Part shown: one piece after another, positions 1 through 64,000 of the stretch
Position numbering within the stretch: the stretch's first letter is position 1
How the letters are laid out: the number at the start of each line of letters is the position of its first letter
DNA from: Blastocatellia bacterium
GTDB lineage: Bacteria > Acidobacteriota > Blastocatellia > UBA7656
Reading direction: 5' to 3'
Length of the DNA: 64,000 bases
Assembly: GCA_035575515.1 (NCBI GenBank)
Contig: DATLXU010000136.1
Location: 14,850-78,849, forward strand
Made by a program: the position numbers and the translations under genes
The notes under the pieces: model-generated
What the model was told of the DNA's origin: nothing
Databases searched by the model: none
What the model saw: only the letters and a program-made list of their open reading frames with translations

Positions 1-1205
1 CCCGTCAGCACGGAGATCAACAGGGTGAATAGCAGCACGAATCCGTCAATGCCGATTTCGTCGAGTCTCGGCAGCTTCGGAGGGTTCAACGCGATGAGCA
101 GCTTAATTCCCGCAAACGCAACCGCAAGCCCAAGCGCGCCGCCTGCGACGCCGAGCATAACGCTTTCCGTCAGCAACTGTCTTATCAATCGAGCGCGGCC
201 CGCGCCCAACGCTACGCGAATCGCAATCTCTTTTTGCCGCCGCGCCGCACGCGCCAAAAGCAGGTTCGCCACATTGGCGCACGCTATCAGCAGCACAAGC
301 CCGACCGCCACGAGCAGCAGAACGAACGCCGGTTTCATGTTGCCGACGATTTGCTGATGAAGCGGAACGAGCCTCACGCTGCGCCCGCGATTCGTTGCCT
401 GAAAGTCGCGCTCAAGCTGCCCGGCGATGTTCGTTAAATCCGCTTCGGCCTGATTTATGGGTACGTTCGGTTTGAGACGCCCGATGATTTGCAGGAAGCT
501 CCACTTGCGCTGCCCTGCTTCGGTTTTCAGCCGGTCGGGAGTTATGACGGAAGGCAAGCGAGCCGGGTCGCTTATGTCGAAAGACATCGGAATCCATATG
601 TCGTCATCGGCGAGTTTTTCGTCGTAAGGGGCAGGCGCGCGAAATTCTGGTCCCATCACTCCGATTACTTTGTAGTTGGCGCCGTTAATCATCAAATCTT
701 CGCCGATAACCTCTTTGCTCGCAGCAAACCGTCGCTTCCACAACCCATCGCTTATGATTGCAACGCGCTCAGCGCCCGCCTGATCTGCGTTCGAGGCGAA
801 GTTGTTGCCGAGCGCCTGCTTCACGCCAAGCACGTTGAAGAAGTTCGCTGAAACGAATGCGCCTTGAATGCGCTCCGGCACGTCGCCGCGACTTATGTTG
901 AAATCGTCATAAGAGTAGCTGGCCATCGCTTCAAGCGTGTTATTGCGGTCGCGGTAGTCCTTGAAGTCCAATATAGAAACCGGGCTGGTCGTCATCCCTT
1001 TGTTTACGTTCGTCCCCCACATAACGATGAGGCGGTCGGGTTCGTTGTAAGGGAGCGGGCGAAGCAGCACGGCGTTGACCACGCTGAAGATTGCAGTGTT
1101 AGCTCCAGTGCCAATCGCAAGCGCGAGTATGGCTACAATCGTCAGCACCTTATCCTTCATCAGCACCCTTAGGCCAAATCGAATATCTTTAAGAAAGTTC
1201 TCCAT
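1..1205 (-). CDS. FtsX-family ABC transporter permease (MacB/ADOP-like), N-terminal part; the gene continues beyond the window start
   Basis: Not in the ORF track because it runs off the edge. Reverse-complement translation from the ATG at 1205-1203 gives MENFLKDIRFGLRVLMKDKVLTIVAILALAIGTGANTAIFSVVNAVLLRPLPY..., an N-terminal TM helix followed by a MacB-like periplasmic domain. The frame stays open to coordinate 1. Confidence 0.7.
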   Translation of the reverse strand, partial: MENFLKDIRFGLRVLMKDKVLTIVAILALAIGTGANTAIFSVVNAVLLRPLPYNEPDRLIVMWGTNVNKGMTTSPVSILDFKDYRDRNNTLEAMASYSYDDFNISRGDVPERIQGAFVSANFFNVLGVKQALGNNFASNADQAGAERVAIISDGLWKRRFAASKEVIGEDLMINGANYKVIGVMGPEFRAPAPYDEKLADDDIWIPMSFDISDPARLPSVITPDRLKTEAGQRKWSFLQIIGRLKPNVPINQAEADLTNIAGQLERDFQATNRGRSVRLVPLHQQIVGNMKPAFVLLLVAVGLVLLIACANVANLLLARAARRQKEIAIRVALGAGRARLIRQLLTESVMLGVAGGALGLAVAFAGIKLLIALNPPKLPRLDEIGIDGFVLLFTLLISVLT

Positions 1206-1443
1206 AACTCCTCCAATGGAACAGCCCTGTCGCGCGCAACCTGACCTGAGCAAATGGATTATTCATATTTGCAGTTAAAGAAAGACCCAGGAGACGCATC
1301 AAACAAATCCTGCGCCAGTAAAATCGCAGAGCGCAATTTATCATTCAATGCTTCTAAAGGCAACGATGAAAAAAATGAGCCGGACGGTGAACCTTCTTCC
1401 AAATCCTCAAAGCATTTTTGATTTATAAAACGTCCATAATCTT

Positions 1444-2712
1444 TCAATCAGCATTGAGTATGGCGCTTCCAAGCGAGAGCAGGCTTGTTATAATCATTAT
1501 AGTGCCGCCGCCGATGAATACCCAAATCAGGCTGACATCGGCAACTATGCCAGCGAGCAGAAAAGACAGTGGCTCAAGCCCCGCAACGGCGAACATCATC
1601 AGACTCATCACGCGCCCAAGCATTCGCGGGTCGGCTGTCTCCTGCATCCACGAGAGTATCAAAATGTTTGCCAAGCCGCCTCCAAGTCCCATCAGGGCAA
1701 GCACTACAGCCGCCCAGATGACATGAGTGGCGAAACTGAGCATCGCAAGCCCAAGCCCTATCGTGAAAACGAGAGTAATGATTAACCTCCCGCGATGCTG
1801 TTTTATTCTTAATGAACCGGCGAGCAACATTCCTATTAACATCCCTGCGCCGAATGCGCCGAGCATCCATCCGAGTGCGCTCGCGCCTTCGTCGCCCCCG
1901 AATCTCTGCCTCGCCATGACGGCAAGGCCCACGGTCGAAGGACCGACAAATGAAAACTCTATCACGGAGACGTAAATCAACAATGGCCACACTATCTTGT
2001 GGTTAAAGGCGTAGCGCAGCCCATCGCCTATGCTCTTGATCAATCCTTCCGGCGTGGCAGACCTTATCGCGCCAGCTTGCGCGTCTTCTGCCGTCTCTTC
2101 GCGCCTGCGCTGCCTCATCAGCCACAGCGTTATGGCCGACAGAACGAAAGTGATGGCGTCAATGCCGAATGCCGCCGTAAGACTGACTGAAGTAATGACG
2201 ACCCCGGCAATCGGAGGACCTATTGACGCCATTAACCGCCTGGTTCCCCTGAGCAGCGCGTTTCCGGCGGGGAGATGGTCATTCATTATGAGCATTGGGA
2301 TTGCCGACATGTATGCCGGGTAGAAGAAGGCTTCGACTGAGCCGAATATCGCGCTGAGTACGTAAAGGTGCCAGAGTTGAGTTACGTTCAGATAAACGAT
2401 TAGCGTTATCAAAAGTGTAATGGCCGTGCGGAGAATATCAGAGCCGAGCATCAGCGTGCGCGGCGGGAAGCGGTCGCCCACAGCGCCGCCTATAAGCTGA
2501 AACAAAGCCTGCGACGCTCCTGCGACCATCAGCACAGTCCCAAGCGCCACGCCTGACCCGCTTACGTGCTGCACGAGCCAGTATAAGGCGACTAAATAAA
2601 ACTGATCGCCGAAAAGCGATATGCTCTGGCCGAGCCACAGCAATCGGAAATCGCGCACGGCAAGCGGCTGCCATAATGGCAACCGCCGCACGCGCTCAAC
2701 GGGAGCTTTCAC
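1444..2712 (-). CDS. MFS transporter
   Basis: 422-aa ORF with about 12 hydrophobic segments. It has an MFS-type loop (GAVGDRFPPRT) between TM2 and TM3 and an ATG start. Confidence 0.85.
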   Translation of the reverse strand: MKAPVERVRRLPLWQPLAVRDFRLLWLGQSISLFGDQFYLVALYWLVQHVSGSGVALGTVLMVAGASQALFQLIGGAVGDRFPPRTLMLGSDILRTAITLLITLIVYLNVTQLWHLYVLSAIFGSVEAFFYPAYMSAIPMLIMNDHLPAGNALLRGTRRLMASIGPPIAGVVITSVSLTAAFGIDAITFVLSAITLWLMRQRRREETAEDAQAGAIRSATPEGLIKSIGDGLRYAFNHKIVWPLLIYVSVIEFSFVGPSTVGLAVMARQRFGGDEGASALGWMLGAFGAGMLIGMLLAGSLRIKQHRGRLIITLVFTIGLGLAMLSFATHVIWAAVVLALMGLGGGLANILILSWMQETADPRMLGRVMSLMMFAVAGLEPLSFLLAGIVADVSLIWVFIGGGTIMIITSLLSLGSAILNAD

Positions 2713-2948
2713 TCTCGCACCTTCCTATTAATTTGATTGTTACTGCATAACACCGCGATCCGATGCTCACATGCCAATGTGAAGGCCGCTATAGAATACA
2801 AGTGAAACGTGAAAAGTGAAAAGCAAAAAAATGGCAGAGCGAGCCAGTATTTCATTGATTGTTCAAAAATACCTGATCAACCATTCGCAAACCATGCGGG
2901 GAGTTGGACGCAAAAATTTTCTTTACAACTTTTTCACTTTTCATTTTC

Positions 2949-6011
<3,063 letters not shown>

Positions 6012-6254
6012 GACAGGCCCATCGAACCGGGGCTATATTTTTTATGAATCTCAGGACAAGGCTCCCTTTGGCGCCGAATCAAATCCCACCTAAAGACGAA
6101 GGGATTCTATTGGCAGTTAATTACAAAGTCAAGCGTATCAATCTCCGCCATCGAAAGATCATCCGTAACGCATTAATACAAGCTGGAAAGATGAGCGCGA
6201 ACGCTTTTGCTCCAATCGCTGGATATACAGGTTAATAGCGGCACAGTTTGCGGC

Positions 6255-6270
6255 TGGCATATCTCTTGCA
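6255..6270 (+). promoter_or_regulatory. sigma-54 (-24/-12) promoter candidate
   Basis: TGGCAT-N5-TTGCA, with GG and GC 12 nt apart, lies 42 nt upstream of the ATG at 6312. An RBS GGAGGAG sits at 6296-6302. The site is divergent from the sigma-54 activator gene. Confidence 0.5.
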
Positions 6271-6311
6271 CTTTTCATTCGCGGATCATTTGGAATGGAG
6301 GAGAACGAACG

Positions 6312-6464
6312 ATGGGCATTTTTCAATTCTTGATATTTATCTTTTTCATACTCGTCTATGTCGGAATAGTAGGGATGCTAATAGCTCGCCTTATGGGGCG
6401 CAACGCGGCGCACCTTTTTCACAAAGGCGGCGAACGCAAGTCAGAGCTTCCGCTAAGAGGGTAA
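6312..6464 (+). CDS. small membrane protein (50 aa, single TM plus basic tail)
   Basis: Internal ATG of track ORF 6207..6464, preceded by a GGAGGAG RBS. Sequence is MGIFQFLIFIFFILVYVGIVGMLIARL... Confidence 0.45.
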   Translation: MGIFQFLIFIFFILVYVGIVGMLIARLMGRNAAHLFHKGGERKSELPLRG

Positions 6465-6468
6465 GTCT

Positions 6469-6795
6469 ATGGAGATGGAATTAAAGAACATTTCAGAAGA
6501 GGACCAGATACTGATTCGCACTCAGAACAGCGAATATCGCTTTTCGGTAACGGACCCGGAGGAGCGGCGCGGTCTGCTTTCGGGCGGTTCGCTTGGCGAC
6601 CGACAGCGCGATGCCGTGCTTGTCGGCATGCTTGGAATTACGGACGGTCTGAAAAGCGATATTTCCAGCTTGAAGACGGGTGGCCGCGCTCTGTTTTACC
6701 TCAAATCAAATTACGGCGTTGAGCGATTGATTACCTCTGTCATCACCGGCATCGCTCGCAAACAGGCGAGCGGAAACGAAAAGCGCGCGGCATAA
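6469..6795 (+). CDS. hypothetical protein (108 aa)
   Basis: Starts 4 nt after the upstream stop with an AGAGGG RBS. I recognise no motif. Confidence 0.5.
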   Translation: MEMELKNISEEDQILIRTQNSEYRFSVTDPEERRGLLSGGSLGDRQRDAVLVGMLGITDGLKSDISSLKTGGRALFYLKSNYGVERLITSVITGIARKQASGNEKRAA

Positions 6796-6866
6796 TCAAT
6801 CTCCCGCGCGCTTAATTCCCTTGAACATTCTAAAGTCGCCAAATCTTATACCGGAGGTGTGTTGAG

Positions 6867-7136
6867 ATGATTAAAGATAAAATGAAACGAACGCCCGCCA
6901 GCCGAGAAGAGAGCCTGACGACGCTCATGCGCGCAGCGGTCGAAGCGCGCACAAGGCTGAAGCGAACGCGCGAACGGCTCCGCGAGCTTGAAGCGAAGCT
7001 GCGCGGCGCGCGGCCAGTGCCTGACGATTACGACCGCAAACGCAACGAAGCGTTGCAGGACTATATTGACGCGACGGGTAAGGCGCGGGTCGCTAGAACA
7101 CGGTTAATCAAGCAACTCAAAGAACGCTCAGTCTGA
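6867..7136 (+). CDS. hypothetical basic coiled-coil protein (89 aa)
   Basis: A GGAGG RBS lies 8 nt upstream. The sequence is rich in Arg/Lys/Glu heptad-like repeats. Confidence 0.45.
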   Translation: MIKDKMKRTPASREESLTTLMRAAVEARTRLKRTRERLRELEAKLRGARPVPDDYDRKRNEALQDYIDATGKARVARTRLIKQLKERSV

Positions 7137-7157
7137 GAGCGCGAGGGGTTATCTCTT

Positions 7158-7403
7158 GTGGAGTGGCTAGGCTGGACGGCAGCAATCATTCTCGTCGTAA
7201 CTCTGTTCGCTCAGGTCAGAAAGAATCTCAAAGAAAAACGGCTCAAAGGCGTAAATCCCATGTTGTACTATGGGCAGGCCATTGCCTCGCTCTGTTTTAC
7301 GATCTACAGCATAAGCATCGGCTCGATAATCTTTGTCATCACTAACAGTCTCGTGTTGCTGAGTGCTATGATAGGCATCTACCTCGTGCACCGTTACCGG
7401 TGA
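7158..7403 (+). CDS. small 3-TM membrane protein, possibly PQ-loop/SemiSWEET-like
   Basis: GTG start, 81 aa, three hydrophobic helices. TM1 ends ...LFAQVRKNLKEKRLKGVNPMLYYGQ, resembling the PQ-motif region of SemiSWEETs. This assignment is tentative. Confidence 0.4.
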   Translation: MEWLGWTAAIILVVTLFAQVRKNLKEKRLKGVNPMLYYGQAIASLCFTIYSISIGSIIFVITNSLVLLSAMIGIYLVHRYR

Positions 7404-8164
7404 AAGAAGATTCGCAAGATGAACGGCGTTCGCAACTGATCATGATAGACAATCAATGGTACGACGAGCTTGGCGATGCGTGGTGGGATGAAGAAGGCGC
7501 GGTCGGTCCGCTGCATGAAATCAATCCCGCGCGCTTCGATTATTTCAAAAGTGTGCTCGGTCGCCTCGAAGGGTTGCAGGTTCTCGATGTCGGATGCGGC
7601 GGGGGGCTTTTAAGCGAATGCTTTGCCCGCGCGGGCGCGCAGGTTTCGGGCATTGATCTTTCGCATTCATCGCTCGTCGCGGCTGCCCGCCACAGCCGCG
7701 CAAATGGTCTTTCGATTGATTACGTGAATGCGAGCGGCGGGCGATTGCCTTTTCTCGATTCATCTTTTGATGCTGTCGTTGCGGCAGATTTTCTCGAACA
7801 CGTGTCAGACCTCAATTCGGTAATTGCAGAATGCGCCCGCCTGCTCAAGCCTTCTGGCATATTTCTCTACGACACAATCAACCGGACGCTGAAGGCGCGA
7901 GTCGTAGCAGTCTGGTTTATGGAACAAGTGCTCGGCGTTATACCCAGGCGCACTCACGATCCTCGATTGTTCATCAAGCCTGCTGAGCTTCATCAAGCTA
8001 TGGCGCGGCACGGGCTTGTGAATTGCGAGACTCACGGCCTCAGCCCCGCGCGAGGCAAGCTGGCCGCGTTCGTTTCTCTAATCAGGCGAGGTCGCACAGG
8101 TCCTTTCAGAATCACGGACGACACGGCGATCTCTTATGTAGGATACAGCCGAAAGATCGAATGA
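7400..8164 (+). CDS. UbiG-like class I SAM-dependent O-methyltransferase
   Basis: Carries WWDEEGAVGPLHEINPARFDYF, VLDVGCGGGLL, FLYDTINRT and THDPRLFIKPAEL motifs. The GTG start overlaps the upstream stop (GTGA). Confidence 0.8.
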   Translation: MKEDSQDERRSQLIMIDNQWYDELGDAWWDEEGAVGPLHEINPARFDYFKSVLGRLEGLQVLDVGCGGGLLSECFARAGAQVSGIDLSHSSLVAAARHSRANGLSIDYVNASGGRLPFLDSSFDAVVAADFLEHVSDLNSVIAECARLLKPSGIFLYDTINRTLKARVVAVWFMEQVLGVIPRRTHDPRLFIKPAELHQAMARHGLVNCETHGLSPARGKLAAFVSLIRRGRTGPFRITDDTAISYVGYSRKIE

Positions 8165-8874
8165 TGCTCACGCCAGAAAGACTTTATGAAGAAGAACTGC
8201 TCGATGCGGGAGCGGGCACGGATGAGGACGTCAGGCGGAACCTCAAAGACCTGCGCCGCGTCAATCGCTATCTCGGCGGAACAAAGACCGTTCTTCGCGC
8301 GCTCTCTTCAATCATCGAGCGAGAGAAGATAGAAGAGTTGTCGTTGCTCGATGTGGGAACAGGCTCGGCAGACATACCGACGGCTGTGGTCGAGTGGTGC
8401 GGGGCGCGCGGCATCGAGTCATTCATAGCCGCCCTTGACATAAGCGAGCGCAACCTGAGAATCGCGCGAACGAGGTTGGGCATAAGCTCTGAAGTAAAAT
8501 TAATCCGCGCTGACTCGTTAAAGCTGCCGTTTGGTGACCGCAGCTTTGATTTCATGACGGCTTCGCTCTTCATGCATCACTTTCGCGATGAAGACGTAGT
8601 GCGTTTGCTTCGAGACTTCGCTCGCGTGGCTCGTCGCGCGATTATAATAAATGATCTTGTGCGCAATCTGATTCCTTATTACTTTGCGAAGCTGACGGGA
8701 CCGCTACTTGCGACAAGCTTTTTGACTCGCAACGATGGACCTGTGTCTGTGCTGCGAGGCTTCACGGCTGATGAGTTAAAACAACTAGCTGAGCGCGCAG
8801 GCTTGCGACGCTTCACCGTGCGGCGCGTGTTTCCTTATCGTTTGCTCTTGATTGCAGAAAACAGTAGGCAGTAG
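8161..8874 (+). CDS. class I SAM-dependent methyltransferase
   Basis: The ATG at 8161 overlaps the upstream stop (ATGA). It has the LLDVGTGSADIP SAM-binding motif. The track ORF start at 8023 is an in-frame upstream extension. Confidence 0.75.
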   Translation: MMLTPERLYEEELLDAGAGTDEDVRRNLKDLRRVNRYLGGTKTVLRALSSIIEREKIEELSLLDVGTGSADIPTAVVEWCGARGIESFIAALDISERNLRIARTRLGISSEVKLIRADSLKLPFGDRSFDFMTASLFMHHFRDEDVVRLLRDFARVARRAIIINDLVRNLIPYYFAKLTGPLLATSFLTRNDGPVSVLRGFTADELKQLAERAGLRRFTVRRVFPYRLLLIAENSRQ

Positions 8875-8958
8875 GCTGAATGGAGATTGCCTTGAAAATG
8901 GCTTCCAGAGCCTGTTTCAAGCCATTCGGCTTTTCCTAACTGCTTACTGCCTGCTGCC
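8861..8958. mobile_element. MITE-like element: TIRs ACAGTAGGCAGTAGGCTG / CTGCTTACTGCCTGCTGCC flanking a 38-bp palindrome
   Basis: The left TIR supplies the last codons and the TAG stop of the methyltransferase at 8161-8874. The internal palindrome at 8888-8925 recurs at 57591-57628, and the TIR recurs at 35381-35504. Confidence 0.5.
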
Positions 8959-8974
8959 CACGGCCTACTGTTTT

Positions 8975-10138
8975 ATGAGCGATCACGATGTAATTATAAT
9001 CGGCGGCGGGCCTGCCGGTTCGTCGGCTGCGACAAGGCTGGCCGAAGCTGGCCTTCGCGTGCTCTTGCTCGAAGAGAAGCGCATGCCGCGCGGCAAGCTT
9101 TGCGGGGAATACATCACGCCGGAATGTTTCCCGACGCTTCACAGGCTCAAAGTGATGGAGCGGATCGTTGAGGCAGGAGCGCAGAAGATTACGCGGCTGA
9201 GCCTCGTCGTTTCAAAAGACAGGATTGTTCAAACTCCAATCTCAAAAATGTCTGATGTCGCAGAGTATGCTTTGAGCCTGAGCCGCGCGCGATTCGATCA
9301 TCTGTTGTTTGAAAGAGCGCGCGAGGTCGGCGCGAGTTGTCTGGAGTCAATCGCGGTGAAGCAATGCGTATTTGAGAACGGAGCGGCGATTGGGGTTGAA
9401 GCTCTGTCGCTTGAAGATGGCAATCCGGTTCGATTCGATGCGCCTCTGATAGTCGACGCATCGGGCCGAAACTCGCGATTGACTGTTCGCCGGGACGAGC
9501 GAGCCGTGGGGCGACGAGGCTCGCGGCTCTACGCGCTAAAGGCTCATCTCTCTGGCGTTGAGGGAGTCAAAGAACAGGTTGAACTCTATTTTTTCAGCCA
9601 AGGTTATGGAGGACTCTCGCTTGTCGAAGATGGGCTGGTGAACCTGTGCTTCATTGCAAGTGAAAGCACGGTGAGAGAGCTTCACGGCGACGCCCAAAAA
9701 ATTATGGGGCAGACAGTTATGACAAACAGCCTTGCGCGCGAACGGTTGCATAGCGCCGAGGTCGCGGGCAAGTGGTTCAGCGTCGGGCCGCTCGCGTTTG
9801 GGCGAAGGCGGCTCTCACAAGATGGCATAATCGCGATTGGAGATGCTTCGGGGATGATTGATCCGTTCACCGGCACGGGGATTCAAATTGCGTTGCGAAG
9901 CGGCGAGATTGCCGCCGAAGCAATCATCGAATCCTTCAGTCAAAAGGCGATGCGACTTCGAGAAGAGGTGCTGGCTCGATACAAAGCGGGCTATGAGCGC
10001 GAGTTCGGAAAGCGTATGCAGGTCGCGGGCCTGCTTCGGCGCGTGGTCTTTTCGCCGCGCGTTGCGCGCGTCATCGCAGGCGTTATGTCTCGGTCGCCAC
10101 GCCTGACTCAAATGATGCTGCGGGCAACGCGGAAGTGA
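8975..10138 (+). CDS. geranylgeranyl-reductase-family FAD-dependent oxidoreductase
   Basis: First ATG in the track ORF. The N-terminus VIIIGGGPAGSSAATRLAEAGLRVLLLE is a FAD dinucleotide fold, and a KLCGE motif is present. Length is 388 aa. Confidence 0.8.
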   Translation: MSDHDVIIIGGGPAGSSAATRLAEAGLRVLLLEEKRMPRGKLCGEYITPECFPTLHRLKVMERIVEAGAQKITRLSLVVSKDRIVQTPISKMSDVAEYALSLSRARFDHLLFERAREVGASCLESIAVKQCVFENGAAIGVEALSLEDGNPVRFDAPLIVDASGRNSRLTVRRDERAVGRRGSRLYALKAHLSGVEGVKEQVELYFFSQGYGGLSLVEDGLVNLCFIASESTVRELHGDAQKIMGQTVMTNSLARERLHSAEVAGKWFSVGPLAFGRRRLSQDGIIAIGDASGMIDPFTGTGIQIALRSGEIAAEAIIESFSQKAMRLREEVLARYKAGYEREFGKRMQVAGLLRRVVFSPRVARVIAGVMSRSPRLTQMMLRATRK

Positions 10139-10309
10139 AAGGCGAATAGTGAAGAAGGGAAGAGATCGTATTCACACTTTCTGCAGATGACTTTTCCTGA
10201 TGCGCTATACACTCTTAATTTTCTATCCACATTTTGGAACTTTTCGCCCGCCCGCGCGTGCTTGAAGGCGGAACAAATCTTTTCCCGCAAAACTCCAGGA
10301 GGTGCGCAG

Positions 10310-11338
10310 ATGCTTAGACGTTTTTATTTAATCACATCGCTTGCGACGGCGCTTGCCGTTGGCTTAGTGGTCGCACACGGCGAGACGGCCCAGAAGGACA
10401 AGCAGAAGGAAAAGGAAAAGACCGAAGAGAAGGAGAAGGATAAAGAGAAACCATTTTTCGTCTATGGCGATGGGCCGCGGGTCTTCGCCATAAACTCTAT
10501 GTTCGGGGAAGGCAGCTATCTCGGTGTATTTCTTGAAGACGTGACGCCCGAACGCATGAAGGAATTGGGGCTTTCGGAAGAGCGCGGCGCGGTCATAATG
10601 AAAGTTGTCAAAGGCAGCCCAGCCGAGCGTGCAGGGTTGAAAGAGAATGACGTCGTGGTCTCTTACAACGGGCGGAGAATTGACAGCGTGCGCGAGTTTC
10701 AGCGATTGCTCTCGGAAACTCCTGCGGGCCGCAACGTGACCATCGAAGTCATTCGCGGGGGAAGCCATCAAACAGTTGCGGCGACCTTGAGCAAGAACAC
10801 GCCGAGCACGACTTGGATCAGGCCCGAGTTCAACGATGAGTTCTGGAAGAAGAACGAAGAAGCGTTGAAGAGAGCCGAAGAAGCCAGGAAGCTGTCGGAA
10901 GAGAAGATGAAAGAGCTTCAGGAAAAGTGGAAAAAGAACCCGCCTGATTTCGGCAGCTTCGCTTTCGACGCGCCGGGCCGCTACATGTTCTTCAGCGGCA
11001 AGCGCATGGGCATAGGCGTTGAATCGCTGACACCGCAACTGGCCGAGTTCTTCGGAGTGAAGGATGGCAAAGGCGTTCTCGTGACCGAAGTCGAAGAGAA
11101 CAGCCCGGCTGCCAAAGCTGGAGTCAAAGCGGGCGACGTGATAACTGCGATTGATAACGAGCCGGTTGATAGCGTTCGCTCACTGATGAGCGCGATGTCG
11201 AAAAAACAGGAGGGCACGGTAACTCTTTCGGTGCTACGCAACCGCGCCGAGCAAACCTTCACGCTCACAATTGAAAAGCGCGAAGTGCCGCGCGCGCCGC
11301 GCGCAAGGTTGAGCGCCCGCGCTGGAGCTTTTATTTAG
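10310..11338 (+). CDS. secreted PDZ-domain protein (two PDZ-like segments, K/E-rich linker)
   Basis: A GGAGG RBS precedes the ATG at 10310. It has a signal-peptide-like N-terminus and two PDZ segments (VKGSPAERAGLKENDVV and VEENSPAAKAGVKAGDVI). Confidence 0.75.
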   Translation: MLRRFYLITSLATALAVGLVVAHGETAQKDKQKEKEKTEEKEKDKEKPFFVYGDGPRVFAINSMFGEGSYLGVFLEDVTPERMKELGLSEERGAVIMKVVKGSPAERAGLKENDVVVSYNGRRIDSVREFQRLLSETPAGRNVTIEVIRGGSHQTVAATLSKNTPSTTWIRPEFNDEFWKKNEEALKRAEEARKLSEEKMKELQEKWKKNPPDFGSFAFDAPGRYMFFSGKRMGIGVESLTPQLAEFFGVKDGKGVLVTEVEENSPAAKAGVKAGDVITAIDNEPVDSVRSLMSAMSKKQEGTVTLSVLRNRAEQTFTLTIEKREVPRAPRARLSARAGAFI

Positions 11339-11363
11339 ATTTTTAGATCAGTCTGCTTCCATC

Positions 11364-11398
11364 GGGGAGGCGCGGACTAGCGCCTCCCTTTTTTCTTT
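11364..11398 (+). terminator. rho-independent terminator
   Basis: GGGAGGCGC-GGACTA-GCGCCTCCC hairpin followed by TTTTTTCTTTTC. Confidence 0.6.
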
Positions 11399-11430
11399 TC
11401 AGGCGACTGCTTGAGGATAGCGAGAGCGAG

Positions 11431-11465
11431 GATTTGAAATATGAGATTTGAGATTTGAAATAAAC
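11431..11465. repeat. short direct repeats GATTTGAAAT / GAGATTTGA x3 upstream of the K-channel gene
   Basis: GGATTTGAAATATGAGATTTGAGATTTGAAATAAAC. Confidence 0.5.
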
Positions 11466-11520
11466 GGGGATTGCCTCAATTCTCGCGCGAGGATAACATT
11501 ACTCATCGCGCGTTAATCTT

Positions 11521-12549
11521 ATGTCACCTAAAACGAAATTTCAGCTCGCGTTGAGCGCGGTCGCCGCCCTCATAGCCTTCGGCACCATCGGCTATAAAAT
11601 TATTCTCGGCCTCGACTGGTTCGATTGCTTCTACTTCACGATAATCACGCTGACGACGATAGGCTATAACGAAGCGCCGAACATGACAGAGCCTGCGCGC
11701 TACTTCACGGCAGTTCTCGTGATAAGCGGCGTTGGAACGATTGGCTACGCTCTTTCAGTCGCCGCGCGCTCCGTGCTAGAGTTCGAGCTAGTTGCCACTT
11801 TTGGAAAGCGAAGAATGTACAAGGACATCAGCAAGCTCACAAATCATTTCATAGTATGCGGCGCTGGTCGCATAGGCTCGCGCGTCATTCGCGAGATTGC
11901 GCGCAGCGGTCAGGAGTTCGTCGTCATTGAAGGCAATGAGGCCATTGCCGATAGGCTGCTCTCGCAAGGCAATCTGGTTTTGATGGGCGACGCGACTGAC
12001 GATGACGTTTTAATAGCTGCGGGAGTCGAGCGCGCGCGCGGACTTGTGTGCGCGCTTTCGTCCGACCCTGATAATCTTTATGTCACACTGACGGCGCGCG
12101 ATTTGAATAAAGACCTGATGATAGTTGCTCGCGCAAACGACGAATCGGCAGTCAACCGCTTGCTCAAGGCAGGCGCCAATAAAGTTGTCTCGCCTGCAAT
12201 CACCGGCTCGAATCAGATGGCGCAGATGCTCCTCAGGCCTGCGGTGGCGGATTTCATCGAGCTTGCGACAATGACCGAAAAGCTTGAGCTTGAGATAGAG
12301 CAGATTGAGATCAGCGAAGACTCACCCTTCATTGGTTCCGCGCTCAAGGATACAGGCATCCGCGCCAGCCTCGACGTTATGGTGATAGCTATCCGTCGCG
12401 CCGACGGCAAGATGATTTTCAATCCTGCGGCTGACACCTTGATTGAAAAGCAGGATGCGCTCGTAGTAATCGGAAGTCACGAAAGCCTCGAAGGGCTTGA
12501 GAAGATGGCCAACTCCGCGAGCCAGTCGGTGAGGCTGCACCGCCATTGA
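11521..12549 (+). CDS. potassium-channel-family protein with RCK (TrkA-N/TrkA-C) domains; filter-like sequence TTIGYNE
   Basis: Two TM helices and a pore loop are followed by a Rossmann motif FIVCGAGRIGS and a TrkA-C-like C-terminus. Confidence 0.8.
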   Translation: MSPKTKFQLALSAVAALIAFGTIGYKIILGLDWFDCFYFTIITLTTIGYNEAPNMTEPARYFTAVLVISGVGTIGYALSVAARSVLEFELVATFGKRRMYKDISKLTNHFIVCGAGRIGSRVIREIARSGQEFVVIEGNEAIADRLLSQGNLVLMGDATDDDVLIAAGVERARGLVCALSSDPDNLYVTLTARDLNKDLMIVARANDESAVNRLLKAGANKVVSPAITGSNQMAQMLLRPAVADFIELATMTEKLELEIEQIEISEDSPFIGSALKDTGIRASLDVMVIAIRRADGKMIFNPAADTLIEKQDALVVIGSHESLEGLEKMANSASQSVRLHRH

Positions 12550-12562
12550 CCCTCGATCTCGA

Positions 12563-13684
12563 ATGACTCAGGGCGTAAGCATCGTCATACCGGCGTGGAA
12601 TGGGCTTGAATTGCTCAAGCGATTTCTTCCTTCCGTCATCCGAGCGGCAAATCATTACAGAAATCTTTCGGGTGCGCCGACGGAGATTATCGTCGTTGAT
12701 GACGGCAGTACTGATGACACGGTCGAGTGGCTGATCCGCGAACAAAAAGCAGTGGGTAATGAAAGGCCATCGGAGTTAGATGAACTGCCCGCCAGTCAGA
12801 CAACTTTGCGAGTTGTGCGAAACGAAGCGAATCTTGGCTTCGGCGAAACGTGCAATCGCGGGTTTGAAGCTGCGCAATACGGGCTGGTCTTTCTGCTTAA
12901 CAATGATGTTGAAGTGAGTGAAGACGCAATAGCTCCATTGGTTGAGAACTTCCGCGACGAATCAGTTTTCGCGGCGCATTGTCGAGTGTTTGAGCTTGAA
13001 AGCAAACGCGAGTGCGGAACCGGAAAACTAGGAGAATTTGCTCGCGGCTTCATCCGTGTCCACCGCAGCTACGCTGTCCTTGATGAATTGTATAATTTGA
13101 GAATGGCAGGCTCGCCCGGTTTAGCTGCGCTTTATTCGATCTTTGCGGGTGGCGGCTCCGCGATGTTTGATAGAAAGAGGTTTCTTGAGATTGGCGGGTT
13201 CGAGCCGCTGCTTTCGCCCTTTTATTGGGAAGACGTCGAGTTGAGCTATCGCGCGTGGAAGCGCGGTTACGTTGTTGTCTATGAGCCGCGGTCAGTCGTT
13301 CATCATCGGGTTTCTTCTACGATTGGAAAACTCAAGCCAAGCAACGTTCGCAAGATTGAGCAGCGCAACCGGCTCATCTATCACTGGGTCCACCTGCACG
13401 ATAAATGGATGCTCGCTTCGCACATCGTGTGGGTTGCGCTGCTTGCCATCACTTCGCCCCTGCGATTCAAAATAGGTTTCATATCATCGCTTGCGGCTGC
13501 GCTGAAGAGGCTGCCTGAGATTCGCAAGCGAAGAAGGGAAGAGAAGCTAGCGGCGAAGCGAAGCGATAGAGAGGTGTTTGAGGCCTTCGCAATTCTGGAA
13601 AAGCGAGATGATTTATTCGCGTATGACGATTATGCTGAGTTGGAAAGATTGAATTCTGATGTCGCCGATAGGCGCAGAGGATAA
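12563..13684 (+). CDS. family 2 glycosyltransferase
   Basis: SIVIPAWNG...IIVVDDGSTDDT GT-A signature. Confidence 0.85.
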   Translation: MTQGVSIVIPAWNGLELLKRFLPSVIRAANHYRNLSGAPTEIIVVDDGSTDDTVEWLIREQKAVGNERPSELDELPASQTTLRVVRNEANLGFGETCNRGFEAAQYGLVFLLNNDVEVSEDAIAPLVENFRDESVFAAHCRVFELESKRECGTGKLGEFARGFIRVHRSYAVLDELYNLRMAGSPGLAALYSIFAGGGSAMFDRKRFLEIGGFEPLLSPFYWEDVELSYRAWKRGYVVVYEPRSVVHHRVSSTIGKLKPSNVRKIEQRNRLIYHWVHLHDKWMLASHIVWVALLAITSPLRFKIGFISSLAAALKRLPEIRKRRREEKLAAKRSDREVFEAFAILEKRDDLFAYDDYAELERLNSDVADRRRG

Positions 13685-13744
13685 TTTCGCGCCTTCCTGC
13701 GTCAATACGCGGTTTCTGCGCGAGGTGAGCCTTAAGATGCGCAA

Positions 13745-14650
13745 TTAAACCGCGCGGGCAGCGACCGTTAAAGTCGCCCCGCTCCCCAGCGCGCTCATCA
13801 GCCAGTCGAATGGCTTGATAAACGGAATCGAAAGCAGAAACAGCGCGTGACCAAACGGGTTTGAATTGTGCAGTCGTGATTTCAGGCTTTGCCTGAGCGC
13901 GTGCGCATTGTGCGTCTTTGAGAAAAGAGTGCTTCGATAAATCTTGAATCCGGTTTCTGCCAATAATCTGCCGAGCGCCTTCGGCGTGAAATGATAGCGA
14001 TGACGCGGCGCATCGAGCGCGAACCAGTCGCCGCGAAATATTTTGGCCTGATAGCTTGCAGCATTCGGCAGTTGAATAATCACCGACCCGCCCGGTTTCA
14101 GTATTCGCCTTGCCTCTTTTAAATTTGCTCGCGGCTCGTTTGTGTGCTCAAGCGCGGACCAGAACGTCACCACATCGAACGCGGCATCAGCACAGGCTGA
14201 CTCTATGAGTGTGCCCGTGAAGACTCGCCCGACTCCAAGCGCAGCATTTGCCGCGCCCGCGGCTTGCTCGCCCATCTCGACGCCATAGCAGTTCCAGCGG
14301 CTTCGGTCGAGCGCACGAAGGAAAAAGCCTGCTCCGCAGCCGACATCGAGAATCGTCCCGCCGTTAAGCCCGCAAGATTTTATGAATGAGATTTTTTCGG
14401 CTTGAGATTGTTTGATCCAATCTTCCGATGGTGTGCCGCCCCAATATTGCTCAGGGTAAAACCATGCAAGCTCGCGGTCGGTCATCTCAGGCAATGTGCG
14501 CAGCACGCCGCAGCCGATGCATTCGACTATGATGAAAAACCGGTTCGAGTTGCGCAGCCGGTCGCGCGCGGTGTAGAGTTCGCGCGATGCGGTTTCGCCG
14601 CACAATTCACAGCCGCGCGGAAAGACTTCGGAGATTGGCTGAACATTCAT
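13745..14650 (-). CDS. class I SAM-dependent methyltransferase with N-terminal CxxC zinc ribbon
   Basis: CELCG...CIGCG ribbon followed by the ILDVGCGAGFF motif. Confidence 0.75.
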   Translation of the reverse strand: MNVQPISEVFPRGCELCGETASRELYTARDRLRNSNRFFIIVECIGCGVLRTLPEMTDRELAWFYPEQYWGGTPSEDWIKQSQAEKISFIKSCGLNGGTILDVGCGAGFFLRALDRSRWNCYGVEMGEQAAGAANAALGVGRVFTGTLIESACADAAFDVVTFWSALEHTNEPRANLKEARRILKPGGSVIIQLPNAASYQAKIFRGDWFALDAPRHRYHFTPKALGRLLAETGFKIYRSTLFSKTHNAHALRQSLKSRLHNSNPFGHALFLLSIPFIKPFDWLMSALGSGATLTVAARAV

Positions 14651-14675
14651 GAAATAAAAATTCTACCCGGCTCCG

Positions 14676-15203
14676 ATGGCTTCGACAATCCGAAGCTGCG
14701 CGCATTTTGGAGGCGAATCAGTGCTACCACAGAAAAAACAGAGAGCAATCGCTTCGGTTCTGCTAATCGTATGCGTGTTTGCAGGCATCATTGCGGATGC
14801 GGGACAGAGAGGCCTTGAACTGAAATCTGGCGCCGTCAAAGAGATTCGCGACGTTTTAGACAAACAAGTCGAAGCATGGAACCGGCGCGACCTCGAAGGC
14901 TTCATGCAGGGCTACTGGGATTCACCCGATCTGACTTTTTATTCGGGCGGCACGACAACATCTGGGTGGAAGCAGACAATTGAGCGGTACAAGATGCGTT
15001 ACCAGAGCGAAGGGCGCGAGATGGGCACACTCACATTTTCAGATTTGAAAATCGAGGTGCTCGGCCCGAAGAGCGCGTTCGTTCGCGGGCGGTGGAATTT
15101 GAAGATGACGAATGGCGAGGCGGGCGGACTGTTCACGCTCATCTTCCGTAAGATGGCCGGCGGCTGGAAGATAGTTCACGATCACACAAGCTCTACACAA
15201 TAA
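14676..15203 (+). CDS. NTF2-like/SnoaL-like (DUF4440-type) protein with N-terminal hydrophobic segment
   Basis: Sequence pattern KEIRDVLDKQVEAWNRRDLEGFMQGYWDSPD...GGWKIVHDH. An alternative GTG start at 14718 is possible. Confidence 0.6.
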   Translation: MASTIRSCAHFGGESVLPQKKQRAIASVLLIVCVFAGIIADAGQRGLELKSGAVKEIRDVLDKQVEAWNRRDLEGFMQGYWDSPDLTFYSGGTTTSGWKQTIERYKMRYQSEGREMGTLTFSDLKIEVLGPKSAFVRGRWNLKMTNGEAGGLFTLIFRKMAGGWKIVHDHTSSTQ

Positions 15204-15374
15204 TCATCACAGGCGATGCAGCGTCATTTCGCTATCAACAGGAGGGCCAAAAACATTTGCGCACGACTGCAACACCGCCTCACGTTCGGCTTGCGCTTGG
15301 GCATCAACGACCGGCGCAATCGGCGTTGAGAGACAGGTTGCGATTATGAGCGTCAATAGTATGCTTGCCATGAT

Positions 15375-15851
15375 TTACCTGACTGTGACTCTGAGCGTGT
15401 AATGCGCTGTTGGATGAGCGGTGACGGAGATATAATAATCACCCGTCAATGGAATCTTGCCGCTCCACCTCTTTCCGTTGTTTGAGTCTTTGCCGAAATC
15501 AACCGGCCCGCTGTCGAGGCCCGGCGATTGACTTATAAAGAACTCAGCGTGATTGCCGCCGAGATCAGTATCGTGCTCACGCCGCCACGAGATTTGCACA
15601 GTCATTATCTGGCCTTTGCGGGCGCGAATCACATAACTATCGTGTGACTCGCCGCCTATGAAGCCCCTGACCGTTGCAGGACTTCGCAATCGCTTTGAGA
15701 TCGTCTGCCCTAATCGCGCTTCGGTGGTAAAAGATTCGCGTTCAGGCCGCGCGAGGAAGCTCAGGAGACGCAAATGGTTGTAATGGGTTGTCAGAACGAT
15801 TGCCTGCGACCCTCTGTTGCTGTTGCTGCTCACAGGCTCGCCGGGCTTCAA
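15375..15851 (-). CDS. hypothetical protein with PPC-like C-terminal beta-sandwich motif
   Basis: The TTG start overlaps the Dabb gene stop. The C-terminus GDYYISVTAHPTAHYTLRVTV is reminiscent of pre-peptidase C-terminal domains. Support is weak. Confidence 0.4.
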   Translation of the reverse strand: MKPGEPVSSNSNRGSQAIVLTTHYNHLRLLSFLARPERESFTTEARLGQTISKRLRSPATVRGFIGGESHDSYVIRARKGQIMTVQISWRREHDTDLGGNHAEFFISQSPGLDSGPVDFGKDSNNGKRWSGKIPLTGDYYISVTAHPTAHYTLRVTVR

Positions 15852-16138
15852 TACTCGAAATCAACCGAGCCGGTCGCTTCGGTCAACTGGCGCAGCTTCA
15901 TGACTACAGCCACATGATCGTCGTGCCGCTGATAGCGTTCGAGCGTATCCAGATCATCGTAGCTTGCAACGATTGCCGCATCCCACGAGCGGGGCGAGCG
16001 CAACACGTCCTCGCCCACTTCATACTCGCGTATCACATCAATCTTATCTGGCAGCGCGCGAAGCTCGTCCAGCACAGACTTTCTTTCCGCTTCACTCACT
16101 TCGGGTTTGAACTTGAAAAAAACAACGTGCCTTATCAT
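15848..16138 (-). CDS. Dabb-family stress-responsive A/B-barrel protein
   Basis: MIRHVVFFKFKPEVSEAERKSVLDELRALP pattern; 96 aa. Confidence 0.7.
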   Translation of the reverse strand: MIRHVVFFKFKPEVSEAERKSVLDELRALPDKIDVIREYEVGEDVLRSPRSWDAAIVASYDDLDTLERYQRHDDHVAVVMKLRQLTEATGSVDFEY

Positions 16139-16169
16139 ATCTCTTGCCTCGTTTCTCTTAATTCATTCT

Positions 16170-17951
16170 TCATGTCGTTCGCGTAATCAACCCGCGCTCG
16201 CGCAGTTGCTCTTCATCAAGCCGCCTGAGCCGCGCCGCCATCACTCGTGACCTTCCGAGATAGCCGAGCAGTCGCCGCTCGTCGCCGCGACTCACGACGG
16301 GCAATCGGCCAATGTTGTTCCTGAGCATCTTCGCAACAGCATCGTGAAGAAGCTCATCCGGATAAGTCACTATGAGGTTGCCGCTTCCTGCTTCGAGTAC
16401 GGTCATATTGCCTTCGGGGTCTTGTTCGAGCGCGCGCACAACATCGCCGCGCGTTATGATGCCTGCAAGTCGCCCCTGCTCGTCAAGAATCGGGGTTGCT
16501 TGTCGAGGCGTGAGTTGCGGGTCGCCGTGCGCTATGCGATCAGAAAGCTCTGAGACCTTCATCGTCGCAGATATAGTCGGCACGTTCGTATCCATCACTT
16601 CGCCGACGCGCGTCAAAACGAGAGGGTCAATCGCATATTCGCGCGTGATGTGGTAACCGCGCCGTGCAACTTTTTCTGTGAGAATCGAGCGGCGCAGCAA
16701 AAGCACAGTCAGCGCGTGCGCTGCGATGCAACTAACGAGCAAGCCTGTGAGCAGGTTCAGGTCGTGCGTCAGCTCAAGCGTGAAGACGATAGCCGTGAGC
16801 GGCGAGCGCATTGTGCCTCCCATCATTGCAGCCATTCCGAGTGTCGCCCACAAACCCGCATCCCCGACCGGAATCCACTGAGATTCGAGCGCGCCGAGCG
16901 CCCCGCCCATAATCAACAACGGAGCAAGAACACCGCCTGATGTTCCTGATCCTAGTGCTATTGCCCACACAATCGCTTTGCCTATAATGAGGCCAATAAC
17001 TGCCGCGCCGATCAATTTGCCATTCAGCAAAGAATGAATGATGTCGTAGCCTACGCCTAAAACTCGCGGGTCAATGAGACCGCCGATGCCGACAAACAAT
17101 CCTCCGATTGTCGGCCACCACATCCAGTGAATCGGGAGCTTTTGAAATGCGTCCTCAAATCCATAGACCAGTGCCGTCAGCAACCCGGACGCGAGACCGG
17201 CAACAATGCCGACAATGAACGCGAACACAAGCCCTTCGCCATTTAGTTCCGAGTGTGGCGTGACGGGGAAGATGGGGCCAATGCCCATCAACGGAACGCG
17301 CAAGGCGGCTGCGACTGCCGATGCGAGCGCGACAGGAATGAACGAGCGCGGCCTCCACTCGAACAGCAACAATTCGACCGCAAGCAGCACGGCTGCTACA
17401 GGTGAAGCGAAGATCGCGCTCATTCCGCCAGCCGCCCCTGCGACGAGCAATGTTTTGCGCTCGGCTGACGAGAGATGAAACAACTGCGCGAATAATGAGC
17501 CGAACGCGCCGCCTGTCATGATAATCGGTCCTTCGGCTCCGAACGGGCCGCCCGTGCCAATCGAGATAGCAGACGATAGCGGCTTGAGCGCAGCCACCTT
17601 CGGCTCCATACGCGAGCGCCCGACGAGAATCGCCTCGAGCGCTTCAGGGATGCCGTGTCCGCGTATCTTTTCCGATCCGAAGCGCGCCATCAATCCTATT
17701 ACGAGTCCTCCAATCGCAGGCGCGAGCACGACCCAGTAGCCGAGATGATGACCTGACGGCGATGCAAGCTCTGCTGAATATCGCTGATAAAAGACGAGAT
17801 TTGTTATTACTCCGATGAGCCACACGAGCGCGTAAGCTACAACTGCGCTCGCTGCGCCGATTACCAGAGCCATCAATGAGAGCAATACAACGCGCACGTC
17901 GCGCGTAAAATCCGCTAACTGATCTCCAATCTCCTGAACCTTATCCGGCAT
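16170..17951 (-). CDS. ClC voltage-gated chloride channel family protein with C-terminal CBS pair
   Basis: GTGGPFGAEGP and GSGTSGGVLAPLL motifs; about 10-12 TM helices; two CBS-like repeats at the C-terminus. Confidence 0.9.
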   Translation of the reverse strand: MPDKVQEIGDQLADFTRDVRVVLLSLMALVIGAASAVVAYALVWLIGVITNLVFYQRYSAELASPSGHHLGYWVVLAPAIGGLVIGLMARFGSEKIRGHGIPEALEAILVGRSRMEPKVAALKPLSSAISIGTGGPFGAEGPIIMTGGAFGSLFAQLFHLSSAERKTLLVAGAAGGMSAIFASPVAAVLLAVELLLFEWRPRSFIPVALASAVAAALRVPLMGIGPIFPVTPHSELNGEGLVFAFIVGIVAGLASGLLTALVYGFEDAFQKLPIHWMWWPTIGGLFVGIGGLIDPRVLGVGYDIIHSLLNGKLIGAAVIGLIIGKAIVWAIALGSGTSGGVLAPLLIMGGALGALESQWIPVGDAGLWATLGMAAMMGGTMRSPLTAIVFTLELTHDLNLLTGLLVSCIAAHALTVLLLRRSILTEKVARRGYHITREYAIDPLVLTRVGEVMDTNVPTISATMKVSELSDRIAHGDPQLTPRQATPILDEQGRLAGIITRGDVVRALEQDPEGNMTVLEAGSGNLIVTYPDELLHDAVAKMLRNNIGRLPVVSRGDERRLLGYLGRSRVMAARLRRLDEEQLRERGLITRTT

Positions 17952-18235
17952 CTTACCTCCTTAGTGAGAAATTCATCGTTGGATGCAATCAGCGTGTAAG
18001 GCGAAGGGGAAGGCGGTAAAGCGTGTACGAGGCTTGTGTCTCTTAAGTATTTGTTGCGCGCTCGAATTTGTTCGAATGTAGCATCATGAAAGAATCTATT
18101 TTATATGCTGGCTTCTACATATGAAAGGTGCCGCAGGATGTTTGATGATGCGAGCGAAGAACTTGCTCGCAATGGTGGGTATGGCGGGCGCGAGGTTGGT
18201 ATAATGTTTGGGACAACTTACGTAAGGGGATAATA

Positions 18236-20152
18236 ATGTCAAAGATCAAAGTGCTGCCGGACTCGCTTGCGAACAAAATAGCCGCAGGCGAAGTCGTGGA
18301 GCGGCCTTCGTCGGTTGTAAAAGAACTGCTCGAAAACTCGCTCGACGCAGGCGCGCAAAAGATCGGCATCGAAGTCGAATCGGGCGGCAAGCGGCTCATA
18401 CGCCTGATTGACGACGGCGAAGGCATGACGCGCGACGACGCGATACTCGCCTTCGAGCGCCACGCCACATCAAAGCTGCGAACGGTTGATGACCTCGAAG
18501 CCATAACCACGCTCGGCTTTCGCGGCGAGGCCTTGCCGTCAATCGCGGCGGTCTCTCGATTGTTCCTTCGCACAAAGACGGCGAGCGATGTTGAAGGCAC
18601 TGAAGTCGAATTCAACGGCGGCAAGCTGGTTGCCGTGCGCGACATCGCGTGGCCCGGCGGAACCGAGATCGAAGTCAAGGATTTATTCTTCAACATTCCG
18701 GCGCGCAAAAAATTCCTGAAGAGCGATGCAACCGAGAGTTTTCATATCACGAATCTCGTGCAGCACTACGCGCTCGCAAATCCGCGCATTGCGTTTCATC
18801 TCATCAACAATGGTCGCGACGCCATTAGAGTGGCGACCGTCGCATCGCTCAAGGAGCGCGCCTATCAGGTACTAGGCAGTTCGCTGCTCAATAAACTCGT
18901 CGAAGTCAGTCGCGAGTCAGAAGGATTAAGAATCAGCGGCTACGTTTCCAACCCGCAGGAGCAGCGTTCATCGCGCGACGCTCAATATCTCTTCATCAAT
19001 CATCGCTTCGTGCGCGATCAATTGATTGGCCGCGCAATCACAGAAGCATACCGCTCAATGATGCCATCAGGCACTTACCCTGCGGCAGTGCTGTTCATCG
19101 AAGTCCCGCCTGCTGAAGTTGACGTGAACGTGCATCCGGCTAAGACCGAAGTCAGATTTCTGCGCGAGGGCGCGATACTCGCATTTGTGCGCGACGCGAT
19201 TGCAGAAGCCCTGCGCGCAACTCAGCCGATTACGCGCGTGCCTCAGGCAAGGGTCGGGGGTCAGGGCTCGGGGGGCGGGGCCGCCGATGAGGCGCGCGCG
19301 CAAAGGCTGAACGAAAGCGCGCAGGAGTACATCTTTCATAGCGCGTTGCCAACCGAAAGAAGACCAATAGAGCCGGTTGCTGATTCGCCAGCTTCGGATT
19401 TGATAATAGCGCCGCGCACGGAAGCCGCAGCCGCGACATCAGACTCTCAACTTCCCGCTTCCGACGATCAGATGCTGATTTCGGACTCTCCAGTTCCGAC
19501 CCTGGACGTTCAACCTGCGGATGCTACCGCTCAACCCCTGACCCCTGCCGAGCAAGCGTTGCCGAATCTCGGTCACGGCATCAAGCCGCTCGGCCAGATT
19601 CGTGACAGCTACATTGTCGCGACCGATGAAGAAGGCTTGCTGCTCGTTGATCAGCACGTCGCGCACGAGCGCGTCTTGTTCGAGCAGTTCCGCGACGAGC
19701 GGCTTGCGCGCGCGATTGATGTTCAACCGTTGCTCATCCCTGAGACGATTGACCTCAGCCCGGCAGAAGCCGATGCATTCGCAGCAGTTCAAAGCGAGCT
19801 TGAGAGCATGGGCATCGAAGCGATGCAGCTATCGGGTCGAACAATAGCGATTAAGACCGCGCCTGCGGGCCTTGCCGCAAGCGATGTGATTGCGCTTGTG
19901 CGCGAAGTGCTTTCGGTAGTCGAGCGCGAGCGGCGCAGCTTCACGCTTGAGCACATACGCGACTGCGTAGCCGCGGAGCTTGCGTGCAAGGCGGCGATTA
20001 AAGTGAATATGCCGCTCACTCAGGAAAAAATGCAGTGGCTGATTGATGAGTTGATGAAGACTCGAAATCCGATGACCTGCCCGCACGGGCGGCCAATAAT
20101 TATGCGAATGGAACTGCGCGACATCGAGCGCGGGTTCAAGCGCCCTGTATGA
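18236..20152 (+). CDS. mutL: DNA mismatch repair protein MutL
   Basis: GHKL ATPase motifs ELLENSLDAG, DDGEGM and GFRGEALPSIA; AGGGGA RBS; 638 aa. Confidence 0.95.
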   Translation: MSKIKVLPDSLANKIAAGEVVERPSSVVKELLENSLDAGAQKIGIEVESGGKRLIRLIDDGEGMTRDDAILAFERHATSKLRTVDDLEAITTLGFRGEALPSIAAVSRLFLRTKTASDVEGTEVEFNGGKLVAVRDIAWPGGTEIEVKDLFFNIPARKKFLKSDATESFHITNLVQHYALANPRIAFHLINNGRDAIRVATVASLKERAYQVLGSSLLNKLVEVSRESEGLRISGYVSNPQEQRSSRDAQYLFINHRFVRDQLIGRAITEAYRSMMPSGTYPAAVLFIEVPPAEVDVNVHPAKTEVRFLREGAILAFVRDAIAEALRATQPITRVPQARVGGQGSGGGAADEARAQRLNESAQEYIFHSALPTERRPIEPVADSPASDLIIAPRTEAAAATSDSQLPASDDQMLISDSPVPTLDVQPADATAQPLTPAEQALPNLGHGIKPLGQIRDSYIVATDEEGLLLVDQHVAHERVLFEQFRDERLARAIDVQPLLIPETIDLSPAEADAFAAVQSELESMGIEAMQLSGRTIAIKTAPAGLAASDVIALVREVLSVVERERRSFTLEHIRDCVAAELACKAAIKVNMPLTQEKMQWLIDELMKTRNPMTCPHGRPIIMRMELRDIERGFKRPV

Positions 20153-20230
20153 TTAGTGATGCGGGAACGCGGGGATTATTTGACTGACTACCCATTCGCC
20201 GCGCAGCCCCTTCTCCGAGTCTCCGCGTCG

Positions 20231-20785
20231 TCATCTACGTTGTCGCGTCCTCTGATTGAACTTCGGGAATTTCGTGCCCGCGCCTTGCTCGCTGATTCGC
20301 GCCCGCTCTTCGCCAATCAAATGGCGGCGAACCGATGCGCGCAATCGAGGACTGCGCTCGACGGTGAAATGATCCACTAGCAGCATCATCCGATGCCAGC
20401 TCGATTCCAATTCGTCTGCAATGCGTGAGATTTGAGTTATGTCGTAAGGCACAGCCACAACATCGCAACCCAATCGAGCGAAGACCGATAGATAACGAGC
20501 CGTCGCAAGATCGGGGCAGAGCAATCGGCGATTGCCGATCTTTAATTCTATTCCAAGCAGCGTGTGAAGCACTTCGACCGATGAAGTCTTTGACGGCGCA
20601 CGCATTTCATACTGGCGGGTGCGCTGCGAAAGAATCTGGTCGCGATAGATTGCCGATATGGATTGGTTGCCTATCTGGCGCATTATCTCTGCGGCGATAT
20701 CTTCGGCTTTGACCGCGCGGGCAGATTTCGATATGCGTTCCGCTATTGATTCGACGTTGTCGGACTCAGTTACCATTCGGGGCAA
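20231..20785 (-). CDS. hypothetical protein (184 aa) immediately downstream of nuoN
   Basis: The ORF starts 1 nt after the nuoN stop on the same strand. I recognise no motif, and the C-terminal tail is low-complexity. Confidence 0.35.
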   Translation of the reverse strand: MPRMVTESDNVESIAERISKSARAVKAEDIAAEIMRQIGNQSISAIYRDQILSQRTRQYEMRAPSKTSSVEVLHTLLGIELKIGNRRLLCPDLATARYLSVFARLGCDVVAVPYDITQISRIADELESSWHRMMLLVDHFTVERSPRLRASVRRHLIGEERARISEQGAGTKFPKFNQRTRQRR

Positions 20786-22321
20786 TCATTTCTTTTGCAT
20801 GGCTGCCGTTTTTGCTCCGGCGCTTTCGAGCGCGTCTAGCACCCGACCCGGCATGATGCCGAGATACAACGTTCCGAGTATCGCGAGTATCAACCCGGCT
20901 GCGAGCGAGCGAGCGACGGCAGGCGCTTTGAACTCTTGGGCTGGCTCTGCGAAGAACATCGCGACGACTATCCGCAAATAGTAGTACCATGAAATCGCGC
21001 TATTGATTACGCCAATCACAACCAGGACATGAAGCATTGAATTATTAGCCGTCGAGCCTGCGATCCATGCCTGCTTGAAGACGAGGAACTTCGCCATAAA
21101 GCCTGCGGTGAGCGGGATGCCCGCGAGGCTCAACAAAAACAGAGACAGCGCAGTTGCAAGCCCGATGGATTTGAATCCGATGCCCGCGTAATCGCTAATC
21201 TCCGTGCGCGTGTCGCCGCGCCGCGCTATGACTTCGACAATCGCGAACGCGCCTATGTTGATGATGACGTAGCTCAACAAATAAAATGCGACCGACCTCC
21301 AATCGCCCGCGATCATGCCGACGAGCGCGTAGCCTGCATGAGCAATCGAAGAGTATGCAAGCATTCGCTTGACGTTGGTCTGAACGATGGCGACCAGATT
21401 GCCGATTGTCATCGTCAGTATCGCCATCACGATGAGCGCGTTCGTCGTAACCGCTTGGAGCGAACCCATCACGCCCGTGCCTTTTGCAACCGCTGTCGCC
21501 GCAAAGGTCAAAACGAATACGCGCAGAAATGCCGCGAATGCTGCGGCCTTCGAGCCTGTCGAAAGAAACGCGGTGATCGGCGTTGGCGCGCCTTCGTAAA
21601 CGTCCGGCGACCATATGTGGAACGGAGCAGTTGCGACTTTGAACCCGAAGCCTACGAGCATCATCGCCGCGCCTGCAAGCAACATCGGCTCCGAGAATAA
21701 CTGGCCGCTTGAGATGCGGGCCGCGATGTCTTGCAGGTTCGTCGTCGCAGTCTTCATAGCCTGCGAATATGTCGCGCCGTAGATGAACGCGATGCCGTAG
21801 AGCAGAAACGCCGTCGAGAACGAGCCGAGAATGAAATACTTGACCGCCGATTCGTTGGAGCGCAAATCCGATTTGCGATAGCCGCACAGCACGTAGGTAG
21901 AGATTGAAGTAATCTCAAGCCCCAAGAAGATCATTACCAGATCGTTCGCCGCTGACATGAAGAGCATCCCTGTCGTTGCGAACAGCAGCAGCGCAAAGTA
22001 TTCGCCCGTCGGCAGGTCTTCTTCCTTCACCCATCGAAGCGAGATGAGCACAATCAGAATCGCGACGACAAGAAATATCAGCGCAAAGAACAATCGAAAA
22101 TCGTCCGTGACGATCATCCGGTTGAATGATGTTTCGCCGTTGCGCCCCCACAGGCTCACGACGGCTGCGGCAGCGGCTGCAAGCCCGACGAGCGAGATAG
22201 CGCCCGCGATGCGCCGCTCTATCTTGCGCGAGGCGGCGTCAACCATCATTATCACAATCGCGACGGTTGACGTGATTAGCTCAGGCAGTATCGAGTGATA
22301 ATTTATCCCTATCTTGTCCAT
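20786..22321 (-). CDS. nuoN: NADH-quinone oxidoreductase subunit N
   Basis: 511 aa, about 14 TM; antiporter-like subunit pattern. Confidence 0.9.
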   Translation of the reverse strand: MDKIGINYHSILPELITSTVAIVIMMVDAASRKIERRIAGAISLVGLAAAAAAVVSLWGRNGETSFNRMIVTDDFRLFFALIFLVVAILIVLISLRWVKEEDLPTGEYFALLLFATTGMLFMSAANDLVMIFLGLEITSISTYVLCGYRKSDLRSNESAVKYFILGSFSTAFLLYGIAFIYGATYSQAMKTATTNLQDIAARISSGQLFSEPMLLAGAAMMLVGFGFKVATAPFHIWSPDVYEGAPTPITAFLSTGSKAAAFAAFLRVFVLTFAATAVAKGTGVMGSLQAVTTNALIVMAILTMTIGNLVAIVQTNVKRMLAYSSIAHAGYALVGMIAGDWRSVAFYLLSYVIINIGAFAIVEVIARRGDTRTEISDYAGIGFKSIGLATALSLFLLSLAGIPLTAGFMAKFLVFKQAWIAGSTANNSMLHVLVVIGVINSAISWYYYLRIVVAMFFAEPAQEFKAPAVARSLAAGLILAILGTLYLGIMPGRVLDALESAGAKTAAMQKK

Positions 22322-23895
22322 TAACGTTTTTCAGTTGATGCTTGCATCGGCTCATTGCCCGTTTTCGTCGCCGCGACGACGGTGTTGAACCGCTCGCTCA
22401 GATTTTTAATCGTGCGGTCGCTGCGCGCTAGAAAAAGATTCGGGTAGATGCCCATCACGAAAACCAGCACGACTATTGGCGCGAGCGCGAGTTTTTCCCT
22501 GCCGTTGAGGTCAGCGAGTTTTTGGTTTTCGGGATTGTGCGTTTCGCCGAAGATGACTCGCTGGTACATCCAGAGCATATAGACCGCCGAAAGAATCATC
22601 CCCGTCGCGGCGAACGCCGTGAACGTCTTCGAGTACGGAAGCACATTTGATGTGAAGGTGCCGATGAGAATCAAGAACTCGCCCACGAAACCGTTCAGCA
22701 ATGGCAGAGCGATTGATGAGAGCGTGACGATTAAAAACAGAGCCGAGTAAACTGGCATCACGCTGGCGAGACCGCCGAACTCTTTAATCAACCGAGTGTG
22801 GCGGCGGTCGTAAATCATCCCGACGATAATAAAGAGCGCGCCTGTTGACACGCCGTGATTGAGCATTTGATAAAGCGCGCCCTGCATGCCTTGATCGGTG
22901 AACGAGAAGATGCCGAGCACGACGAATCCAAGGTGGCTCACAGACGAATAAGCGACGAGCTTTTTCATATCAGGCTGCACCATCGCAACGAGCGCGCCGT
23001 AAATTATTCCGATGACCGCAAGCGTCGAAATCAGTGTTGCCCATTCGCGCGATGCGTCAGGGAACAGCGGCAGGTTAAATCGCATCAAGCCGTAAGTTCC
23101 CATCTTCAGCAGCACGCCCGCAAGGATGACCGAGCCTGCGGTCGGCGCTTCGACGTGCGCGTCCGGCAGCCACGTGTGAAATGGGAAGAGCGGTACTTTG
23201 ATTAAAAACGCAAGCCCGAACGCCCAGAACAGCCAGCTTTGAGTTCGAGGATCAATCCTCAAGCCTCCCGCTTGGACCGCCTGCGTGATTGTCGGAATGT
23301 CAAAAGTGAAATTGCCGGTTGCGTTCCCGTGCAGGTAATAGACCGCGATTATCCCTGCCAGCATCAGCAGCGAGCCGACAACCGTGTAGATGACGAACTT
23401 GATTGCCGCGTATATCCTTCGCTCGCCGCCCCAGACGCCGATCAGGAAATACATCGGCACGAGCATCACTTCCCAGAAGAGGTAGAACAGGAACAGATCG
23501 AGCGCGATGAAGACGCCGATCATTCCCGTTTCGAGAGCGAGCATCGAGATGAGAAATTCCCGTTGATATTTATGAATCGAGTTCCACGACGAGATGAGCG
23601 CGACCGGCACGAGCAGCGTCGTCAGCATCACGAGCCACAGGCTCAAACCGTCAACGCCGACGTGATACCGCACGCCTAGATTGAAAGCCTCAATCCAAGG
23701 CCTGTCTGTGACGAATTGATAGCCCGCCGCCGAGTCGAACCCGAACGGAAGCGCGAGCGAGACAACAAAGGTCGCAAGCGCGAAGATGAACGCCGTCCAT
23801 TTTAGCGTGCTTTCGTTCGCGCGCCCGACGAGGATGAGTGCTACGACGCCGGCCAGCGGCAGGAAAGTTATTATCGAGAGCAGGTAATCGGTCAT
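22321..23895 (-). CDS. nuoM: NADH-quinone oxidoreductase subunit M
   Basis: 524 aa antiporter-like subunit. Its stop overlaps the nuoN start. Confidence 0.9.
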   Translation of the reverse strand: MTDYLLSIITFLPLAGVVALILVGRANESTLKWTAFIFALATFVVSLALPFGFDSAAGYQFVTDRPWIEAFNLGVRYHVGVDGLSLWLVMLTTLLVPVALISSWNSIHKYQREFLISMLALETGMIGVFIALDLFLFYLFWEVMLVPMYFLIGVWGGERRIYAAIKFVIYTVVGSLLMLAGIIAVYYLHGNATGNFTFDIPTITQAVQAGGLRIDPRTQSWLFWAFGLAFLIKVPLFPFHTWLPDAHVEAPTAGSVILAGVLLKMGTYGLMRFNLPLFPDASREWATLISTLAVIGIIYGALVAMVQPDMKKLVAYSSVSHLGFVVLGIFSFTDQGMQGALYQMLNHGVSTGALFIIVGMIYDRRHTRLIKEFGGLASVMPVYSALFLIVTLSSIALPLLNGFVGEFLILIGTFTSNVLPYSKTFTAFAATGMILSAVYMLWMYQRVIFGETHNPENQKLADLNGREKLALAPIVVLVFVMGIYPNLFLARSDRTIKNLSERFNTVVAATKTGNEPMQASTEKR

Positions 23896-23900
23896 AGTTT

Positions 23901-23932
23901 TGTAGGGGCAGGGCTTGTCCCTGCCCGAATGG
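23901..23932. repeat. palindromic repeat family 1, copy A (TGTAGGGGCAGGG-CTTGT-CCCTGCCCGAAT)
   Basis: Hairpin GGGCAGGG/CCCTGCCC in the nuoM-nuoL spacer. Confidence 0.7.
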
Positions 23933-23984
23933 CCGTTAGGCCATGATCAATTTCAAATTCGCGCGAATCATCGCACTTCGCGCG

Positions 23985-24013
23985 ATTCGGGCAGGGACAA
24001 GCCCTGCTCCTAC
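23985..24013. repeat. palindromic repeat family 1, copy B (inverted copy of A with one mismatch)
   Basis: ATTCGGGCAGGGACAAGCCCTGCTCCTAC. It forms an inverted-repeat pair with copy A 52 bp away and overlaps the nuoL stop. Confidence 0.7.
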
Positions 24014-26130
24014 TTCATTATGAAGTAGCCGATTATCAACAAAGCTCCGAGCACGACGAGGGCGACGTATCCGCGCGCAAGGCCCAGTTGCATGTAGCGC
24101 ATCGCGTTGCCGATACGGCTTGCGAGATAAGCCGCGCCGTTCACCGCGCCATCAATGATGCCAACGTCAATGATCTTCCAGAGCAGGTTTGTCGAGCCGA
24201 CCTTGATCGGCTGCACGATGGCGGCGTTATAGATTTCGTCAACGTAGTACTTGTCTTCGAGCAGCCGCGGCGGCTGCCAAAGCGGTTTGCGGTTGAACCA
24301 CGACCACCCGATGCCTATGCCAAGAAAAGCGATGATGACAGAAATGACGGTCAGCATAATCTCTGTGCCGTGACCTTCATCTTCTGCGGCGGGCGCAGCG
24401 TTTGCCGCGCTCGCGGCTTTCTCGTGCGCGGCAGGCTCGCCGATGATCTGACGGATGGGCGAGCCGGAATGCGCATCCTGCGGATGCGCGATTGACGGCT
24501 CAAGTATGCGCTCGAAATAATTCGGAATCTTTCCGCCCGACAAGCCTTCCGGCACGCCGAGATAGCCCGCGAAGACTGCGCCGATAGCCAGCACGACGAG
24601 CGGCACGGTCATTGAACGCGGAGACTCGCGCGGCGGCCCTGCGTGATGCTCGTGCTCGTTGGGTCCGACTCCGTGCGGGGTGACAGATTGATGCGACTCA
24701 TCGCTGTGTCGCGTGTCGTGATGCGCGGCGTGTGATTCACTGAATCGTTCGCTGCCCCAGAACGTCAGCACCATCAAGCGAGTCATGTAAACGGCTGTGA
24801 GCAGCGCGGTGATTGCGCCGACTATCCACAGAATCTTCGGCCACGCGTCGGGCAAGCCTGCGGTTGTGAATGTGCGGAAGAGAATTTCATCTTTGCTGAA
24901 GAAGCCTGAAAGCAGCGGCACGCCTGAGATGGCAAGCCAGCCGACGAGCATTGTCGCAAACGTCACGGGCATGAATTTTTTCAACCCGCCCATTCGCCGC
25001 ATATCCTGCTCGTGATGCAATCCTACAATGACTGAGCCTGAGCCTAAAAAGAGAAGGGCTTTGAAGAATGCGTGAGTGAATACGTGAAAGATGCCTGCTG
25101 CGAATGCGCCCACGCCGCACGCCAAAAACATATAGCCTAGCTGCGAGATTGTCGAGTAGGCGAGAACTTTTTTGATGTCCCATTGGGCGAGTCCGATTGT
25201 CGCGGCAAACAGCGCGGTCGCTGCGCCGATGATTGCGATTATCATCATCGCCATCGGCGCGTGGATGAATATCGAGCTTGCGCGCGACACCATGTAAACG
25301 CCTGCCGTCACCATCGTTGCCGCGTGAATGAGCGCGCTAACAGGAGTCGGGCCGGCCATCGCGTCGGGCAGCCATACGAATAGCGGTATCTGCGCGCTCT
25401 TGCCCGTCGCGCCAATGAATAACAGGATGCCTATCGTTGTTAATCCCCCGGCGAAGATGGCCGACGCAGTGAACGGATCGGCCAACTGCGTCATCGCCCA
25501 GTTGAATGCGCCCTGAGTGCCGCGCGCCGGGTCGCTGAAATAAAAGATCGTGTGCGCCTGCGAAAACAGCAGCATCACGCCGAGCGCGAATCCGAAGTCG
25601 CCTATGCGGTTGACGATGAACGCTTTCTTCGCTGCGTCGTTCGCGTAGTCGCGCAGGAAGTAATAGCCAATCAGCAGGTACGAGCAAAGCCCTACGCCTT
25701 CCCACCCGACGAACATCAGCAGGAAGTTGTCGCCAAGCACAAGCGTCAGCATCGCAAACATAAACAGGTTCAGGTAGGCGAAGAATCTGTAGTAACCCGT
25801 GTCGCCATGCATGTAGCCCGTAGCGAAGACGTGAATCCAGAAGCCGACAAATGTGACGAACAGAATGTAGATGCCCGACAGCGAATCGAGCAGCAGCGCA
25901 GCATCAGCGCGGAACTGCCCGACGCTTATCCAGGTGAACAGGTATTCGTGGATTTTCGTACCGGCTTCTAGGGCTTCGCGATTTGCAAAGAAGACGTAGA
26001 ATGAAAGAACCGCCGACACGGCGACGGTCGAGCAGGCGATGAAGCCGATGGCGCGTTCGCCCATCCGTTTGCCAAACAACCCGAGTATCAATGCGCCTGC
26101 GAGCGGCGCTAGAATTATCGCGGCTAACAT
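24010..26130 (-). CDS. nuoL: NADH-quinone oxidoreductase subunit L (with His-rich insertion)
   Basis: 706 aa antiporter-like subunit with a long C-terminal region and a His-rich segment SESHAAHHDTRHSDESHQ...HEHH. Confidence 0.9.
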   Translation of the reverse strand: MLAAIILAPLAGALILGLFGKRMGERAIGFIACSTVAVSAVLSFYVFFANREALEAGTKIHEYLFTWISVGQFRADAALLLDSLSGIYILFVTFVGFWIHVFATGYMHGDTGYYRFFAYLNLFMFAMLTLVLGDNFLLMFVGWEGVGLCSYLLIGYYFLRDYANDAAKKAFIVNRIGDFGFALGVMLLFSQAHTIFYFSDPARGTQGAFNWAMTQLADPFTASAIFAGGLTTIGILLFIGATGKSAQIPLFVWLPDAMAGPTPVSALIHAATMVTAGVYMVSRASSIFIHAPMAMMIIAIIGAATALFAATIGLAQWDIKKVLAYSTISQLGYMFLACGVGAFAAGIFHVFTHAFFKALLFLGSGSVIVGLHHEQDMRRMGGLKKFMPVTFATMLVGWLAISGVPLLSGFFSKDEILFRTFTTAGLPDAWPKILWIVGAITALLTAVYMTRLMVLTFWGSERFSESHAAHHDTRHSDESHQSVTPHGVGPNEHEHHAGPPRESPRSMTVPLVVLAIGAVFAGYLGVPEGLSGGKIPNYFERILEPSIAHPQDAHSGSPIRQIIGEPAAHEKAASAANAAPAAEDEGHGTEIMLTVISVIIAFLGIGIGWSWFNRKPLWQPPRLLEDKYYVDEIYNAAIVQPIKVGSTNLLWKIIDVGIIDGAVNGAAYLASRIGNAMRYMQLGLARGYVALVVLGALLIIGYFIMK

Positions 26131-26196
26131 TTTTCCTCAAAGAGTTGATCGTAAATCAGGACGGCATTTCTCTCGTCACGATTTACGATTCACCAT

Positions 26197-26499
<303 letters not shown>

Positions 26500-26502
26500 G
26501 CC

Positions 26503-26575
26503 TTTTGTCCTTTATCATTTGTCGCTTGTCCCTCGTCTTCTGCAAACGATCAATGACAAAGGACAAGCGGCAAAG
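26503..26575. repeat. palindromic repeat family 2 copy (TTGTCCTTTATCATTTG ... CAATGACAAAGGACAA)
   Basis: Imperfect inverted repeat filling the nuoJ-nuoK spacer. Confidence 0.6.
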
Positions 26576-26577
26576 AA

Positions 26578-27090
26578 TCAATCTCCTTCGCGTCTCGCCA
26601 ACACCATCGCGCCAACGACTGCCATCAGTATCAAGACCGATGTTACTTCAAACGGCAGCAGGTAATCTGTAAACAGCGCCGTGCCGATATTCCACGTAGT
26701 GCCGACAGCCGTATCGGCCTGCTCAGCCGGAATCGAAGGAAACGCAATTTGCTTGTCGAGCGGCAGCGCGTAAAACATCTCGGCTATCAATAACCCCGCG
26801 AACGGAATTGCGAGGTAGCGAAGCCACTTGTGCTTCTCGATGTGCGGCACATCCTTCGGCTCGTTCAAGAGCATTATAACGAAGACGAACAGCACCATTA
26901 TCGCGCCCGCGTAGACGACGACCTGAATCGCCGCGATGAACTGCGCGTGCAGCGTCAGATAGAGCGCCGACAGCGACGCGAGCGTGACAATCAACGACAG
27001 CGCGCTGTAGAGCGGGTTGCGCTGAATCAATATGTTCAGCGCGCTCGCTACGGCGATGACTGCAAAGATGATGAAGAGAGTCTGTTCCAT
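26578..27090 (-). CDS. nuoJ: NADH-quinone oxidoreductase subunit J
   Basis: 170 aa, 5 TM, NuoJ/ND6-like. Confidence 0.85.
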   Translation of the reverse strand: MEQTLFIIFAVIAVASALNILIQRNPLYSALSLIVTLASLSALYLTLHAQFIAAIQVVVYAGAIMVLFVFVIMLLNEPKDVPHIEKHKWLRYLAIPFAGLLIAEMFYALPLDKQIAFPSIPAEQADTAVGTTWNIGTALFTDYLLPFEVTSVLILMAVVGAMVLARREGD

Positions 27091-27097
27091 CTTCGAC

Positions 27098-28126
27098 CTA
27101 TCGAATGAATATTAATAAAGTCGCCGTCGCGATGATGTTGATGATCGCAAGCGGCAGCAGCCACTTCCACCCGAAGCGCATCAGTTGATCGTAACGGAAT
27201 CGCGGCAGCGTGAACCGTATCCACATCGCAATGAAAATGAGCACGAGCACCTTAATCACGAAATAGACAAGGCTCAGAATCGGCAGTTGCTCGACGCCAG
27301 GCCCGTTCCATCCGCCTAAAAAGAGCGTCGTGCCTATTGACGCGGCGGTGATGAGGTTTAAGTATTCCGCCATCTGAAAGAGCGCGAACTTCATCGAAGA
27401 ATATTCCGTGTGATACCCGGCGACCAGCTCCGAATCGGCTTCAGGCAGATCGAATGGCGTGCGATTGGTTTCCGCGAGCGACGCGATGTAGAAGATTATG
27501 AAGCCGAATGTACCGAGCGGAAAACGAAAGATATTCCATCGTGGTATGAAGCCGAACCATGTGCCGCTCTGGCTCTTGGTAATTTCTACGAGGTCGAGCG
27601 AGCCTGTCCACAACAGCACGCTCACGATTGCAAGCCCAAGCGCAAGCTCGTAGCTAATCATCTGCGCGCTCGAACGCAGCCCGCCCATCAGCGAATACTT
27701 GTTGTTTGACGACCACCCGGCCAGAACTATGCCGTACACTCCGAGCGACGTGAGCGCGAAGACGTAAAGCAATCCGATGTTCATCTGCGTGACGTGCAGC
27801 GGGATCGTGCGCCCGAACAGATGAATCTCGCTGCCCCACGGGATAACTATCAGCGACATCATCGCGGGAACGACTGAGACTGCGGGCGCGATGATGTAGA
27901 GCCAGCGGTTTGCTTCGAGCGGGATGATGTCTTCCTTGAAGATGAATTTCAGCCCGTCAGCCGCCGGTTGAAGCAACCCCCAGGGGCCTACGCGGTTCGG
28001 ACCGACGCGCAGTTGAATCCAGCTCATCACCTTTCTTTCCATAAAGGTCAGGTAGGCGACGGCTGTGACTAATGCGAAGAGAGTGATAAGGATCTGAATT
28101 GCCCATCCGAGCAGTTGGTCTATCAT
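27098..28126 (-). CDS. nuoH: NADH-quinone oxidoreductase subunit H
   Basis: 342 aa NuoH/ND1 pattern ([27 protein letters not shown]). Confidence 0.9.
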   Translation of the reverse strand: [342 protein letters not shown]

Positions 28127-28180
28127 AAGGAGTGACCGTGTATTGCCAGCTTTATGATCATCACCGCAAGCGTCTCCGGT

Positions 28181-28567
28181 TTACTTTGCGGCCCATTCGA
28201 GTATGCCCTTGCGCCAGACGTAAACAAGCCCGACGAACAGCACGACCATAAACAGCATCATCTCGCCGTAGAAGAGGTATTTCAACGTCCTGTAGGCGGG
28301 GTCGCTAAGGACGCGCGGGAAGACGACGGCCCAAGGCACTAGAAAGACAGCTTCGATGTCGAACAGCAGGAAGACCATAGCGACGAGGTAGAACTTAACC
28401 GACTGACGCTCGCGCGCTGTGCCTACCGGCTCGACTCCGCACTCGTAAGGCATGAGCTTTTCGCGCGTCGGGCGATTGCGGCCCGCGAGTCGCGAAAGAA
28501 TAATGATGGCTGTTGCCATGCCGACCGCAAAGATGAAGATTATTAAAATCGGAACGTAGTTGATCAT
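28181..28567 (-). CDS. nuoA: NADH-quinone oxidoreductase subunit A
   Basis: 128 aa, 3 TM, NuoA/ND3 pattern (PYECG). Confidence 0.85.
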   Translation of the reverse strand: MINYVPILIIFIFAVGMATAIIILSRLAGRNRPTREKLMPYECGVEPVGTARERQSVKFYLVAMVFLLFDIEAVFLVPWAVVFPRVLSDPAYRTLKYLFYGEMMLFMVVLFVGLVYVWRKGILEWAAK

Positions 28568-28761
28568 TGCTGCGGCAGTCTCTTTTTATAAGAACTTTGC
28601 CCGGCAATCTGCGCGCCCACAGACGCGAAACGGATCGCCGGCTAAGACTAGGCATCTTATCGCTTGGCGAAATTGAGTGTCAAGCAACGGTAGTGCCCTA
28701 ATCCTGTGTTGCTGTGCAAAGGATAGTAGGGGCGATTGGCGCGTGGTGCGCTTCGCGCGGC

Positions 28762-28781
28762 GCGGGCTTGTCCCTGCCCGC
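28762..28781. repeat. palindromic repeat family 1, short copy C (GCGGGCTTGTCCCTGCCCGC)
   Basis: Shares the core GGGCTTGTCCCTGCCCG with copies A, B and D. It lies upstream of nuoA. Confidence 0.55.
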
Positions 28782-29084
28782 GACCCGCAAGCGGGTTCCC
28801 CGCGTCAGCGCGATGAAAGAATGCGGTATTTACCGAATGCTTTCATTGCCTTCGGCAATCCGGGCAGCCCTTGTGGCTGCCCCTACAATCAACTGCACGC
28901 CGTCAATTAATCAGCCGCACACCTTTAGACACTGCCCAAGCAACGATAGAAGCGCAGGGCGCGGAAGACTTCACCAGACGATTCAGCGCGTTCAACAAAA
29001 ATATTGTTGCGCGGATTTGCTTCGAGTAACATCGGCGATGTAACTGCCCTCGCCTGAGGCCCTTGCCCCGCGTTGATTCGCAGC

Positions 29085-29459
29085 ATGACTTTCACTTGCG
29101 ATTATTGCAGCGCCGATTTGAACAGGCGATGGCCCGATGCGCAAACTGCGGCGCGCCGTTTGGCCGCGATAGCGGGCGTGCGCCTGAGGACCGCTCGTGC
29201 CCTTATTGCAGCCGGAAGTTACTGGCGCTCGCCAGTCTCGCTTGCAGTTATTGTGGCCGCCGCCTGCCCGAAGACTACATCAAAGCGCGAGGCAGATTTG
29301 AAACGACTCACCAAAACCGATGAGAGCAGCAGGAAAGTTGAAGAAGAGGCCAGCCAGATAGAGCGCCTGAAAGAGCGTCGCAAACGGCGCAAAGGTTCTT
29401 CTGTGGTCAATATGCTCGATATCGGAATGATATTCGATTTGACCGACCTGTTTTCCTAA
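29085..29459 (+). CDS. hypothetical protein; the reading frame is uncertain (an overlapping alternative frame at 29128..29323 encodes a Cx2C-x16-Cx2C-x10-Cx2C zinc-ribbon-like peptide)
   Basis: Two overlapping plus-strand frames are both open with similar GC3. The longer frame has a charged coiled-coil-like C-terminus. Confidence 0.3.
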   Translation: MTFTCDYCSADLNRRWPDAQTAARRLAAIAGVRLRTARALIAAGSYWRSPVSLAVIVAAACPKTTSKREADLKRLTKTDESSRKVEEEASQIERLKERRKRRKGSSVVNMLDIGMIFDLTDLFS

Positions 29460-29485
29460 AATGTGATGACTGCTGAAAGACACAG

Positions 29486-29520
29486 AGGCGCAGGGCTGTT
29501 CCACATAGCCCTGCGCCTCT
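29486..29520. terminator. bidirectional terminator-like hairpin between convergent genes
   Basis: GAGGCGCAGGGCT-gttccacat-AGCCCTGCGCCTC (13-bp perfect stem) followed by TTCGTCACTC. Confidence 0.5.
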
Positions 29521-29556
29521 TCGTCACTCACAAGCAGGAAGGGGGGCAGCGCGCGC

Positions 29557-30414
29557 TCACTGCCGCGTCGTCGCCGCATAGCGGAGCGGGTCAATGGGCT
29601 GATCGTTTTCGCGTATCTCATAATGGACGTGCGGGCCGGTTGAACGGCCTGTGCTGCCCGCATTGCCTATCTGCTCGCCGCGCTTGACGCGCTGGCCGAC
29701 CTCTACGGTTATCTTCGACAGGTGGCCGTAGCGTGTCGTGATGCCATTACTGTGATACAAAATCACGAGGTTGCCATATCCCGCGTGCGGCGCGGCAAAG
29801 ATGACCAGCCCATCGGCTGTGGCCGAAACTGGCGTTCCGAAGTCAACCGAGATGTCCAGCCCTTCGTGGCTTTCGCGTCCTTCGCCGCTGAACGGATTGC
29901 GACGCATTCCGAACCCATCGGTGATGTAACCATTCACGGGCAGACCATTCGGAACCGAAGCGAGCCTCAGCATATCAGACCGAAGGCGATAATTAATCTG
30001 GCGCACTTCGCGCTCAAGCGAGTCGGCTGCAGAATCGAGCACGGCCACGCCTTCAGGGCCGCCAATTCCTATATGCTCATCAATTTCGGCTACGTGCTCC
30101 ATCTTGGCTTGCCGGGCAAGCTCCTTAGACATATCTTCGATATATGAGAGCTGGCCCTTCAGTTTTTCGTAGTTGCTGGCGTAGGCGTTGTTGGCCTGCC
30201 TTAGTTGTTCGTTCTCGGCTTTGACGGAATTGTATTTGATGTTGAGAGCTTCGTGACCCGCCAGGCGAACGGCTGCGAGTATGAAAATCCCAAAAAGGAT
30301 GATGCCAGACCCGACTGCGATGGAAACTGTTTTGGAAGTGATGCGGAACTGCTTGATTCTGGAACTCGATGTAGATACTAACAGAAATGTGTATGCTCGT
30401 TTGTCTTTCGACAT
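29557..30414 (-). CDS. M23-family peptidase (LytM-like) with N-terminal TM and coiled coil
   Basis: HEGLDI ... GNLVILYH ... GRSTGPHVHYEI motifs. Confidence 0.85.
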   Translation of the reverse strand: MSKDKRAYTFLLVSTSSSRIKQFRITSKTVSIAVGSGIILFGIFILAAVRLAGHEALNIKYNSVKAENEQLRQANNAYASNYEKLKGQLSYIEDMSKELARQAKMEHVAEIDEHIGIGGPEGVAVLDSAADSLEREVRQINYRLRSDMLRLASVPNGLPVNGYITDGFGMRRNPFSGEGRESHEGLDISVDFGTPVSATADGLVIFAAPHAGYGNLVILYHSNGITTRYGHLSKITVEVGQRVKRGEQIGNAGSTGRSTGPHVHYEIRENDQPIDPLRYAATTRQ

Positions 30415-30628
30415 TCAGGCGTCTCCTTGGCTCTTTATCAGAGTATGGGGATGTCGCTAATGTCCCACAGCAACACCCTGATCTTACTTTTTTTTACTGC
30501 TACCCTGCTTGTTCGTGAGGGGTGTACTTGCTCAAGTCTTGATGTGCGAGGCTATCACACGAAGGGGCCAATGGCAATAGAGATGGGACAATCTGACGCG
30601 GATTTATGAAAATTGCAACAATATAGCT

Positions 30629-30710
30629 GGTCCTTTGCCCTCAGTCCCTTGTCATTAGTGGTGGGCTTTTCTGCATCAAGCAAATGACAAATGACAAAGG
30701 ACAAAGGACC
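30629..30710. repeat. palindromic repeat family 2 copy (GGTCCTTTGCCC...CTTGTCATT / AATGACAAATGACAAAGGACAAAGGACC)
   Basis: Imperfect inverted repeat with tandem AATGACA/AAGGACA units. Confidence 0.55.
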
Positions 30711-30721
30711 AGAGACGAAGC

Positions 30722-30910
30722 TTAGGTGTGGATCGAGTGGCGCGGCACCAGTATCCTGTAGATGAGATAGCCGACCAGAAGCAGAAAGCCGACGACTGTC
30801 GCTATCCATATCAGGTACAGGAAGAAGCCGACGATGTTCAACACAATCTTCAACACCCAGATGGCGACGATGAACGCCACTATGCCGAACAAAAACTTTA
30901 CGAATCCCAT
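30722..30910 (-). CDS. small 2-TM membrane protein (62 aa)
   Basis: An AAGGAG RBS lies 7 nt upstream of the ATG. Sequence is MGFVKFLFGIVAFIVAIWVLKIVLNIVGFFLYLIWIATVVGFLLLVGYLIY. Confidence 0.45.
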   Translation of the reverse strand: MGFVKFLFGIVAFIVAIWVLKIVLNIVGFFLYLIWIATVVGFLLLVGYLIYRILVPRHSIHT

Positions 30911-30981
30911 AACGAACTCCTTTCAAACTCTTGGCCGCGAAGTCCGCTCCAACAATCGCTTAGTATCGCGGTCTTTCTTGC

Positions 30982-31584
30982 TCACTCGTTGACGAGCGAG
31001 GCTGAAAATGCCTGACGAGCCGTGCTCGCTTCTTCGATATTAACGACATAAGAATCAATGCTTGCTTGATCGCCTGCCGCGTTTTCGCTGCTCAGACTCT
31101 GCGGCGCGCGAAGAGCGTGGCTTGCTGATGAATTATTGCTCAAACGATTTGCTGCCACGCCTGTGCTGATGATCAGCAGGATAAACAGCACTCGCCGTAG
31201 CGTGAAGATTCGCGGTTGCCTGCCATACTCCGCGCGGTGTGTGTAGTGCCGCACAAGCTCGACGCTTGCATAAAGAGCAAGCAGGAGAATCCAGTAGCGG
31301 CCATAGAGTTGCACCGCATTCAAATCGGGATTCGCGCGGCTGGCGAGAAAAAGTCCGCCCACGGCTACGAACACCATTCCGTCTATCGCGGTGCGAGGCT
31401 TGCGCTCGATGGCAAATCCCACGATGCGCATCGCTCCGGCGCAAATCAAAAAGACGGGCCATAATCTCGTAAAGAACATTGCCGCGCCTTCGCCCGTTTG
31501 AAGTATGAGAAAGAGTAATCCTGCGCCTATCAGCAAAAGCCCCGCCGCGAGCATTATTCGATTGTTGCGCGCAGCATCCACCAA
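30982..31584 (-). CDS. hypothetical polytopic membrane protein (200 aa)
   Basis: Four or five hydrophobic helices. It sits 5 nt downstream of the preceding gene on the same strand. Confidence 0.55.
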   Translation of the reverse strand: MVDAARNNRIMLAAGLLLIGAGLLFLILQTGEGAAMFFTRLWPVFLICAGAMRIVGFAIERKPRTAIDGMVFVAVGGLFLASRANPDLNAVQLYGRYWILLLALYASVELVRHYTHRAEYGRQPRIFTLRRVLFILLIISTGVAANRLSNNSSASHALRAPQSLSSENAAGDQASIDSYVVNIEEASTARQAFSASLVNE

Positions 31585-31588
31585 ACGC

Positions 31589-32311
31589 TCACCTCCGGCG
31601 ATGTCCCCACATTGGCTTCACTTTCTCAGACGGCTGCTCATCGAACGAGCCGGGAATCAGAGGATAAGGCGGCTGCCTGTAATCGCGCGAGTAGTCTGGC
31701 TCGCGCTTGCGCTTGAAGTATCTCGTCAAGAGGTAGCCGCCGAACAGTATCAAGGCGACCGGCAGCAACCGCGCGTAAGTTATGAAAGCGAGCGGGCGCA
31801 CAAGCTGAATCACAAGTAGCAGCCCGACAGTTATCAGGACGACTCCGATTATCGGCGCGCGCTTGATGATCATTCGCTTGAATCGTTCTTCATCGGCTTC
31901 GGGGCTTTCGCCTGCGGCAATCAATTGCGCCGTGCGGTATGAGTCCATTATCGAATAGAGATAAAACATGAAGGCCGCAAGTCCGAAGACACCTGCCAGC
32001 ACTTTGACGTGCGTAAGCTCTATCAGCCCGATGATAGTGACGAAGTAAACGACTGCTTTGATGTTTTGGCGGTTGTAAACAGCCCCCATGCCGGGAAGCA
32101 GCGCAAGCAGCGCAGCCAGCTTCGCTTTGCTACGCGGCCTTTGTTGTTCGCGATAGTATGAGCGGCGCGAAAGACCCTCGATGCCATTCACTATGCAATC
32201 CTGGCAATAAGGATAGCCCTTGATTCTATGATCACATGCGGGGCAAAGCCCGCGCGCGCAACTGCTGCACTGAACTCGCGCCGCGCTTGTTGTGTGGTAA
32301 GAGCAATACAT
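31589..32311 (-). CDS. membrane protein with N-terminal Cys-rich zinc-ribbon (B-box-like) domain
   Basis: CSYHTTSAARVQCSSCARGLCPACDHRIKGYPYCQDC is followed by 4 TM helices. Confidence 0.6.
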   Translation of the reverse strand: MYCSYHTTSAARVQCSSCARGLCPACDHRIKGYPYCQDCIVNGIEGLSRRSYYREQQRPRSKAKLAALLALLPGMGAVYNRQNIKAVVYFVTIIGLIELTHVKVLAGVFGLAAFMFYLYSIMDSYRTAQLIAAGESPEADEERFKRMIIKRAPIIGVVLITVGLLLVIQLVRPLAFITYARLLPVALILFGGYLLTRYFKRKREPDYSRDYRQPPYPLIPGSFDEQPSEKVKPMWGHRRR

Positions 32312-32428
32312 AATAGCTTCTGTCCTGAACGTGGCCCGATTAATTATTCCCCGTTAATTGAAACGATTTCGCAAGGGCGCCAGTTCTGCAAATTGCGACG
32401 TCGGGGCGCGACCTGAGTAAACAATGGG

Positions 32429-33256
32429 CTAATTCTTTTCGCGATGGTCGACGGGTTTGTTCCCGTTCGGGTGCTCTTTATGCTTATTGGTTTCCTTGTC
32501 TGCTTCATTAGCGCCGCCTAGCGTCTCCCAGATGCCGCCGATTTCTTTGCCAACCTGATCGAAACTTGCCATTACCTCGTCGGTCTTCGTCGCGCCTTCG
32601 TCGTAAAGCTCAGAGGCTTTAGTTTGAGCCTGGCGAAAGATGCCTTTCACGGAGCCGTCATCTGAAAACCCCAAAAACAAAAATGCAACTGTCGCGCAGG
32701 CAAGCCCTGCGGCGGTGACAAGCCGCCAGCGCGGATTCTGAGACGGGCGCGGAAGCATCCTTGCAACAAGAGCCGTGACGCGGTCTCGAATGCGCATTCT
32801 CATTCGCGCTCGCTTTGGCATTATTGCGACGAGGCGATTAATTAAGCTGTCAGGCGCATCCACCTCTTCGTATGTGTGAACCGAATGGCAGGCGGCTATG
32901 GCATAGACGATTTCCGTGAGCAGGCTTGAACACGCTTCGCACTGCGCGGCATGTTCTTCAAAGCGATGATAGACCGGAGCCGGAACGAACCCGTCGAGAA
33001 ACTCAGTTATCAACTCTTCAAATCCGAAGCAATCAATCGGCGCGTGCTCTGATGGAATCATCAGTAGCGCGGCTTCGAGCATCGCGGGCGCTTCGATTTC
33101 ATCTTTGCAATCCGAGAGAGCCGACTTCAACTCATCGAGGAGCGCGCGGCATGCGCGGCACTGAAGCGCGTGCTCGCGAAAGAGGCTCGCGTCCGATGGC
33201 AGAAGCGCGTCGTCAAGGTAATCGCTCAGCTTATCCTCAAAAATACTGCAATCCAT
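32429..33256 (-). CDS. anti-sigma factor with two HxxxCxxC (zf-HC2-like) segments and one TM helix
   Basis: FREHALQCRACRALLDEL and FEEHAAQCEACSSLLTEI, then a TM helix and a short periplasmic tail. Confidence 0.7.
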   Translation of the reverse strand: MDCSIFEDKLSDYLDDALLPSDASLFREHALQCRACRALLDELKSALSDCKDEIEAPAMLEAALLMIPSEHAPIDCFGFEELITEFLDGFVPAPVYHRFEEHAAQCEACSSLLTEIVYAIAACHSVHTYEEVDAPDSLINRLVAIMPKRARMRMRIRDRVTALVARMLPRPSQNPRWRLVTAAGLACATVAFLFLGFSDDGSVKGIFRQAQTKASELYDEGATKTDEVMASFDQVGKEIGGIWETLGGANEADKETNKHKEHPNGNKPVDHREKN

Positions 33257-33426
33257 AACTGTTCAAAACGATGGCAAACCAATCGTCCTCACGAAACAAC
33301 TTCGCTGTGACCGACCATTACTACGATTGGTCAGCAGCGAGCCGATTTTCTTGGGCGCAGTTTCGCGGCCATTGCGCGTTGGCACGGTTGGCCCTCGTAC
33401 TAGCAGCCTCCGGCCAACTGGCCGAG

Positions 33427-34014
33427 CTAATCGGGATTAACCTTCATCCTGCGCAGCACCTTGGCCAGTTCTATGCGGCCCCTGTTAATTCGACTCTTGA
33501 CGGTGCCTTCCGGTATCTTCAGAAGATTAACGATCTCCTGGTACGTCAATTCCTCTATATCGCGAAGAATGACGCACTCGCGCAGGTCTGGCGACAGCTT
33601 ATTAATCGCAGCAAGCACCTGGAGCCTTCTTTCCTGGCGTTCGAGCGTGCGTTGCGGGCTGTCGCTCGCAGACGGCAGGTGATACTCGTGATTGGCCAGG
33701 TCGTCGCCCGTGTCCGTAGGAGTCCGCTGCCGTTTGCGGTAATCATCAATAATCAGGTTGCGCGCAAGCCGCATCAACCAGTTCGATAGGTCGCCCAGGC
33801 TGGGATCGTACTGACCGAGCGAGCGATATACGCGAATGAAGACCTCCTGCGTCAGGTCTTCAGCCGCAGCATGGCTCGAAGTGAATCGGTAAGCGAGGTT
33901 GTAGATGCGGCGCGAGTACTGGCGCACGATCTCCGACCACGCCTGCTGGTCCCCCTCCAGACAACGCTGAACGATTTCAGCATCGTTTGATGTCAACGCA
34001 AGTCTTGCTCCCAC
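33427..34014 (-). CDS. ECF-family RNA polymerase sigma factor
   Basis: Region 2 (DLTQEVFIRVY) and region 4 HTH (LTYQEIVNLLKIPEGTVKSRINRGR). Confidence 0.85.
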   Translation of the reverse strand: MGARLALTSNDAEIVQRCLEGDQQAWSEIVRQYSRRIYNLAYRFTSSHAAAEDLTQEVFIRVYRSLGQYDPSLGDLSNWLMRLARNLIIDDYRKRQRTPTDTGDDLANHEYHLPSASDSPQRTLERQERRLQVLAAINKLSPDLRECVILRDIEELTYQEIVNLLKIPEGTVKSRINRGRIELAKVLRRMKVNPD

Positions 34015-34298
34015 CTGTCGCCTTCTCGCTTGCTTTCTGGTTTAACCTCAATCCAAGTAACTAATGTCTTCCAAACTCGCTAAACGAGATGATGACAGAA
34101 AATGTTTCACCAGAACCGACGCACCGAACTGCCGCCGCCTCTCGGCTGTCCGAACGGCGTGCGCAGGCTCTATATTTTGTGTTAGAATCCCCGCTCGACC
34201 GTGTATATAGGCTGTCTGCTCCGGGTTGCTCCGAAGTCGGGGATCGTAACGCGCCCTTGATTTCAAAAATAGTATAACACGAGGAAAATATCACGGCT

Positions 34299-35396
34299 GT
34301 GAGCGCGCGGCTCAAAACATTTCTAAGCATCGCCATCGGCGCTTTGTTCGTCTACTGGTTCGCGCACAAGCTCAACTGGGGCGAAGTCTGGGCCGAAGTG
34401 CGCAAAGCCAACTGGCTGCTGCTCGGCGCGGCTGTCGCTCTGCTGGTTGGGACGTATTTCGTCAGAGTTCTGAGATGGCGCGCCCTGCTTGCGCCTATGG
34501 CCCGCCCGCCGCTGCGCGCTCTGTTCCGCGCCACGATGATTGGCTTTTCGGCCCTGTTCGTCATGGGCCGTGCGGGCGAGATGATAATCCGCCCGGCTGT
34601 GCTTTCCGTGAAAGAGCGCGTGCATCCATCGGCGAGCTACGCGACCGTTATGATCGAGCGCGTCTTTGACATGGTGATGGTAGTCATTTTCTTCGCTGTG
34701 AACCTCGCATTCTTCGAGTACGGCGAGCACGACGCGGAAGCGATGCGGATGTTCGGATGGATAAAGGCAACAGGCATCATTTTATTGTTCGTCTCGGCTG
34801 CGGGAATCTATGGACTTTCGGCTTTCAGCCGTCATCGCGCAGGCGTGCTGGCCTATCTTGAAAGAAAACTCGCGAGGCTGCCCGAGCGTTTGTCTGAAGG
34901 GATATTGAGCCTGCTGCGCCATATATCGGAAGGGCTTGGCGCATTGCACGACGCGCGCGAGCTGACGATAACGGTTTCATACACGGTTCTCATCTGGCTG
35001 ATGGTTTCGGTTGCGCATCTTGCGGTCGTGCGGGCATTCGGGATTGATTACAACCTCGTGCCTTTCACGGGCGCGGTCTTCGTGATGGGCCTTTCGATGC
35101 TTGGCTCGGTAGTTCCAACGCCGGGCGGAGCAACGGGACCGTTTCACCTTGCGACGGCTGCTGCCCTTACCTTCTTAGGCGTCGAGCAGGACAAAGCCGC
35201 ATCCGTTGCAATCATCCTTCACCCGATAATCTTCGCGCCCGCGACCGTCTTCGGATTGTATTACATCGCAAGAGAAGGATTATCGCTTGGAAGACTCAAG
35301 CGCATAGGCACGCGTCGAAGGGCCGAAGTCGACCGGCTCGCTGAAATCGAAGAAAAGAAAGAGCAGGAAGCAATTCTAATAGGCAGCAGGCAGTAG
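34299..35396 (+). CDS. UPF0104 / lysylphosphatidylglycerol-synthase-TM-like (flippase-like) membrane protein
   Basis: GTG start, 8 TM. The N-terminal pattern FLSIAIGALFVYWFAHKLNWGEVWAEVRKANWLLL is typical of this family. Confidence 0.7.
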   Translation: MSARLKTFLSIAIGALFVYWFAHKLNWGEVWAEVRKANWLLLGAAVALLVGTYFVRVLRWRALLAPMARPPLRALFRATMIGFSALFVMGRAGEMIIRPAVLSVKERVHPSASYATVMIERVFDMVMVVIFFAVNLAFFEYGEHDAEAMRMFGWIKATGIILLFVSAAGIYGLSAFSRHRAGVLAYLERKLARLPERLSEGILSLLRHISEGLGALHDARELTITVSYTVLIWLMVSVAHLAVVRAFGIDYNLVPFTGAVFVMGLSMLGSVVPTPGGATGPFHLATAAALTFLGVEQDKAASVAIILHPIIFAPATVFGLYYIAREGLSLGRLKRIGTRRRAEVDRLAEIEEKKEQEAILIGSRQ

Positions 35397-35504
35397 GCAG
35401 AAATCAGTGATAGGGGGGAGACACGGCGATGCGGAGTAATAAATCTGACTCCGCTACGCGCCGCGTCGCCGTGTCTCCGTATCGTTCTTGCCTGCTGCCT
35501 GCTG
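35381..35504. mobile_element. MITE-like element: terminal inverted repeats AGGCAGCAGGCAGTAGGCAG / CTTGCCTGCTGCCTGCTG flanking an internal palindrome
   Basis: The internal palindrome is GGAGACACGGCGATGCGGAGT ... ACTCCGC...CGTCGCCGTGTCTCC. The left TIR supplies the last codons and TAG stop of the upstream gene. The TIR is related to the element at 8861-8958. Confidence 0.5.
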
Positions 35505-35526
35505 AAAAGGTGGACGAGATAGAACT

Positions 35527-35997
35527 ATGAAATGCCCTTTCTGCGGTTACATGGAAGACAAGGTCGTTGATTCGCGCGAGAGCCGCGAAGGCGACGTGAT
35601 TCGCCGTCGTCGCGAGTGTTTGAAGTGCGAGCGGCGGTTCACCAGCTACGAACGGATTGACGAGATACCTTATATGGTCGTCAAAAAAGACGGCACGCGC
35701 GAGCCGTTTTCGCGCGAGAAAGTCCTCAGCGGCATCTTGAAAGCCACAGAGAAGCGGCCAATTCCAATGGCCAAGATAGAGGCGCTTGTCAACTCGGTCG
35801 AAAAATACGTTCAGGAATCGCGCGAGCGCGAGCGATCAACGGAAAAGATTGGCGAGCTGATAATGCGCCGCTTGAAGGAACTCGACAAAGTTGCCTACGT
35901 CCGCTTCGCATCTGTGTATTTGGACTTCAAAGATGTATCGGAATTCATGAGCGAGCTGAGGACGCTCGTGCGCTCAGGCCGCGCGCGTGAGAAATAG
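35527..35997 (+). CDS. nrdR: transcriptional repressor NrdR
   Basis: MKCPFCG...CLKCERRF zinc ribbon plus ATP-cone; 156 aa. Confidence 0.95.
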
Positions 35998-36300
35998 AGA
36001 GATCGAGAGAATCATAAACGAGCGAATCCCGTAAAAACACCCGCGACGGGTTTGCCTCTTGTTCATTAACCCCCTTTCTCAACAATGATGATCGTTACGT
36101 AATTCGATGGTGTTCGGCTCTGCAATCCCCTCGAATTCGCTCGCTGCGCTGAACAAAAACGCTCTGCTGCGCCTGCGGATTAGAGATTCACGCCTTTGAT
36201 GAGTCCAGAGGCTTGATGAAATCCGACGAAGAGCGATTGCTCAGGTCACACTTTTAACGAAGTCACGTCGTTAAACGCTTCCTTCATCATCGCGCATCGC

Positions 36301-36329
36301 TTGTAATTGTTACAATAGAAACTTACAAT
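36301..36329 (+). promoter_or_regulatory. sigma-70-like promoter candidate upstream of lon, inside palindrome TTGTAATTGTTACAA
   Basis: TTGTAA-N17-TACAAT lies about 30 nt upstream of an AAAGAGGA RBS and the ATG at 36362. Confidence 0.4.
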
Positions 36330-36361
36330 CTTCTTTTCAGAAAAGAGGACTACTGCTGAAT

Positions 36362-38728
36362 ATGTCATCATTGATAGAGCGAGAAGAGGTAGAGATAGAG
36401 CAATCCGAAGAGCAGGTGAAGCTGCCCGGCTCGCTGCCGGTTCTGCCGCTGCGCGACATTGTAATCTTTCCTTATATGATTGTGCCGCTTTTCGTCCAGC
36501 GCGAGCGGAGCATTCGCGCCGTCGACCAGGCGCTGGCCGAAAACCGTATGATTATGCTCGTCGCGCAACGCGATCTCGAAAAAGAGGAACCCGTCGGGCC
36601 TGACCTTTACAATTACGGAACGGCGGCGGCCATCATGCGAATGCTCAAGATGCCCGACGGGCGAATTCGCATACTCGTGCAGGGACTCGCGCGCGCGCGT
36701 GTGCTCCGCTACGAAGAGAATCAGCCGCATCTGGTTGCGCACATCGAGCCGCTTCAAGATACGGAACCAGATGCTGACGAGCTTGAGCTTGAGGCGCTGC
36801 TTCGCAACGTGCGCGCTTCGCTTGAGCGCGCCATCACGCTCGGCAAGGCCATCTCGCCCGAAGTGATGGCAATCGTCGCCAATCTCGAAGACCCCGGCCG
36901 CTTGGCCGATGTTGCCGCATCGAATCTCGAATTAAAAGTCGCAGATGCGCAGAGCGTTCTTGAAAAACTTAATCCAGCAGACCGCCTCAGACGAGTGAAT
37001 GAGCTTCTTGCGCGGGAGATAAACGTACTGCTCGTTCAGCAGGACATAAACACGCAGGCCAAAGGCGAGATTGATCGCACGCAGCGCGAGTTCTTTCTGC
37101 GCCAGCAGCTCAAGGCGATTCAAGCGGAGCTGGGCGAAGGCAACGAACTTGCCGAAGAGATTCAGCAGTACCGCGAAAAGATGATTGCATCTCGGATGCC
37201 CGAACCGGTTGAAGAAGAGGTTGATCGCCAGATTAAAAAGCTTGAGCGCATGCACCCGGACGCTGCGGAAGCCGCCACGCTTCGCAATTACCTTGACGTG
37301 ATGGTGAACCTGCCGTGGTCTGTCGCCTCTGAAGAGAATCTGGATCTGAAACGGGCGCAGGCAATACTCGATGAAGACCACTACGGGCTTGAGAAGGTCA
37401 AAGAACGAATAATCGAATCGCTCGCCGTCCGAAAGCTCAAGGACAAAGTCAAGGGACCGATACTTTGTCTGGTCGGCCCGCCCGGCGTTGGAAAGACAAG
37501 CCTCGGACGTTCCATCGCTCGCGCCCTCAACCGCAAGTTTCAACGATTGAGTCTCGGCGGTCTGCACGACGAAGCAGAGATTCGCGGACACCGCCGCACA
37601 TACATAGGCGCGATGCCGGGACGCATCATTCAAGCGATTCAGCAGGCGGGGACGAACAACCCGCTCATCATGCTCGATGAGATTGACAAAGTAGGCGCGG
37701 ACTTTCGCGGCGACCCGTCGTCGGCTCTGCTCGAAGTCTTGGACCCTGAGCAGAATTTTTCATTCCGCGATAACTATCTCGGCGTGCCGTTCGATCTATC
37801 CAAAGTCATGTTTATGACTACGGCAAATGTTCTGGATACGATACACGCTGCGCTGCGCGACCGAATGGAAGTGATTCGACTCGCGGGCTACACCGAAGAG
37901 GAAAAGATCGAGATCGCGCGCCGCCACATTATCCCGAAGCAGATGGAAGCGCACGGCATCACGCCACGTCATCTGGCAATCAGCCGCTCGGCCTTGAGAG
38001 CCATCATTCTACAATACACGCACGAGTCGGGCCTGCGACAGTTCGAGCGCGAGATTGCAAGCATTGCGCGCAAGGTCGCTCGCCGCGTTGCCGAAGGTGA
38101 TGACAGACTCGTTCGCGTGACGGTGAATAATCTGCAGGATTTTCTCGGAGTCCCGCACGTTCACGCCGATGAGGTGTTGAAGAAAGATCAAGTCGGCGTC
38201 GCAACGGGTCTTGCATGGACACCTGCGGGCGGAGACGTTCTATTCATCGAAGCATTGCTGACGGCGGGGAAGGGCGCGCTTTTGCTCACGGGCCAACTCG
38301 GCGACGTAATGAAAGAATCGGCGCAGGCAGCTTATTCGTGGGCCAAAGCGCGGGCCGAAGAACTGGACATTGACCCCGAAAAGTTCAACAAGTACGACAT
38401 ACACATTCACGTGCCCGAAGGAGCAATTCCCAAAGACGGTCCCTCGGCGGGCGTGACGCTTGCGGCTGCGATGGTGTCGGCCCTGTCGGGCAAGCCCGTA
38501 AAGCGGTCGGTCGCGATGACGGGCGAGATAACGCTGCGCGGAAACGTGCTGCCCGTAGGCGGAATAAAGGAAAAAGTGCTGGCCGCGCGTCGCGCCCGCG
38601 TGAATACAATAGTGCTTCCACAGCAGAACCGCCGCGACCTCGATGAAGTCCCGAAAGAATTGATGAAAGAGCTTGAATTCGTATTCGTTGAATCTGTCCG
38701 CCAGGTGCTCAAGACCGCGTTCGCATAA
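36362..38728 (+). CDS. lon: ATP-dependent Lon protease
   Basis: N-terminal LON domain, Walker [10 protein letters not shown], protease motif PKDGPSAG; 788 aa. Confidence 0.95.
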
Positions 38729-38744
38729 ACGCTCGCGCGTCATA

Positions 38745-38802
38745 TGTCCTTTGTCGTTTGCGGGTAGAGGGCAATCTCTCAACCAATGACAAAGGACAAA
38801 TG
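38745..38802. repeat. palindromic repeat family 2 copy downstream of lon (TGTCCTTTGTCGTTTG ... CAATGACAAAGGACAAATG)
   Basis: Inverted repeat beginning 17 nt after the lon stop; a likely terminator-like hairpin. Confidence 0.6.
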
Positions 38803-39000
38803 TTTCAATTTTCTTGCGGGCCCGGCCTTTTATTGACTCTCACTTTTTCAGCGTGTTATAAACTCGACACTCGGCAGGAATGCGGAACCCAAGTGTTCGA
38901 GATGCGACTTGGCAGCCCCGCGTGACCGTGGAGCTTGAGGCGGTCACCGAAGTCGCAGCCCTCTGGACCGCATAAGAGAATCGAAAGGATAGAATTAAGG

Positions 39001-40617
39001 ATGAGGCTAACAAAAGCGGCGAGTCGCGTTACTGTTGTTCTGCTCCTCTTGATAATATTCATAGCGACAGCCGATCCGGTGAAAGCCTTCAGCCAAACGC
39101 CGCGGCAAGCCTCACCTCAATCGCCCCAGCCAGACTCTCAATCAATCATTGACCGTGCCGAAGCCATCTTTCATCAAGGCGAAGAAGCGCACGCGAACGG
39201 CCAACTCGATACGGCCCGCAAGCTGTTCGATGAAGCTATCAGCATTATTCACGAGTCGGGCATAGACCTGAGCAAAGATGCCAGGCTCGACGCTTATTAT
39301 CGCCAACTTCTCGAACGCATTCACAAGTACGAAGCGCAGCCCGGAGATAATCACAATGAGCAGCAGCGGCCCGAAATTGTAGAGCCATCGGTTCTCGATG
39401 AGTTGTCGAACATCAAAGACGACGAGCTTGCGATGATCACGCCCGAAGGAATCAAGATTTATGGAAAGTACGATTTTGATTTCTCGGTCGCGCCGCCCGT
39501 CTTTCAATTTATCAACTTCTTTGTGACGGGTCGCGGGCACTCGACTATGGAAGTAGGGCTTCAGCGCGCGGGCCGCTACCGCCAGATGGTAGAAAAGATT
39601 TTCAAAGAAGAGCGAGTGCCGCAGGATTTGATGTGGCTCGCGCAGGCTGAATCGGTCTGGAAGCCGAATGCGCTTTCGCGCGCGGCGGCCAAAGGCATCT
39701 GGCAGTTCATCCCTTCAACGGGCCTTCGCTTTGGCCTTCAGCAAACGGCGTGGATTGATGATCGCTCGCAACCCGAAAAATCAACGCGCGCGGCGGCTCG
39801 CTATCTGCGATGGCTTTACGATCATTTCGCGGGCGATTGGCTGCTCGCAATGGCTGCGTACAATTCGGGCGAGAATCGAGTTGATTCCGCAATTGCAAAA
39901 TGCGGCTACGCCGATTTCTGGGAATTGTATAAACGCAATCTGCTTCCGCAAGAGACTCGCAATTACGTTCCGATCATTCTGGCCATTACCATCGTCAGCA
40001 AGAATCAGAAGCGGTACGGCTTCAACGTCACGCCCGACGCGCCGATTCAGTTTGAAATCTATGAGCTTCCCGCGCAGACAGATTTGAAAGTCGTGGCGGA
40101 TTTAATCGGCGTGCCTTTCGAGACTATGCAGGACCTCAATCCTGAGCTTCGTCACGGCACAACGCCGCCGGGCCAGCACTACACAATCAAGCTGCCAAAA
40201 GGCATGAAGAAGCAGTTCGAGATTGCTTATGCGAATCTGCCCGAAGACCAGCGCGTGCGCCGCGTCATCATTCCGAGAGAAGAGATTGCCGAAGCGCGCG
40301 GCCCACGCTATCAAACGCAGTACGCATCGTATCAGGTCCGTCGCGGCGATACGATTGCCAGCCTCGCGCGCCGTTACGGGGTTTCGTCGCGGGAGCTTGC
40401 GCGGGCGAATGGCTTAGGCAGGCGAGGCGCGTTGCGCGCGGGCCAGACCGTCCGCATACCGAAGGCCGTCAGGGCGAGCGCGAGGGGGCGATACAGAGAA
40501 TCGAAAGCGACTCGCACGCGCTTGCGTGGCCGTGATGCCCGCTCTCAATTGCGAACGCGAGACAGAGGCAGTCGCGCTACTTCGCACAGCCGTTCATCGC
40601 GCCGCCATCGCAGGTAG
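39001..40617 (+). CDS. membrane-bound lytic murein transglycosylase (MltD-like: SLT domain plus C-terminal LysM)
   Basis: Signal peptide MRLTKAASRVTVVLLLLIIFIATADPVKA. The SLT motifs are ES-WKPNALSRAAAKGIWQFIPSTG and AYNSGENRV. A LysM segment YQVRRGDTIASLARRYG is present. The track start at 38935 is an upstream extension. Confidence 0.85.
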   Translation: MRLTKAASRVTVVLLLLIIFIATADPVKAFSQTPRQASPQSPQPDSQSIIDRAEAIFHQGEEAHANGQLDTARKLFDEAISIIHESGIDLSKDARLDAYYRQLLERIHKYEAQPGDNHNEQQRPEIVEPSVLDELSNIKDDELAMITPEGIKIYGKYDFDFSVAPPVFQFINFFVTGRGHSTMEVGLQRAGRYRQMVEKIFKEERVPQDLMWLAQAESVWKPNALSRAAAKGIWQFIPSTGLRFGLQQTAWIDDRSQPEKSTRAAARYLRWLYDHFAGDWLLAMAAYNSGENRVDSAIAKCGYADFWELYKRNLLPQETRNYVPIILAITIVSKNQKRYGFNVTPDAPIQFEIYELPAQTDLKVVADLIGVPFETMQDLNPELRHGTTPPGQHYTIKLPKGMKKQFEIAYANLPEDQRVRRVIIPREEIAEARGPRYQTQYASYQVRRGDTIASLARRYGVSSRELARANGLGRRGALRAGQTVRIPKAVRASARGRYRESKATRTRLRGRDARSQLRTRDRGSRATSHSRSSRRHRR

Positions 40618-40809
40618 CTTTTAAGAACTGGAAACAACCTGACCTTTTCATCAGCGCGAGTCTCAATATCGTTAAAGAAGTCGACTTTATAAGCCTGCGC
40701 GTCAAATCTTAATCGTATTGTTTCTTCCATCCTGGCTCTGCCCGAAATCAATTGACTATAGCTCCCGCTTCTAGTAAACCTGCGTCAGGTTGTATTGGAG
40801 GTGGGGCGA

Positions 40810-41372
40810 TGAAAATCAAAGGCAACATTCTGCTTTCACGATTAGCGTTTGTAAAAGAACACTTCGGCGAGGAGGCGCTCGACAGGGTCATCGAATCCTT
40901 GCCTGCCGAAGACCGGGCGACGCTCAGGGGAATGATTAGCAACGTCGGCTGGTATTCATTCGACATTGGCAAGCGGCTCGATGAAGCTATAGTTAAAGTC
41001 CTCGGCAAAGGCGACATGAAAATCTTTGAAGATATAGGCGCATCTTCTGCCGAGCAGAATCTCACGACCGTTCACAATCTCTTTCTCAAGCTCGGAAATC
41101 CTCAAGCCTTTCTCGCTCAAACGCCAGTGCTATATCGCCTCTATTACGATATCGGCAGGAGAGAGTACGAGCCGACGGGACCAACTTCAGGCGTGATGAC
41201 GACTTACGATGCAGAAACCTACTCTACTGCGGATTGCTTGACAGTCATCGGATGGTACAAGAAAGCCCTCGCGATGTGCGGCGCTAAAAACGTAGTGATG
41301 ACGGAAGAGACCTGTCGCGCAAGAGGCGGTGACTTTTGCCGTTATCGAATATCGTGGCAGATGGATAGTTGA
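40810..41372 (+). CDS. hypothetical protein (187 aa); family unresolved
   Basis: A GGAGGTG RBS precedes the ATG at 40810. I cannot assign a family confidently from the sequence alone. Confidence 0.5.
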
Positions 41373-41437
41373 ACAGATAATCCCGTTCGCCGAGTGGTGG
41401 GGTAATAATGTGTAGAGGAAGGAACAGAGGCCGAATC

Positions 41438-41470
41438 TGTAGGGGGCAGGGCTTGTCCCTGCCCCCTACA
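41438..41470. repeat. palindromic repeat family 1, copy D: perfect hairpin TGTAGGGGGCAGGG-CTTGT-CCCTGCCCCCTACA
   Basis: 14-bp perfect stem with a 5-nt loop, preceded by CCGAATC; likely a terminator-like element. Confidence 0.7.
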
Positions 41471-41548
41471 ACTTTCAACTCGCCATTACCCGCTACCGTT
41501 CGCCGATTTGACTGATGACGGCGCGCCGGTTAAGTCTACTAATCGAGA

Positions 41549-43381
41549 ATGTCAACCAGACGAAAAAACAAACCGGCGCTTGAAGAACACGAAAAAGAAA
41601 AACAACGAGGCTCGCCGCGCGACCTGCTGAGACTTCTGGCTTACGCCCGCCCTTATCGTACCCGGCTCGCGCTTGCGCTTGTGAGCCTCATCATTGCAAG
41701 CGCGCTCGGACTTGCGTTCCCTCAAATTGTCCGGCTGTTGATTGATGCCTCATTCGTCGAGCGCGATGCGAGCAAGCTCAATCGCTATGCTGCATTCCTC
41801 ATCGGATTGTTCGCCTGCCAGGCGGCGTTCAGCTTCCTTCGCTCTTACCTGCTTTCCTATACCGGCGAGCGAATAGTGGCGGACGTGCGTACAGAGCTTT
41901 ATAGCCATCTCGTAAATCTTCCAATCGGATTTTATGCTAGTCGGCGCGTCGGGGAATTGACCTCGCGCCTTGCGTCTGACGTGAGTGTGATTCAAACGGT
42001 CACGACGGGCAGCATCACTGAGCTTCTACGACTGACCCTAATTCTAACGGGCGGCATCGCAATCATTGCAGTCACAAATCCGCGACTGACACTTCTGATG
42101 CTCGCAGTCGTTCCGGTCGTGATCCTCTCAGCAACATTTTATGGTCGCTATATTCGCCGCTTGAGCACTCGGGTTCAGGACAAACTTGCTGACGCGAACT
42201 CCGTGCTTGAAGAGGCGCTTTCCGCGATTCGCATAGTCCAATCCTTCGTCCGCGAAGACTACGAGCGCAAGCGTTACGGCGAGCGCATTCTTGAATCTCT
42301 TAGGATGGCCGTCAAACGCTCAGTCGCGGGCGCGGGCTTCATCGGCTTCATCATTCTTGTAGTCTATAGCGGCATCGTCGTAGTGCTGTGGTTCGGCAGC
42401 CGAATGGTTTTGTCGGGCGCGATGACCGCAGGCGAGTTGATTGCCTTCGTGCTCTACACGTTCGTCGTGAGCGGCGCAATAGGCGGAATGAGCGAACTCT
42501 ACGGACAATTTCAAAGCGCGATTGGAGCTACGCGCCGCGTATTTGAATTGCTCGATACCGAACCTGAAATCAAAGACCCCGAAAGTCCTCAGCCGCTTGA
42601 AACAGTCGCTGGCCGCGTCGAATTGATTGACGTGCATTTCACCTACCCGGACGAGCGCGGCGTCGAGGTTTTAAGAGGCGTGACGATACGGGCCGAGCCG
42701 GGAGAGATAATCGCGCTCGTTGGACCGAGCGGCGCGGGCAAATCAACGCTGGTCGCCCTAATCCCGCGCTTTTATGATGTCACGCGGGGCGCGATTTTGG
42801 TCGACGGCCACGACATAAGAACTGTCCGGCTTAAAGACCTCAGGCAATCCATCGGAATGGTGCCACAGGAAACTACGCTGTTCGGCGGGACTATCAGAGA
42901 GAATATCGCTTACGGAAACCTCGATGCGACTGACGACGAAATCGAAGCGGTAGCGCGAGCCGCGCATGCTCACGAATTCATAAAAGAATTTCCCGACGGC
43001 TATAACACTATAGTTGGCGAGCGCGGCGTGAAGCTGTCGGGCGGGCAGCGCCAGCGAATTGCAATCGCTCGCGCGCTCCTCAAAAATCCCGCAATATTGA
43101 TTCTCGATGAAGCGACAAGCTCGCTTGATTCGGAATCAGAGCGGCTCGTTCAGGATGCGCTCGAAACTTTAATGCGAGGCCGCACGACTTTCGTCATCGC
43201 TCACCGTCTTTCAACCGTTCGCCGCGCAGACAGAATCGTCGTGCTTGATGGCGGTTGTGTGATTGAAGAAGGCACGCACGAAGGACTGATTGCGAGAGGG
43301 GGATTGTATAAACAGCTTTACGAGATTCAATTTAGAGATTATCCGGCTTCGCCTATGACGAATATCTTAGACGTTGGCTGA
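41549..43381 (+). CDS. ABC transporter ATP-binding/permease protein (MsbA-like exporter)
   Basis: 6-TM exporter domain; Walker A GPSGAGKST, signature LSGGQRQRIAIARAL, Walker B ILILDEATS. Confidence 0.9.
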   Translation: MSTRRKNKPALEEHEKEKQRGSPRDLLRLLAYARPYRTRLALALVSLIIASALGLAFPQIVRLLIDASFVERDASKLNRYAAFLIGLFACQAAFSFLRSYLLSYTGERIVADVRTELYSHLVNLPIGFYASRRVGELTSRLASDVSVIQTVTTGSITELLRLTLILTGGIAIIAVTNPRLTLLMLAVVPVVILSATFYGRYIRRLSTRVQDKLADANSVLEEALSAIRIVQSFVREDYERKRYGERILESLRMAVKRSVAGAGFIGFIILVVYSGIVVVLWFGSRMVLSGAMTAGELIAFVLYTFVVSGAIGGMSELYGQFQSAIGATRRVFELLDTEPEIKDPESPQPLETVAGRVELIDVHFTYPDERGVEVLRGVTIRAEPGEIIALVGPSGAGKSTLVALIPRFYDVTRGAILVDGHDIRTVRLKDLRQSIGMVPQETTLFGGTIRENIAYGNLDATDDEIEAVARAAHAHEFIKEFPDGYNTIVGERGVKLSGGQRQRIAIARALLKNPAILILDEATSSLDSESERLVQDALETLMRGRTTFVIAHRLSTVRRADRIVVLDGGCVIEEGTHEGLIARGGLYKQLYEIQFRDYPASPMTNILDVG

Positions 43382-44157
43382 GGCGAGCCGCCTTCAGGCT
43401 CAAGCGTGATTGCCGCAAAGACAGGTTTGATGTTATTCGAGGGACCGGGAACTACGGCGACGACGCGGCCCGACTCGCTGGCCTTCATAGTGCCCGCGCT
43501 TATCTTCGCATCTTGGGTGACGAACCAAAGCTGATAAACCTTTCCGGCAGGAAGCGGAGGCAAATCCGCGTTGACTATCCAGCGGTTCGTCTGCACATCC
43601 CATAAGATTTCGCCCGATGCTTGTGGCGCACCTTCCTGCCCCGCCAGCTTTATCACGCGAGGCTGCGCTGCGGCGACGGTTGTCGAGGTTTGCGCTGCTT
43701 CTTCTTTGCTCTTATCAAGCGCGGCCTGAAGCGCGCGGCGGTCCGATTGCCACAGAAATACGCTCACGATAAAAGCAACAAATATTGAGGCCGCAATGGC
43801 CCAGGGGATGAATGCGCGCGCGGGCGCTGGTCGAGATGGTATTTGTCTTGTTAGGGTCGGGTGTTCAGGGAATCGCAGCACGTCGGCCTGTTGACCGATT
43901 ATTTGCGGCGATGTTTTAGCTTCGTTCGCAATGTTATTGATGAGCCGTTCGCGCAAGTTGGCAGGAGGCGACACGGGCGGCGCGGTCGAGCCAATTAATC
44001 CAACGACCTGCTCGAATTGATTGACTTCGATTTCACAAGCGGGACAGCCGTCGCGCAGGTGGCGCTCGAAGGCGCGAGCCTCGTGTTGAGAGAGCGCGCC
44101 CAGGACATATAGCGCGGCGGCCTCCTGGCTCTCCTCGTTTACTTCATCATGCCTCAA
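43339..44157 (-). CDS. anti-sigma factor, RskA-like (N-terminal Cys/His anti-sigma domain, TM helix, RskA-type periplasmic domain)
   Basis: ALYVLGALSQHEARAFERHLRDGCPAC at the N-terminus, then a TM helix, then a C-terminal domain beginning VYQLWFVTQDAKISAGTMK. Confidence 0.75.
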   Translation of the reverse strand: MRHDEVNEESQEAAALYVLGALSQHEARAFERHLRDGCPACEIEVNQFEQVVGLIGSTAPPVSPPANLRERLINNIANEAKTSPQIIGQQADVLRFPEHPTLTRQIPSRPAPARAFIPWAIAASIFVAFIVSVFLWQSDRRALQAALDKSKEEAAQTSTTVAAAQPRVIKLAGQEGAPQASGEILWDVQTNRWIVNADLPPLPAGKVYQLWFVTQDAKISAGTMKASESGRVVAVVPGPSNNIKPVFAAITLEPEGGSPQPTSKIFVIGEAG

Positions 44158-44184
44158 TTCGGTGTGCCCTTCCTGCCTGCAAAT

Positions 44185-44793
44185 TCAGCGAGCTTCCAGA
44201 ACTTCGTAACGCTCCGGCGCTATCAACAAGAACAACGTCCCCTCAACCGTGTATGTCTCATCGTGAATGCTCCCCGCCGCCGCTCGGTGATAACCGCCCG
44301 GTCCGAGCCTCTCGCCGCAAACGTTGCAATCGCCTTCGAGAATATAAAACTGCTCGACTCCCGTATGGCGATGACGGGGCAGCCTCGCCCCCGGCTTCAT
44401 TCTCACAAGCGAAGTCGCAAGCCCGCTCTGCTTGTCCACAAACAGCAACTTGAACGAAACGCCTTCGCAAGCCTGCACCCACTGGCCTCCGTCTGCGTGA
44501 ATCGAAACGAACTCATCTGAGCTTGCCTGCCCATCAACTGACTGCGCGCTTGCCTCTTCAACATTAATTCTAGATAGCAGATCATCGCGCACCTTCAGAG
44601 ACGGCTTTGCTTCTACGGTTTCGTAGGAGAGCGCCTCAAGCGTCATCTCGAACGACTCAAGCTCTTCTCTACAAGCGTCGCAACCTTCGGCCAGATGCTC
44701 TTCAAACGTTTTCGCTTCATGCTGAGAGAGCGCGCCAAGCGCGTATAGCGCCGCCATCTCGGTCATCTCATCGGTCATTGCGAGATGCTTCAT
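44185..44793 (-). CDS. anti-sigma factor, ChrR-like (N-terminal anti-sigma domain plus C-terminal cupin)
   Basis: ALYALGALSQHEAKTFEEHLAEGCDAC at the N-terminus. The cupin-like C-terminus has HRHTGVEQFYILEGD. Confidence 0.75.
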   Translation of the reverse strand: MKHLAMTDEMTEMAALYALGALSQHEAKTFEEHLAEGCDACREELESFEMTLEALSYETVEAKPSLKVRDDLLSRINVEEASAQSVDGQASSDEFVSIHADGGQWVQACEGVSFKLLFVDKQSGLATSLVRMKPGARLPRHRHTGVEQFYILEGDCNVCGERLGPGGYHRAAAGSIHDETYTVEGTLFLLIAPERYEVLEAR

Positions 44794-45386
44794 AACTGAC
44801 CCTCCATGACGGGACGAAGCATCTCGCGCAGCTTTATCATTCCAAGCCGCGTGCGCGTCTTCACGGTGCCGAGCGGCTGACCCAGCTTCAGCGCAATTTC
44901 GCTGTGGCTGAGACCGCCGTAGTAGGCAAGCTCGATGACCTCGCGCTGTTCGGGCGACAACTGATCGAGCGCCGCCCGCACCAATCGCTGCCGCTCGGAA
45001 TAGACCGTAGCATCTTCCGGGCTGATCGAAGAGCTGCTCACTTCAGCAATGTTGTCAAGCGATTCTTTATTCTGCTCGTGCTTGCCTGCACGGAGCCTGT
45101 CAATTGCGCGGCTGCGCGCAATCGTCAGCAGCCAGGCGAGCGGCGCGCCTCGCTTCAAATCGTAAGTCGCGGCCTGCCGCCACACCTGCGTGTAAACGTC
45201 CAGCAGCACCTCTTCGGCGATTGACCGGTCGCTGACGATGCGCAGAATCAATCCGAACACCAGGCGACTGCTCGTGTCATAGAGCGCCGTCAGGGCAGAC
45301 TGATCCCCGTCGGCGACCTTTTCAATGAGCGCAATCAGATCGTGATCGCGCGTGCGAGGTGCTATTGAGTCTTGGGGTGATCCCAA
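44790..45386 (-). CDS. ECF-family RNA polymerase sigma factor
   Basis: Region 2 (EEVLLDVYTQVWRQA) and region 4 (LSHSEIALKLGQPLGTVKTR). Its stop overlaps the start of the downstream anti-sigma gene. Confidence 0.85.
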   Translation of the reverse strand: MGSPQDSIAPRTRDHDLIALIEKVADGDQSALTALYDTSSRLVFGLILRIVSDRSIAEEVLLDVYTQVWRQAATYDLKRGAPLAWLLTIARSRAIDRLRAGKHEQNKESLDNIAEVSSSSISPEDATVYSERQRLVRAALDQLSPEQREVIELAYYGGLSHSEIALKLGQPLGTVKTRTRLGMIKLREMLRPVMEGQL

Positions 45387-45979
45387 CCTTGTCTCTCCGT
45401 TTACCCGTTTGATTCTACGCCATCCCGCCTGCCGTCGGATTTACCGAGCGGCGCGAATAAATCGCGGCTTCTGGCAATTGCAACATTGCGGGAAGGTGAT
45501 AATACAACAAGAGCCTCGTCCCGCTAAAGTAAAATTTCTCGCCTCCGGCAAGACGCTGCTTATCGGCGTTTGCGGCTTTTCTTCATTGGCATTGTGATTG
45601 ATCATTGAGATTTGCAGTCAGTGTTTCACTAATCACCGTTTCAACTTCAACAGGCTCGTTAGAGAGCTTCGCCGATGTGCAGTTGACCAGTGGAGATTTG
45701 CCTGACCCGCAAAGCGCAAGCATGTAGTTTTAGTCCCCACCCAAGCAATTGGTGGAATGCTTTGATCATCGAAATAGTGGATCGTTTTGGCAGCACGTTT
45801 TTTTTTCTACCCCATCAAGGTAGCAATTCCGGCAATACAAAACCATAAGGTTCAATGGCATATCAATTGACTTGCGCAAGATGATGCTCTGGTTACTTTG
45901 CTATTCATAGAGGCTCAGAATCGGGATGCGCGAGACATGCAGTTTGACTCATATCTTTAACGGGCGAGCAGGAGGACTT

Positions 45980-48226
45980 ATGAGGAATAGAAGAGTTGTC
46001 ATGGGAATAATAGTGCTGTTGATCTTTGTTATGAATCTGAGCGTTGTGCAGTTTACTCCCCAGTCCACAGCCAGCGGTCAATTCAGTAGAATAGATGCAC
46101 AGTGGGATTTTGATGGCGACGACTTCGATCCGAGAGCGGCCAAGTTGCCCCGCGACCTGCGCGCGATGATTGATGCAAACCGTGGCAAGGACGCTGATCA
46201 GGTCCAGAATGTCATCGTGCAATCCGCAGGCACTCTGCTGGGCGATAGAGCAAGATCGGTCCAACAGCACGGCGGTTCTGTCAAACACTACTTCAAGAAC
46301 ATCAACGCCATGCTTGTAGAAATTCCTATAGCGCGTATCGAAGAGCTTGCATCTGAAGGCGACATCGAATTCATCACGCCAGACAGGGAAGTCATCTGTG
46401 CGATGGACGCCACAACCAAGTTGATAGGCGCAGATCAGTTGTTGCAACCCGGCGCAAGCACCTACGGCGGCCTTTACCCGGCAGTTGATGGAAGCGACGT
46501 TGCGGTTGCGGTCCTCGATTCCGGCATTGATTTGAATAATCCCGATTTCTATACATCGAAACAAACGAGCCGCGTGGTTGCCTTCAAAGATTTCGCTGGC
46601 GATTCGAAAGGCAAGATTCAAAAGGGCGCGTATGACGATTACGGGCATGGCACGCCTGTGGCTGGCGTGATTGCAGGCTCTGGCTCGGCTTCGCAGATGC
46701 GCGACAAAAAAGGCACGGAGTGGTATCCGGGCAATTATGGCGATTTCACAGGCGTTGCCCCTAATGCAAAGATAGTCTCGCTGAAAGTCATAGACGCGAA
46801 CGGCACTGGAAAAATCAGCAACGTCATTCAGGCGCTCGATTACGTCGTTGCAAACAAATCACGCTACAACATACGGGTCGTCAACCTTAGCCTCAGCGCG
46901 CCAGTGATGCAGAGCTACAAGATTGATCCACTTTGTCAGGCGGCAGAACGCTGCGTTGACAGCGGAATCGCAGTGGTCTGCTCTGCCGGAAATTTCGGCC
47001 ACAACGATGTCATCACTGCTTATGACAAAGACGGCAAGCCAATTTATCAAACCGTCTATGGCGGCATAGGCAGCCCTGCAAACGATCCGAAAGTCATCAC
47101 CGTTGGAGCAACTAAAGACCCTGCGCAATCGGTCCTGAGCTGGCCCGACAGCACAACTCCGCCGACCATTGATCCAAGTCCCGCTCCGTTGCGCCGCACC
47201 GATTTGCAGGTTGCCTCATACAGCTCGCGTGGCCCGACGCTCGTTGATGGAATCATCAAGCCCGATCTGGTCGCGCCGGGAACGAAAATCATAACAACAG
47301 CATCAAGAGAAGGGACGCTCACAGAGTTGACTTTGCCCAATGCGATTGTGCCGCCTTCATCCTCGTCGGCGACAACAAAGGTTTACTGTCAACTGACGGG
47401 CACGTCGCTATCGGCTCCGGTTGTGTCGGGCATCGCAGCCTTGATGATTCAGGCCAATCCAAAAATTTCGCCTCGGATGATAAAAGCGATTTTAAGGATG
47501 ACCTCAGAGCGATTGCCCTCGCTCGCTTCGGCGAGCGCGATAGAGAGAGTGCTGACGGAAGGAGCCGGGCTTGTGAACGCCCGGGCGGCTGTTCGGTTGG
47601 CTCAGAACCTGCGAGCGGATGTTGATGCTGCGCAGGCAGGTCAAAGCCTGCTTCGTCAGGGCGTGACGCTCGGCGGGTTGAGCCGTGACCTGACTTTGTT
47701 GATTAAGGACCAGAGCGGCAATGTTGTTGATCGCGGAGTCTTCAACAGCGGATTCCTCCTGGCAGACGGTTTCCTGCTCGCTGATGGTTTTCTTTTGGCA
47801 GACGGGTTTTTGCTGGCAGATGGTTTCCTGCTCGCAGATGGATTCCTGTTAGCCGACGATTTCCTTCTTGCTGATTCAACTGTTTGGCCCGACGGATTCC
47901 TGCTTGCCGACAGTTATGTTCAGACTAGCTGCCTGCAAAGCGTAAGCGGGTCGCTCGTGGCAAATGAATTGCCAATATCAAGAGCCGTTCGCGCCCGCAG
48001 CTTCTACGCCGACGGCATAGTCGCGTCAACCGGAAACGCGCATGGAAGGATGATCTTTTCGCATGAGTCTATGGTCTTGTGGGGAAACGCAGTGCTCGAC
48101 CCGAATTCTGTTTCCCTGTCCGCGCAGTCGGTCAATTCCGGCGCGCTAACATTGGATGACAATGCTCCGATAAGCGGCTTGCGATTCATCACAATCAACA
48201 GCCCCTTTTATCCGAAGCAACGATAA
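45980..48226 (+). CDS. secreted subtilisin-like (S8) serine protease with C-terminal GFLLAD hexapeptide repeat region
   Basis: An AGGAGGA RBS precedes the ATG at 45980, with a signal peptide. Catalytic residues are Asp (AVLDSGID), His (HGTPVAG) and Ser (GTSLSAPVVSG). GFLLAD x6, DFLLAD and GFLLAD repeats lie at nt 47749-47909. Confidence 0.85.
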   Translation: MRNRRVVMGIIVLLIFVMNLSVVQFTPQSTASGQFSRIDAQWDFDGDDFDPRAAKLPRDLRAMIDANRGKDADQVQNVIVQSAGTLLGDRARSVQQHGGSVKHYFKNINAMLVEIPIARIEELASEGDIEFITPDREVICAMDATTKLIGADQLLQPGASTYGGLYPAVDGSDVAVAVLDSGIDLNNPDFYTSKQTSRVVAFKDFAGDSKGKIQKGAYDDYGHGTPVAGVIAGSGSASQMRDKKGTEWYPGNYGDFTGVAPNAKIVSLKVIDANGTGKISNVIQALDYVVANKSRYNIRVVNLSLSAPVMQSYKIDPLCQAAERCVDSGIAVVCSAGNFGHNDVITAYDKDGKPIYQTVYGGIGSPANDPKVITVGATKDPAQSVLSWPDSTTPPTIDPSPAPLRRTDLQVASYSSRGPTLVDGIIKPDLVAPGTKIITTASREGTLTELTLPNAIVPPSSSSATTKVYCQLTGTSLSAPVVSGIAALMIQANPKISPRMIKAILRMTSERLPSLASASAIERVLTEGAGLVNARAAVRLAQNLRADVDAAQAGQSLLRQGVTLGGLSRDLTLLIKDQSGNVVDRGVFNSGFLLADGFLLADGFLLADGFLLADGFLLADGFLLADDFLLADSTVWPDGFLLADSYVQTSCLQSVSGSLVANELPISRAVRARSFYADGIVASTGNAHGRMIFSHESMVLWGNAVLDPNSVSLSAQSVNSGALTLDDNAPISGLRFITINSPFYPKQR

Positions 48227-48279
48227 CCAAAAATCGCGCAGCCTGAAAGGAGCACCTCAACAACTTTGATGGAAAAGGA

Positions 48280-50784
48280 ATGAGCGTGGAAGTCAACAGC
48301 AAACAGCGCCTCGCGCAGCCGTACATGCGAGTGGTGATCGCCATCGGCATGGCCGCGCTTGCCTGGTCGCTGTGGCGACTGAAGGCTTCCACGCTCGACT
48401 GGCGCTTTCTGGTTCTCGCTTCGATCACGGTAGCCACAGGCTCACGCTTCAACATCAACATTCCGCGATTCAAATCGAACGTATCCATCTCTGACGTGTT
48501 CATCTTCCTCGCGATGCTTCTCTTTGACGGAGAAGCTGCTATAGTGCTTGGCGCAATTGAAAGCTATTGCTCGTCTTTTCGCATCACGAAAAAACGACTG
48601 ACAAGGCTTTTCAACGCTGCGGCGATGGCCTGTTCGATGTCGCTTACCGTGTTGATGCTGCGAGTTGCTTTCGGCAACATCGTCGAGATTGCTTCGGGCG
48701 ATTTCCTGAAACTGGTAATGGCTACATGCGCAATGGCTGTCGTTCAATACTTCATCAACTCCTGCTCGATAGCAATTGCAGCGGCTTTGCGCGCGAATCA
48801 GCCCGTTTGGGATACCTGGAAGACGTACTATCTGTGGACAGCCATCAGTTATTTCAGCGCGGCGCTCGCCGCAGGCGTGATAGTCAGGCTGAGTTCGATT
48901 TATGGCCTATACACCTTTGTTGCGGCTGCTCCAATCTTAGCCATCGTCTATTTCACATACCAGACCTACCTCAAGAACATAGAGGCCTCAATGGCGCAGG
49001 CGGAGCTTGCCGAACGCCATCTGGCCGAGTTGCAGGAGAGCGAAGAGAGATTTCGCAGCGCTTTCGACCATGCGCCGATAGGCATAGCGATTGTCTCGCC
49101 CGAAGGCCGCTGGCTCAGCGTCAATCGCTCGCTTTGCGAAATCGTTGGCTACTCAGAAGAGGAATTGCTTGCAACTAATACTCAGGCGATCACTCACGAA
49201 TCAGACTTCGGGCAGTTCATGTCGAAGGTCAATGAAGTGCTTGATGGAAGAACGCTGACCGAGCAGATGGAGAAGCGCTATATCCACAAAGCCGGTTACG
49301 AGGTCTGGGTGATGGCGAGCATCTCGCTCATACGCGAGCCGCGCAGCAAGGCATCGAATCTTATATTTCAGGTTCAACACATCTCCGACCGAAAGCGGGC
49401 CGAGGAGCAACTGCGCCACGAAGCTCTCCACGACATGCTTACTGGACTGCCGAACCGCGCAAATTTCATGCAAAAACTGAGAGGCGCGCTTGATCGTGTG
49501 AAAGCAGGCGGGGATGCCGCTTTCGCAGTGTTGTTTCTGGACCTGGACCGATTCAAGGTAATCAATGACAGTCTCGGCCACATGGCCGGCGATCAGTTGT
49601 TGATAGGCATAGCGCGCAGGCTACGCAACTGCCTCAGGCCGGGCGATGTGGTTGCGAGGCTTGGCGGCGATGAGTTCACTATTCTGCTCAACAACATTAA
49701 GGACAAGAGCGACGCTGAGCATGTCGCCGACCGCGTTCAGAGAATGATTTCTCAACCGTTCACGCTCGGCGGCTACGAAACAAGCACAACCGTCAGCATA
49801 GGCATCGCCTTTCCGAGCCCAGAATATCAGCAGGCCGAAGATTTGCTCCGCGATGCCGACACGGCAATGTATCAGGCCAAATCTCTTGGCAAGGCCCAGT
49901 TTGTGATCTTCGATAAGAAGATGCACACGCACGCGATGAGCATTATGCAAATAGAGTCTGACCTGCGCCGCTCCATTGACCGCCATGAGTTTCTTATCCA
50001 TTACCAGCCGATAATCTCACTTCAAAATGGAGTGCTGGCAGGATTCGAGGCTCTGATTCGCTGGCGGCATCCGGAGCGTGGGCTTATCTCTCCATCTGAT
50101 TTCATACCAGTGGCGGAAGAGACAGGTTTGATAGTTCCGATAGGCGAGTGGGTCTTAAAAGAATCTTGCAGGCAGATGCGTCGGTGGCAGAAGAGTTTTA
50201 ATTCAAGCCCGCTATTTATCAGCGTCAACCTTTCGAGCAAGCAGTTTGCGCACTCAACTTTGCTTGAACAAATTGTCGAGACACTCGACGCCACGGGTCT
50301 TGACCCGTGCTCGCTCAAGTTAGAGATAACCGAAAGCGTTGTGATGCAGAACATCGAAGTCGCAACAGGCATGCTCGAACACCTGCGCTCTATCGGCGTG
50401 CAACTGAGCATTGATGATTTCGGCACAGGCTATTCGTCTTTGAGTTATCTCTATCGCCTGCCGATTGACACGCTGAAGATTGATCGCTCATTTATCAGCC
50501 ACTTGTCTGGCAATAACGAAAACCGCGAGATAGTGCGAACGATCATCACTCTCGCTAAAACTCTCGGAATGGGCGTCGTAGCAGAAGGGATCGAGACGCA
50601 GGATCAACTCGACTTGCTCAAAAACCTAAAATGTGACTACGGGCAGGGATACCTGTATTCAAAACCGCTCGAAGCCAATGCTGCTGAACAACTGATAGCC
50701 GCGATGCAGTCTCAGGTGGCCATTTCCACGGAAATTTCTGGGGAAGTATTCCTGGGTCCACTCAAAACCGAGTACAGGATGTGA
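48280..50784 (+). CDS. membrane-anchored PAS-GGDEF-EAL protein (diguanylate cyclase/phosphodiesterase)
   Basis: About 230 aa of polytopic N-terminus, then a PAS domain, GGDEF (RLGGDEFTIL) and EAL (EALIRW, DDFGTGYSSL) motifs, all intact. Confidence 0.9.
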   Translation: MSVEVNSKQRLAQPYMRVVIAIGMAALAWSLWRLKASTLDWRFLVLASITVATGSRFNINIPRFKSNVSISDVFIFLAMLLFDGEAAIVLGAIESYCSSFRITKKRLTRLFNAAAMACSMSLTVLMLRVAFGNIVEIASGDFLKLVMATCAMAVVQYFINSCSIAIAAALRANQPVWDTWKTYYLWTAISYFSAALAAGVIVRLSSIYGLYTFVAAAPILAIVYFTYQTYLKNIEASMAQAELAERHLAELQESEERFRSAFDHAPIGIAIVSPEGRWLSVNRSLCEIVGYSEEELLATNTQAITHESDFGQFMSKVNEVLDGRTLTEQMEKRYIHKAGYEVWVMASISLIREPRSKASNLIFQVQHISDRKRAEEQLRHEALHDMLTGLPNRANFMQKLRGALDRVKAGGDAAFAVLFLDLDRFKVINDSLGHMAGDQLLIGIARRLRNCLRPGDVVARLGGDEFTILLNNIKDKSDAEHVADRVQRMISQPFTLGGYETSTTVSIGIAFPSPEYQQAEDLLRDADTAMYQAKSLGKAQFVIFDKKMHTHAMSIMQIESDLRRSIDRHEFLIHYQPIISLQNGVLAGFEALIRWRHPERGLISPSDFIPVAEETGLIVPIGEWVLKESCRQMRRWQKSFNSSPLFISVNLSSKQFAHSTLLEQIVETLDATGLDPCSLKLEITESVVMQNIEVATGMLEHLRSIGVQLSIDDFGTGYSSLSYLYRLPIDTLKIDRSFISHLSGNNENREIVRTIITLAKTLGMGVVAEGIETQDQLDLLKNLKCDYGQGYLYSKPLEANAAEQLIAAMQSQVAISTEISGEVFLGPLKTEYRM

Positions 50785-50966
50785 TTTACGACGCAAGTCC
50801 GCTGCCTTCTTTCAATCTTTCCATCGTTTGACTTGAAGATCAAATACATCTCTTTGTTTGACGAAGATTTAATTGAGTCAAGAAGTGTGGATCATGCCGC
50901 GATTGACTTGATTGACACTGCCATAGGGCATTTCGTAAACTCAAATTTAACGACAGGGGGATTGAT

Positions 50967-51581
50967 TTGATAGCGCAACTATCCGGCAAACTTATTCATA
51001 AACAGCCTAACACAATTATCATTGATGTCGGAGGCGTTGGTTACGAAGTTACGATTCCGCTTTCGACATTCTATGAATTGGGCGAGCCGGGCGCGGACGT
51101 TACGCTCAAGATTCACACGCACGTTCGCGAAGACCTCATTCAGCTATTCGGTTTCTTTACCGCTCTTGAAAAAGAACTATTCTTGAAGGTAACAACCGTG
51201 AGCGGCATAGGCCCGAAGCTCGGCATCACGATGTTATCAGGGATGCCTGCTGCTGAATTAATTCAGGCGATTCGCAACAACGACCTTGCGCGGCTCACGG
51301 CGATTCCAGGGGTCGGGCGCAAGACGGCTGAGCGAGTCGTCGTCGAGTTGCGTGATAAGCTCGGCGCAATTGCCATCGAAGAGACTGTGAGCGCGGCAGC
51401 CGCGAGCCGCGAGCTTGTCGTGACGGAAGCCGTGGTGCGCGACGACACGATTGCGGCGCTTATGTCGCTCGGCTACCCGAAGCCCGTTGCTGAAAAAGCA
51501 GTCTCAGCCGCAATGCGCGAAGAAGGCGAGCGCACAATAGAATCGGTTTTGAAGCGCTCGCTCATGCGACTCTCGCGTTGA
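50967..51581 (+). CDS. ruvA: Holliday junction DNA helicase subunit RuvA
   Basis: TTG start with a GGGGGA RBS; MIAQLSGKLI...; HhH motifs GIGPKLG and IPGVGRKTAERV. Confidence 0.9.
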   Translation: MIAQLSGKLIHKQPNTIIIDVGGVGYEVTIPLSTFYELGEPGADVTLKIHTHVREDLIQLFGFFTALEKELFLKVTTVSGIGPKLGITMLSGMPAAELIQAIRNNDLARLTAIPGVGRKTAERVVVELRDKLGAIAIEETVSAAAASRELVVTEAVVRDDTIAALMSLGYPKPVAEKAVSAAMREEGERTIESVLKRSLMRLSR

Positions 51582-51669
51582 AACATTTAGCGTTAAGGAA
51601 GCAATGTCGAGATTATGTTCGCGGTAAAGTTTCAGGTTAAAAAAGTGTTTCAAAAGAGTGTCTTTATGA

Positions 51670-51698
51670 TTGCTTTTTCATGAGGGCTTCCATATAAT
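51670..51698 (+). promoter_or_regulatory. sigma-70-like promoter candidate (TTGCTT-N17-TATAAT)
   Basis: Lies in the AT-rich ruvA-downstream spacer, 60 nt upstream of the ATG at 51758. Confidence 0.4.
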
Positions 51699-51757
51699 GC
51701 CGAACGTTTGATAGCAGGGAGCCTCAGTGCCTTAGGTTTTAAGCAGGGAAATACTGG

Positions 51758-52495
51758 ATGTCAGCAGAGTCGGCAAACTTAAATCTTGCGCCGTGTCCGG
51801 ATTGCGGCGGCACCGGATGGGAGTTAGTCGAAGGTCGCGGCGTTCGTCCCTGCCGCTGCAAAAAAGCGGCGCGTTCGGAAGTTCTTCTCTCGCAGGCGCG
51901 CATACCCGCCCGTTTCATGCATTGCTCGTTCGATAACTTCGAGCCGCTTCAACCGTCGCTCTATCGCGCGCTGATGAACGCGCGCAAGTTCGTCGACGAG
52001 TACCCGCTCGTTGATGTCGGGCTGTTATTTTTGGGAAGCTGTGGGGTGGGGAAGACTCATTTAGCGGTTTCTGCCTTGAAGGAGTTAATCAAGAAAGGGA
52101 TTCCCGGACTTTTTTACGACTTCCGCGATCTGCTCAAAGAGATTCAAGACAGCTACAACCCGAACACGCACACTTCGGAATTGAAGATTCTGACTCCCAT
52201 CTTCGACGCAGAGGTGCTCGTGCTTGACGAGCTTGGCGCAAGCAAGCCGACCGAGTGGGTACAGGAGACTATCACTCACATCATCAACAAGCGATACAAC
52301 GACAAGAAAGTAACCATCTTCACCTCGAACTACCTCGACATGCCAATCGGCACAGCTTACGGCGAGACGCTCACGGAACGCGTGGGTGTGCGATTGCGTT
52401 CGCGCCTTTATGAGATGTGCCGCCGCATTCTCATTGAAGGCGACGACTACCGCAAGATTATGGACAGCAAGCGCGGCGGGCGCTTCTCGTCATAG
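51758..52495 (+). CDS. DnaC/DnaI-like AAA+ ATPase (putative helicase-loader-type protein) with N-terminal zinc ribbon
   Basis: CPDCGGTGW...CRC ribbon; Walker [11 protein letters not shown]; Walker B VLVLDELG. Confidence 0.7.
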
Positions 52496-52531
52496 TAACT
52501 CGAAACCATTCCGACAATTTTGATCAGACCC

Positions 52532-54292
52532 TCATCGCTGCGACGTAGCTGGCTTCAGCTCGACATTGGCCGTTGTCAAGGTCGTGCCCATCACGCGCTG
52601 AAGCTCGGCAACGGCTTTGTTGTAATCTGTCATTGCGCGAAGCTCGCGGCCACGCGCTTCAGACAGAGCGTTTTGCCGTTCAAGCACAAAATAGGTCGTC
52701 GAAAGCCCTGCTTGAAATCGGCGCACTTCGCTTTCGTATTGCTTCTCGGCAGCCTCGCGCGAAGCCTGCGCTGTCTCGACCCGCTGCCGCGCAGTCTCAA
52801 CAGCTTGAATTGCGTTTCGCACTTCCACCTCGATTGATTGTTCGAGCAATTTGCGCTGCGAATCAATCTTGCGCCCTTCCGCAAGCGCGCGCCCCAATTG
52901 CCCTTCAGCAGTTCTATTCTTCAACGGAAAGCCGAATGAGACGCCGAAGCGAAACGTGCGAAAGTCGTTGCTAAATAGATTCTTCAAGCTCTGCGTGTAT
53001 CCGCCGATTAGAAAATCGGGCAGCGGCGCAGTCGGCGGTACAATTATCGGTGGAACGCCTGCAAGTCCCGACAACTCGTTGACGCGGTCAAGCAGTAAAC
53101 CGGTCGTTGACGAGAACGGATTGCCTGTGAGCGAGCGCGTTCCGCTCAGTCCCGTCGAAGTGTACGACGCAATCAAATCAACCTGCGGCTTCGTCTGGTT
53201 CTCGAAAAACTTCGTGTCAGTCTGATTGATCTCTTTTTGCAATTCGTTCTGAGCAAGCTCAGGGCGATTAGCAAACGCCGCGCGAGTGGCTTCGTTCAAA
53301 TCCAATGTCACATCGCGCAGGTCGGGCGTTTCAGTTGGGATGATCGGCTGATTCCACTGCTTCGCCTGCCGATCTCCGAGTATCAACTGTTTGAGCGCGT
53401 TTTCGGCTCGCGTGACCGCTTCGAGCGCGGTCAACACAGCTTCGTTCCTTCTCTCCAATTCAACTTCGACCGACACAAGCTCGATAGGCGCAAGCGTGCC
53501 TTCGTTGACTTTGCGTTGATTCGTCTCAAGCTGCGTGCGCGCCAGATCAACCGCTTCACGGCGAATCTGAACGTCTTTCAACGCGAATACTAAATCCCAA
53601 TAAGCGCGCTCGACGCGCGAGACTATGTCAATTGCGCGCTGGCGAAATTGACTGTCCGAAAGATCGAGCCTGCGATTCGCAATGCGAATGCGGCGGCGCG
53701 CATCGTCAATCGAGAAGTTGCGAAGTATTGGCTGACGAATCTGAATGTTGAGCGCAGTGTTGTACTGCGGGTTGAGCGAGACAAACTGGCTGTTTGTGTC
53801 AGACCGCGAGTTCGTGAATTGCGCGAGCCACTGGCCGCCCGTCGGCAACAACTGCGTCGCGGCAAAATCATAATTAAGCGTGCTCGTCGTCAGCGTGCCG
53901 TTTGCGCCGCCCGCGAGCACAGAGCCTACGGGCACAGTCCGATGCTCGTAGAAAATCGAGGCAGTCGTGCCGATGTCTCGCGCGCCGCGCGCCGCGAACA
54001 GATCGTAATCGGCCTGCTGCACGTTTATGCGCTCGACTTCGAGTTCGCGATTATTTTCGAGCGCCATCTTCACGGCATCAAACATCGTGAGCGCGAGCGG
54101 CTGGCTCTCGTCCACGCCGACGCGCGGCACGACTGGCGTTTGCGTGGTTGCAGGAGCCGCTTGCTTTGCCTCTTGCGATGGCTTCTCGGCGAGCTTGACG
54201 ATTTGCGCCGCGCTCGTCATCGGCAATGAAATGCAAACCAATGACGCAATTGCAAATGCGCGATAAATGAATGCCTTCTGATTAATCCACAT
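52532..54292 (-). CDS. outer membrane efflux protein (TolC-like OMF) of the RND system
   Basis: Start chosen at the ATG at 54292, preceded by an AAAGG RBS. The signal peptide is MWINQKAFIYRAFAIASLVCISLPMTSAAQ. The track ORF's first 135 codons overlap the RND gene 3' end and are rejected. Confidence 0.8.
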   Translation of the reverse strand: MWINQKAFIYRAFAIASLVCISLPMTSAAQIVKLAEKPSQEAKQAAPATTQTPVVPRVGVDESQPLALTMFDAVKMALENNRELEVERINVQQADYDLFAARGARDIGTTASIFYEHRTVPVGSVLAGGANGTLTTSTLNYDFAATQLLPTGGQWLAQFTNSRSDTNSQFVSLNPQYNTALNIQIRQPILRNFSIDDARRRIRIANRRLDLSDSQFRQRAIDIVSRVERAYWDLVFALKDVQIRREAVDLARTQLETNQRKVNEGTLAPIELVSVEVELERRNEAVLTALEAVTRAENALKQLILGDRQAKQWNQPIIPTETPDLRDVTLDLNEATRAAFANRPELAQNELQKEINQTDTKFFENQTKPQVDLIASYTSTGLSGTRSLTGNPFSSTTGLLLDRVNELSGLAGVPPIIVPPTAPLPDFLIGGYTQSLKNLFSNDFRTFRFGVSFGFPLKNRTAEGQLGRALAEGRKIDSQRKLLEQSIEVEVRNAIQAVETARQRVETAQASREAAEKQYESEVRRFQAGLSTTYFVLERQNALSEARGRELRAMTDYNKAVAELQRVMGTTLTTANVELKPATSQR

Positions 54293-54390
54293 AGCTTTTA
54301 CCTTTAAACCACAGAGAACGCGCGTGGGTCGCCGAACAAACCATCTCTGTGTCTTCTCCGTGCCTCTGTTACTCGGTAGTTCTTCTGCCA

Positions 54391-57300
54391 TTATCTGAAC
54401 AAACTTAGAAACGTTGACGTTGCGGATGCCAGCTTGCGACGCGCCCACGCGAACGGCATTCGCGCGCCTCGCGCGATGCGACCCCATACAGTCGAATTCG
54501 CCCAGTCGTCGAAGATCGAATAAGCCACTGGCGTCACGAGCAGCGTCAGCAGCAAACAGAGCGTCTGCCCGCCGATGATCATTATCGCAACCGACCGACG
54601 CGAGCCTGAGCCGGGTCCCGTACCAAATGCCATCGGAATCATCCCTGCGACAAGCGCAAACGTTGTCATAAGTATTGGTCTCATACGGTCGCGGCACGCT
54701 TGAATTATCGCGTCGTATCGCGGCATGCCTTCTCTTCGACGCAGGTTGTTCGCATGGTCAATCTGCAAGATCGAGTTCTTCTTGACGATTCCGAACAGCA
54801 CGAGCACGCCGATTGACGAGTAGATGATCGAAAAGTTCTGGCCCGTCGCGAAGAGCGAGATGATCGCGAACGGTATCGAAAGCGGCAGACTCAGCAAGAT
54901 GGTCACCGGATGGATGAAGCTCTCGAACTGCGCCGCCAAAATCATGTACATCAGAATCAGCGACAGCCCAAACGCCATCAGGAACGCGCCCGCAGCGCGC
55001 CCCATCTCGCGCGAGCGCCCGCTGAACTCCGCCTCATATCCGTGATCCATCTGAACCGAGGGCAATTGCTTCATCAATCCCGCCATCACTTCCGATGCCG
55101 AGTGCCCGCGCGCGACGTTAGTCGAGATTACGACCTGCCGCTGCCGATTGTAACGATCAATCTGTGCCGGACCCGTGCCTTCGCTGAGCGAGACGACGTT
55201 ATCGAGCCGCACGTTTCCGGCCTTCAATGAGGGGACATAGAGTTGCGCGACGCCGCTCGCGTCAGCGCGATACTTTTCATCAACGCGCAACCGAACGTCG
55301 TAACGATCATCGCCTTCTTTGTATGAAGAGATGACCTGCCCGCCGACCATCGTGCGCAGCGCGCCCGCAATTGAGCCGACTGATACGCCAAGATCGCTCG
55401 CCTTGTCGCGATTGATGTTGACGCGCACTTCGGGCTTGCCCTCTTCGAGCGTCGTGTCAGTGTCGACAGCGCCCGGCGTGTTGCGCAGAATCTCGACAAC
55501 CTTGTTTGAATACTCTTTCAGTTTGGCAATCTCTGGCCCGCGAATGACGAACACAACGTCGGCGTTCACAAAGCCGCCGCCAGAGATTGCGCCGGGAACC
55601 TGCACAGCAGGGTGATAGGGCAAATATTCAGGATTTGATTGGAACCAGTTGCGCGCTGCCGCAATCAATTGCTGCTGCGAGACACTGCGCTCCTCCATCG
55701 GGACAAGATCGAAGAATATCGAAGCGCGATTGACTCGCTGCTGCTGGTCAGCGCCTACCGATGTGAGGATATGACCCACAACGCCCTGCGGAAAATCATT
55801 CTTCATCCTCTCGCTCAACTCGCGAACAACTTTGTCCGTCGTATCAAGCGATGCGCCTTCAGGGAGTCTCAGCGTCACTTCCATCTGCGCTTGATCATCC
55901 TGCGGCAAAAAGTCTTTTCCGATCCACTGGAAGAGCCAGAACGAAGAGATAGTCACAAGAAACGCCGCCAGAACAATCGTCTTGCGATGTGCCATTGACC
56001 ACTTGAGCATCGCCGTGTACGGGCCGTCAATGTAGCGGTACAGCTTCGATTCTTTCGACGAGTGTTTGCCTTCCTTCTTCCTGATGAACCGCGAAGCAAG
56101 CATCGGAGTGATCGTAAAGCTCACAAACAGCGACACGGCTATTGCAAACGCAGCAGTCCATCCGAAGCCCGCCATGAAGCGACCGACTATTCCGGTCATA
56201 AACGCGAGCGGCAGGAAGATGATTATCAGCGAAAAGGTCGTCGCCATGACCGCAAGGCCAACGTCTTTCGTGCCAGCTATCGCAGCGGCAATCGGAGACA
56301 TGCCCTTTTCTTCGATGAAGTGGTAGATGTTTTCAAGCACAACTATTGCGTCGTCTATTACGATTCCGACGCACAGCACGAGCGCGAGCATCGTGATGTT
56401 GTTGAGCGTAAGGTTCAAATACCACATCAGCGCGTAGGTGGCGATGATTGAGGTCGGAATCGCTATGCTTGAAATGATCGTCGCGCGGAAGTTGCGAATG
56501 AAAACGAGCACGACGAGCGCGGCAAAAAGCGCGCCCATCAACAGGTGCTCCTGAATCGCGTGGAACGAACCTTTTATGAACGTCGACTGATCGCGCACGA
56601 CCTGCACGTTGAAGTCAGGCGGCAGATTCTTTTTAATCTCTGCGAGCCGCTGCTTCACCGAGTCAACAACCTGCACAGTGTTTGTGCCTGACTGCTTGCG
56701 AATCTCAAGCACGACGGCCTGCTCGCCATCGAGTCGCGCTATAGTGCGAGGTTCTTCAACGCCGTCTTCAACATAAGCGATGTCGCGCACGCGAACAGGA
56801 GCCGAGCCGACATTGGCGACGATGATGTTGTTAAAATCTTCGACGCGCTCAACACGGCCCATCGTGCGCAGTGTCATCTCATTTGCGCCCTGCTCCAATC
56901 GCCCGCCAGGAATCTCGATGTTCTGCGAAGCGATGCCCTGCCGCACCTGATCAACCGTCAGGTTGTAGGCGCGCAACTTGTTCGGGTCGAGAACAATTTG
57001 AATCTCGCGCTTGCGGTCGCCGATGAATCGGACCTGGCCGACGCCGGACATTGACTCGATGTTCTGCTTAACCTGCTTGTCTACTATTTCAGTTATCTCG
57101 CGCAGGCTACGCTTGCCCGACACGGCTACAGACATCACGGGCGCGGCGTCAACGTCGAGCTTTTCAATCACAGGCGGGTCGGCGTCTTCGGGCAGGTCCC
57201 TGAGAATGCGGTTGACGCGGTCACGCACGTCTGAGGCTGCCTCATCCCCGTTTCGCTCAAGCACGAAAGTGATGAAGACCTGCGACACGCCTTCAGCAGA

Positions 57301-57552
57301 AACTGATCGAAGCTCGTCAATGCCTTCAATCGTGTTGACAGCTTCTTCAATCTTCTTCGTGACCTGCGACTCGATCTCTTCGGGCGACGCGCCTTGCACA
57401 ACTGTCGTGATGGTGATGGTCGGGAATTCAACCTTCGGGAAGAGGTCAACGCCCAGCTTCAGATAGGCGAATCCGCCAATCACGATCATGGCAAGCCCAA
57501 TCATCGTCGCGAAAACTGGCCGTTTAATACATATCTCTGCGAGCTTTTGCAT
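54391..57552 (-). CDS. RND multidrug efflux transporter permease (AcrB/AcrD/AcrF family)
   Basis: 1053 aa, 12 TM, two large periplasmic loops; MQKLAEICIKRPVFATMIGLAMIV N-terminus. Confidence 0.95.
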   Translation of the reverse strand: MQKLAEICIKRPVFATMIGLAMIVIGGFAYLKLGVDLFPKVEFPTITITTVVQGASPEEIESQVTKKIEEAVNTIEGIDELRSVSAEGVSQVFITFVLERNGDEAASDVRDRVNRILRDLPEDADPPVIEKLDVDAAPVMSVAVSGKRSLREITEIVDKQVKQNIESMSGVGQVRFIGDRKREIQIVLDPNKLRAYNLTVDQVRQGIASQNIEIPGGRLEQGANEMTLRTMGRVERVEDFNNIIVANVGSAPVRVRDIAYVEDGVEEPRTIARLDGEQAVVLEIRKQSGTNTVQVVDSVKQRLAEIKKNLPPDFNVQVVRDQSTFIKGSFHAIQEHLLMGALFAALVVLVFIRNFRATIISSIAIPTSIIATYALMWYLNLTLNNITMLALVLCVGIVIDDAIVVLENIYHFIEEKGMSPIAAAIAGTKDVGLAVMATTFSLIIIFLPLAFMTGIVGRFMAGFGWTAAFAIAVSLFVSFTITPMLASRFIRKKEGKHSSKESKLYRYIDGPYTAMLKWSMAHRKTIVLAAFLVTISSFWLFQWIGKDFLPQDDQAQMEVTLRLPEGASLDTTDKVVRELSERMKNDFPQGVVGHILTSVGADQQQRVNRASIFFDLVPMEERSVSQQQLIAAARNWFQSNPEYLPYHPAVQVPGAISGGGFVNADVVFVIRGPEIAKLKEYSNKVVEILRNTPGAVDTDTTLEEGKPEVRVNINRDKASDLGVSVGSIAGALRTMVGGQVISSYKEGDDRYDVRLRVDEKYRADASGVAQLYVPSLKAGNVRLDNVVSLSEGTGPAQIDRYNRQRQVVISTNVARGHSASEVMAGLMKQLPSVQMDHGYEAEFSGRSREMGRAAGAFLMAFGLSLILMYMILAAQFESFIHPVTILLSLPLSIPFAIISLFATGQNFSIIYSSIGVLVLFGIVKKNSILQIDHANNLRRREGMPRYDAIIQACRDRMRPILMTTFALVAGMIPMAFGTGPGSGSRRSVAIMIIGGQTLCLLLTLLVTPVAYSIFDDWANSTVWGRIARGARMPFAWARRKLASATSTFLSLFR

Positions 57553-57590
57553 ATTTCCTCAGTAGTCTATGATCAATGGTTAGTTATCTG

Positions 57591-57628
57591 AGTACTATTG
57601 CCTTGAAAATGGCTCTGGAAGCCTGTTT
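57591..57628. repeat. 38-bp imperfect palindrome ATTGCCTTGAAAATGGCT-CTGGA-AGCCTGTTTCAAGGC; second copy of the element at 8888-8925 with the loop inverted
   Basis: Near-identical arms to the copy at 8888-8925, with loop CTGGA versus TCCAG. It lies in the RND-MFP spacer. Confidence 0.65.
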
Positions 57629-57663
57629 CAAGGCAACAGCCACCCTGGCCCCCGACCCTTATT

Positions 57664-58875
57664 CTATGATGCAGCCACGCTTGCTCCATCGTGGAGCTGT
57701 TCGGTGTTGCTCGTTATAACACGGTCGCCGAGCTTGACACCCTCAACAATCTCGACCAGCGAGCCGTCGTGCGTTCCTAATTTCACCTGCCGCTCGACTG
57801 CTTTGTCGCCTTCGACAACGAAGACTTTGTTTATGCCCGCGAGCGATACGACTGCTTTTTCAGGAACCATCAGCGCCGTGCCCTTAGCGTTCGATACGAT
57901 CTGCGCGCGGGCGAACATGCCGGGTCGCAACTGACCTGATTCGTTCGGCACTTCGGCTTCCGCGATGAGCGAGCGATTCTTTTCGTCAACCGAAGGGTTG
58001 ATGCGTCGGATTATGCCTTTGAACTCGCGGTCAGGGAATGAATCAACCTTAAGCGTCACGGTCTGGCCCTGTCCAATGTTTGCCGCGAAGGTTTCCGGCA
58101 CTTCGAGCCTGAGCCTGAGCGGATGTATTTGAACGATGGTCACGATTGGCTTGCCCGGCTGAAGGTACTCGCCACGCGAGGCAATCTTCTCTTTAACAAC
58201 GCCGTTGATCGGAGAGATGATGGCCGTGTCGGTCAACTGCTTCTTTGCAAGGTCGAGCGCGGCGCGCTTTTCTTCGAGCACAGCTTCGAGATTGCGCACG
58301 TTTTCAAGCGCGGCTTCGTAACGCGCTTCGGCCTGCTCGAACGTTCGCTGATAAACGTCTAGCTGCTGCCTGGAAATATCGCCAGTCTCTGCCAGCTTCT
58401 CGGCGGCGTTCAGATCGTAGCGGGCGCGCTCAAGCCCTGACCGTGCCTGTCGCACGTCGGGCTGCTTTTCGCGGTTGAGCTTCTCGCCCCGCTTCACGCC
58501 AAGTCTAGCTTCGGCCTGACGCAGCGCAGCTTCAGCCTGTTCGACCTTCAATCGAAGCTCGCGCTCATCAAGGCGGCCAATCGTCTGCCCGCGATGCACG
58601 GGCGAGCCTACGTCAACCGTGATCTCATCGAGGTTGCCCGATGCCTGGCTCGACACAGTCACTTCGTCTTCAGCTTCGAGCGAGCCTACGACTTCGAGAC
58701 CGCGCTGAATGTCGCGTTCTACGACCTGCGTCGTCGAAACCTGAATGGGCGCGCCTTGCGCGCTGTTCATATTCTTAGTGTTCGCCTCCTGCTTGCTGCC
58801 CGAACAGGCTGCTAGCAGGGTGAGCGACGAAAGCAGGAAAACAGCAGCGAGTTTCTTTGCATTCCTTTTTATCAT
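57664..58875 (-). CDS. RND efflux membrane fusion protein (periplasmic adaptor, HlyD family)
   Basis: Start placed at the ATG giving lipoprotein signal MIKRNAKKLAAVFLLSSLTLLAAC. It has a coiled-coil hairpin and a beta-barrel. Track start 58914 is an alternative. Confidence 0.85.
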   Translation of the reverse strand: MIKRNAKKLAAVFLLSSLTLLAACSGSKQEANTKNMNSAQGAPIQVSTTQVVERDIQRGLEVVGSLEAEDEVTVSSQASGNLDEITVDVGSPVHRGQTIGRLDERELRLKVEQAEAALRQAEARLGVKRGEKLNREKQPDVRQARSGLERARYDLNAAEKLAETGDISRQQLDVYQRTFEQAEARYEAALENVRNLEAVLEEKRAALDLAKKQLTDTAIISPINGVVKEKIASRGEYLQPGKPIVTIVQIHPLRLRLEVPETFAANIGQGQTVTLKVDSFPDREFKGIIRRINPSVDEKNRSLIAEAEVPNESGQLRPGMFARAQIVSNAKGTALMVPEKAVVSLAGINKVFVVEGDKAVERQVKLGTHDGSLVEIVEGVKLGDRVITSNTEQLHDGASVAAS

Positions 58876-58946
58876 TGCGGTGGTCATCTTGTATCTCATT
58901 ACTAAGTTGCTCATTAGTGAGCGGGGTAGGGAACATGTCTTCTTAG

Positions 58947-59612
58947 TTAAACGGATTTTCGCCTGTTGCTCTTGTGTTCGGGCGCGCGAATGCCGCTCAT
59001 GAAAAGCTCAACGAAGCGGTCTGCAATCGCGCGGTTAGAGAGTTTTACGTCATCGAATTGGAACAGGTTCCGAACCTGCACCTGATGCAGAACCATTCCA
59101 ACGAAAGCGCGCGCGGCCACCGCCGGGTCTACCTTGCGGAACGCTCCGTCGGCGATGCGCTGTTTGATATAGCGGCGTATGTGATTTTTTGTTTCGCGGG
59201 CGCTCGTGTGAAAAAATATCTCAGACAGGTCGTGCCCTTCGAGCGCGCTGAAGAGCAGCAGCCGCATGAAGGTCTTGTCTTTCTCATGAAACTCAAGCAT
59301 TTCGAATGCGAGCGTGCCGAAAAAGGCGGCGTCGTCTTTGCGACTCGCGGCTTCCTTCAGATGGACTTGGAGTCGCTCGGCGCTCTGCCGGACCTTGTAA
59401 TCTAAAATCGCTGTGTAGAGATCGTCTTTTGTGGCGAAGTGGCGAAAGATGATGGCTTCGCTTACGCCCGCGCGGTCGGCAATCTCTTTAGTAGTCGTGC
59501 CGCTGAACCCCTTTTGAGAGAAAAGCTCCGCAGCGACATTGACAATCTGAAGCCGCCTGTCGCGGGCCGTCATGCGCGCGCCTGCCGCCCTGCTCGCAAT
59601 TGCAGTGACCAT
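58947..59612 (-). CDS. TetR/AcrR-family transcriptional regulator
   Basis: HTH TTKEIADRAGVSEAIIFRHFATKDDLY. It is the first gene of the efflux operon. Confidence 0.85.
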   Translation of the reverse strand: MVTAIASRAAGARMTARDRRLQIVNVAAELFSQKGFSGTTTKEIADRAGVSEAIIFRHFATKDDLYTAILDYKVRQSAERLQVHLKEAASRKDDAAFFGTLAFEMLEFHEKDKTFMRLLLFSALEGHDLSEIFFHTSARETKNHIRRYIKQRIADGAFRKVDPAVAARAFVGMVLHQVQVRNLFQFDDVKLSNRAIADRFVELFMSGIRAPEHKSNRRKSV

Positions 59613-59632
59613 ATGAATCCCCCGATTGAAGT

Positions 59633-59646
59633 AAGTAAGTACTTAC
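59633..59646. promoter_or_regulatory. putative TetR operator: perfect 14-bp palindrome AGTAAGTACTTACT
   Basis: Lies 21 bp upstream of the tetR start codon. Confidence 0.45.
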
Positions 59647-60053
59647 TATAGCAAGCCGAACGAACCAAAGCAAATTTAAGTTCGATTTTTTTCGCTGCCG
59701 GCCTCTTTGTCGGGGAAGATGAAGCTTTGTTATTATCATCCCGCTTTTACTAGGGGGAGCGAAAGGACGAACAATACGGAGCGATTCGCAATGGCACTGA
59801 CTCAGGCGGCAACCCGATAAACGGCACGCCGCGAGCGAAGAACTCTGTGACGACTTGACGAAGCAGGCGAGATCGTCATGAGGCGAAATGGCGCTCAATC
59901 GGAGGATATGAGTGCACTAAAACGCTCATCCTCTTTCCTGTTTTTCCTTTTCGCCTCATTTCTTAACACGCTCTATTTGACATGCGATGGACGGTCGAGT
60001 ACCATCCTCGCGCCTGTTAAGGGTTGTATTGAGCCTTACGCGTTCAATCTGAA

Positions 60054-60548
60054 ATGGCTATGGAAACGGCGACAAACGATTCTGTGCGGTTGCGACGTGC
60101 AACGGCGGATGACGAATCTTTTCTGTTTGAGTTGTATCGAAGCGTGCGAGCCGAAGAGATGGCCGCATGGGGATTAGATTCAGCGCAGCAGGAGATGATT
60201 TTGAAGTTACAGTTCACGGCTCAACAGCGCCACTACGACATAGCTTTTGCGGGGGCCGATCACCAAATCATAATTCTCAATGAGCAGCCAGCCGGAAGAA
60301 TTATGGTTTATCGGTCTGAGAGCGAGGTTCGGCTCGTTGACATCGCTCTTTTGTCGGAGCACAGAGGAAAAGGCGTTGGGGCTATGATAGTCAGTTCACT
60401 GATTGAAGAATCGCGGGCGGCCAGCAAGCCTGTCACGCTCCATGTTGCAAAGGATAATCGCGCCGCTCGGCTCTATGAGCGGCTTGGGTTTCAAATAACG
60501 GGCGATACTGGCAGCCATTATAAAATGGAGTGGTGGCCTAAAGATTAA
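60054..60548 (+). CDS. GNAT-family N-acetyltransferase
   Basis: 164 aa. The acetyl-CoA-binding motif region is RGKGVGAMIVSSLIEES...RLYERLGF. Confidence 0.8.
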   Translation: MAMETATNDSVRLRRATADDESFLFELYRSVRAEEMAAWGLDSAQQEMILKLQFTAQQRHYDIAFAGADHQIIILNEQPAGRIMVYRSESEVRLVDIALLSEHRGKGVGAMIVSSLIEESRAASKPVTLHVAKDNRAARLYERLGFQITGDTGSHYKMEWWPKD

Positions 60549-60579
60549 TCAATCGAGTTAATCAATCGAGCGGGGATTT

Positions 60580-60885
60580 ATGAATATGCCGGAGCGTTTT
60601 TCTATTGATATGTTCTCAGATTGCGTGAATACGAAGTTCGTGGTGCATTACGGCGATTCGCAAACAGCGAATCTTGAGCTTGTTAGCGTGACAGATGTCG
60701 GATCGTCGGCTCGCCAGGTTCAGTTCTCTCTGGTATTTGTGGGGCGCATCAATGGCGCAATCGAGCAGAGAATTTACCGCCTTGAGCATGAAAAGCTCGG
60801 CCAGCTCGACCTGTTTCTTGTTCCCATCGGCATGGACAAAAACGGCGTGCAGTACGAAGCCATTTGCAATTACGTGATTGAATAG
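60580..60885 (+). CDS. hypothetical protein (101 aa); cytoplasmic paralog of the Tat-secreted protein at 61509-62006
   Basis: Shares the pattern Y-x-L-E/Q-H-E/A-K-L-G-x-L/F-x-L-F-L/I-V-P with the 165-aa minus-strand ORF. Confidence 0.5.
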   Translation: MNMPERFSIDMFSDCVNTKFVVHYGDSQTANLELVSVTDVGSSARQVQFSLVFVGRINGAIEQRIYRLEHEKLGQLDLFLVPIGMDKNGVQYEAICNYVIE

Positions 60886-60886
60886 C

Positions 60887-61426
60887 ATGGAAATCGGACA
60901 AAAGAGAATCGCGCTCGATGATTCACGGGTCATAAGTTTCAGGCCCACAGCGCCGGAGGACGAACCGTTTCTCCAATCAGTCTATGGCAGCACGCGACTT
61001 GAAGAGCTTGCGCTCACGAACTGGAGCGAAGAACAACGTAATGCCTTCATTAAGATGCAATTCAACGCTCAGCAGATTCATTACCGCGAGTATTATCCGA
61101 GCGGCGAGCAATTCATCATTCTCGCAGATGGCAATGCTGTAGGACGTCTATACGTCGCCGAGATTGAAAAAGAGATACGCATACTCGACATAACCGTTCT
61201 TCCCGAACGCCGAAGCGCAGGCATAGGAACGCCAATCATTAGAGAATTGATGAACGAGGCGACGAGGATCGGAAAGCCGCTTCGCATTTACGTCGAAAGC
61301 TACAACCGCTCGCGCGGATTGTTCGAGCGGTTGGGGTTCGTGAAGTCGGGCGAGAGCGGCTACAGCTACCTGATGGAGTGGCGGGGGGAGAGACCCGCGG
61401 CAGCGCGCGAAGAGCGCGAGCAATGA
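60887..61426 (+). CDS. GNAT-family N-acetyltransferase (paralog of 60054-60548)
   Basis: The ATG lies 2 nt after the upstream stop. Motif region is RRSAGIGTPIIRELMNEA...GLFERLGF. Track start 60878 is a TTG extension. Confidence 0.75.
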   Translation: MEIGQKRIALDDSRVISFRPTAPEDEPFLQSVYGSTRLEELALTNWSEEQRNAFIKMQFNAQQIHYREYYPSGEQFIILADGNAVGRLYVAEIEKEIRILDITVLPERRSAGIGTPIIRELMNEATRIGKPLRIYVESYNRSRGLFERLGFVKSGESGYSYLMEWRGERPAAAREEREQ

Positions 61427-61508
61427 CGACTCCATCGCTAGTGACAGCTACGCCTGCGCTCTTCGCATGATCTATTACTGCCTTCGCTGCGAGCGATAGT
61501 TTTGTGGA

Positions 61509-62006
61509 TCAGGGATTAACGCGATTGATGATCGCCGTGCAGGTCGTCCCTGATCCTGCGCTCGCATCGCCCGGCACTATGAACAACTGAAACTTGCCGA
61601 GCTTGGCGTGCTGCACCGCATAAGTGTTCTGTCGCAAAGAGAGGGCTTGTGAGCCTGCGAATTTGAGGGCAAAGCATTCTTTTGTGCTCCTGCCCGTTCC
61701 CTTGACATAAGGCGGGTTGAGGTTCTGCACCTCAATTAAAATAAGGTCTCCAAGCTTCACATCGTTTGAAGAGAAGCTGTAGGTTGTCATAAGGGTATTT
61801 GTGAACATCTCCCTTGTGATATTTGCGAGCGGATCCTTGAGCGACTCTGCGGGAATCTCCGAGCCGATACCTGATCCAAGACGTTTCTTGTAGCCGCCCT
61901 GAGCAAAGGCTGAAGCGCTGAATCGCCCCGTAGCCAGTGCCGTTAAACCCATAATGCTGCCTGCTCTGAGAAAGCTGCGTCTCGAAGTTATCATTTTCCC
62001 CTCCAA
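61509..62006 (-). CDS. Tat-signal secreted hypothetical protein (165 aa)
   Basis: Twin-arginine motif SRRSFLRAGSIMGLTALATGRFSASAFA. The C-terminal 100 aa are homologous to the ORF at 60580-60885. Confidence 0.6.
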   Translation of the reverse strand: MEGKMITSRRSFLRAGSIMGLTALATGRFSASAFAQGGYKKRLGSGIGSEIPAESLKDPLANITREMFTNTLMTTYSFSSNDVKLGDLILIEVQNLNPPYVKGTGRSTKECFALKFAGSQALSLRQNTYAVQHAKLGKFQLFIVPGDASAGSGTTCTAIINRVNP

Positions 62007-62097
62007 AGAGATTTAGGATGCCTGATGCCTCGTGGACATTGTTGCGAGTCTAAGGCTTCAGTCGCGAGCATTCAACCCAAATTATTCTCACCAAGTA

Positions 62098-62126
62098 TTG
62101 ACTTATCTTGTATCAATGTATAGAAT
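62098..62126 (+). promoter_or_regulatory. sigma-70-like promoter candidate (TTGACT-N17-TAGAAT) for the tail-collar gene array
   Basis: Lies in the AT-rich divergent spacer, about 160 nt upstream of the ATG at 62284. Confidence 0.4.
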
Positions 62127-62283
62127 CGCTGCCACTGAAAGTAGTATTACATGAAGTGATGTATTGAAGACCTCCGGTTGGGGATAAGTTCAAGCAGTCC
62201 ATCAAGGCGTTAGGTCACGTCTGGCCTCGTTAGGTCTTTCTGTTGTTTAGCGGTTGGGCAAATAAGCTAGGAGGAAAAAGATA

Positions 62284-62787
62284 ATGGCTGAACCTTTCCT
62301 GTCAGAAATCAGAATCATGAGTTTTGTCTTCGCGCCCAAAGGCTGGGCGCTTTGCAATGGGCAACTTCTGCCCATCAACCAGAACCAAGCGCTGTTTTCG
62401 CTGTTGGGCACGACCTATGGCGGCGATGGTCGTGTGAACTTCGCATTGCCCGACCTGCGCGGGCGAGTCCCCATTCACATGGGCAGCGGGCACACGCTTG
62501 GCGAACGAGGCGGCGAACAGGCGCACACGCTTTCGATTTCCGAATTGCCGACGCATACGCATGTGCTGGTTGGAAGCAACAACGCCGCAACAACCGACAC
62601 ACCCGCAGCGAACCTCGTCTTGGGTCAGCCCGGTCTGGATCTGTATCGCGCGCCTACCAGCCTCGTAGGCATGGACCCCGGCACCATCGCAAATGTCGGC
62701 GGCAGCCAGGCGCATCTCAACATGCAACCGTTTCTGACGCTGTCGTTCTGTATTGCGCTTCAGGGCATCTTCCCCAGTCAGAATTAA
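62284..62787 (+). CDS. phage tail collar domain protein (Mdp/microcystin-dependent-protein-like), paralog 1
   Basis: AGGAGG RBS. The N-terminus MAEPFLSEIRIMSFVFAPKGWALCNGQLLPINQNQALFSLLGTTYGGDG and C-terminus GGSQAHLNMQPFLTLSFCIALQGIFP are conserved collar-domain blocks. Confidence 0.85.
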   Translation: MAEPFLSEIRIMSFVFAPKGWALCNGQLLPINQNQALFSLLGTTYGGDGRVNFALPDLRGRVPIHMGSGHTLGERGGEQAHTLSISELPTHTHVLVGSNNAATTDTPAANLVLGQPGLDLYRAPTSLVGMDPGTIANVGGSQAHLNMQPFLTLSFCIALQGIFPSQN

Positions 62788-62797
62788 GGAGGAAACA

Positions 62798-63298
62798 ATG
62801 GCACAACCTTATGTTGGAGAAATCAGAATGTTCGCCGGAAACTTCGCTCCGGCAGGCTGGATGTTTTGCGAAGGCCAATTGCTGCCTATCTCCGAAAACG
62901 AGACGTTGTTTCAATTGATAGGCACGACCTACGGCGGCGACGGAGAGTCAACCTTCGCATTGCCCGACCTGCGAGGCCGCATCCCGATTCATCAGGGCAA
63001 TGGCTTCGTGCTTGCCGAGACGGGAGGCGCGGAAGAGATTACGCTTACCGTGCAACAAATTCCCGCTCATAGTCATGCATTGCTTGCTTCAGCCGATCCA
63101 TCCAGCGCCCGCTCGCCGCAAAATAACGTTCTTGGACGCACAGGCGCAGAGGCTTACGCTTCTGAGTTCACGCCGCAAGTCTTGTCTCCGCAAAGCATGT
63201 CGGCAGTAGGAGGCAGCCAGCCGCATACGAACTTCCAGCCGTACCTTTGCATTGACTTCATCATCTCGCTGTTCGGAATCTTTCCGAGCCAGACGTAA
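62798..63298 (+). CDS. phage tail collar domain protein, paralog 2
   Basis: An AGGAGG RBS precedes the ATG at 62798. It has the same conserved N- and C-terminal blocks and a divergent middle. The track start 62753 is an extension. Confidence 0.85.
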   Translation: MAQPYVGEIRMFAGNFAPAGWMFCEGQLLPISENETLFQLIGTTYGGDGESTFALPDLRGRIPIHQGNGFVLAETGGAEEITLTVQQIPAHSHALLASADPSSARSPQNNVLGRTGAEAYASEFTPQVLSPQSMSAVGGSQPHTNFQPYLCIDFIISLFGIFPSQT

Positions 63299-63379
63299 AA
63301 AGAAGCTTTGCAGTTGAAAGCACACAGGTGATCGTTTCGATGTTCGAGGTTCATAAGGCAAAAGATAAGGAGAACTTTC

Positions 63380-63892
63380 ATGGCAGACCCTTTTGTAGCT
63401 GAAATTCGCATCTTTCCTTTCAACTTTGCTCCGCAAGGCTGGGCCTTTTGCGATGGCCAGATACTTCCGATTTCACAAAACACGGCGCTGTTTTCGCTGT
63501 TGGGCACAACCTACGGCGGCGACGGCAAATCGAATTTTGCGTTGCCTGATCTGCAGGGGCGCGCGCCGATGCATCCGGGACAGGGGCCAGGACTCTCATT
63601 GCATGATCTCGGAGAGACGGGCGGAAGCGAGACAGTTACTCTCCTGGAATCTGAGATACCATCGCACAGCCACGGCGTCAGCATGTCGGTGCGACCCGCT
63701 GATAATCTCGATCCCGGCGGACTTGCTCTCGGCACGGGCAACAACGTCTATGTCGCGCCGGGTAATCAGGTCTCTTTCTCGGGCAACGCGTTAGCGCCAG
63801 CAGGCGGCGATCAGCCGCACAACAATATGCAGCCGTACCTGACGTTGAATTTCTGTATCGCGCTGCAAGGCGTCTTTCCGCCTCGCTCCTGA
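63380..63892 (+). CDS. phage tail collar domain protein, paralog 3
   Basis: AAGGAG RBS; MADPFVAEIRIFPFNFAPQGWAFCDGQILPISQNTALFSLLGTTYGGDG ... GGDQPHNNMQPYLTLNFCIALQGVFP. Confidence 0.85.
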   Translation: MADPFVAEIRIFPFNFAPQGWAFCDGQILPISQNTALFSLLGTTYGGDGKSNFALPDLQGRAPMHPGQGPGLSLHDLGETGGSETVTLLESEIPSHSHGVSMSVRPADNLDPGGLALGTGNNVYVAPGNQVSFSGNALAPAGGDQPHNNMQPYLTLNFCIALQGVFPPRS

Positions 63893-63897
63893 TCGGG

Positions 63898-64000
63898 TGC
63901 TGGATCATTCATGCGCCGCTGTTACTGGGCGACGCCAACGGCATCGTGCTGACGAACACGGGCGGCAGCTTCACTATCACCGGCAGCGGCACGGCTGACA
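63898..64000 (+). CDS. partial ORF of a Gly/Thr-rich protein with no canonical start codon in the window (..APLLLGDANGIVLTNTGGSFTITGSGTAD), truncated by the window end
   Basis: This is the only open frame at the right edge. It has no in-frame ATG/GTG/TTG after the stop at 63763-63765, and the frame is shifted relative to collar paralog 3. Confidence 0.25.

Follow-up and report, generated by a model that had tools for sequence, protein, structure and literature searches.

A membrane-arm-only nuoAHJKLMN locus in a Blastocatellia bacterium, probably one part of a split complex I

The seven membrane subunits of complex I are encoded, once each, by a cluster with the order nuoA-H-J-K-L-M-N in a Blastocatellia genome, and no peripheral-arm gene was found in the ~82 kb in which it lies. 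The genome probably has one split complex I, with this locus as its membrane arm; we put the probability at about 0.6. The locus would then be an operon for the membrane domain of a canonical proton-pumping NADH:quinone oxidoreductase. The source is a soil acidobacterium of an uncultured Blastocatellia lineage (Acidobacteriota).

Layout and authenticity of the locus

The window, that is the whole 64-kb stretch of DNA that was analysed, carries the cluster on its minus strand. The ORF calls bore out the gene order and the 54-bp and 7-bp gaps described in an earlier note on this DNA. nuoA (28181..28567, 128 aa) and nuoH (27098..28126, 342 aa, annotated as HXG95032.1) are separated by the 54 bp, which contain no ORF. 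The start of nuoJ (26578..27090, 170 aa) lies 7 bp past nuoH, a gap too short to hold nuoI. These genes are followed by nuoK (26197..26499, 100 aa), nuoL (24010..26130, 706 aa), nuoM (22321..23895, 524 aa) and nuoN (20786..22321, 511 aa), and the nuoN start overlaps the nuoM stop by one base. Each of the antiporter-like genes L, M and N occurs once. A "2M" complex I, which has an extra pump subunit, was ruled out because the cluster has no second nuoM. Rfam and tRNA scans of the 64-kb window gave no matches.

The cluster would form an operon with its own promoter region 5' of nuoA, and its genes are presumably co-transcribed. A consensus scan gave a candidate sigma-70-like promoter on the minus strand (28654..28683, TTGACA-18-TAAGAT, 10/12), located 87 bp 5' of the nuoA ATG in an intergenic region of ~990 bp. 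The scan found 9 sigma-70-like sites in this region versus 5.6 expected, which is weak evidence.

The earlier note had allowed that the assembly might have joined two loci artificially. The locus is present in six independent assemblies (the source MAG, four NCBI assemblies and one Logan run) with an identical NuoH and the same gene order. The order is also kept in Blastocatellia relatives whose NuoH is 73-81% identical, and order and flanking synteny together in relatives at 75-81%. The conserved flanks encode Lon, NrdR, an ECF sigma factor and an M23 peptidase on one side and MutL on the other. Since order and flanks are kept in relatives, the arrangement appears to be old and under selection. 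A long-read relative, L009, has broken nuoL, nuoM and nuoN gene calls, which could point to an assembly artefact or a decaying operon remnant. However, these three genes still give full-length tblastn matches in L009, and the breaks look like frameshifts due to long-read errors. Every ORF in the window is intact, functional residues are kept and GC content shows no break over the cluster. The artefact reading is refuted by these data, and artefact and decay taken together are scarcely credible.

The earlier note had also claimed that nuoB, C, D, E, F, G and I are missing from the locus, and our searches agree. Using tblastn, E. coli NuoB, CD, E, F, G and I queries produced no match at E<=1 in the 64-kb window, and NuoB-G queries from Pyrinomonadaceae likewise produced no match there. 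A Pfam scan of the window's other larger ORFs detected no complex I family among those scanned. Same-population contigs, 99.98-100% identical to the window, added 8.56 kb on the left and 9.89 kb on the right, where the presence of nuoB-G and nuoI would, by the note, have refuted it, and no Nuo homologues were found in either extension. The stretch free of peripheral-arm genes thus comprises ~82 kb, with ~29 kb on one side of the cluster and ~45 kb on the other.

Identity of the subunits and their functional residues

Families were assigned using Pfam and NCBIfam profiles, the latter with their curated cut-offs. Both placed each of the seven genes in the expected complex I family, namely ND3 (NuoA), ND1 (NuoH), ND6 (NuoJ), ND4L (NuoK), ND5 (NuoL), ND4 (NuoM) and ND2 (NuoN). 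The Pfam matches of NuoH (PF00146, 414.9 bits), NuoA (PF00507, 118.9 bits), NuoJ (PF00499, 140.5 bits) and NuoK (PF00420) were all far above the gathering scores. NuoH, K, L, M and N exceeded curated NCBIfam Nuo cut-offs, and NuoA and NuoJ fell under the NCBIfam equivalog cut-offs. NuoH scored 356 bits with NF004741 (cut-off 305) and NuoK 120.7 bits with NF004320 (cut-off 57). The three antiporter-like subunits could be assigned to L, M and N by NCBIfam: NuoL scored 701.9 bits with TIGR01974 (cut-off 407.5) and 708 bits with NF005141 (556), NuoM 634.6 bits with TIGR01972 (263.8) and NuoN 389.5 bits with TIGR01770 (332.6). Among solved structures, T. thermophilus Nqo8 and M. smegmatis NuoH are the best matches to the window's NuoH.

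Alignment to E. coli was used to examine 36 key residues with roles in proton pumping, in the E-channel or in the quinone-cavity loop of NuoH. Of these, 33/36 are kept. Three differ: NuoL D563 is replaced by G both in the window and in the Pyrinomonadaceae operon, NuoL K551 by Q in the window and by N in that operon, and NuoH H208 by N in both. The conserved residues include the equivalents of NuoA D79, E81, K46 and E51, NuoJ Y59, NuoL E144, K229, H254, K342, K399, D400 and D178, NuoM E144, K234, K265 and E407, and NuoN E133, K217, K247 and K395. E36 and E72 of NuoK and the acidic and basic residues of the NuoH TM5-6 loop are kept as well. NuoL has ~75 additional residues between the equivalents of E. 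coli K399 and D542.

NuoH is the quinone-channel and E-channel subunit, and together with NuoA it forms the docking site for NuoB and NuoD. We know of no role of NuoH and NuoA without NuoB and NuoD. Judged from their sequences, the seven proteins are canonical complex I subunits. Since the pump and quinone-channel residues that were checked are kept, the membrane arm should need NuoB, C, D and I (plus E, F and G) from genes elsewhere.

Related operons and rival explanations

Pyrinomonadaceae and two metagenome lineages have near-complete nuoA-B-C-D-E-F-G-H-J-K-L-M operons and form the sister lineage of the window type. In a tree of NuoH plus NuoL, the window type is sister to the arms of these near-complete operons (Pyrinomonadaceae, L188 and L187) with bootstraps of 100/100. 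The deep nodes of a NuoH-only NJ tree are unresolved (21% support), and the signal is carried by NuoL. Window-type NuoH is 54-56% identical to that of the Pyrinomonadaceae operon (NuoL, 56-60%) and 56-59% identical to that of Terriglobia, so Pyrinomonadaceae are no closer although they and the window type are both Blastocatellia.

Operons of the related clade are broken up to different degrees. In the whole clade nuoI is never found between nuoH and nuoJ, and operons that retain nuoEFG are often without B, CD or G. The Terriglobia operon A-CD-EFG-H-J-N is without B, the Methylomirabilota operon A-CD-EF-H is without B and G, and the L049/L076 operon A-EFG-H is without B, C and D. Because operons for an NADH-oxidising enzyme are missing other essential genes, peripheral subunits supplied in trans appear to be the rule in this clade. 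By gene content, A-H-J-K-L-M-N closes a series in which nuoA is retained at the head throughout. The clade may be read as a graded operon break-up in which nuoI only, then B, then B plus G or B plus C and D, and then the whole B-G block are gone.

The small gene after nuoN appears to belong with the cluster. The earlier note had called it unrelated, and its distribution indicates otherwise. The ORF (20231..20776, minus strand, 181 aa, annotated as hypothetical protein HXG95026.1) has its ATG 9 nt past the nuoN stop, with an alternative 184-aa reading from a TTG at 20785. Its predicted product is soluble, belongs to an uncharacterised family of 149 clusters at 50% identity and has no match in Pfam or NCBIfam. 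Homologues lie directly 3' of nuoN in L001, L003, L007 and L009, and also in L188 (53% identity) and L187 (43%); the Terriglobia loci have no such gene after nuoN. On this comparative evidence the gene is conserved alongside nuoN across three deep lineages. Its AF2 model has a pLDDT of 89.9 and gave no significant match in the PDB, hence no solved fold. It is probably a lineage-specific accessory subunit or assembly factor. As a candidate new bacterial accessory or assembly protein of complex I, the family is the most useful lead from this analysis.

In the split arrangement that we prefer, NuoA, H, J and K would form the E-channel and quinone-channel part of the enzyme, and NuoL, M and N the antiporter-like pumps. 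The peripheral arm would be encoded at another place in the chromosome and be assembled in trans onto NuoH and NuoA; its NuoB, C, D and I would reduce quinone, and its NuoE, F and G would oxidise NADH. The locus would be the cell's only membrane arm. Its ancestor may have been a nuoA-B-C-D-E-F-G-H-J-K-L-M-N-X operon that lost the B-G block separating nuoA from nuoH. nuoB-G and nuoI have not been observed in any genome carrying the window-type cluster, and we infer that they exist.

Potential partners and further copies were sought in genomes and metagenomes. A profile search of genome contigs with a NuoH alignment gave one Blastocatellia locus among the at least 600 matches listed, and a metagenome profile search, run with a NuoD alignment, yielded 80 loci. 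Second nuo clusters are located at the edges of L036, L038 and L070. The orphan nuoC-nuoD loci L146 and L141 were rejected as partners because they belong to Armatimonadota. L154, considered as a nuoA-less B-C-D-E-F partner, was rejected because it has a divergent nuoA and its relatives carry the near-complete Pyrinomonadaceae operon. One NuoD match, P0258, was checked against the window's own samples and came from a different sample. No acidobacterial nuo genes were found in PLSDB.

The earlier note had left the choice between a split operon and an extra membrane-arm module, and the evidence limits the locus to these readings and leans towards the split, trans-encoded one without deciding between them. 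As an extra module, the cluster would be an alternative, second membrane arm in a genome that also has a near-complete nuoA-B-C-D-E-F-G-H-J-K-L-M-N operon of the Pyrinomonadaceae type: an old paralogue minus B-G that docks on the same peripheral arm and provides a second isoform, for example for another pH, salt or quinone. We regard this as possible and rather unlikely. The window and complete-operon types are sister lineages with a deep split in one class, a depth (54-56% for NuoH) that would also fit an old paralogue, and duplication followed by B-G deletion is a simple evolutionary path. The published actinomycete and Peredibacter nuoAHJKLMN clusters are extra copies, and Acidobacteria often have several nuo clusters. 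However, no MAG or other genome with both window-type NuoH and complete-operon NuoD was found among the matches listed. Among the best 120 matches each, all named window-type NuoH matches belonged to MAGs called "Blastocatellia bacterium" or "Acidobacteriota bacterium" and all named complete-operon NuoD matches to MAGs called "Pyrinomonadaceae bacterium"; the lack of Pyrinomonadaceae names in the former suggests that such a paralogue is not universal in the class. A 7.9-Mb window-type contig was not among the best 120 complete-operon NuoD matches, which is a weak argument as that list ends at 89% identity. The stronger proposal, in which an exchangeable second arm competes for a shared peripheral arm to give two isoforms and the 181-aa protein is a new accessory subunit or assembly factor marking the clade, is doubtful.

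The earlier note had also raised the possibility of another electron-input partner, for which we found nothing in favour. Such a module would lack the canonical peripheral arm and act either as a redox-independent, Mrp-like cation/proton antiporter or with Fpo-, Mbh- or Hyf-like electron input. The ~82 kb without a peripheral-arm gene and the co-encoded uncharacterised protein are compatible with it, and proton pumping in salt adaptation has been put forward, with no experiment, as the role of the partial operon of marine actinomycetes (PMC6676996). However, NuoH and NuoA are present, and the residues checked at the Q-module interface and in the channels are intact except NuoH H208. The F420H2 dehydrogenase (Fpo) was rejected with scores below the NCBIfam cut-offs (FpoH 309 vs 475 bits, FpoL 396 vs 1050, FpoK 111 vs 145, FpoJ 34 vs 110). 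An Mrp antiporter or membrane-bound hydrogenase module was likewise rejected, as the Mrp and Hyf models were far below their cut-offs where the Nuo models pass, and no MrpE/F/G-like or hydrogenase-like genes were found near the cluster. The sister lineages carry nuoG or nuoA-G attached directly to the membrane-arm genes, and the membrane arms of the nearest relatives sit with nuoEFG or nuoG. We therefore consider a non-canonical module highly improbable.

For annotation, Blastocatellia whose nuo genes are dispersed should be recorded neither as free of complex I nor as carrying a "partial, non-functional" one.

Comparison with known systems

Split nuo clusters are common, occurring in 14% of genomes with complex I (PMC4453560), and complex I genes have been described as "a mix of split and single cluster" (PMC12361115). 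Our literature search, with the Chloracidobacterium genome paper outside its scope, found nothing specific on complex I of Blastocatellia or Chloracidobacterium, and no acidobacterial entries appear in the supplements of two complex I surveys.

The membrane subunits and their pump and channel residues resemble those of canonical nuoA-N systems (T. thermophilus Nqo7, 8 and 10-14; E. coli NuoA, H and J-N). Unlike canonical complex I operons, the window cluster is without peripheral-arm genes and has an extra conserved 181-aa gene after nuoN, and its NuoL is ~90 residues longer than that of E. coli.

nuoAHJKLMN clusters are already known in marine actinomycetes and Bdellovibrionota, and split layouts in other bacteria. 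The cluster of Salinispora, Streptomyces SM17/SM18 and Kocuria accompanies a complete nuoA-N operon as an additional copy (PMC6676996). It has the same gene set and order as the window, with membrane subunits only, but a hypothetical ORF lies between nuoA and nuoH where the window has its short gap. The closest sequence relatives of the window cluster are acidobacterial, unlike the marine actinomycete cluster, and the best actinomycete match examined, from Nonomuraea (44%), lies in a canonical operon. Bdellovibrionota have a lineage-wide syntenic A-H-J-K-L-M-N cluster and a reported nuo "split arrangement", and in Peredibacter nuoAHJKLMN stands beside a complete operon with 37.5-41.5% identity between the two (PMC13147790). 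This cluster, likened here by its published description, has the same order as the window in a different phylum. As a second membrane arm, if it proves to be one, the locus would join these unexplained modules of actinomycetes and Bdellovibrionota as an acidobacterial example.

Within Acidobacteriota, MAGs have been reported with "one or more nuoACDHJKLMN operons" (Hausmann et al., bioRxiv 10.1101/197269), a finding that would also suit a second arm. Those operons and the Terriglobia operon belong to the same complex I clade as the window cluster and share with it the place of nuoA at the head, the missing B and the absence of nuoI between H and J; the window cluster is in addition without C, D, E, F and G. 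The Pyrinomonadaceae operon is like the window in its long NuoL (710-759 aa) and in the absence of nuoI, and differs from it in retaining B-G.

Gene content and setting of the cluster

Eight co-oriented ORFs were called on the minus strand of the window, from 28567 to 20231. Seven were identified with both Pfam and NCBIfam as the membrane-arm subunits NuoA (128 aa), NuoH (342 aa), NuoJ (170 aa), NuoK (100 aa), NuoL (706 aa), NuoM (524 aa) and NuoN (511 aa); NuoH, K, L, M and N scored above the curated NCBIfam cut-offs. The gaps between nuoA and nuoH (54 bp) and between nuoH and nuoJ (7 bp) leave no room for nuoB-G or nuoI at their usual places. The gene order and spacing described in an earlier note, made from the sequence alone, were thus confirmed.

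That note also held that nuoB-G and nuoI are missing from the locus, and tblastn agrees. E. coli NuoB, CD, E, F, G and I had no match at E≤1 in the whole 64-kb window, nor did Pyrinomonadaceae NuoB-G, which are closer queries. The other larger ORFs of the window submitted to Pfam contained no complex I family. The missing genes do not lie just past the window either. Using proteins at the window edges, contigs of the same population (99.98–100% identical) were retrieved that reach 8.56 kb past the left end of the window and 9.89 kb past its right end; neither extension contains a Nuo homologue. Peripheral-arm genes are therefore absent from ∼29 kb to one side of the cluster and from 45 kb to the other.

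Artificial joining of two loci, which the note had also considered, was not borne out. An identical NuoH in the same gene order occurs in four NCBI assemblies and one Logan assembly, and there is no discontinuity in GC content across the cluster. The window corresponds to a locus in the annotated 'MAG TPA: Blastocatellia bacterium', with MutL (HXG95025), the small ORF after nuoN (HXG95026), NuoL (HXG95029), NuoH (HXG95032) and Lon (HXG95043). Among the best 120 matches listed, the closest NuoH relatives (70–83% identity) are from MAGs named Blastocatellia or Acidobacteriota. Two relatives (75% and 81% identity) carry the same cluster in the same neighbourhood, in which Lon, NrdR, an LPG-synthase-like protein, an ECF sigma/anti-sigma pair and an M23 peptidase precede nuoAHJKLMN, the small ORF and a convergent mutL. 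The arrangement is old and maintained, and both artefact and decay can in practice be ruled out.

nuoA and the M23 peptidase gene are separated by an unusually long intergenic region (28568-29556; ∼990 bp). It contains G+C-rich palindromes, only short ORFs, none with a Pfam match, and no Rfam match. A good candidate sigma-70-like site by consensus match (TTGACA-18-TAAGAT) lies in it, 87 bp upstream of nuoA.

Several other features of the window and its flanks were recorded. On the minus strand at 30555-31584, a 200-aa LiaF-TM ORF (30982-31584) is followed by a 123-aa ORF (30555-30926). Relatives encode a single 573-aa LiaF-TM plus DUF4097 protein (L007, 5792-7513; L009, 6255-7976) and the region was called as 200 + 165 aa in the same-population contigs L001-L003, so the gene looks split or truncated in this population. 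A 1020-aa sigma-54 activator (2949-6011, minus), whose receiver domain is replaced by a long N-terminal TPR array, is kept in the same-population contigs, where it was called as 1005 aa. A 206-aa ORF (40752-41372, plus) weakly matches DUF2378 (E = 6.7e-06; 26.4 bits, cut-off 22.2), a family otherwise associated with Myxococcus. An IstB-like ATPase ORF (IS21 helper protein family; 51758-52495, plus) adjoins ruvA; an IstA transposase was not seen next to the ORF. At ∼60054-63892 is a small island of two GNAT acetyltransferases, two DUF6916 genes, and three phage-tail-collar (PF07484) proteins in tandem. On contig L094 (10567-19916), a Y1 transposase and a CLIPPER/Big_9 repeat protein of 2634 aa follow shortly after the window end.

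Membrane-arm residues and the protein encoded after nuoN

Each subunit was aligned to its E. coli counterpart and compared at key residues from the literature. The window proteins keep NuoL E144, D178, K229, H254, K342, K399 and D400; NuoM E144, K234, K265 and E407; NuoN E133, K217, K247 and K395; NuoK E36 and E72; NuoA D79 and E81; NuoJ Y59; and NuoH E36, R37, E157, R209, D213, E216, E220, E228 and R291 (E. coli numbering). Three listed positions are unlike E. coli (NuoL D563 to G, NuoL K551 to Q, NuoH H208 to N), and subunits of the Pyrinomonadaceae operon likewise differ there. Two other NuoH positions were left out of this comparison because the E. coli residue assumed for them was incorrect. 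The solved structures closest to the window NuoH are T. thermophilus Nqo8 and M. smegmatis NuoH. The locus is predicted to be a functional, conserved membrane-arm operon of canonical complex I.

The eighth ORF encodes a soluble protein of 181 aa from an ATG 9 nt past the nuoN stop, or 184 aa from a TTG immediately behind that stop. It had been regarded as unrelated to the cluster, a view contradicted by its homologues. The gene is always behind nuoN in relatives with the window arrangement, and two distant homologues (53% and 43% identity) are also directly behind nuoN, in operons ordered nuoG-H-J-K-L-M-(AhpC)-N-X-GATase and nuoG-H-J-K-L-M-N-X-GATase, X being this gene. It is absent from Terriglobia loci that reach past nuoN. 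The family has no Pfam or NCBIfam match, and HMMER, run exhaustively against 1.84 billion cluster representatives, yielded only 149 related clusters. Its conserved core (TLLGxELKxGxxRxxCPDxxTARYLxxFAxxG...PYDxT) is nearly invariant in an alignment of three sequences from loci of the window type. From gene linkage, the protein may serve this complex I as an accessory subunit or assembly factor specific to the clade. We felt that this uncharacterised family tied to nuoN was the best lead from the locus.

Break-up of the operon across the clade

A NuoH alignment was searched against one genome per species and a NuoD alignment against JGI metagenomes (80 loci); genes at all NuoH and NuoD loci were labelled by tblastn. 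Among the matches listed, the window falls in a complex I clade where nuoJ comes straight after nuoH and nuoI never lies between them, whereas Bacteroidota, Ignavibacteria and others have the order H-I-J. Operons in this clade that clearly specify an NADH-oxidising enzyme lack further essential genes, among the matches listed. Terriglobia have A-CD-E-F-G-H-J-K-L-M-N without B, Methylomirabilota and locus L032 have A-CD-E-F-H-J without B and G, loci L041/L042/L132 have A-B-C-D-E-F-H-J without G, and L049/L076 have A-E-F-G-H-J without B, C and D. In L111, L163 and L175 the operon ends after nuoE. Thus trans-encoded subunits are normal in this clade. nuoA remains first, in front of the membrane genes, as peripheral genes drop out of the interior, and A-H-J-K-L-M-N is the extreme of this series. 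Published statements agree: only 86% of genomes have their complex I genes colocalised (PMC4453560), split and single clusters are mixed in most clades (PMC12361115), and acidobacterial MAGs carry 'nuoACDHJKLMN operons' (bioRxiv 10.1101/197269).

Unrelated genes interrupt nuo operons in related lineages: a SIMPL-domain gene between nuoE and nuoF (L177, 11843-12730), an AhpC/redoxin gene between nuoM and nuoN (L188, 7508-8104), and, between nuoD, E and F, small ORFs of which by eye one is HicA-like and another SnoaL-like (L164, 1325-2401 and 2960-3793). At L187 (1-2449) the membrane-arm operon G-H-J-K-L-M-N-X begins with nuoG directly after a ribosomal protein Thx gene, the break point being between nuoF and nuoG. 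Contigs of Armatimonadota (Fimbriimonadia), another phylum with scattered complex I genes, have nuoC-nuoD by themselves, or a lone nuoD behind a 2-oxoacid dehydrogenase E2 gene (L146, 126-1818; L141, 6473-7888).

The metagenome NuoD L154 belongs to Pyrinomonadaceae, a Blastocatellia family. Its relatives on long contigs have a near-complete operon (nuoA-B-C-D-E-F-G-H-J-K-L-M...), also without nuoI. Identity between the window and this operon is 57–58% for NuoA, 54–56% for NuoH, 53–54% for NuoJ, 72–73% for NuoK and 56–60% for NuoL. For NuoH, Pyrinomonadaceae are no closer to the window than Terriglobia (56–59%); for NuoL they are clearly closer (Terriglobia, 45–47%). Neighbour-joining of NuoH+NuoL unites the window type with Pyrinomonadaceae and the further metagenome lineages L188 and L187 (100/100 bootstraps); within this group, the window type is sister to the other three. 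Support for this group was 21% with NuoH alone and 100% with NuoL alone.

One split enzyme or a second membrane arm

We favour a single complex I whose B-G and I genes would be located elsewhere in the genome (probability about 0.6), since this fits the graded series of the clade. In support of it, the MAGs behind the named matches carry different names for window-type NuoH and for complete-operon NuoD (among the best 120 matches listed of each). A 7.9-Mb contig with the window arrangement is missing among the best 120 complete-operon NuoD matches; as that list ends at 89% identity, this points only weakly to the split enzyme. That the cluster is instead a second, alternative membrane arm, in a genome that also has a fuller operon, is possible but distinctly less likely. 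This reading draws on the deep split between the window type and the Pyrinomonadaceae arm, and on published precedents for nuoAHJKLMN as an extra or accompanying cluster (PMC6676996, PMC13147790).

The earlier note had raised another electron-input partner. This, like a stand-alone antiporter, is very unlikely: the cluster proteins score far under the NCBIfam cut-offs of the Fpo, Mrp and Hyf models. In complex I, the quinone channel and the surface on which NuoB/D dock are made by NuoH and NuoA. Both are encoded here with intact channel residues, which speaks for a canonical Q module contributed by genes at another site.

The nuoAHJKLMN set occurs as an additional, partial operon in Salinispora, Streptomyces and Kocuria (PMC6676996). 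It accompanies a complete operon in Peredibacter and is present in all Bdellovibrionota of that study (PMC13147790). The gene arrangement in the window is an acidobacterial case of this cluster, already known elsewhere.

Follow-up and report, generated by a model that had tools for sequence, protein, structure and literature searches.

Intergenic palindromes of a Blastocatellia genome very probably form a GTAG-tagged REP/REPIN family with a RAYT partner in related genomes

GTAG-tagged REPs occur as families of intergenic palindromes, in which HH (head-outward) dimers lying 20-100 bp apart are favoured, as described in a survey (Di Nocera, De Gregorio & Rocco, 2013; PMC3733652). The survey covers Proteobacteria, Cyanobacteria, Chloroflexi, and the PVC group; for Acidobacteria (Terriglobia), it reports only TIR-flanked Y1 transposases and not REPs. 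Atypical structures with a CnGA foot, associated with class 3 enzymes, have been described in Solibacter (PMC6006769). The folded form of the single-stranded REP and its 5' GTAG are bound by TnpA-REP, which cuts at a CT close by and is able to perform strand transfer; the GTAG is required for both binding and cleavage (PMC3479197). REP doublets are the proposed mobile unit (PMC3116915; PMC3337134). Short REPs that form perfect palindromes and carry enzyme-critical loop bases belong to the group 3 REPtrons (Corneloup et al., 2021; PMC8266576). REPIN-RAYT systems have been described as lineage-confined and vertically inherited (PMC5581495; RAREFAN preprint), and a patchy distribution through transfer has also been proposed (PMC6006769). 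In this study, a family of palindromes in a Blastocatellia genome was compared with these systems.

The window, i.e., the whole 64-kb stretch of DNA that was analysed (G+C content, 54.7%), contains five GTAG-REP copies. The core 21-mer GGGCAGGGCTTGTCCCTGCCC, which reads GGGCAGGG-CTTGT-CCCTGCCC, has exact matches at 23906-23926 (+) and 41444-41464 (+), a match with 1 mismatch at 23989-24009 (-), and a match with 3 mismatches at 28759-28779 (+), so that all four copies reported in the initial annotation exist. No match with up to 3 mismatches was obtained in 100 dinucleotide-preserving shuffles of the window. A fifth copy (28862-28886, GGGCAGCC-CTTGT-GGCTGCCC-CTAC), which the initial annotation had missed together with the GTAG head and the reach of the family far beyond the source genome, was recovered by a repeat finder and a hairpin census; two of its stem positions are altered on both sides, so that pairing is kept. 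The census of perfect hairpins (stem of at least 8 bp) returned 11 distinct hairpins in the 64 kb, 3 of them from the GTAG-REP family. All copies in the window sit between annotatable (Pfam-supported) genes. A predicted 109-aa ORF at 28714-29043 (+), without a Pfam match, overlaps both decayed copies near 28.8 kb. No long similarity between the window and the 120 fetched loci was found by BLASTN, and no tRNA or tmRNA genes were found in the window.

Two of the copies form a doublet in the spacer between nuoL and nuoM. The naming of these genes was correct: the ORFs at 22321-23895 (-; NuoM) and 24010-26130 (-; NuoL) encode Proton_antipo_M proteins, and nuoH (27098-28126, -) and nuoA (28181-28567, -) come next. 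The left half of the doublet is an exact 25-mer at 23902..23926 (+), consisting of the GTAG head, the 8-bp stem GGGCAGGG, the loop CTTGT, and the stem CCCTGCCC; 6 nt separate it from the nuoM start codon. The right half is an inverted copy at 23989..24013 (-), GTAGGAGCAGGGCTTGTCCCTGCCC, with 1 mismatch and with its head at the nuoL end. The final three bases of this head form the nuoL stop codon (TAG; 24010-24012, minus strand), which agrees with the overlap noted previously and leaves a distance of zero between the REP and the stop. The heads lie at 23902 and 24013, and the 62-nt interior (23927..23988) contains two small secondary hairpins, ATGGCC-GTTA-GGCCAT at 23929-23944 and TCGCGCGAA/TTCGCGCGA at 23959-23985, so that each half bears a small second hairpin right after its core. 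A CGAAT flank is present at three copies, as noted in the initial annotation. In the two halves of the doublet it is the 3' linker to the second small hairpin, and in the fourth reported copy it lies 5' of the head.

The whole REPIN-type HH doublet (23892..24023) occupies the nuoL-nuoM spacer and folds as one long hairpin. It has 42-nt inverted arms with 86% complementarity and spans about 130 nt in all. The predicted folding energy is -52.2 kcal/mol (z = -11.9) as single-stranded DNA and -83.2 kcal/mol (z = -13.1) as RNA in the nuo sense. With inverted REPs, a short spacer, and a fold as a single hairpin, the nuoL-nuoM pair is a REPIN. No target-site duplication is present at the doublet (flanks TTTT/GTAG ... 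CTAC/TTCA), as expected for Y1/HUH elements.

The remaining copies are less regular. The copy at 28759-28779 had been called shortened. Since a head, GTAGGGGC, is present 30 nt upstream (28726-28733), the copy was read as interrupted: 28726..28779 (+) contains this head, about 30 nt of extra GC-rich sequence, and then GGGCTTGTCCCTGCCC, and is followed by the small hairpin ACCCGC-AA-GCGGGT. The fifth copy, with its secondary hairpin, extends over 28845..28886 (-) and reads GTAG-GGGCAGCC-ACAAG-GGCTGCCC-GGAT-TGCC-GAAG-GGCA-ATGA. Its stem is compensated, its loop is flipped relative to the head, and the GGAT-TGCC-GAAG-GGCA-ATGA tail of the family is retained. These two copies are oriented head-outward, upstream of a promoter-like site for nuoA at 28683-28654 (-), and the interrupted REP looks like one half of a second, decayed head-outward doublet. 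The last copy is a singleton with a symmetric extension at 41438..41470 (+), TGTAGGGGGCAGGG-CTTGT-CCCTGCCCCCTACA, between a DUF2378 gene and an ABC exporter gene. The hairpin census confirmed it as a perfect hairpin with a 14-bp stem and a 5-nt loop, and its predicted RNA fold is -34 kcal/mol (z = -5).

The recurrence of the motif was examined by a scan for the 21-mer in GTDB representatives (one genome per species, 596 Gb). At least 120 stretches matched, whereas about 0.3 chance occurrences would be expected arithmetically on both strands of 596 Gb; single MAGs supplied up to 10 of the stretches listed. From the matches listed, 155 copies were aligned in register on the core. Each base of the GTAG just 5' of the core is kept in 148-151 of the 155 copies (95-97%), on one side only. 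Position -5 is T in 70% of the copies, the next base outward is a pyrimidine in 79%, and conservation fades beyond this YT; the 3' side is variable, with only a following G being frequent. Because GTAG is conserved only on the 5' side, the true unit is the 25-mer GTAG plus GGGCAGGG-CTTGT-CCCTGCCC, which is asymmetric despite its palindromic core: a GTAG head, a perfect 8-bp GC-rich stem, and the 5-nt loop CTTGT. When all fetched DNA was examined for perfect hairpins of 8 bp and 5 nt with a GTAG head, six further paired versions of the stem were found, five of which keep the loop (GGGCGGGG, GGGCGACC, GGGCAGCC, GGACAACC, and GGGCAACC). All compensatory stem variants pair perfectly, the one at 28862-28882 in the window among them, and in 168 of the 175 GTAG-headed hairpins the loop, when read from the head, is CTTGT. 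The stem is conserved in structure, whereas the head and loop are conserved in sequence and strand. Elsewhere, 54 of 159 copies carry a small hairpin right after the core on the 3' side, built from 28 different stems in all; shuffled tails gave about 5.

An intergenic bias was also observed. Copies are excluded from ORFs: a crude cover of ORFs takes in 87% of the bases but only 33% of 181 copies, and part of this cover is certainly spurious. When neighbouring copies less than 300 nt apart were compared, the heads pointed outward in 54 of 62 pairs and inward in 2, and the other 6 pairs were tandem. The spacers cluster at 17-25 and 43-46 nt within a range of 17-172 nt, and singletons are common. 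The search across genomes and the checks of orientation, spacing, and coding regions thus bear out the proposal, made from the window, of a recurrent extragenic element.

These features resemble those of the GTAG-tagged superfamily as described in the survey (PMC3733652): a terminal unpaired GTAG in more than 90% of copies, an intergenic location, an association with Y1 transposase genes, a GC-rich stem of 6-13 bp, sub-families related by compensatory changes, and a preference for HH dimers. The likeness of the GGGCAGGG/CTTGT family to this superfamily, with its 24 family consensuses, is drawn from such general features. The short bulge-free perfect palindrome, with a fixed loop and a varying stem, is also like the group 3 REPtrons/TnpA-Y1 subclass 2.5 of S. 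maltophilia and Marinomonas. The family shares the GTAG head 5' of the hairpin with the E. coli REP/TnpA-REP system (RayT, 4ER8; Messing et al., 2012; PMC3479197), and the enzymes share the fold family, the HUH motif, and the catalytic Tyr. E. coli REPs are, however, imperfect palindromes with a required bulge (group 2), whereas the family here is perfect, and no E. coli-type BIME linker motifs were apparent in the window sequences read by eye.

A partner transposase was sought with E. coli RayT (K-12 record) as the query of phmmer searches against the ORFs of the fetched loci and the window ORFs of at least 60 aa. No RAYT was found among the ORFs of the 64-kb window. Four matches were obtained in the fetched loci, and one of them, in a Pyrinomonadaceae MAG (locus L016), lies directly between REPs. 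Its 174-aa ORF (1412-1936, -) matches Y1_Tnp (PF01797) with E = 1.4e-10. It matches E. coli RayT over the whole ORF with low similarity (phmmer E = 4.9e-8), and its sole PDB match is 4ER8, E. coli TnpA-REP bound to REP (E = 1.5e-6, residues 56-150), with the HUH motif and the catalytic Tyr in register. On the upstream side, 13 nt separate the ATG of this ORF from a canonical 25-mer whose head is distal, and past the 3' end of the ORF lie two inverted copies. Three further Y1_Tnp-like ORFs in fetched loci (L043, L052, and L103) have no flanking GTAG hairpins and were set aside as unrelated Y1 genes.

Relatives of the L016 protein are numerous. A large protein collection contained 292 at E <= 1e-10, many of them labelled 'REP element-mobilizing transposase RayT' by JGI, and those named by organism are all from Pyrinomonadaceae, Blastocatellia, or Acidobacteriota. 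Among 158 relatives, LMPDHxH, LWQRQF, and YIxxNP are at least 90% conserved; the clade has the motifs LMPDHFH, LWQRQF, and YIxLNP and a length of 155-177 aa. Physical linkage between REP and RAYT was observed at all eight distinct RAYT loci examined, in Pyrinomonadaceae/Blastocatellia assemblies (L016, L124, L125, L126/127, L128, L129, L213-215, and L216; 54-98% amino acid identity to L016): each is preceded by a REP with a distal head and followed by an inverted copy. One of these loci has the same bulged REP variant on both sides. These related assemblies carry a REPtron, a RAYT between inverted cognate REPs. In one subclade, three loci from different assemblies (P0112, P0128, and P0143) share the gene order Glycos_transf_2 - RAYT - Asn_synthase (glycosyltransferase/asparagine synthase), as would be expected if the RAYT is single-copy and passed on vertically.

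With its length of about 155-177 aa and its DHFH and WQ motifs, this RAYT is like TnpA-Y1 subclass 2.5 (Quentin et al., 2018; PMC6006769, Table 1), whereas its Y motif is YIxLNP instead of the YI[VI]ANP found in subclass 2.5 of Xanthomonads and Pseudomonads. By these motifs, the clade appears closest to subclass 2.5 (Bertels group 3), which is a resemblance and not an assignment. The inverted REPs that form a long hairpin, the RAYT located between REPs, and the conserved RAYT synteny are all features of REPIN-RAYT systems (Bertels & Rainey, 2011; PMC3116915; Bertels et al., 2017; PMC5581495). IS200/IS605 elements similarly have a Y1/HUH enzyme and sub-terminal hairpins that carry a guide tetranucleotide on the 5' side, and they cause no target duplication. 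In these IS, however, the hairpins at the two ends are on one strand and the entire unit is multi-copy, whereas the hairpins that flank the RAYT are inverted, and it is the short repeats that are multi-copy and not the gene.

The history of the nuoL-nuoM site was evaluated with a NuoM probe, which retrieved 80 related metagenome loci in which the nuoL-nuoM spacer was measured. The spacer of the window is 114 nt long and holds the GTAG-REP doublet. Four relatives with about 66-75% identity in the NuoM N-terminus (L137, L138, L139, and L209) have an empty spacer of 11-18 nt, and more distant relatives mostly have a spacer of at most 20 nt or overlapping nuoL and nuoM. The C-terminus of NuoL, IIGYF[VI]MK*, is the same with or without the insert. 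Five other relatives (L131, L132, L133, L135, and L136) have a spacer of about 95-104 nt with a different GTAG doublet, GTAGGGGCGGCC-CTCCGT-GGCCGCCCC and an inverted copy downstream, and two (L145 and L152) have yet other GTAG-type palindromes. By spacer comparison, then, the window doublet is an insertion that is absent at the same site in relatives. As the relatives with an empty spacer are distant, the difference shows gain or loss and not recent transposition. The presence of different REP families in one spacer indicates that the site was colonised independently, which is compatible with an insertion hot spot or with selection for any strong hairpin there.

Taken together, the palindromes very probably represent a GTAG-tagged REP/REPIN family with a RAYT partner (REPtron) in relatives. 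The leading interpretation in the initial annotation, REP/BIME-type extragenic palindromes, is supported by the one-sided GTAG head, the head-outward doublets, the exclusion from ORFs, the recurrence, and the RAYT genes flanked by the repeat in relatives. In the proposed mechanism, the single-stranded hairpin with its GTAG head would be recognised strand-specifically by RAYT/TnpA-REP, a HUH single-tyrosine nuclease related to the IS200 transposases, which would be encoded once per genome between two inverted REPs (REPtron). By cutting and rejoining DNA beside the element, RAYT would spread doublets to tolerated intergenic sites, often just past stop codons; the head-outward doublet (REPIN) is the form thought to move. 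The published TnpA-REP scheme is matched by a head and a loop that are strand-specific, a stem that is free to vary, the YT found just before the head, doublets with outward heads, and a RAYT located within a doublet. We infer that the RAYT mobilises the REP, linkage being distinct from activity. The source genome presumably still encodes a RAYT, and the window copies could also be relics of a lost enzyme. Once inserted, the element would be co-transcribed with the host operon and give a very stable RNA hairpin. At the nuo locus, this hairpin could affect nuoL termination or translation, or the stability or processing of the nuo mRNA. With its nearly perfect pairing over about 27 bp, the duplex that the RNA forms between nuoL and nuoM could also serve in processing or stabilisation.

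An alternative is that the hairpins are primarily host RNA elements, such as 3'-end protectors, processing sites, or attenuators, and that their repetition reflects selection for function and not mobility. We consider this unlikely. The doublet RNA is extremely stable in the nuo sense (-83 kcal/mol, z = -13), and the doublet begins at the nuoL stop; in E. coli, REPs less than 16 nt from a stop codon are reported to lower the translation of the upstream gene (as cited in PMC12306157). Unrelated GTAG hairpin doublets in the same spacer of several relatives also point in this direction. An RNA role, however, does not account for features that belong to the DNA level, namely the GTAG head on one side only, the loop with its strand specificity, and the presence of the repeat on the flanks of RAYT genes, and four relatives manage without an insert at this site. 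None of the copies has a T tract, a terminator call, or an Rfam family. Specifically, no REP copy was among the 24 terminator-like sites predicted in 23000-42900 (tails GAATGG, CTACAAAACT, and CTACAACTTTC), no Rfam family was detected in the whole window at gathering thresholds, and permissive thresholds gave only sub-threshold noise around the doublet. The earlier suggestion of a terminator or attenuator hairpin is therefore not sustained as the primary identity. An RNA-level effect is possible and is better seen as a secondary consequence of an inserted REPIN.

The inverted pair had also been suggested to be the ends of a tiny MITE. This holds in the sense of a REPIN, which is a non-autonomous mobile element. 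As a classical MITE, i.e., the TIRs of a decayed DDE-type IS mobilised in trans, the pair is very improbable. The inverted arms (42 nt, 86% complementary, about 130 nt overall) have the look of such an element, and one Chloroflexota MAG holds the REP in a unit of about 125 nt with outer inverted repeats of about 30 nt. Against this stand the absence of a target-site duplication, with no direct repeat flanking the doublet, the frequent singletons and variable spacers of 17-172 nt, and the Y1/HUH RAYT as the only transposase between copies at eight of eight loci. Moreover, either arm forms a hairpin of its own that is headed on one side only, the signature of a REP and not of a TIR. An origin of the palindromes in base composition, chance, or faulty assembly has only the GC-rich, simple look of the core in its favour and can practically be discarded in view of the zero matches in shuffles, the at least 120 stretches against about 0.3 expected, and the conserved asymmetric flanks.

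Two other kinds of repeat were considered and rejected. A CRISPR array does not fit copies that are inverted and lack unique spacers; the one array with a 54-nt period, in L104, has near-identical 'spacers'. Integron attC sites were set aside by eye, as the R''/R' core is lacking.

The GTAG-tagged REP extends well beyond the Acidobacteriota. Among the matches listed, the identical 25-mer GTAGGGGCAGGGCTTGTCCCTGCCC occurs in genomes of Acidobacteriota, Chloroflexota, Armatimonadota, Bacteroidota, and Omnitrophota. The hosts include, again among the matches listed, two complete Capsulimonadaceae chromosomes (Armatimonadota), a Hymenobacter isolate, and MAGs of Bacteroidales, Omnitrophota, and Terriglobia. 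The unit of about 125 nt in the Chloroflexota MAG contains, besides the 25-mer and the outer inverted repeats, a second REP stem. The 3' flanks and partner hairpins of the 25-mer are lineage-specific, and such flanks argue against contamination. A matching RAYT was not found outside Acidobacteriota: all named relatives with at least 54% identity are acidobacterial, and a second protein search, started from the divergent RAYT P0109 and aimed at other phyla, returned only proteins named as Acidobacteriota. The 25-mer had no match in viral contigs, which indicates that it is not phage-borne.

The doublet had no match in plasmids. RAYT relatives encoded on plasmids are only about 30% identical; of three Y1-transposase genes inspected on Chloroflexota plasmids, two have other GTAG REPs on their flanks, and unrelated tandem repeats surround the third. 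The plasmid searches tell nothing on cross-phylum transfer of the 25-mer REP.

REPIN-RAYT systems are known mainly from Pseudomonas and Enterobacteria and are said to be single-lineage, whereas an identical 25-mer occurs here in several phyla. Tentatively, and from sequence matches, one REP type may have been amplified in at least five phyla, either because REPIN-RAYT crossed phyla repeatedly or because a rigid constraint between enzyme and substrate holds the hairpin. If true, a cross-phylum REP would contradict the picture of REPIN-RAYT systems as confined to single lineages.

No paper on REP or RAYT in Blastocatellia was found in a literature search. The new element of this study is the REP/REPIN-RAYT system in Blastocatellia/Pyrinomonadaceae, a little-studied soil group that is absent from the published REP surveys examined; the kind of element itself (GTAG REP, HH dimer, and REPtron) was already known. 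With their identity settled, the palindromes need no annotation as terminators, small RNAs, or regulatory sites. The family, with its fixed head and loop and its free stem, offers a natural data set on how group-3-like RAYTs read their substrate. The repeatedly colonised nuoL-nuoM spacer of complex I is a candidate site for asking whether REPINs alter operon expression.

The 25-mer, which consists of a GTAG head and an 8-bp-stem hairpin with the loop CTTGT, was also found outside Acidobacteriota. In the Chloroflexota genome bin_187 (stretches L012, L055, L063, L077, L110, L113, and L116), the identical 25-mer lies inside a MITE-like unit of approximately 125 nt, which also carries a second REP stem, GTAGGGGCAATGCCTTGTGCTTGCCCC, and outer inverted repeats of about 30 nt. 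An Anaerolineales stretch (L104, 2234-2496) contains the 25-mer in a tandem array with a period of 54 nt. Exact copies were further present in genomes of Armatimonadota, Bacteroidota, and Omnitrophota (L070, L084, and L120, the Capsulimonadaceae chromosomes L010, L034, and L039, and Hymenobacter lapidiphilus, L006, 7618-7704). The 3' flanks of these latter copies differ by lineage, e.g., TTCT in Armatimonadota, and the 8-kb stretches around them revealed no RAYT. Among the matches listed, the REP was often located at the extreme contig end in short-read MAGs, and lay no more than about 100 nt from the end in L052, L054, L079, L088, and L110; this location is expected because a multi-copy repeat breaks assemblies.

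One RAYT subclade occupies a conserved gene neighborhood, glycosyltransferase-RAYT-asparagine synthase, in L129 (RAYT at 2001-2510), L213 (601-1146), and L216 (601-1083). The C-terminus (...RAGTSPAPT) of the RAYT proteins P0112 (L129) and P0128 (L213) reads into the downstream REP; the downstream REP of L216 is placed past the RAYT stop codon.

The window also holds a second palindromic repeat family, ATTGCCTTGAAAATGGCT...AGCCTGTTTCAAGGCAA, unrelated to the 25-mer REP. Its copies (8886-8924 and 57597-57635; also 8855-8885/8947-8977) are 85-87% alike, and the copy at 8.9 kb is enclosed by additional inverted arms, in which CAGTAGGC units are abundant. Intergenic inverted arms of 30 nt, 83% complementary, are located at 30627-30712 and contain short tandem units of the GACAAAGG type.

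Upstream of nuoA, a 109-aa ORF with a GTG start (28714-29043, + strand) overlaps both decayed REP copies (28726-28779, + strand; 28845-28886, - strand). The ORF had no match in Pfam and is probably spurious. At the nuoL end, the final codons of the gene form an 8-bp palindrome, CTACTTCA-TTA-TGAAGTAG (24010-24028), which takes in the REP head and the stop codon and may be either a coincidence or a remnant.

The nuoL-nuoM spacer, filled in the window by the head-outward inverted REP pair (23892-24023), was compared among relatives. In L131, L132, L133, L135, and L136 (spacer at about 1390-1500 in each locus), it is filled by another GTAG-REP head-outward doublet, GTAGGGGCGGCC-CTCCGT-GGCCGCCCC; in L145 and L152, different GTAG palindromes take its place. 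The spacer carries no insert in L137, L138, L139, and L209. The nuoL-nuoM spacer, an operon-internal site, has been colonized more than once.

Follow-up and report, generated by a model that had tools for sequence, protein, structure and literature searches.

A conserved sigma factor triad of Blastocatellia: an ECF19/SigK-like sigma gene with two paralogous anti-sigma genes, cupin-type and RskA-like

SigK of M. tuberculosis and RpoE of R. sphaeroides are partners of class I anti-sigma domains (ASDs), and a class I ASD fills the sigma2/sigma4 interface one-to-one. In the R. sphaeroides sigmaE–ChrR system (ECF11) a soluble zinc-type ASD with a C-terminal cupin is encoded directly after the sigma factor, as at the locus described here; to our knowledge, no ChrR operon has been described that also encodes a membrane-bound second ASD protein. 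The zinc ligands of the ChrR ASD, in the 2007 work of Campbell and co-workers, are reportedly H6, H31, C35 and C38 (H-x3-C-x2-C), whereas the cupin protein of our locus has H-x4-C-x2-C. In M. tuberculosis SigK–RskA (ECF19) the anti-sigma is a single-pass membrane protein with an RskA_C ectodomain, which is also the architecture of our second anti-sigma, and M. tuberculosis SigL–RslA resembles the latter in that RslA sits in the membrane and has a zinc/redox-sensitive H...C-x2-C motif in its ASD, but differs in its canonical H-x3-C-x2-C spacing, its different ectodomain and its one anti-sigma per sigma. The ECF19 norm is an RskA-like gene at +1, while in subgroup ECF19s19 (e.g. Tolypothrix PCC 7601) the ECF19 sigma has at +1 a soluble ChrR-like cupin anti-sigma without a TM segment, an arrangement which our locus shares, and the ECF classification text names one anti-sigma per subgroup (Casas-Pastor et al. 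2019/2021). Two paralogous anti-sigmas acting on one ECF sigma are known from Sinorhizobium meliloti, where RpoE2 is controlled by RsiA1 and RsiA2 (PMC8103513; for duplicated NepR systems see also PMC4814048 and PMC9303464). These, however, are small NepR-type proteins of identical architecture, freed by PhyR partner switching and with RsiA1 encoded at a separate locus, whereas the two anti-sigmas considered here apparently share one operon and are class I ASDs, each joined to a sensor domain of its own kind in its own compartment.

The locus belongs to a soil acidobacterium (Blastocatellia) and lies in a window (the whole stretch of DNA analysed) of 64 kb. Its features are as follows.

45416..45441, minus strand: putative autoregulatory promoter of ECF type, AATCC-N17-CGTA, lying 30 nt before the sigma start codon
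45441-45437, minus strand: -35-like AATCC, part of the predicted ECF-type promoter
45419-45416, minus strand: -10-like CGTA(GA), part of the predicted ECF-type promoter
44790..45386, minus strand: ECF (group IV) sigma, SigK/ECF19-like, 198 aa, TTG start
44185..44793, minus strand: gene 2, soluble anti-sigma with class I ASD, disordered linker and ChrR-type cupin, 202 aa, ATG start
44524..44793, minus strand: ASD of the cupin protein, residues 1-90, with H3, H33, C38 and C41 in HLAEGCDAC (H-x4-C-x2-C)
44221..44505, minus strand: cupin (ChrR cupin-like) domain, residues 97-191 (Pfam Cupin_7)
43339..44157, minus strand: gene 3, membrane anti-sigma with class I ASD, linker, TM helix and RskA_C, 272 aa, TTG start
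43888..44157, minus strand: ASD of the RskA-like protein, residues 1-90, with H3, H33, C38 and C41 in HLRDGCPAC
43753..43809, minus strand: predicted TM helix, residues 117-135, IPWAIAASIFVAFIVSVFL (Kyte-Doolittle and AF2)
43348..43656, minus strand: extracytoplasmic RskA_C beta-sandwich, residues 168-270 (Pfam; pLDDT ~85-92)

An initial annotation had placed the three ORFs on the minus strand at exactly these coordinates, where we find them, and ORF coordinates together with Pfam bear out the order that it proposed, namely sigma, cupin anti-sigma, RskA-like anti-sigma. It had also described overlapping or tight junctions: the sigma stop and gene 2 start indeed overlap as ATGA (4 nt shared), which suggests translational coupling of the cupin anti-sigma gene with the sigma gene, and 27 nt, with AGGAAGG among them, separate gene 2 from the TTG start of gene 3. 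A search within the triad for an intergenic terminator or a sigma70-like promoter found neither, and sigma and both anti-sigma genes are apparently one transcription unit.

The triad is a conserved module and no one-off. It was found in 30 species-representative Blastocatellia/Acidobacteriota genomes. A look-up from the cupin gene turned up more triads in metagenome contigs, and the reverse look-up in metagenome contigs, starting from the RskA-like gene, recovered it in three of three cases. In all triads (33/33) the RskA-like gene lies directly 3' of the sigma–cupin pair, that is at +2, behind the cupin anti-sigma, and not at the +1 usual in ECF19. The neighbours of the triad differ between genomes, and therefore only the three genes travel together. 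Purifying selection acts on all of them (dN/dS 0.04-0.32; sigma 0.04-0.12, cupin gene 0.09-0.26, RskA-like gene 0.08-0.32). A sister acidobacterial clade has the sigma and cupin anti-sigma only (a dyad), and three cyanobacterial ECF19s19 loci that we inspected have a cupin anti-sigma without an RskA-like gene, their ASDs, unlike those of the triad, being without the H/C/C motif. Considering that the dyad clade and cyanobacterial ECF19s19 work with the cupin anti-sigma alone, we argue that the basic switch can do without a second inhibitor. The literature searched yielded no description of a sigma gene with two anti-sigma genes in this arrangement.

The sigma factor has Sigma70_r2 (1e-12) and Sigma70_r4_2 (2e-15) domains, both above the Pfam threshold, and its 85 bits against TIGR02937 (cut-off 42.9) place it among the ECF (group IV) sigmas. 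Among NCBIfam models the SigK subfamily (NF007228) matches it best (7.8e-54), at 182 bits and so below the cut-off of 226. The nearest PDB entries are M. tuberculosis SigK (4NQW, 1.3e-35), the nearest solved sigma, and then R. sphaeroides RpoE (2Q1Z, 6e-24), so that our sigma, in contrast to sigmaE–ChrR, resembles SigK more than RpoE; its identity to one ECF19s19 member is 41%. A sigma4 cysteine pair has been reported for SigK and ECF18/19 (PMC7826278), and within ECF19 for subgroups s1, s2, s6, s11 and s13, where it is subgroup-specific and not universal; because our sigma is without any cysteine, this SigK-type pair is missing here.

Upstream of the sigma gene, rAATCC-N16-17-CGTA(G/A) is present at 33/33 triad loci, ~25-30 nt before the sigma start, and the AATCC-CGTA motif recurs at many dyad loci. 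It resembles the xxATC...CGTA motifs of ECF11/18/19 (Casas-Pastor supplement), the promoter type also of sigmaE–ChrR, and AATCC-N16-17-CGTA may well act as a promoter for its own sigma. Within the 64-kb window the motif occurs once, and no regulon members besides the triad operon were found there by searching with it.

The structural claim that one anti-sigma is a predicted soluble ChrR-type cupin protein and the other a predicted single-pass RskA_C membrane protein is upheld by Pfam and hydrophobicity analysis. The gene 2 product has a Cupin_7 domain (3.2e-22, above the Pfam threshold), a sub-threshold RskA_N/zf-HC2 match at residues 11-42 (RskA_N, PF22618, 21.9 bits versus a cut-off of 27) and no hydrophobic segment (Kyte-Doolittle maximum 0.89). 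Across 23 homologues H33, C38 and C41 are invariant, together with H3 or H8, and so in the cupin domain are C156 and H141, H143, E147 and H177, the last four forming the H-x-H-x3-E...H metal-ligand pattern of the ChrR cupin. Its AF2 model comprises four helices (ASD residues 3-18, 24-35, 39-58 and 66-80, at moderate pLDDT) and a beta-barrel, and the top Foldseek match is ChrR 2Q1Z_B (E 1.2e-10, 186 columns), from the structure of ChrR in complex with SigE. Moreover, the family profile matches 2Q1Z_B across both domains (4e-6), pairing H33/C38/C41 with ChrR H31/C35/C38 across a gap of one residue, and H141/H143/E147 with the ChrR 'PDHGHRGLE' segment. The label 'ChrR-like' in the initial annotation thus holds for the architecture but not for orthology: the protein is ~20% identical to ChrR, and identity as a ChrR orthologue was rejected, its scores being far below the family cut-offs (33 versus 124.5 bits for TIGR02451; 38.2 versus 300 for NF051881).

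The gene 3 product matches RskA_C (PF10099; 2.1e-19, 70.6 bits versus a cut-off of 29.4) and the NCBIfam 'anti-sigma factor' family NF052375 (141.8 bits, cut-off 100), and residues 9-41 give a sub-threshold RskA_N/zf-HC2 match (RskA_N 17.3 bits versus 27). It has a single strongly hydrophobic segment at 117-135 (19-residue Kyte-Doolittle maximum 2.42), and its AF2 model (pLDDT 75.5) has ASD helices at 8-35, 39-58 and 66-82 (moderate pLDDT), then a TM helix that begins at residue 117 and a beta-sandwich spanning 168-270. H3, H33, C38 and C41 are invariant across 25 homologues, as are many residues of RskA_C, among them W186, W193 and the LPP-x-P-x-GKVYQLW and LEPEGGS-x-QPT blocks. A structure search with RskA_C returned Greek-key matches only (Cu/Zn-SOD-like, E 5e-3), all of them weak, and therefore no ligand can be inferred for it.

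The two anti-sigmas are paralogs by their N-terminal ASDs, with a likeness far beyond chance. The two 27-residue N-terminal strings first noted as near-identical in pattern are correctly quoted and agree at 20 of 27 positions, and a BLASTP alignment of the two ASDs extends, gapless, over residues 1-89 (39% identity, E 2e-20). The predicted helices of both (models of moderate pLDDT) fit the class I pattern of a three-helix bundle and a fourth helix, and helix 1 carries the hydrophobic 'YAL' contact type described for ECF17-19 (PMC7406223). As to the zinc anti-sigma domain claimed for both, the H/C/C motif is there in each, but the canonical ZAS spacing is not; the H-to-C gap is one residue longer, and the zinc site is putative. 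Likewise, in M. tuberculosis RslA (3HUG_B), the PDB sequence that matches both ASDs best, the motif HLAGCPEC is one residue shorter than HLRDGCPAC of the RskA-like protein. In a tree, RskA-like ASDs form one clade amid the cupin ASDs, with weak bootstrap support. The residues of helices 1-3 and the H/C/C motif are common to both paralogs, with zero fixed paralog-specific substitutions, as expected if both dock on one sigma.

Taking these observations together, we suggest, with a probability of roughly 0.6, that the locus is an autoregulated ECF19/SigK-like operon with two paralogous class I anti-sigmas for one sigma and inputs from two compartments, both anti-sigmas presumably binding this sigma.

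A reading that we consider unlikely, though worth serious attention, is that there is one working anti-sigma, most likely the RskA-like protein, the other having turned into a modulator: for example a weak buffer that captures newly made sigma, or else a co-anti-sigma or anti-anti-sigma that tunes its partner by attaching to the partner's ASD or zinc site. In known complexes sigma2 is contacted by helix 4 (PMC7406223), and this helix is strongly conserved (Y67, R69, D70, L72, R75, I76, E79) only in the RskA-like paralog, so the cupin paralog may bind more weakly or differently; the restriction of Y67/R69/D70/R75/I76/E79 to one paralog, the smaller ASD distances among RskA-like proteins (0.417, against 0.537 among cupin proteins) and the translational coupling of the cupin gene to sigma, which suits a buffering role, all speak for this. 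The two paralogs do not differ, however, in how well they conserve the helix 1-3 surface and the ligands, and the cupin gene is under purifying selection (dN/dS 0.09-0.26); moreover, since neither the dyad genomes nor the cyanobacteria have an adjoining candidate anti-sigma other than the cupin protein, proteins of its lineage are presumably able to inhibit. It is improbable, in our estimation, that the inhibitors are redundant and answer the same cue (e.g. thiol oxidation or zinc loss at H-x4-C-x2-C), with the C-terminal domains setting location or stability. Redox-sensitive ZAS anti-sigmas are known, e.g. RslA (PMC2877774), the candidate ligands are conserved in both families, and the cysteines are gone from both paralogs together at one locus (L058), hinting at a common constraint; yet this joint loss is a single case, and the invariance of cupin ligands H141/H143/E147/H177 and of many RskA_C residues argues that each C-terminal domain works as a sensor. 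We give very little credence to the RskA-like protein being a mere passenger in the operon that controls another ECF sigma elsewhere: Acidobacteria have many ECF sigmas, but the only other one in the window, 11 kb away, has its own adjoining zf-HC2 anti-sigma, the RskA-like ASD is closest to that of the cupin protein and has the same sigma4-facing helix 1, and its gene adjoins the sigma–cupin pair in 33/33 triads and 3/3 reverse look-ups. That one anti-sigma gene is a decaying, functionless duplicate, as might be read from the splitting of the RskA-like gene into two ORFs at L015 and L028, is for practical purposes ruled out by the selection analysis (dN/dS 0.08-0.32 in twelve sister pairs), both genes being intact in the window, as initially annotated for the second, and both splits, probably frameshift errors, falling in nanopore-derived MAGs, where such errors are common.

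Returning to two anti-sigmas for one sigma, which the initial annotation had tentatively proposed as an AND/OR gate for singlet-oxygen- or redox-like and envelope signals, we infer the signals, inactivation routes and gate logic by analogy with distant relatives. Because a class I ASD occupies its sigma one-to-one, the two inhibitors should bind mutually exclusively; they would thus compete, the sigma pool being divided between cytosol and membrane, and each would be switched off in response to a separate cue. For the cupin protein the inactivating cue may be cytoplasmic and either oxidative or related to metal, as for ChrR, and for the RskA-like protein extracytoplasmic, probably acting via regulated proteolysis, as for RskA, while the H-x4-C-x2-C site in both may add thiol/zinc sensitivity. 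Released sigma would transcribe from the AATCC-N16-17-CGTA promoter, renewing all three proteins. With inhibitors in excess, both cues would be needed for full induction (AND-like), whereas with inhibitors approximately stoichiometric with sigma each cue would free its share (additive or OR-like). Only tentatively, and well short of an even chance, do we suggest a two-input gate in which paralogs from one duplication allow full release only when cytoplasmic and extracytoplasmic cues coincide. If true, it would be the first case on record in which two ASD paralogs from one operon put an ECF sigma under compartment-integrating control, and a single transcription switch would hear two cell compartments.

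The arrangement reported in the initial annotation, in which one ECF sigma gene is followed by two genes for anti-sigma factors, is real and conserved and was correctly described there. Three ORFs (hereafter the triad) lie exactly at the claimed coordinates and on the claimed strand, downstream of a predicted promoter:

45441-45416, minus strand: predicted ECF-type promoter, motif 30 nt upstream of the sigma start codon
45386-44790, minus strand: ECF sigma factor, 198 aa, TTG start
44793-44185, minus strand: cupin protein (soluble, ChrR-like candidate anti-sigma), 202 aa
44157-43339, minus strand: RskA-like protein (membrane candidate anti-sigma), 272 aa, TTG start

The sigma stop codon overlaps the ATG of the cupin gene (ATGA), and the cupin and RskA-like genes are separated by 27 nt containing an AGGAAGG ribosome-binding site. 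Neither a terminator nor a sigma70-like promoter was found between the three genes, which is consistent with a single transcript. The domains assigned earlier were recovered with Pfam (Sigma70_r2 and Sigma70_r4_2 in the sigma, Cupin_7 in the cupin protein and RskA_C in the RskA-like protein), and the TM helix claimed for the RskA-like protein corresponds to a single strongly hydrophobic segment at 117–135; the cupin protein has no such segment. The N-terminal strings quoted for the two anti-sigma domains (ASDs) were correct, and the pairwise alignment proposed at that stage is ungapped across residues 1–89 (BLASTP, 39% identity, E 2e-20). The accompanying functional interpretation, that the sigma may be held by two antagonists sensing different compartments, is plausible on the sequence evidence.

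Both proteins give sub-threshold Pfam RskA_N/zf-HC2 matches (residues ~10–42), and the best PDB sequence match for both ASDs is RslA (3HUG_B), whose canonical ZAS motif is one residue shorter than the H-x4-C-x2-C motif that they carry. When the two ASD families were compared column by column, helices 1–3 proved to be common to both (AALYALGAL, E26, A27, F30, H33, L34, G37, C38, C41 and E44), and no fixed residue difference separates the two paralogs at any position. Helix 4 (Y67, R69, D70, L72, R75, I76 and E79) shows strong conservation in the RskA-like paralog alone. Since the known class I complexes have helix 1 turned towards sigma4 and helix 4 towards sigma2 (PMC7406223), the sigma4-facing surface is kept by both paralogs, and the alignments indicate that the sigma2-facing helix is under tighter constraint in the membrane protein than in the cupin protein. 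At one triad locus (L058, 4001-5508) the C-x2-C cysteines are gone from both ASDs (cupin 'QIVAEGDRLSEQE', RskA-like 'HSQQQ---ATTE'), and this joint loss hints at a zinc or redox role common to both inhibitors.

Beyond the ASD, the cupin protein matches Pfam Cupin_7 ('ChrR cupin-like domain', 3e-22) and scores far below the cut-off of the ChrR family model TIGR02451 (33 bits, cut-off 124.5). The cupin-family profile aligns to ChrR across both domains, pairing ChrR H31/C35/C38 with H33/C38/C41 through a one-residue gap and matching the cupin H-x-H-x3-E motif. In its AlphaFold2 model (pLDDT 68.7) a disordered linker joins four N-terminal helices to a beta-barrel, and the top PDB Foldseek match is ChrR in the SigE complex (2Q1Z_B, E 1.2e-10, 186 columns). 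Invariant in the family are H33, C38, C41, H141, H143, E147, C156 and H177, plus H3 or H8. In the window's sub-lineage a second cysteine, C159, lies near the invariant C156 and creates a C-x2-C (EGDCNVCGE) within the barrel, a possible additional site for redox or metal chemistry.

The RskA-like protein matches Pfam RskA_C (2e-19) and exceeds the cut-off of NF052375, the NCBIfam equivalog named 'anti-sigma factor' (141.8 bits, cut-off 100). In its model (pLDDT 75.5) the ASD helices at the N-terminus are followed by a TM helix starting at 117 and by a beta-sandwich, modelled with confidence, at 168–270. H3, H33, C38 and C41 are invariant in this family, as is much of the ectodomain. Structural matches of the RskA_C beta-sandwich are weak and Greek-key, Cu/Zn-SOD-like (E ~5e-3, TM 0.26–0.6); we took them as generic beta-sandwich similarity and dropped them as a lead to ligand or function. 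Just beyond the membrane (residues ~145–165), the window's protein lacks a segment of ~25–30 residues, coiled-coil-like in appearance, that is present in most homologues (columns ~208–232 of the family alignment); one homologue, P0346, has the same deletion.

The nearest solved relative of the sigma is Mycobacterium tuberculosis SigK (4NQW, 1.3e-35), followed by Rhodobacter sphaeroides RpoE (2Q1Z, 6e-24). Its top NCBIfam model is the SigK subfamily, with a score under that model's cut-off, and it is 41% identical to an ECF19s19 member. It has no cysteine and so cannot form the sigma4 disulfide reported for SigK and ECF18/19 (PMC7826278). In the ECF classification of Casas-Pastor et al., RskA-like anti-sigmas go with ECF19, ECF18 and ECF214, and ECF19s19 is the subgroup with a soluble ChrR-like cupin anti-sigma at +1.

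A scan with the cupin-protein alignment, covering a single genome of each species, gave 62 loci, nearly all from Blastocatellia or other Acidobacteriota, and each locus was scored with the window's domains. The full triad is present in 30 representative genomes and a dyad of sigma and cupin-ASD genes only in ~20; the triad was also seen in metagenome contigs found from divergent cupin homologues and in all three contigs reached independently from RskA-like homologues. The three cyanobacterial ECF19s19 loci inspected are dyads that lack the RskA-like gene. Blastocatellia MAGs include an annotated protein identical to the cupin protein (GCA_037024415.1 is the source of locus L001), and a MAG classified as Chloracidobacterium contains the module (L036), which makes it possible that cultured relatives have it too. 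In two of the 30 triad genomes, both nanopore-derived MAGs, the RskA-like gene is broken into two ORFs that overlap (L015:4661-5528 and L028:4597-5527, 'MFD' long-read MAGs), which probably reflects sequencing frameshifts and not pseudogenes. Several records (L014, L017, L038, L042, L043, L045, L047, L050 and L056–L058) are titled 'uncultured Clostridia' or 'Heliomicrobium', and their modules are 47–58% identical to the Blastocatellia versions and cluster with these; on this sequence evidence the co-assembly MAGs seem to be taxonomically mislabelled.

The H/C/C motif is lost from the ASDs of the main dyad clade (L035, L039, L041–L048, L050 and L052–L057) and of cyanobacterial ECF19s19 (L073–L075); in the dyad clade non-ligand residues take its place (e.g. 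'ENLLAENRAGLADEL'), the sigma and cupin genes do not overlap, and another conserved block, TTTATTTCTG ... TATAAGATC, lies upstream.

Neighbours recur within sub-lineages only (an ABC exporter in 11 loci, a metallophosphoesterase in 11 and a Rad52-like protein in 15). Since the flanking genes vary in this way, only the sigma, cupin and RskA-like genes travel together, and we rejected a conserved neighbour as a fourth member of the module because none accompanies all triads. In the window, the 3' end of the RskA-like gene overlaps the convergent ABC exporter gene (41549-43381) by 43 nt (43339-43381), and this same convergent ABC gene recurs in 11 triad loci. Divergent from the operon is a subtilase (45926-48226, plus strand; Peptidase_S8, 2.9e-50) with ~8 tandem 'DGFLLA' hexapeptides close to its C-terminus, which is not conserved beside the triad in other loci.

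In each of the 33 triad loci the sequence rAATCC-N16-17-CGTA(G/A) precedes the sigma start at a constant distance, and many dyads also have the AATCC-N16-17-CGTA motif. This is the ECF -35/-10 type given for ECF11, ECF18 and ECF19 in the classification supplement, and its position implies that the operon is probably autoregulated. In its strict form (AATCC-N15-17-CGTA) the motif occurs once in the 64-kb window, before the sigma gene, where 0.81 copies are expected by chance, so that its significance comes from positional conservation alone; no further regulon members with the AATCC-CGTA motif were found within the window.

Neighbour-joining trees of the ASDs place the RskA-like copies in one clade that arises from within the cupin-protein copies, with weak bootstrap for their monophyly (18/60 replicates, 84-column domain). 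The topology fits a single duplication of the ASD, basal to one Blastocatellia clade, in which the domain became fused to a TM-RskA_C module, or the same change in reverse; because the bootstrap is weak, the order and direction are not settled. Paralogs within a genome are hardly closer than those from different genomes (46.1% versus 45.0% identity between the cupin and RskA-like copies), and the longest nucleotide run that they have in common in the window is 14 nt; we therefore rejected gene conversion, there being no meaningful concerted evolution, and take the duplication to be old. In an unclassified MAG (L061:1412-2984), the sigma is followed by a 75-aa ASD-only ORF and then by a cupin-ASD protein, directly after which the contig ends; the small ORF may be a remnant or a further form of anti-sigma doubling. 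The window also contains a second ECF sigma (33427-34014, minus strand, 195 aa), followed by a 275-aa protein (32429-33256, minus strand) with two zf-HC2 stretches (REHALQCRAC and EEHAAQCEAC, both H-x3-C-x2-C) and then a hydrophobic segment. From its motifs this protein is a predicted tandem duplication of the ASD in a single polypeptide, and would be a second, different route to a doubled ASD in the same genome.

We suggest that the cupin and RskA-like proteins are both class I anti-sigma factors for the same sigma. In the ChrR/SigE and RskA/SigK structures, one class I ASD per sigma is lodged between sigma2 and sigma4 (PMC7406223), so the two ASDs should compete for the sigma and not bind together, and this competition would leave part of the sigma in the cytosol and part at the membrane. 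A cytoplasmic cue would act on the cupin protein (for ChrR relatives, the ECF11 description and the NCBIfam name of NF051881 give singlet oxygen, organic peroxide, cadmium and UV), and an extracytoplasmic one on the RskA-like protein, probably via regulated proteolysis, the route that the ECF classification supplement gives for RskA. The H-x4-C-x2-C site in both could add thiol or zinc sensitivity, and the inhibitor:sigma ratio may set whether the output is AND-like or additive. To the reading that both proteins work as anti-sigmas on this sigma and take different inputs we give a probability of about 0.6. We think it rather unlikely that one is the true inhibitor and the other a modulator, and somewhat less likely again that the two are redundant inhibitors answering a single cue; action of the RskA-like protein on another sigma seems highly improbable. 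That one gene is a decaying duplicate is scarcely credible, since pairwise dN/dS across 12 sister pairs is low in both anti-sigma genes (0.09–0.26 for the cupin gene and 0.08–0.32 for the RskA-like gene; 0.04–0.12 for the sigma), which also disposes of the degraded second gene that the initial annotation had considered.

The closest functional precedent is Sinorhizobium meliloti RpoE2, which is under two NepR-type anti-sigmas, RsiA1 and RsiA2, with RsiA1 at a separate locus (PMC8103513). That system uses the same inhibitor architecture in both copies and partner switching, and does not involve two different sensors in two compartments, as proposed for the triad. No account of a pair of class I anti-sigma genes within one ECF operon was found in the searchable literature, including the ECF classification supplement, and the available part of the ECF19/ECF19s19 descriptions gives one anti-sigma type per subgroup and no second anti-sigma gene at +2, possibly a gap. 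The triad belongs to a known kind of system, an ECF sigma paired with a class I anti-sigma, and every component family is already known. With its promoter motif known and three small genes, the triad is a compact system and a clean, testable candidate for two-input control of a single ECF sigma. ECF sigma/anti-sigma pairs are usually seen as one-sensor, one-output modules, both in physiology and as orthogonal synthetic-biology parts; if our reading is true, the triad would show signal integration evolving at the level of the anti-sigma, by duplication of the binding domain and then fusion to a new sensor.

Follow-up and report, generated by a model that had tools for sequence, protein, structure and literature searches.

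The GFLLAD array in the C-terminal part of this S8 peptidase is one instance of a repeat module that is old and occurs mainly on S8 peptidases, and its position is conserved across the protein family. The array has been kept at the peptide level, while the synonymous sites between its units are fully randomised. Judged by sequence, the repeat is linked through its relatives to repeats of the left-handed beta-helix (LbH) type, and the reading that we prefer, with a probability of roughly 45%, is that the array may form a short beta-solenoid related to LbH, which would lie between the catalytic domain and a conserved C-terminal domain of about 100 aa and serve as a stalk or for oligomerisation. 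In what follows, the window means the whole stretch of DNA that was analysed, 64,000 nucleotides long.

The host peptidase

The gene has the following features, with residues counted from the first ATG of the open reading frame.

45926..48226, + strand: S8 peptidase of 766 aa when read from the first ATG, stop included, taken from the list of open reading frames
45980..46042, + strand: basic and hydrophobic N-terminal segment, residues 19-39, MRNRRVVMGIIVLLIFVMNLS..., read from the sequence
46202..46381, + strand: I9-like N-terminal propeptide, residues ~93-152, beta-alpha-beta-beta-alpha-beta, AF2 pLDDT 77-93
46490..47515, + strand: subtilase catalytic domain, residues 189-530
47516..47749, + strand: post-catalytic linker subdomain that leads into the array, residues 531-608, from the AF2 model
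47750..47911, + strand: hexapeptide array of nine hexads, residues 609-662, in frame with the reading frame 45926..48226
47876..47893, + strand: divergent penultimate hexad STVWPD, counterpart of the G-S-[VI]-W-P-x hexad of orthologue arrays
47912..48223, + strand: C-terminal domain of 104 aa, residues 663-766, conserved in the orthologues P0001-P0007, P0121 and P0122

The true start is probably the ATG at 45980 (MRNRRVV...), which would give a protein of 748 aa; AGGAGG lies 5 nt 5' of this codon. Pfam places Peptidase_S8 (PF00082) at residues 189-530 with an E-value of 2.9e-50 and 171.7 bits against a cutoff of 21.8, which confirms the S8 protease named in the first-pass annotation, and the catalytic residues D198, H241 and S494 together with the oxyanion residue N356 are invariant columns, in subtilase order, of the 61-sequence alignment A1. 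Residues 19-39 are probably a Sec signal peptide or signal anchor, as their composition suggests, and they form one helix followed by a low-confidence linker in the AF2 model. This hydrophobic signal-like helix and the propeptide behind it support the earlier description of the protease as secreted, and we infer on this basis that the protein is exported. Inhibitor_I9 of Pfam matches 4 of the 61 homologues.

The AF2 model has a pLDDT of mostly 70-98 across residues 70-600 and shows the subtilisin fold with an I9-type propeptide. Its top Foldseek structure is ProN-Tk-SP (3afg, E 1.6e-31, 491 columns aligned), and pro-subtilisin E (3whi) is found at E 4.4e-24, a comparison that is confined to the catalytic part, as the model confidence of the array was too low for a fold search. 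The linker subdomain contains helices at 538-545 and 552-560 and strands at 591-594 and 600-604, with a pLDDT of about 72-94 up to residue ~600. In the C-terminal domain, the conserved motifs are FYADG, W-x-x-A-V-L-D-P, DDxxP-I-x-G and a terminal SP[FY]YP[KR]; the pLDDT is below 50 at residues 663-711 and 59-82 for most of residues 712-766. This domain has no Pfam match and no PDB sequence match, and a PDB sequence search with the C-terminal 172 aa of the query returned nothing at E <= 10.

Layout and codon usage of the array

The array consists of nine 18-nt units. All of them encode GFLLAD except unit 7, which encodes DFLLAD, and unit 8, which encodes STVWPD, and Tandem Repeats Finder describes the array with a period of 18, 5.3 copies, 74% matches and a score of 101. 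Eight GFLLAD repeats had previously been placed at 47749-47909; the repeat is real, with seven exact copies and one near copy, while the number of hexads is nine and the coordinates were 1-2 nt off. Seven in-register identical hexapeptides could not have arisen by chance, and no comparable period-6 array occurs in the other open reading frames of the 64-kb window.

Compared pairwise, the seven identical hexads have a mean nucleotide identity of 0.749 (range 0.61-0.94) and differ in 4.05 of their 6 codons, in agreement with the heavy synonymous variation noticed at first reading, and independent codon draws from the rest of the gene give an expected identity of 0.764 +/- 0.024 and 3.70 +/- 0.34 differing codons. 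In a second codon test on the query array, the same-codon fraction was 0.331, where simulation gave 0.385 +/- 0.047, and in the four relatives with DNA examined the codon sharing of hexads is likewise equal to the independence expectation. Because the nucleotide identity of the hexads is at the level of independent draws, the array is old, has been kept at the peptide level and has not undergone recent slippage, so that the earlier proposal of selection on the peptide is borne out by the codon statistics.

The orthologues point in the same direction. Each of the eight orthologue arrays that were examined also has a G-S-[VI]-W-P-x hexad as its last but one unit, and the fifth hexad contains His in most arrays of the query clade; since the positions of the G-S-V-W-P-x and His hexads are shared at 52-55% protein identity, the individual hexads are orthologous. 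It is therefore barely credible that the array lacks a selected function and arose by recent slippage or duplication or as an error of assembly. The tandem layout, and nothing more, speaks for such an origin, which is refuted by the randomised synonymous sites between units and by the recurrence of the architecture, including the SVWP hexad, in independent JGI, NCBI and ENA assemblies at 50-55% protein identity.

Distribution in relatives

The first-pass annotation had called for a survey of copy number in relatives, which showed that a period-6 array of 5-26 hexads stands directly after the S8 domain in 98 of the 120 best homologues, mostly from Blastocatellia and Pyrinomonadaceae MAGs. The idea that this is an uncharacterised module on subtilases holds in so far as no paper describing it was found, but the array is not peculiar to the query protein. 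An array-based scan of 1.84 billion representatives gave 38 long proteins, 17 of which are S8 peptidases, and every other family among them appears at most three times. When the C-terminal 178 aa were used in a word-indexed search for homologues, 4 matches were obtained, and the exhaustive search of representatives performed better; the low yield is probably due to repeat words saturating the candidate list and to the HMMER composition correction cutting scores. Among the GTDB representative genomes, the one S8 gene that a scan picked up is an unrelated gene of 25% identity in a gammaproteobacterial MAG. At two orthologue loci, no operon is conserved with the window. A PAS-GGDEF-EAL gene adjoins the peptidase gene in the window and at one of these two loci, in a different orientation.

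The family consensus of the hexad is G-[VITFH]-[LIV]-[LMV]-[SATG]-D. Across 959 hexads from 95 proteins, the six positions contain G 75%; V 29%, I 12%, T 9%, H 6%, R 5% and F 5%; L 51%, I 17% and V 13%; L 45%, M 18% and V 10%; S 29%, A 20%, T 15% and G 15%; and D 66%, so that G and D are the best-conserved positions. One relative has units of 7 residues, GILMGGD.

The variation in array length bears on a possible role in maturation. C-terminal pro-sequences are known in some secreted subtilases, such as aqualysin I, and the array together with the C-terminal domain could be a C-terminal pro-segment that serves export or folding, or latency, and is removed on maturation. Homologues with the same catalytic domain carry 3-26 hexads, with three in P0007, so that the exact length is dispensable for catalysis, and the conserved motifs in the last ~55 residues, with their pLDDT of 59-82 next to a low-confidence array, would fit a tail that docks onto the catalytic domain. 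However, the peptide is strongly conserved at all six positions and the hexads are orthologous, which exceeds what a disposable spacer needs, and no cleavage site can be identified. We therefore regard such a pro-segment as unlikely, although it is compatible with the solenoid reading and not opposed to it.

Relation to left-handed beta-helix repeats

A search with profile HMMs for a known repeat family, proposed in the first-pass annotation, gave a divided answer. The relatives P0078 (37.9 bits) and P0024 (28.3 bits) exceed the Pfam gathering score of 27 bits for Hexapep, and the arrays of other relatives match LbH_EIF2B or GMPPB_C of Pfam. Hexapep or LbH matches of Pfam at E < 1e-3 are seen in just 4-5 of the 61 homologues, and neither the query array nor any of the 12 arrays of the query clade has a Hexapep or LbH match in Pfam even at E <= 10; no repeat family of Pfam is matched by the GFLLAD clade.

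Comparison with solved structures also leads to LbH through the relatives. The array of P0013 and a profile of the Val/Ile-type arrays match, within the PDB, LbH proteins only, at E-values of 7e-5 to 1e-3, among them VioB, QdtC, LpxD, maltose O-acetyltransferase and eIF2B-epsilon. The profile of the query clade aligns with the Val/Ile-type profile in hhalign at a probability of 98.4%, a score that is inflated by composition, as both are low-complexity repeats, and against the PDB it finds two matches that are both LbH proteins and neither of which is significant (E 0.64 and 1.4). In the latter, the STVWPD unit is aligned with 'CSVWP' of the gamma-carbonic-anhydrase beta-helix 3r1w.

When the classical LbH consensus [LIV]-[GAED]-x-x-[STAV]-x is laid over the query repeat as L-A-D-G-F-L, five of the six positions fit and the full consensus is not matched. 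All eight FLLAD hexads of the query have Phe at the [STAV] position, which is His, Arg, Tyr or Trp in related clades; family-wide it is V in 29%, I in 12%, T in 9% and H, R or F in ~5-6% each. These bulky residues at a small-residue position are difficult to accommodate in a canonical LbH core and, together with the missing Pfam matches of the query clade, weigh against the LbH-related solenoid. For it speak the old and constrained hexads, whose codon sharing is at the independence level, their family-wide association with S8 domains, the Hexapep scores of P0078 and P0024 and the LbH-only PDB matches of the Val/Ile-type arrays.

If the LbH-related solenoid is correct, each hexad would form a short beta-strand from F-L-L-A and a tight turn at D-G, and the array of nine would make about three coils in all, as a narrow solenoid located between the catalytic domain and the conserved 104-aa C-terminal domain. 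Such a solenoid would take no part in catalysis; it may be a rigid spacer of variable length, a surface for self-association of the exported enzyme, or both. The fold of the array, its handedness and any oligomerisation are what we infer here. Among the three options named at first reading, the beta-solenoid is the most plausible, and the membrane anchor and the inhibitory propeptide received no positive support.

Structure models and periodicity

Structure prediction had also been suggested as a check, and it was carried out with AF2 on the full query using the 61-sequence alignment; the array has a pLDDT of 28-40, from which no fold can be read. In P0013, whose array contains 26 very regular hexads, the array pLDDT is 25-47. 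Genuine LbH domains are usually modelled with confidence, and the low values in both proteins count against the LbH-related solenoid. In the low-confidence query model, short strands lie at 617/623, 635/641 and 653/659 and are spaced by 6 residues within a period of 18 residues, which hints faintly at a three-sided coil.

The low confidence would also suit a hydrophobic acidic segment with no defined globular fold, which sticks to the envelope, to hydrophobic substrates or to itself as a fibril or aggregate. Four of the six residues of each hexad are hydrophobic and one carries a negative charge, and at least one extracellular S8 peptidase, Vpr of Bacillus (PDB 8jmw), is known to form active fibrils (PMC10657474). 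We consider such a segment improbable, as strands of four residues are too short to span a membrane, and the strict six-residue register with conserved D-G turns points to an ordered repeat; the Vpr paper (PMC10657474) mentions no repeat or C-terminal assembly element, and the parallel is a lead only.

The periodicity of the arrays brings in another kind of beta structure. Across the arrays, identity is 0.534 at a lag of 12 residues, 0.468 at 6 residues, 0.453 at 18 residues and 0.09 at 5 residues, and lag 12 is the best lag in 27 of 45 arrays. A maximum at lag 12 and the 7-residue GILMGGD units are unexpected for a three-sided coil of 18 residues. In P0013 the 12-residue super-period exists with no similarity at the DNA level (same-codon sharing 0.525 against an expected 0.627), suggesting that two alternating hexad environments have been kept by selection. 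The array could thus be a repeated beta structure outside the LbH class, either a solenoid with two or four sides or D-G beta-hairpins stacked on one another, in which a ladder of Asp residues might need Ca2+, as in RTX beta-rolls, and would be unfolded in the cell and fold after export. The dominance of the 12-residue super-period in relatives, the high conservation of D (66%) and G (75%), the bulky or charged residues at the LbH small position and the existence of a 7-residue variant are all in line with this structure, and the low AF2 confidence on an isolated chain would fit a dependence of folding on a ligand or partner. Nevertheless, all significant sequence links from arrays to structures, which come from relatives, lead to LbH proteins; query-clade orthologues show 18-residue patterns, such as L-H-F-L-H-F at position 2 in P0121; and neither HemolysinCabind (RTX) nor any other Ca-binding repeat of Pfam is matched, while Ca2+ binding is pure conjecture. 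On balance, we think that a beta structure outside the LbH class is rather unlikely.

A bolder proposal, which we put forward as a tentative and somewhat doubtful one, is that the G-h-h-h-s-D arrays are a distinct module carried mainly by subtilases, which would form not a canonical LbH but a narrow solenoid or hairpin stack of 12-residue (two-hexad) units with an Asp ladder. It would fold only on export, Ca2+ binding or self-association, and would set the oligomeric state or surface attachment of a large group of the extracellular proteases of soil Acidobacteriota. If true, it would be a module whose units are kept near-identical as peptides by selection with their codons fully scrambled.

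Significance

Our literature search on GFLLAD, on hexapeptide repeats on subtilases and on LbH in secreted proteases found no description of this architecture. The array is present on a large share of the AprX-like S8 peptidases of Blastocatellia and Pyrinomonadaceae and is not annotated by Pfam in most members. These Acidobacteriota are abundant in soil, where secreted proteases contribute to protein turnover. If it were established whether the array is an oligomerisation stalk, a unit that folds with Ca2+ or a pro-segment that is cut off, this would account for the way in which these enzymes are exported, stabilised or localised. In addition, the array offers a clean case from nature of identical peptide repeats under selection with randomised synonymous sites, of use to research on how repeats evolve and to the design of repeat proteins that are genetically stable. 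In wider terms the significance is modest, because hexapeptide beta-helix repeats and C-terminal accessory domains of subtilases are both well-known classes.

Comparison with known systems

The closest solved structure is Tk-SP of Thermococcus kodakarensis (3afg; phmmer E 5.6e-33), which consists of a propeptide, the S8 domain and a C-terminal accessory domain, and its similarity to the query is limited to the propeptide and the catalytic domain. The accessory domain of Tk-SP is a beta-jelly roll with no tandem hexapeptide array.

Serralysin-type metalloproteases and toxins with RTX beta-rolls (GGxGxDxUx) likewise carry short Gly/Asp tandem repeats C-terminal to the catalytic domain, with one conserved Asp per turn, and folding after export is conceivable in both. 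However, the RTX period is 9 and that of the query is 6, the query has no GGxGxD motif, and RTX proteins use a C-terminal type I secretion signal whereas the query has an N-terminal signal-like segment. With a period of 6 and no match to PF00353 HemolysinCabind, either in the whole protein at E <= 1 or in the array at E <= 10, an RTX beta-roll was rejected.

Pentapeptide repeats (PF00805) and bactofilin are also built of short tandem repeats that form narrow beta-solenoids with a hydrophobic core, but the former have a period of 5 and four sides per coil and the latter is a right-handed cytoplasmic polymer. The query matches neither PF00805 nor Bactofilin in Pfam; one array-matched protein of the representative search also matches Bactofilin. 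A pentapeptide repeat (A(D/N)LXX) was rejected on the identity of 0.09 at lag 5 against 0.47 at lag 6 and on the missing profile match.

The period of six is shared with LbH proteins (PF00132 Hexapep), which include LpxA/LpxD, sugar N-/O-acetyltransferases, gamma-carbonic anhydrases and eIF2B-epsilon. In some paralogous S8 peptidases, Val/Ile-rich arrays exceed the Pfam threshold of this family, whereas the arrays of the query clade do not, and an S-V-W-P unit is also found inside gamma-carbonic-anhydrase beta-helices, in a match that is not significant. The query units are far more uniform than those of enzyme LbH domains, and while the acyltransferases and carbonic anhydrases place their active site at the trimer interface of the helix, the array described here is fused to an apparently exported protease.

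Results

We found that the S8 peptidase encoded by ORF 45926..48226 (+), a protein of 766 aa, carries behind its catalytic domain nine hexapeptides that are constrained at the peptide level and conserved in position among homologous peptidases. The features of this locus are as follows:

43339-44157, minus strand: RskA-type anti-sigma factor, upstream of the protease, divergent
44185-44793, minus strand: ChrR-type cupin anti-sigma factor, upstream, divergent
44790-45386, minus strand: ECF sigma factor, upstream, divergent
47750..47911, plus strand: hexapeptide array, nine in-frame 18-nt units (residues 609-662)
48280-50784, plus strand: PAS-GGDEF-EAL protein, downstream, same strand

This arrangement was not found at the two orthologue loci L002 and L003, and the orthologue at L002 (P0004) also adjoins a PAS-GGDEF-EAL gene, in a different orientation; the protease was treated as a stand-alone gene. 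Pfam Peptidase_S8 spans residues 189-530 (E 2.9e-50), and D198, H241, N356 and S494 are invariant in the 61-sequence homologue alignment. The AF2 model is good over residues ~70-600, and the closest solved structure in Foldseek was ProN-Tk-SP (3afg, E 1.6e-31, 491 columns, N-terminal propeptide included). The protein probably starts at 45980 (MRNRRVV..., 748 aa) rather than 45926, as judged from a strong AGGAGG Shine-Dalgarno 5 nt 5' of this second in-frame ATG (both within 45968-45982). The N-terminal segment MRNRRVVMGIIVLLIFVMNLS... would then be basic and next hydrophobic, as is usual for Sec signals and signal anchors, from which we infer that the protease is exported.

The units read GFLLAD (1-6 and 9), DFLLAD (7) and STVWPD (8). 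The first-pass annotation had reported eight GFLLAD copies at 47749-47909; the array is indeed present, with its ends displaced by 1-2 nt from the correct 47750..47911, and seven copies are exact, the eighth being the D-for-G variant. A period-6 scan detected no comparable array among the other ORFs of the window. The scan also picked up an Arg/Glu/Gln-rich stretch at 26914-27006 (+), DDDLNRRDELRVQRQIERRQRRERDNQRQRA; it appears to be a charged segment, low-complexity or coiled, without relation to the array. Across the array the minus strand also stays open (47734-47892), its deduced product being a period-6 peptide resembling RKPSAS. No ORF with homologues contains this frame; it is a side effect of the repeat, and we do not count it as a gene.

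At the DNA level the repeat is degenerate. Tandem Repeats Finder gave a period of 18 with matches of only 74%, and the seven identical hexads, compared pairwise, had a mean nucleotide identity of 0.749 with 4.05 of 6 codons differing, against 0.764 +/- 0.024 and 3.70 +/- 0.34 expected when codons are drawn independently at the frequencies of the gene outside the array. In an in-register test, the same-codon fraction of the query was 0.331 vs 0.385 +/- 0.047 in simulation, and the test was also applied to fetched DNA of four relatives.

Same-codon fractions in the arrays of four relatives (observed; simulated mean)
P0004: 0.310; 0.340
P0003: 0.500; 0.452
P0013: 0.525; 0.627
P0002: 0.618; 0.466

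No clear DNA trace of recent duplication was found in these five arrays. Because none bears such a trace, the earlier proposal that selection acts on the peptide, as opposed to recent slippage, is borne out by the codon statistics of the query and its four relatives. The array as a recent slippage product or artefact is thus barely credible, being refuted by these statistics and by the orthologues, and since the DNA units have diverged, a slippage-prone contingency locus is also unlikely.

Codon choice in the array also differs from that in the rest of the gene: GGC encodes none of the 7 array Gly vs 37 of 61 in the remaining gene (Fisher p = 0.0027), GC3 is 0.50 in the array vs 0.59 elsewhere, and the P0013 array is likewise shifted to minor codons (Leu TTG 14/27 vs 3/38). 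The shift is absent from the orthologues P0002, P0003 and P0004. One possible cause is selection favouring diverse DNA where arrays are most uniform, a suggestion based on two cases, too few for a conclusion.

The best homologues, named as Blastocatellia, Pyrinomonadaceae or Acidobacteria MAG proteins, share 52-55% identity with the query. Of the 120 best homologues, 98 proved in a lag-6 similarity scan to carry 5-26 hexads immediately C-terminal to the S8 domain; the remainder are mostly truncated fragments or have very short arrays (P0007, ~3 hexads) or variant repeats. The composition (%) of 959 hexads from 95 proteins was G75 at position 1; V29 I12 T9 G8 S6 A6 H6 R5 F5 L5 at position 2; L51 I17 V13 M7 at position 3; L45 M18 V10 I9 at position 4; S29 A20 T15 G15 at position 5; and D66 S12 N10 at position 6; position 2 is variable, and the D-G junction and the two aliphatic positions are constrained. 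The array might act as a sticky hydrophobic-acidic tail, which we consider quite improbable. In the query clade the layout is kept hexad for hexad, the penultimate unit being always G-S-[VI]-W-P-x and the fifth recurrently His-containing, which indicates that the nine-hexad architecture is older than these orthologues. Three unedited orthologue arrays are 73, 63 and 56% identical to the query array vs 52-53% for the whole proteins, and the query is distinctive in one point only: all its regular hexads have Phe at position 2.

Residues 559-766 were searched exhaustively with HMMER against 1.84 billion representative proteins (E <= 1e-3). This gave 102 matches, most of them through the array, and 17 of the 38 long enough to judge were S8 peptidases. 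The other matches were scattered (CarboxypepD_reg, FecR, VanY, three FapA beta-solenoids, a phage tail fibre and a bactofilin match), several of them apparently period-6 low-complexity sequence without relation to the array. Hexads with Trp (SVLWGD/GVLWGD, GFVWSD/AFVWSD, GYLWTD) stand at the same position on the S8 peptidases P0040, P0088, P0109, P0189 and P0190; as P0190 is named as a Pseudomonadota MAG protein, the architecture extends beyond Acidobacteriota.

The array is followed by a C-terminal domain of 104 aa, for which sequence searches of Pfam and the PDB gave no match. Two post-array tails recur, neither with a Pfam family: a domain of ~70-120 aa, the query's type, with the motifs W-x-x-[NA]-[LV]-[LM]-D-[PQ], G-D-[DE]-A-P and, at the very end, [SH]-P-[LYF]-[YF]-P-[RK], and a short Q-[AS]-x(5)-G-D-[DN]-T-x-x-M, sometimes lengthened to ...D-T-G-[VI]-D-[CY]-L-x-Y or with an FN3 domain behind it. 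In the query AF2 model, the tail motif segments reach pLDDT 59-82 and the array stays below 50. A removable C-terminal pro-segment, compatible with either of the folds considered below, is an unlikely role for the array.

Discussion

The array resembles the left-handed beta-helix (LbH), and at the level of sequence the connection runs through its relatives. In the register L-A-D-G-F-L, five of six positions fit the LbH consensus [LIV]-[GAED]-x-x-[STAV]-x. Two relatives, P0078 with 37.9 bits and P0024 with 28.3 bits, exceed the gathering score of 27 of Pfam Hexapep (PF00132), further relatives have sub-threshold LbH_EIF2B and GMPPB_C matches, and the P0013 array and the profile of Val/Ile-type arrays match solely LbH proteins in the PDB (E 7e-5 to 6e-3). 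The query-clade profile aligned with the Val/Ile-type profile at an hhalign probability of 98.4%, which we discounted because both are low-complexity. Its only two PDB matches were both LbH proteins and not significant (3ixc, E 0.64; 3r1w, a gamma-carbonic anhydrase whose 'CSVWP' aligned with the SVWP hexad, E 1.4).

Nevertheless, the LbH repeat needs a small residue where this array family has Phe, His, Arg, Tyr or Trp. Hexapep matched neither the query array nor any of 12 clade arrays, even at E <= 10, and only 4-5 of the 61 homologues had LbH-family matches at E < 1e-3. We kept the query array out of Pfam Hexapep, since it fails the profile test and also departs from the consensus at the [STAV] position. 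RTX and pentapeptide repeats were ruled out by the period and by absent profile matches.

Identity across arrays was highest at lag 12 (0.534, vs 0.468 at lag 6 and 0.453 at lag 18), the best lag in 27 of 45 arrays, and two hexad types alternate in many arrays (P0013, P0030, P0033, P0045, P0063, P0113 and others), for example GIMLSD/GMVLGD, GISMSE/GILLAD and GYVLAN/GWMMAD. In P0013 the alternation exists without DNA similarity and is thus selected. A three-sided coil does not account for this pattern, and a repeat other than LbH, built from two-hexad units and perhaps dependent on Ca2+ via an Asp ladder, is a possible but somewhat doubtful alternative, set against the LbH matches of the relatives. 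Residues ~545-700 of P0016 consist mostly of 7-residue units (GILMGGD) with ordinary hexads interspersed, indicating that the turn can accommodate one more Gly per unit.

We tentatively favour, at a probability of roughly 45%, a short LbH-type or LbH-derived beta-solenoid serving as spacer and/or self-association surface of the presumably exported protease. The query array would coil into about three turns, F-L-L-A of each hexad forming a strand and D-G a turn, and would form, between the catalytic and the conserved C-terminal domains, a rigid spacer that varies in length among relatives, a surface for oligomerisation, or both. The analysis establishes the existence and antiquity of the repeat, constraint on the peptide, a fixed place behind the S8 domain, the association with S8 peptidases and, via relatives, a link in sequence to LbH repeats; fold, handedness, oligomerisation and export are inferences. 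The short strands at 617/623, 635/641 and 653/659 of the query AF2 model have an 18-residue period, a hint only at this low confidence (array pLDDT 28-40; P0013 array 25-47).

The array is widespread on S8 peptidases, and a literature search with incomplete journal coverage found no paper on hexapeptide arrays of subtilases. Vpr, an extracellular S8 peptidase of Bacillus (PDB 8jmw), forms enzymatically active fibrils (PMC10657474); neither a repeat nor a C-terminal element is mentioned there, and it would be speculation to take Vpr as a parallel for self-association by way of the hexapeptide array. The system that the module works most like is the LbH hexapeptide repeat, from which it is probably derived.
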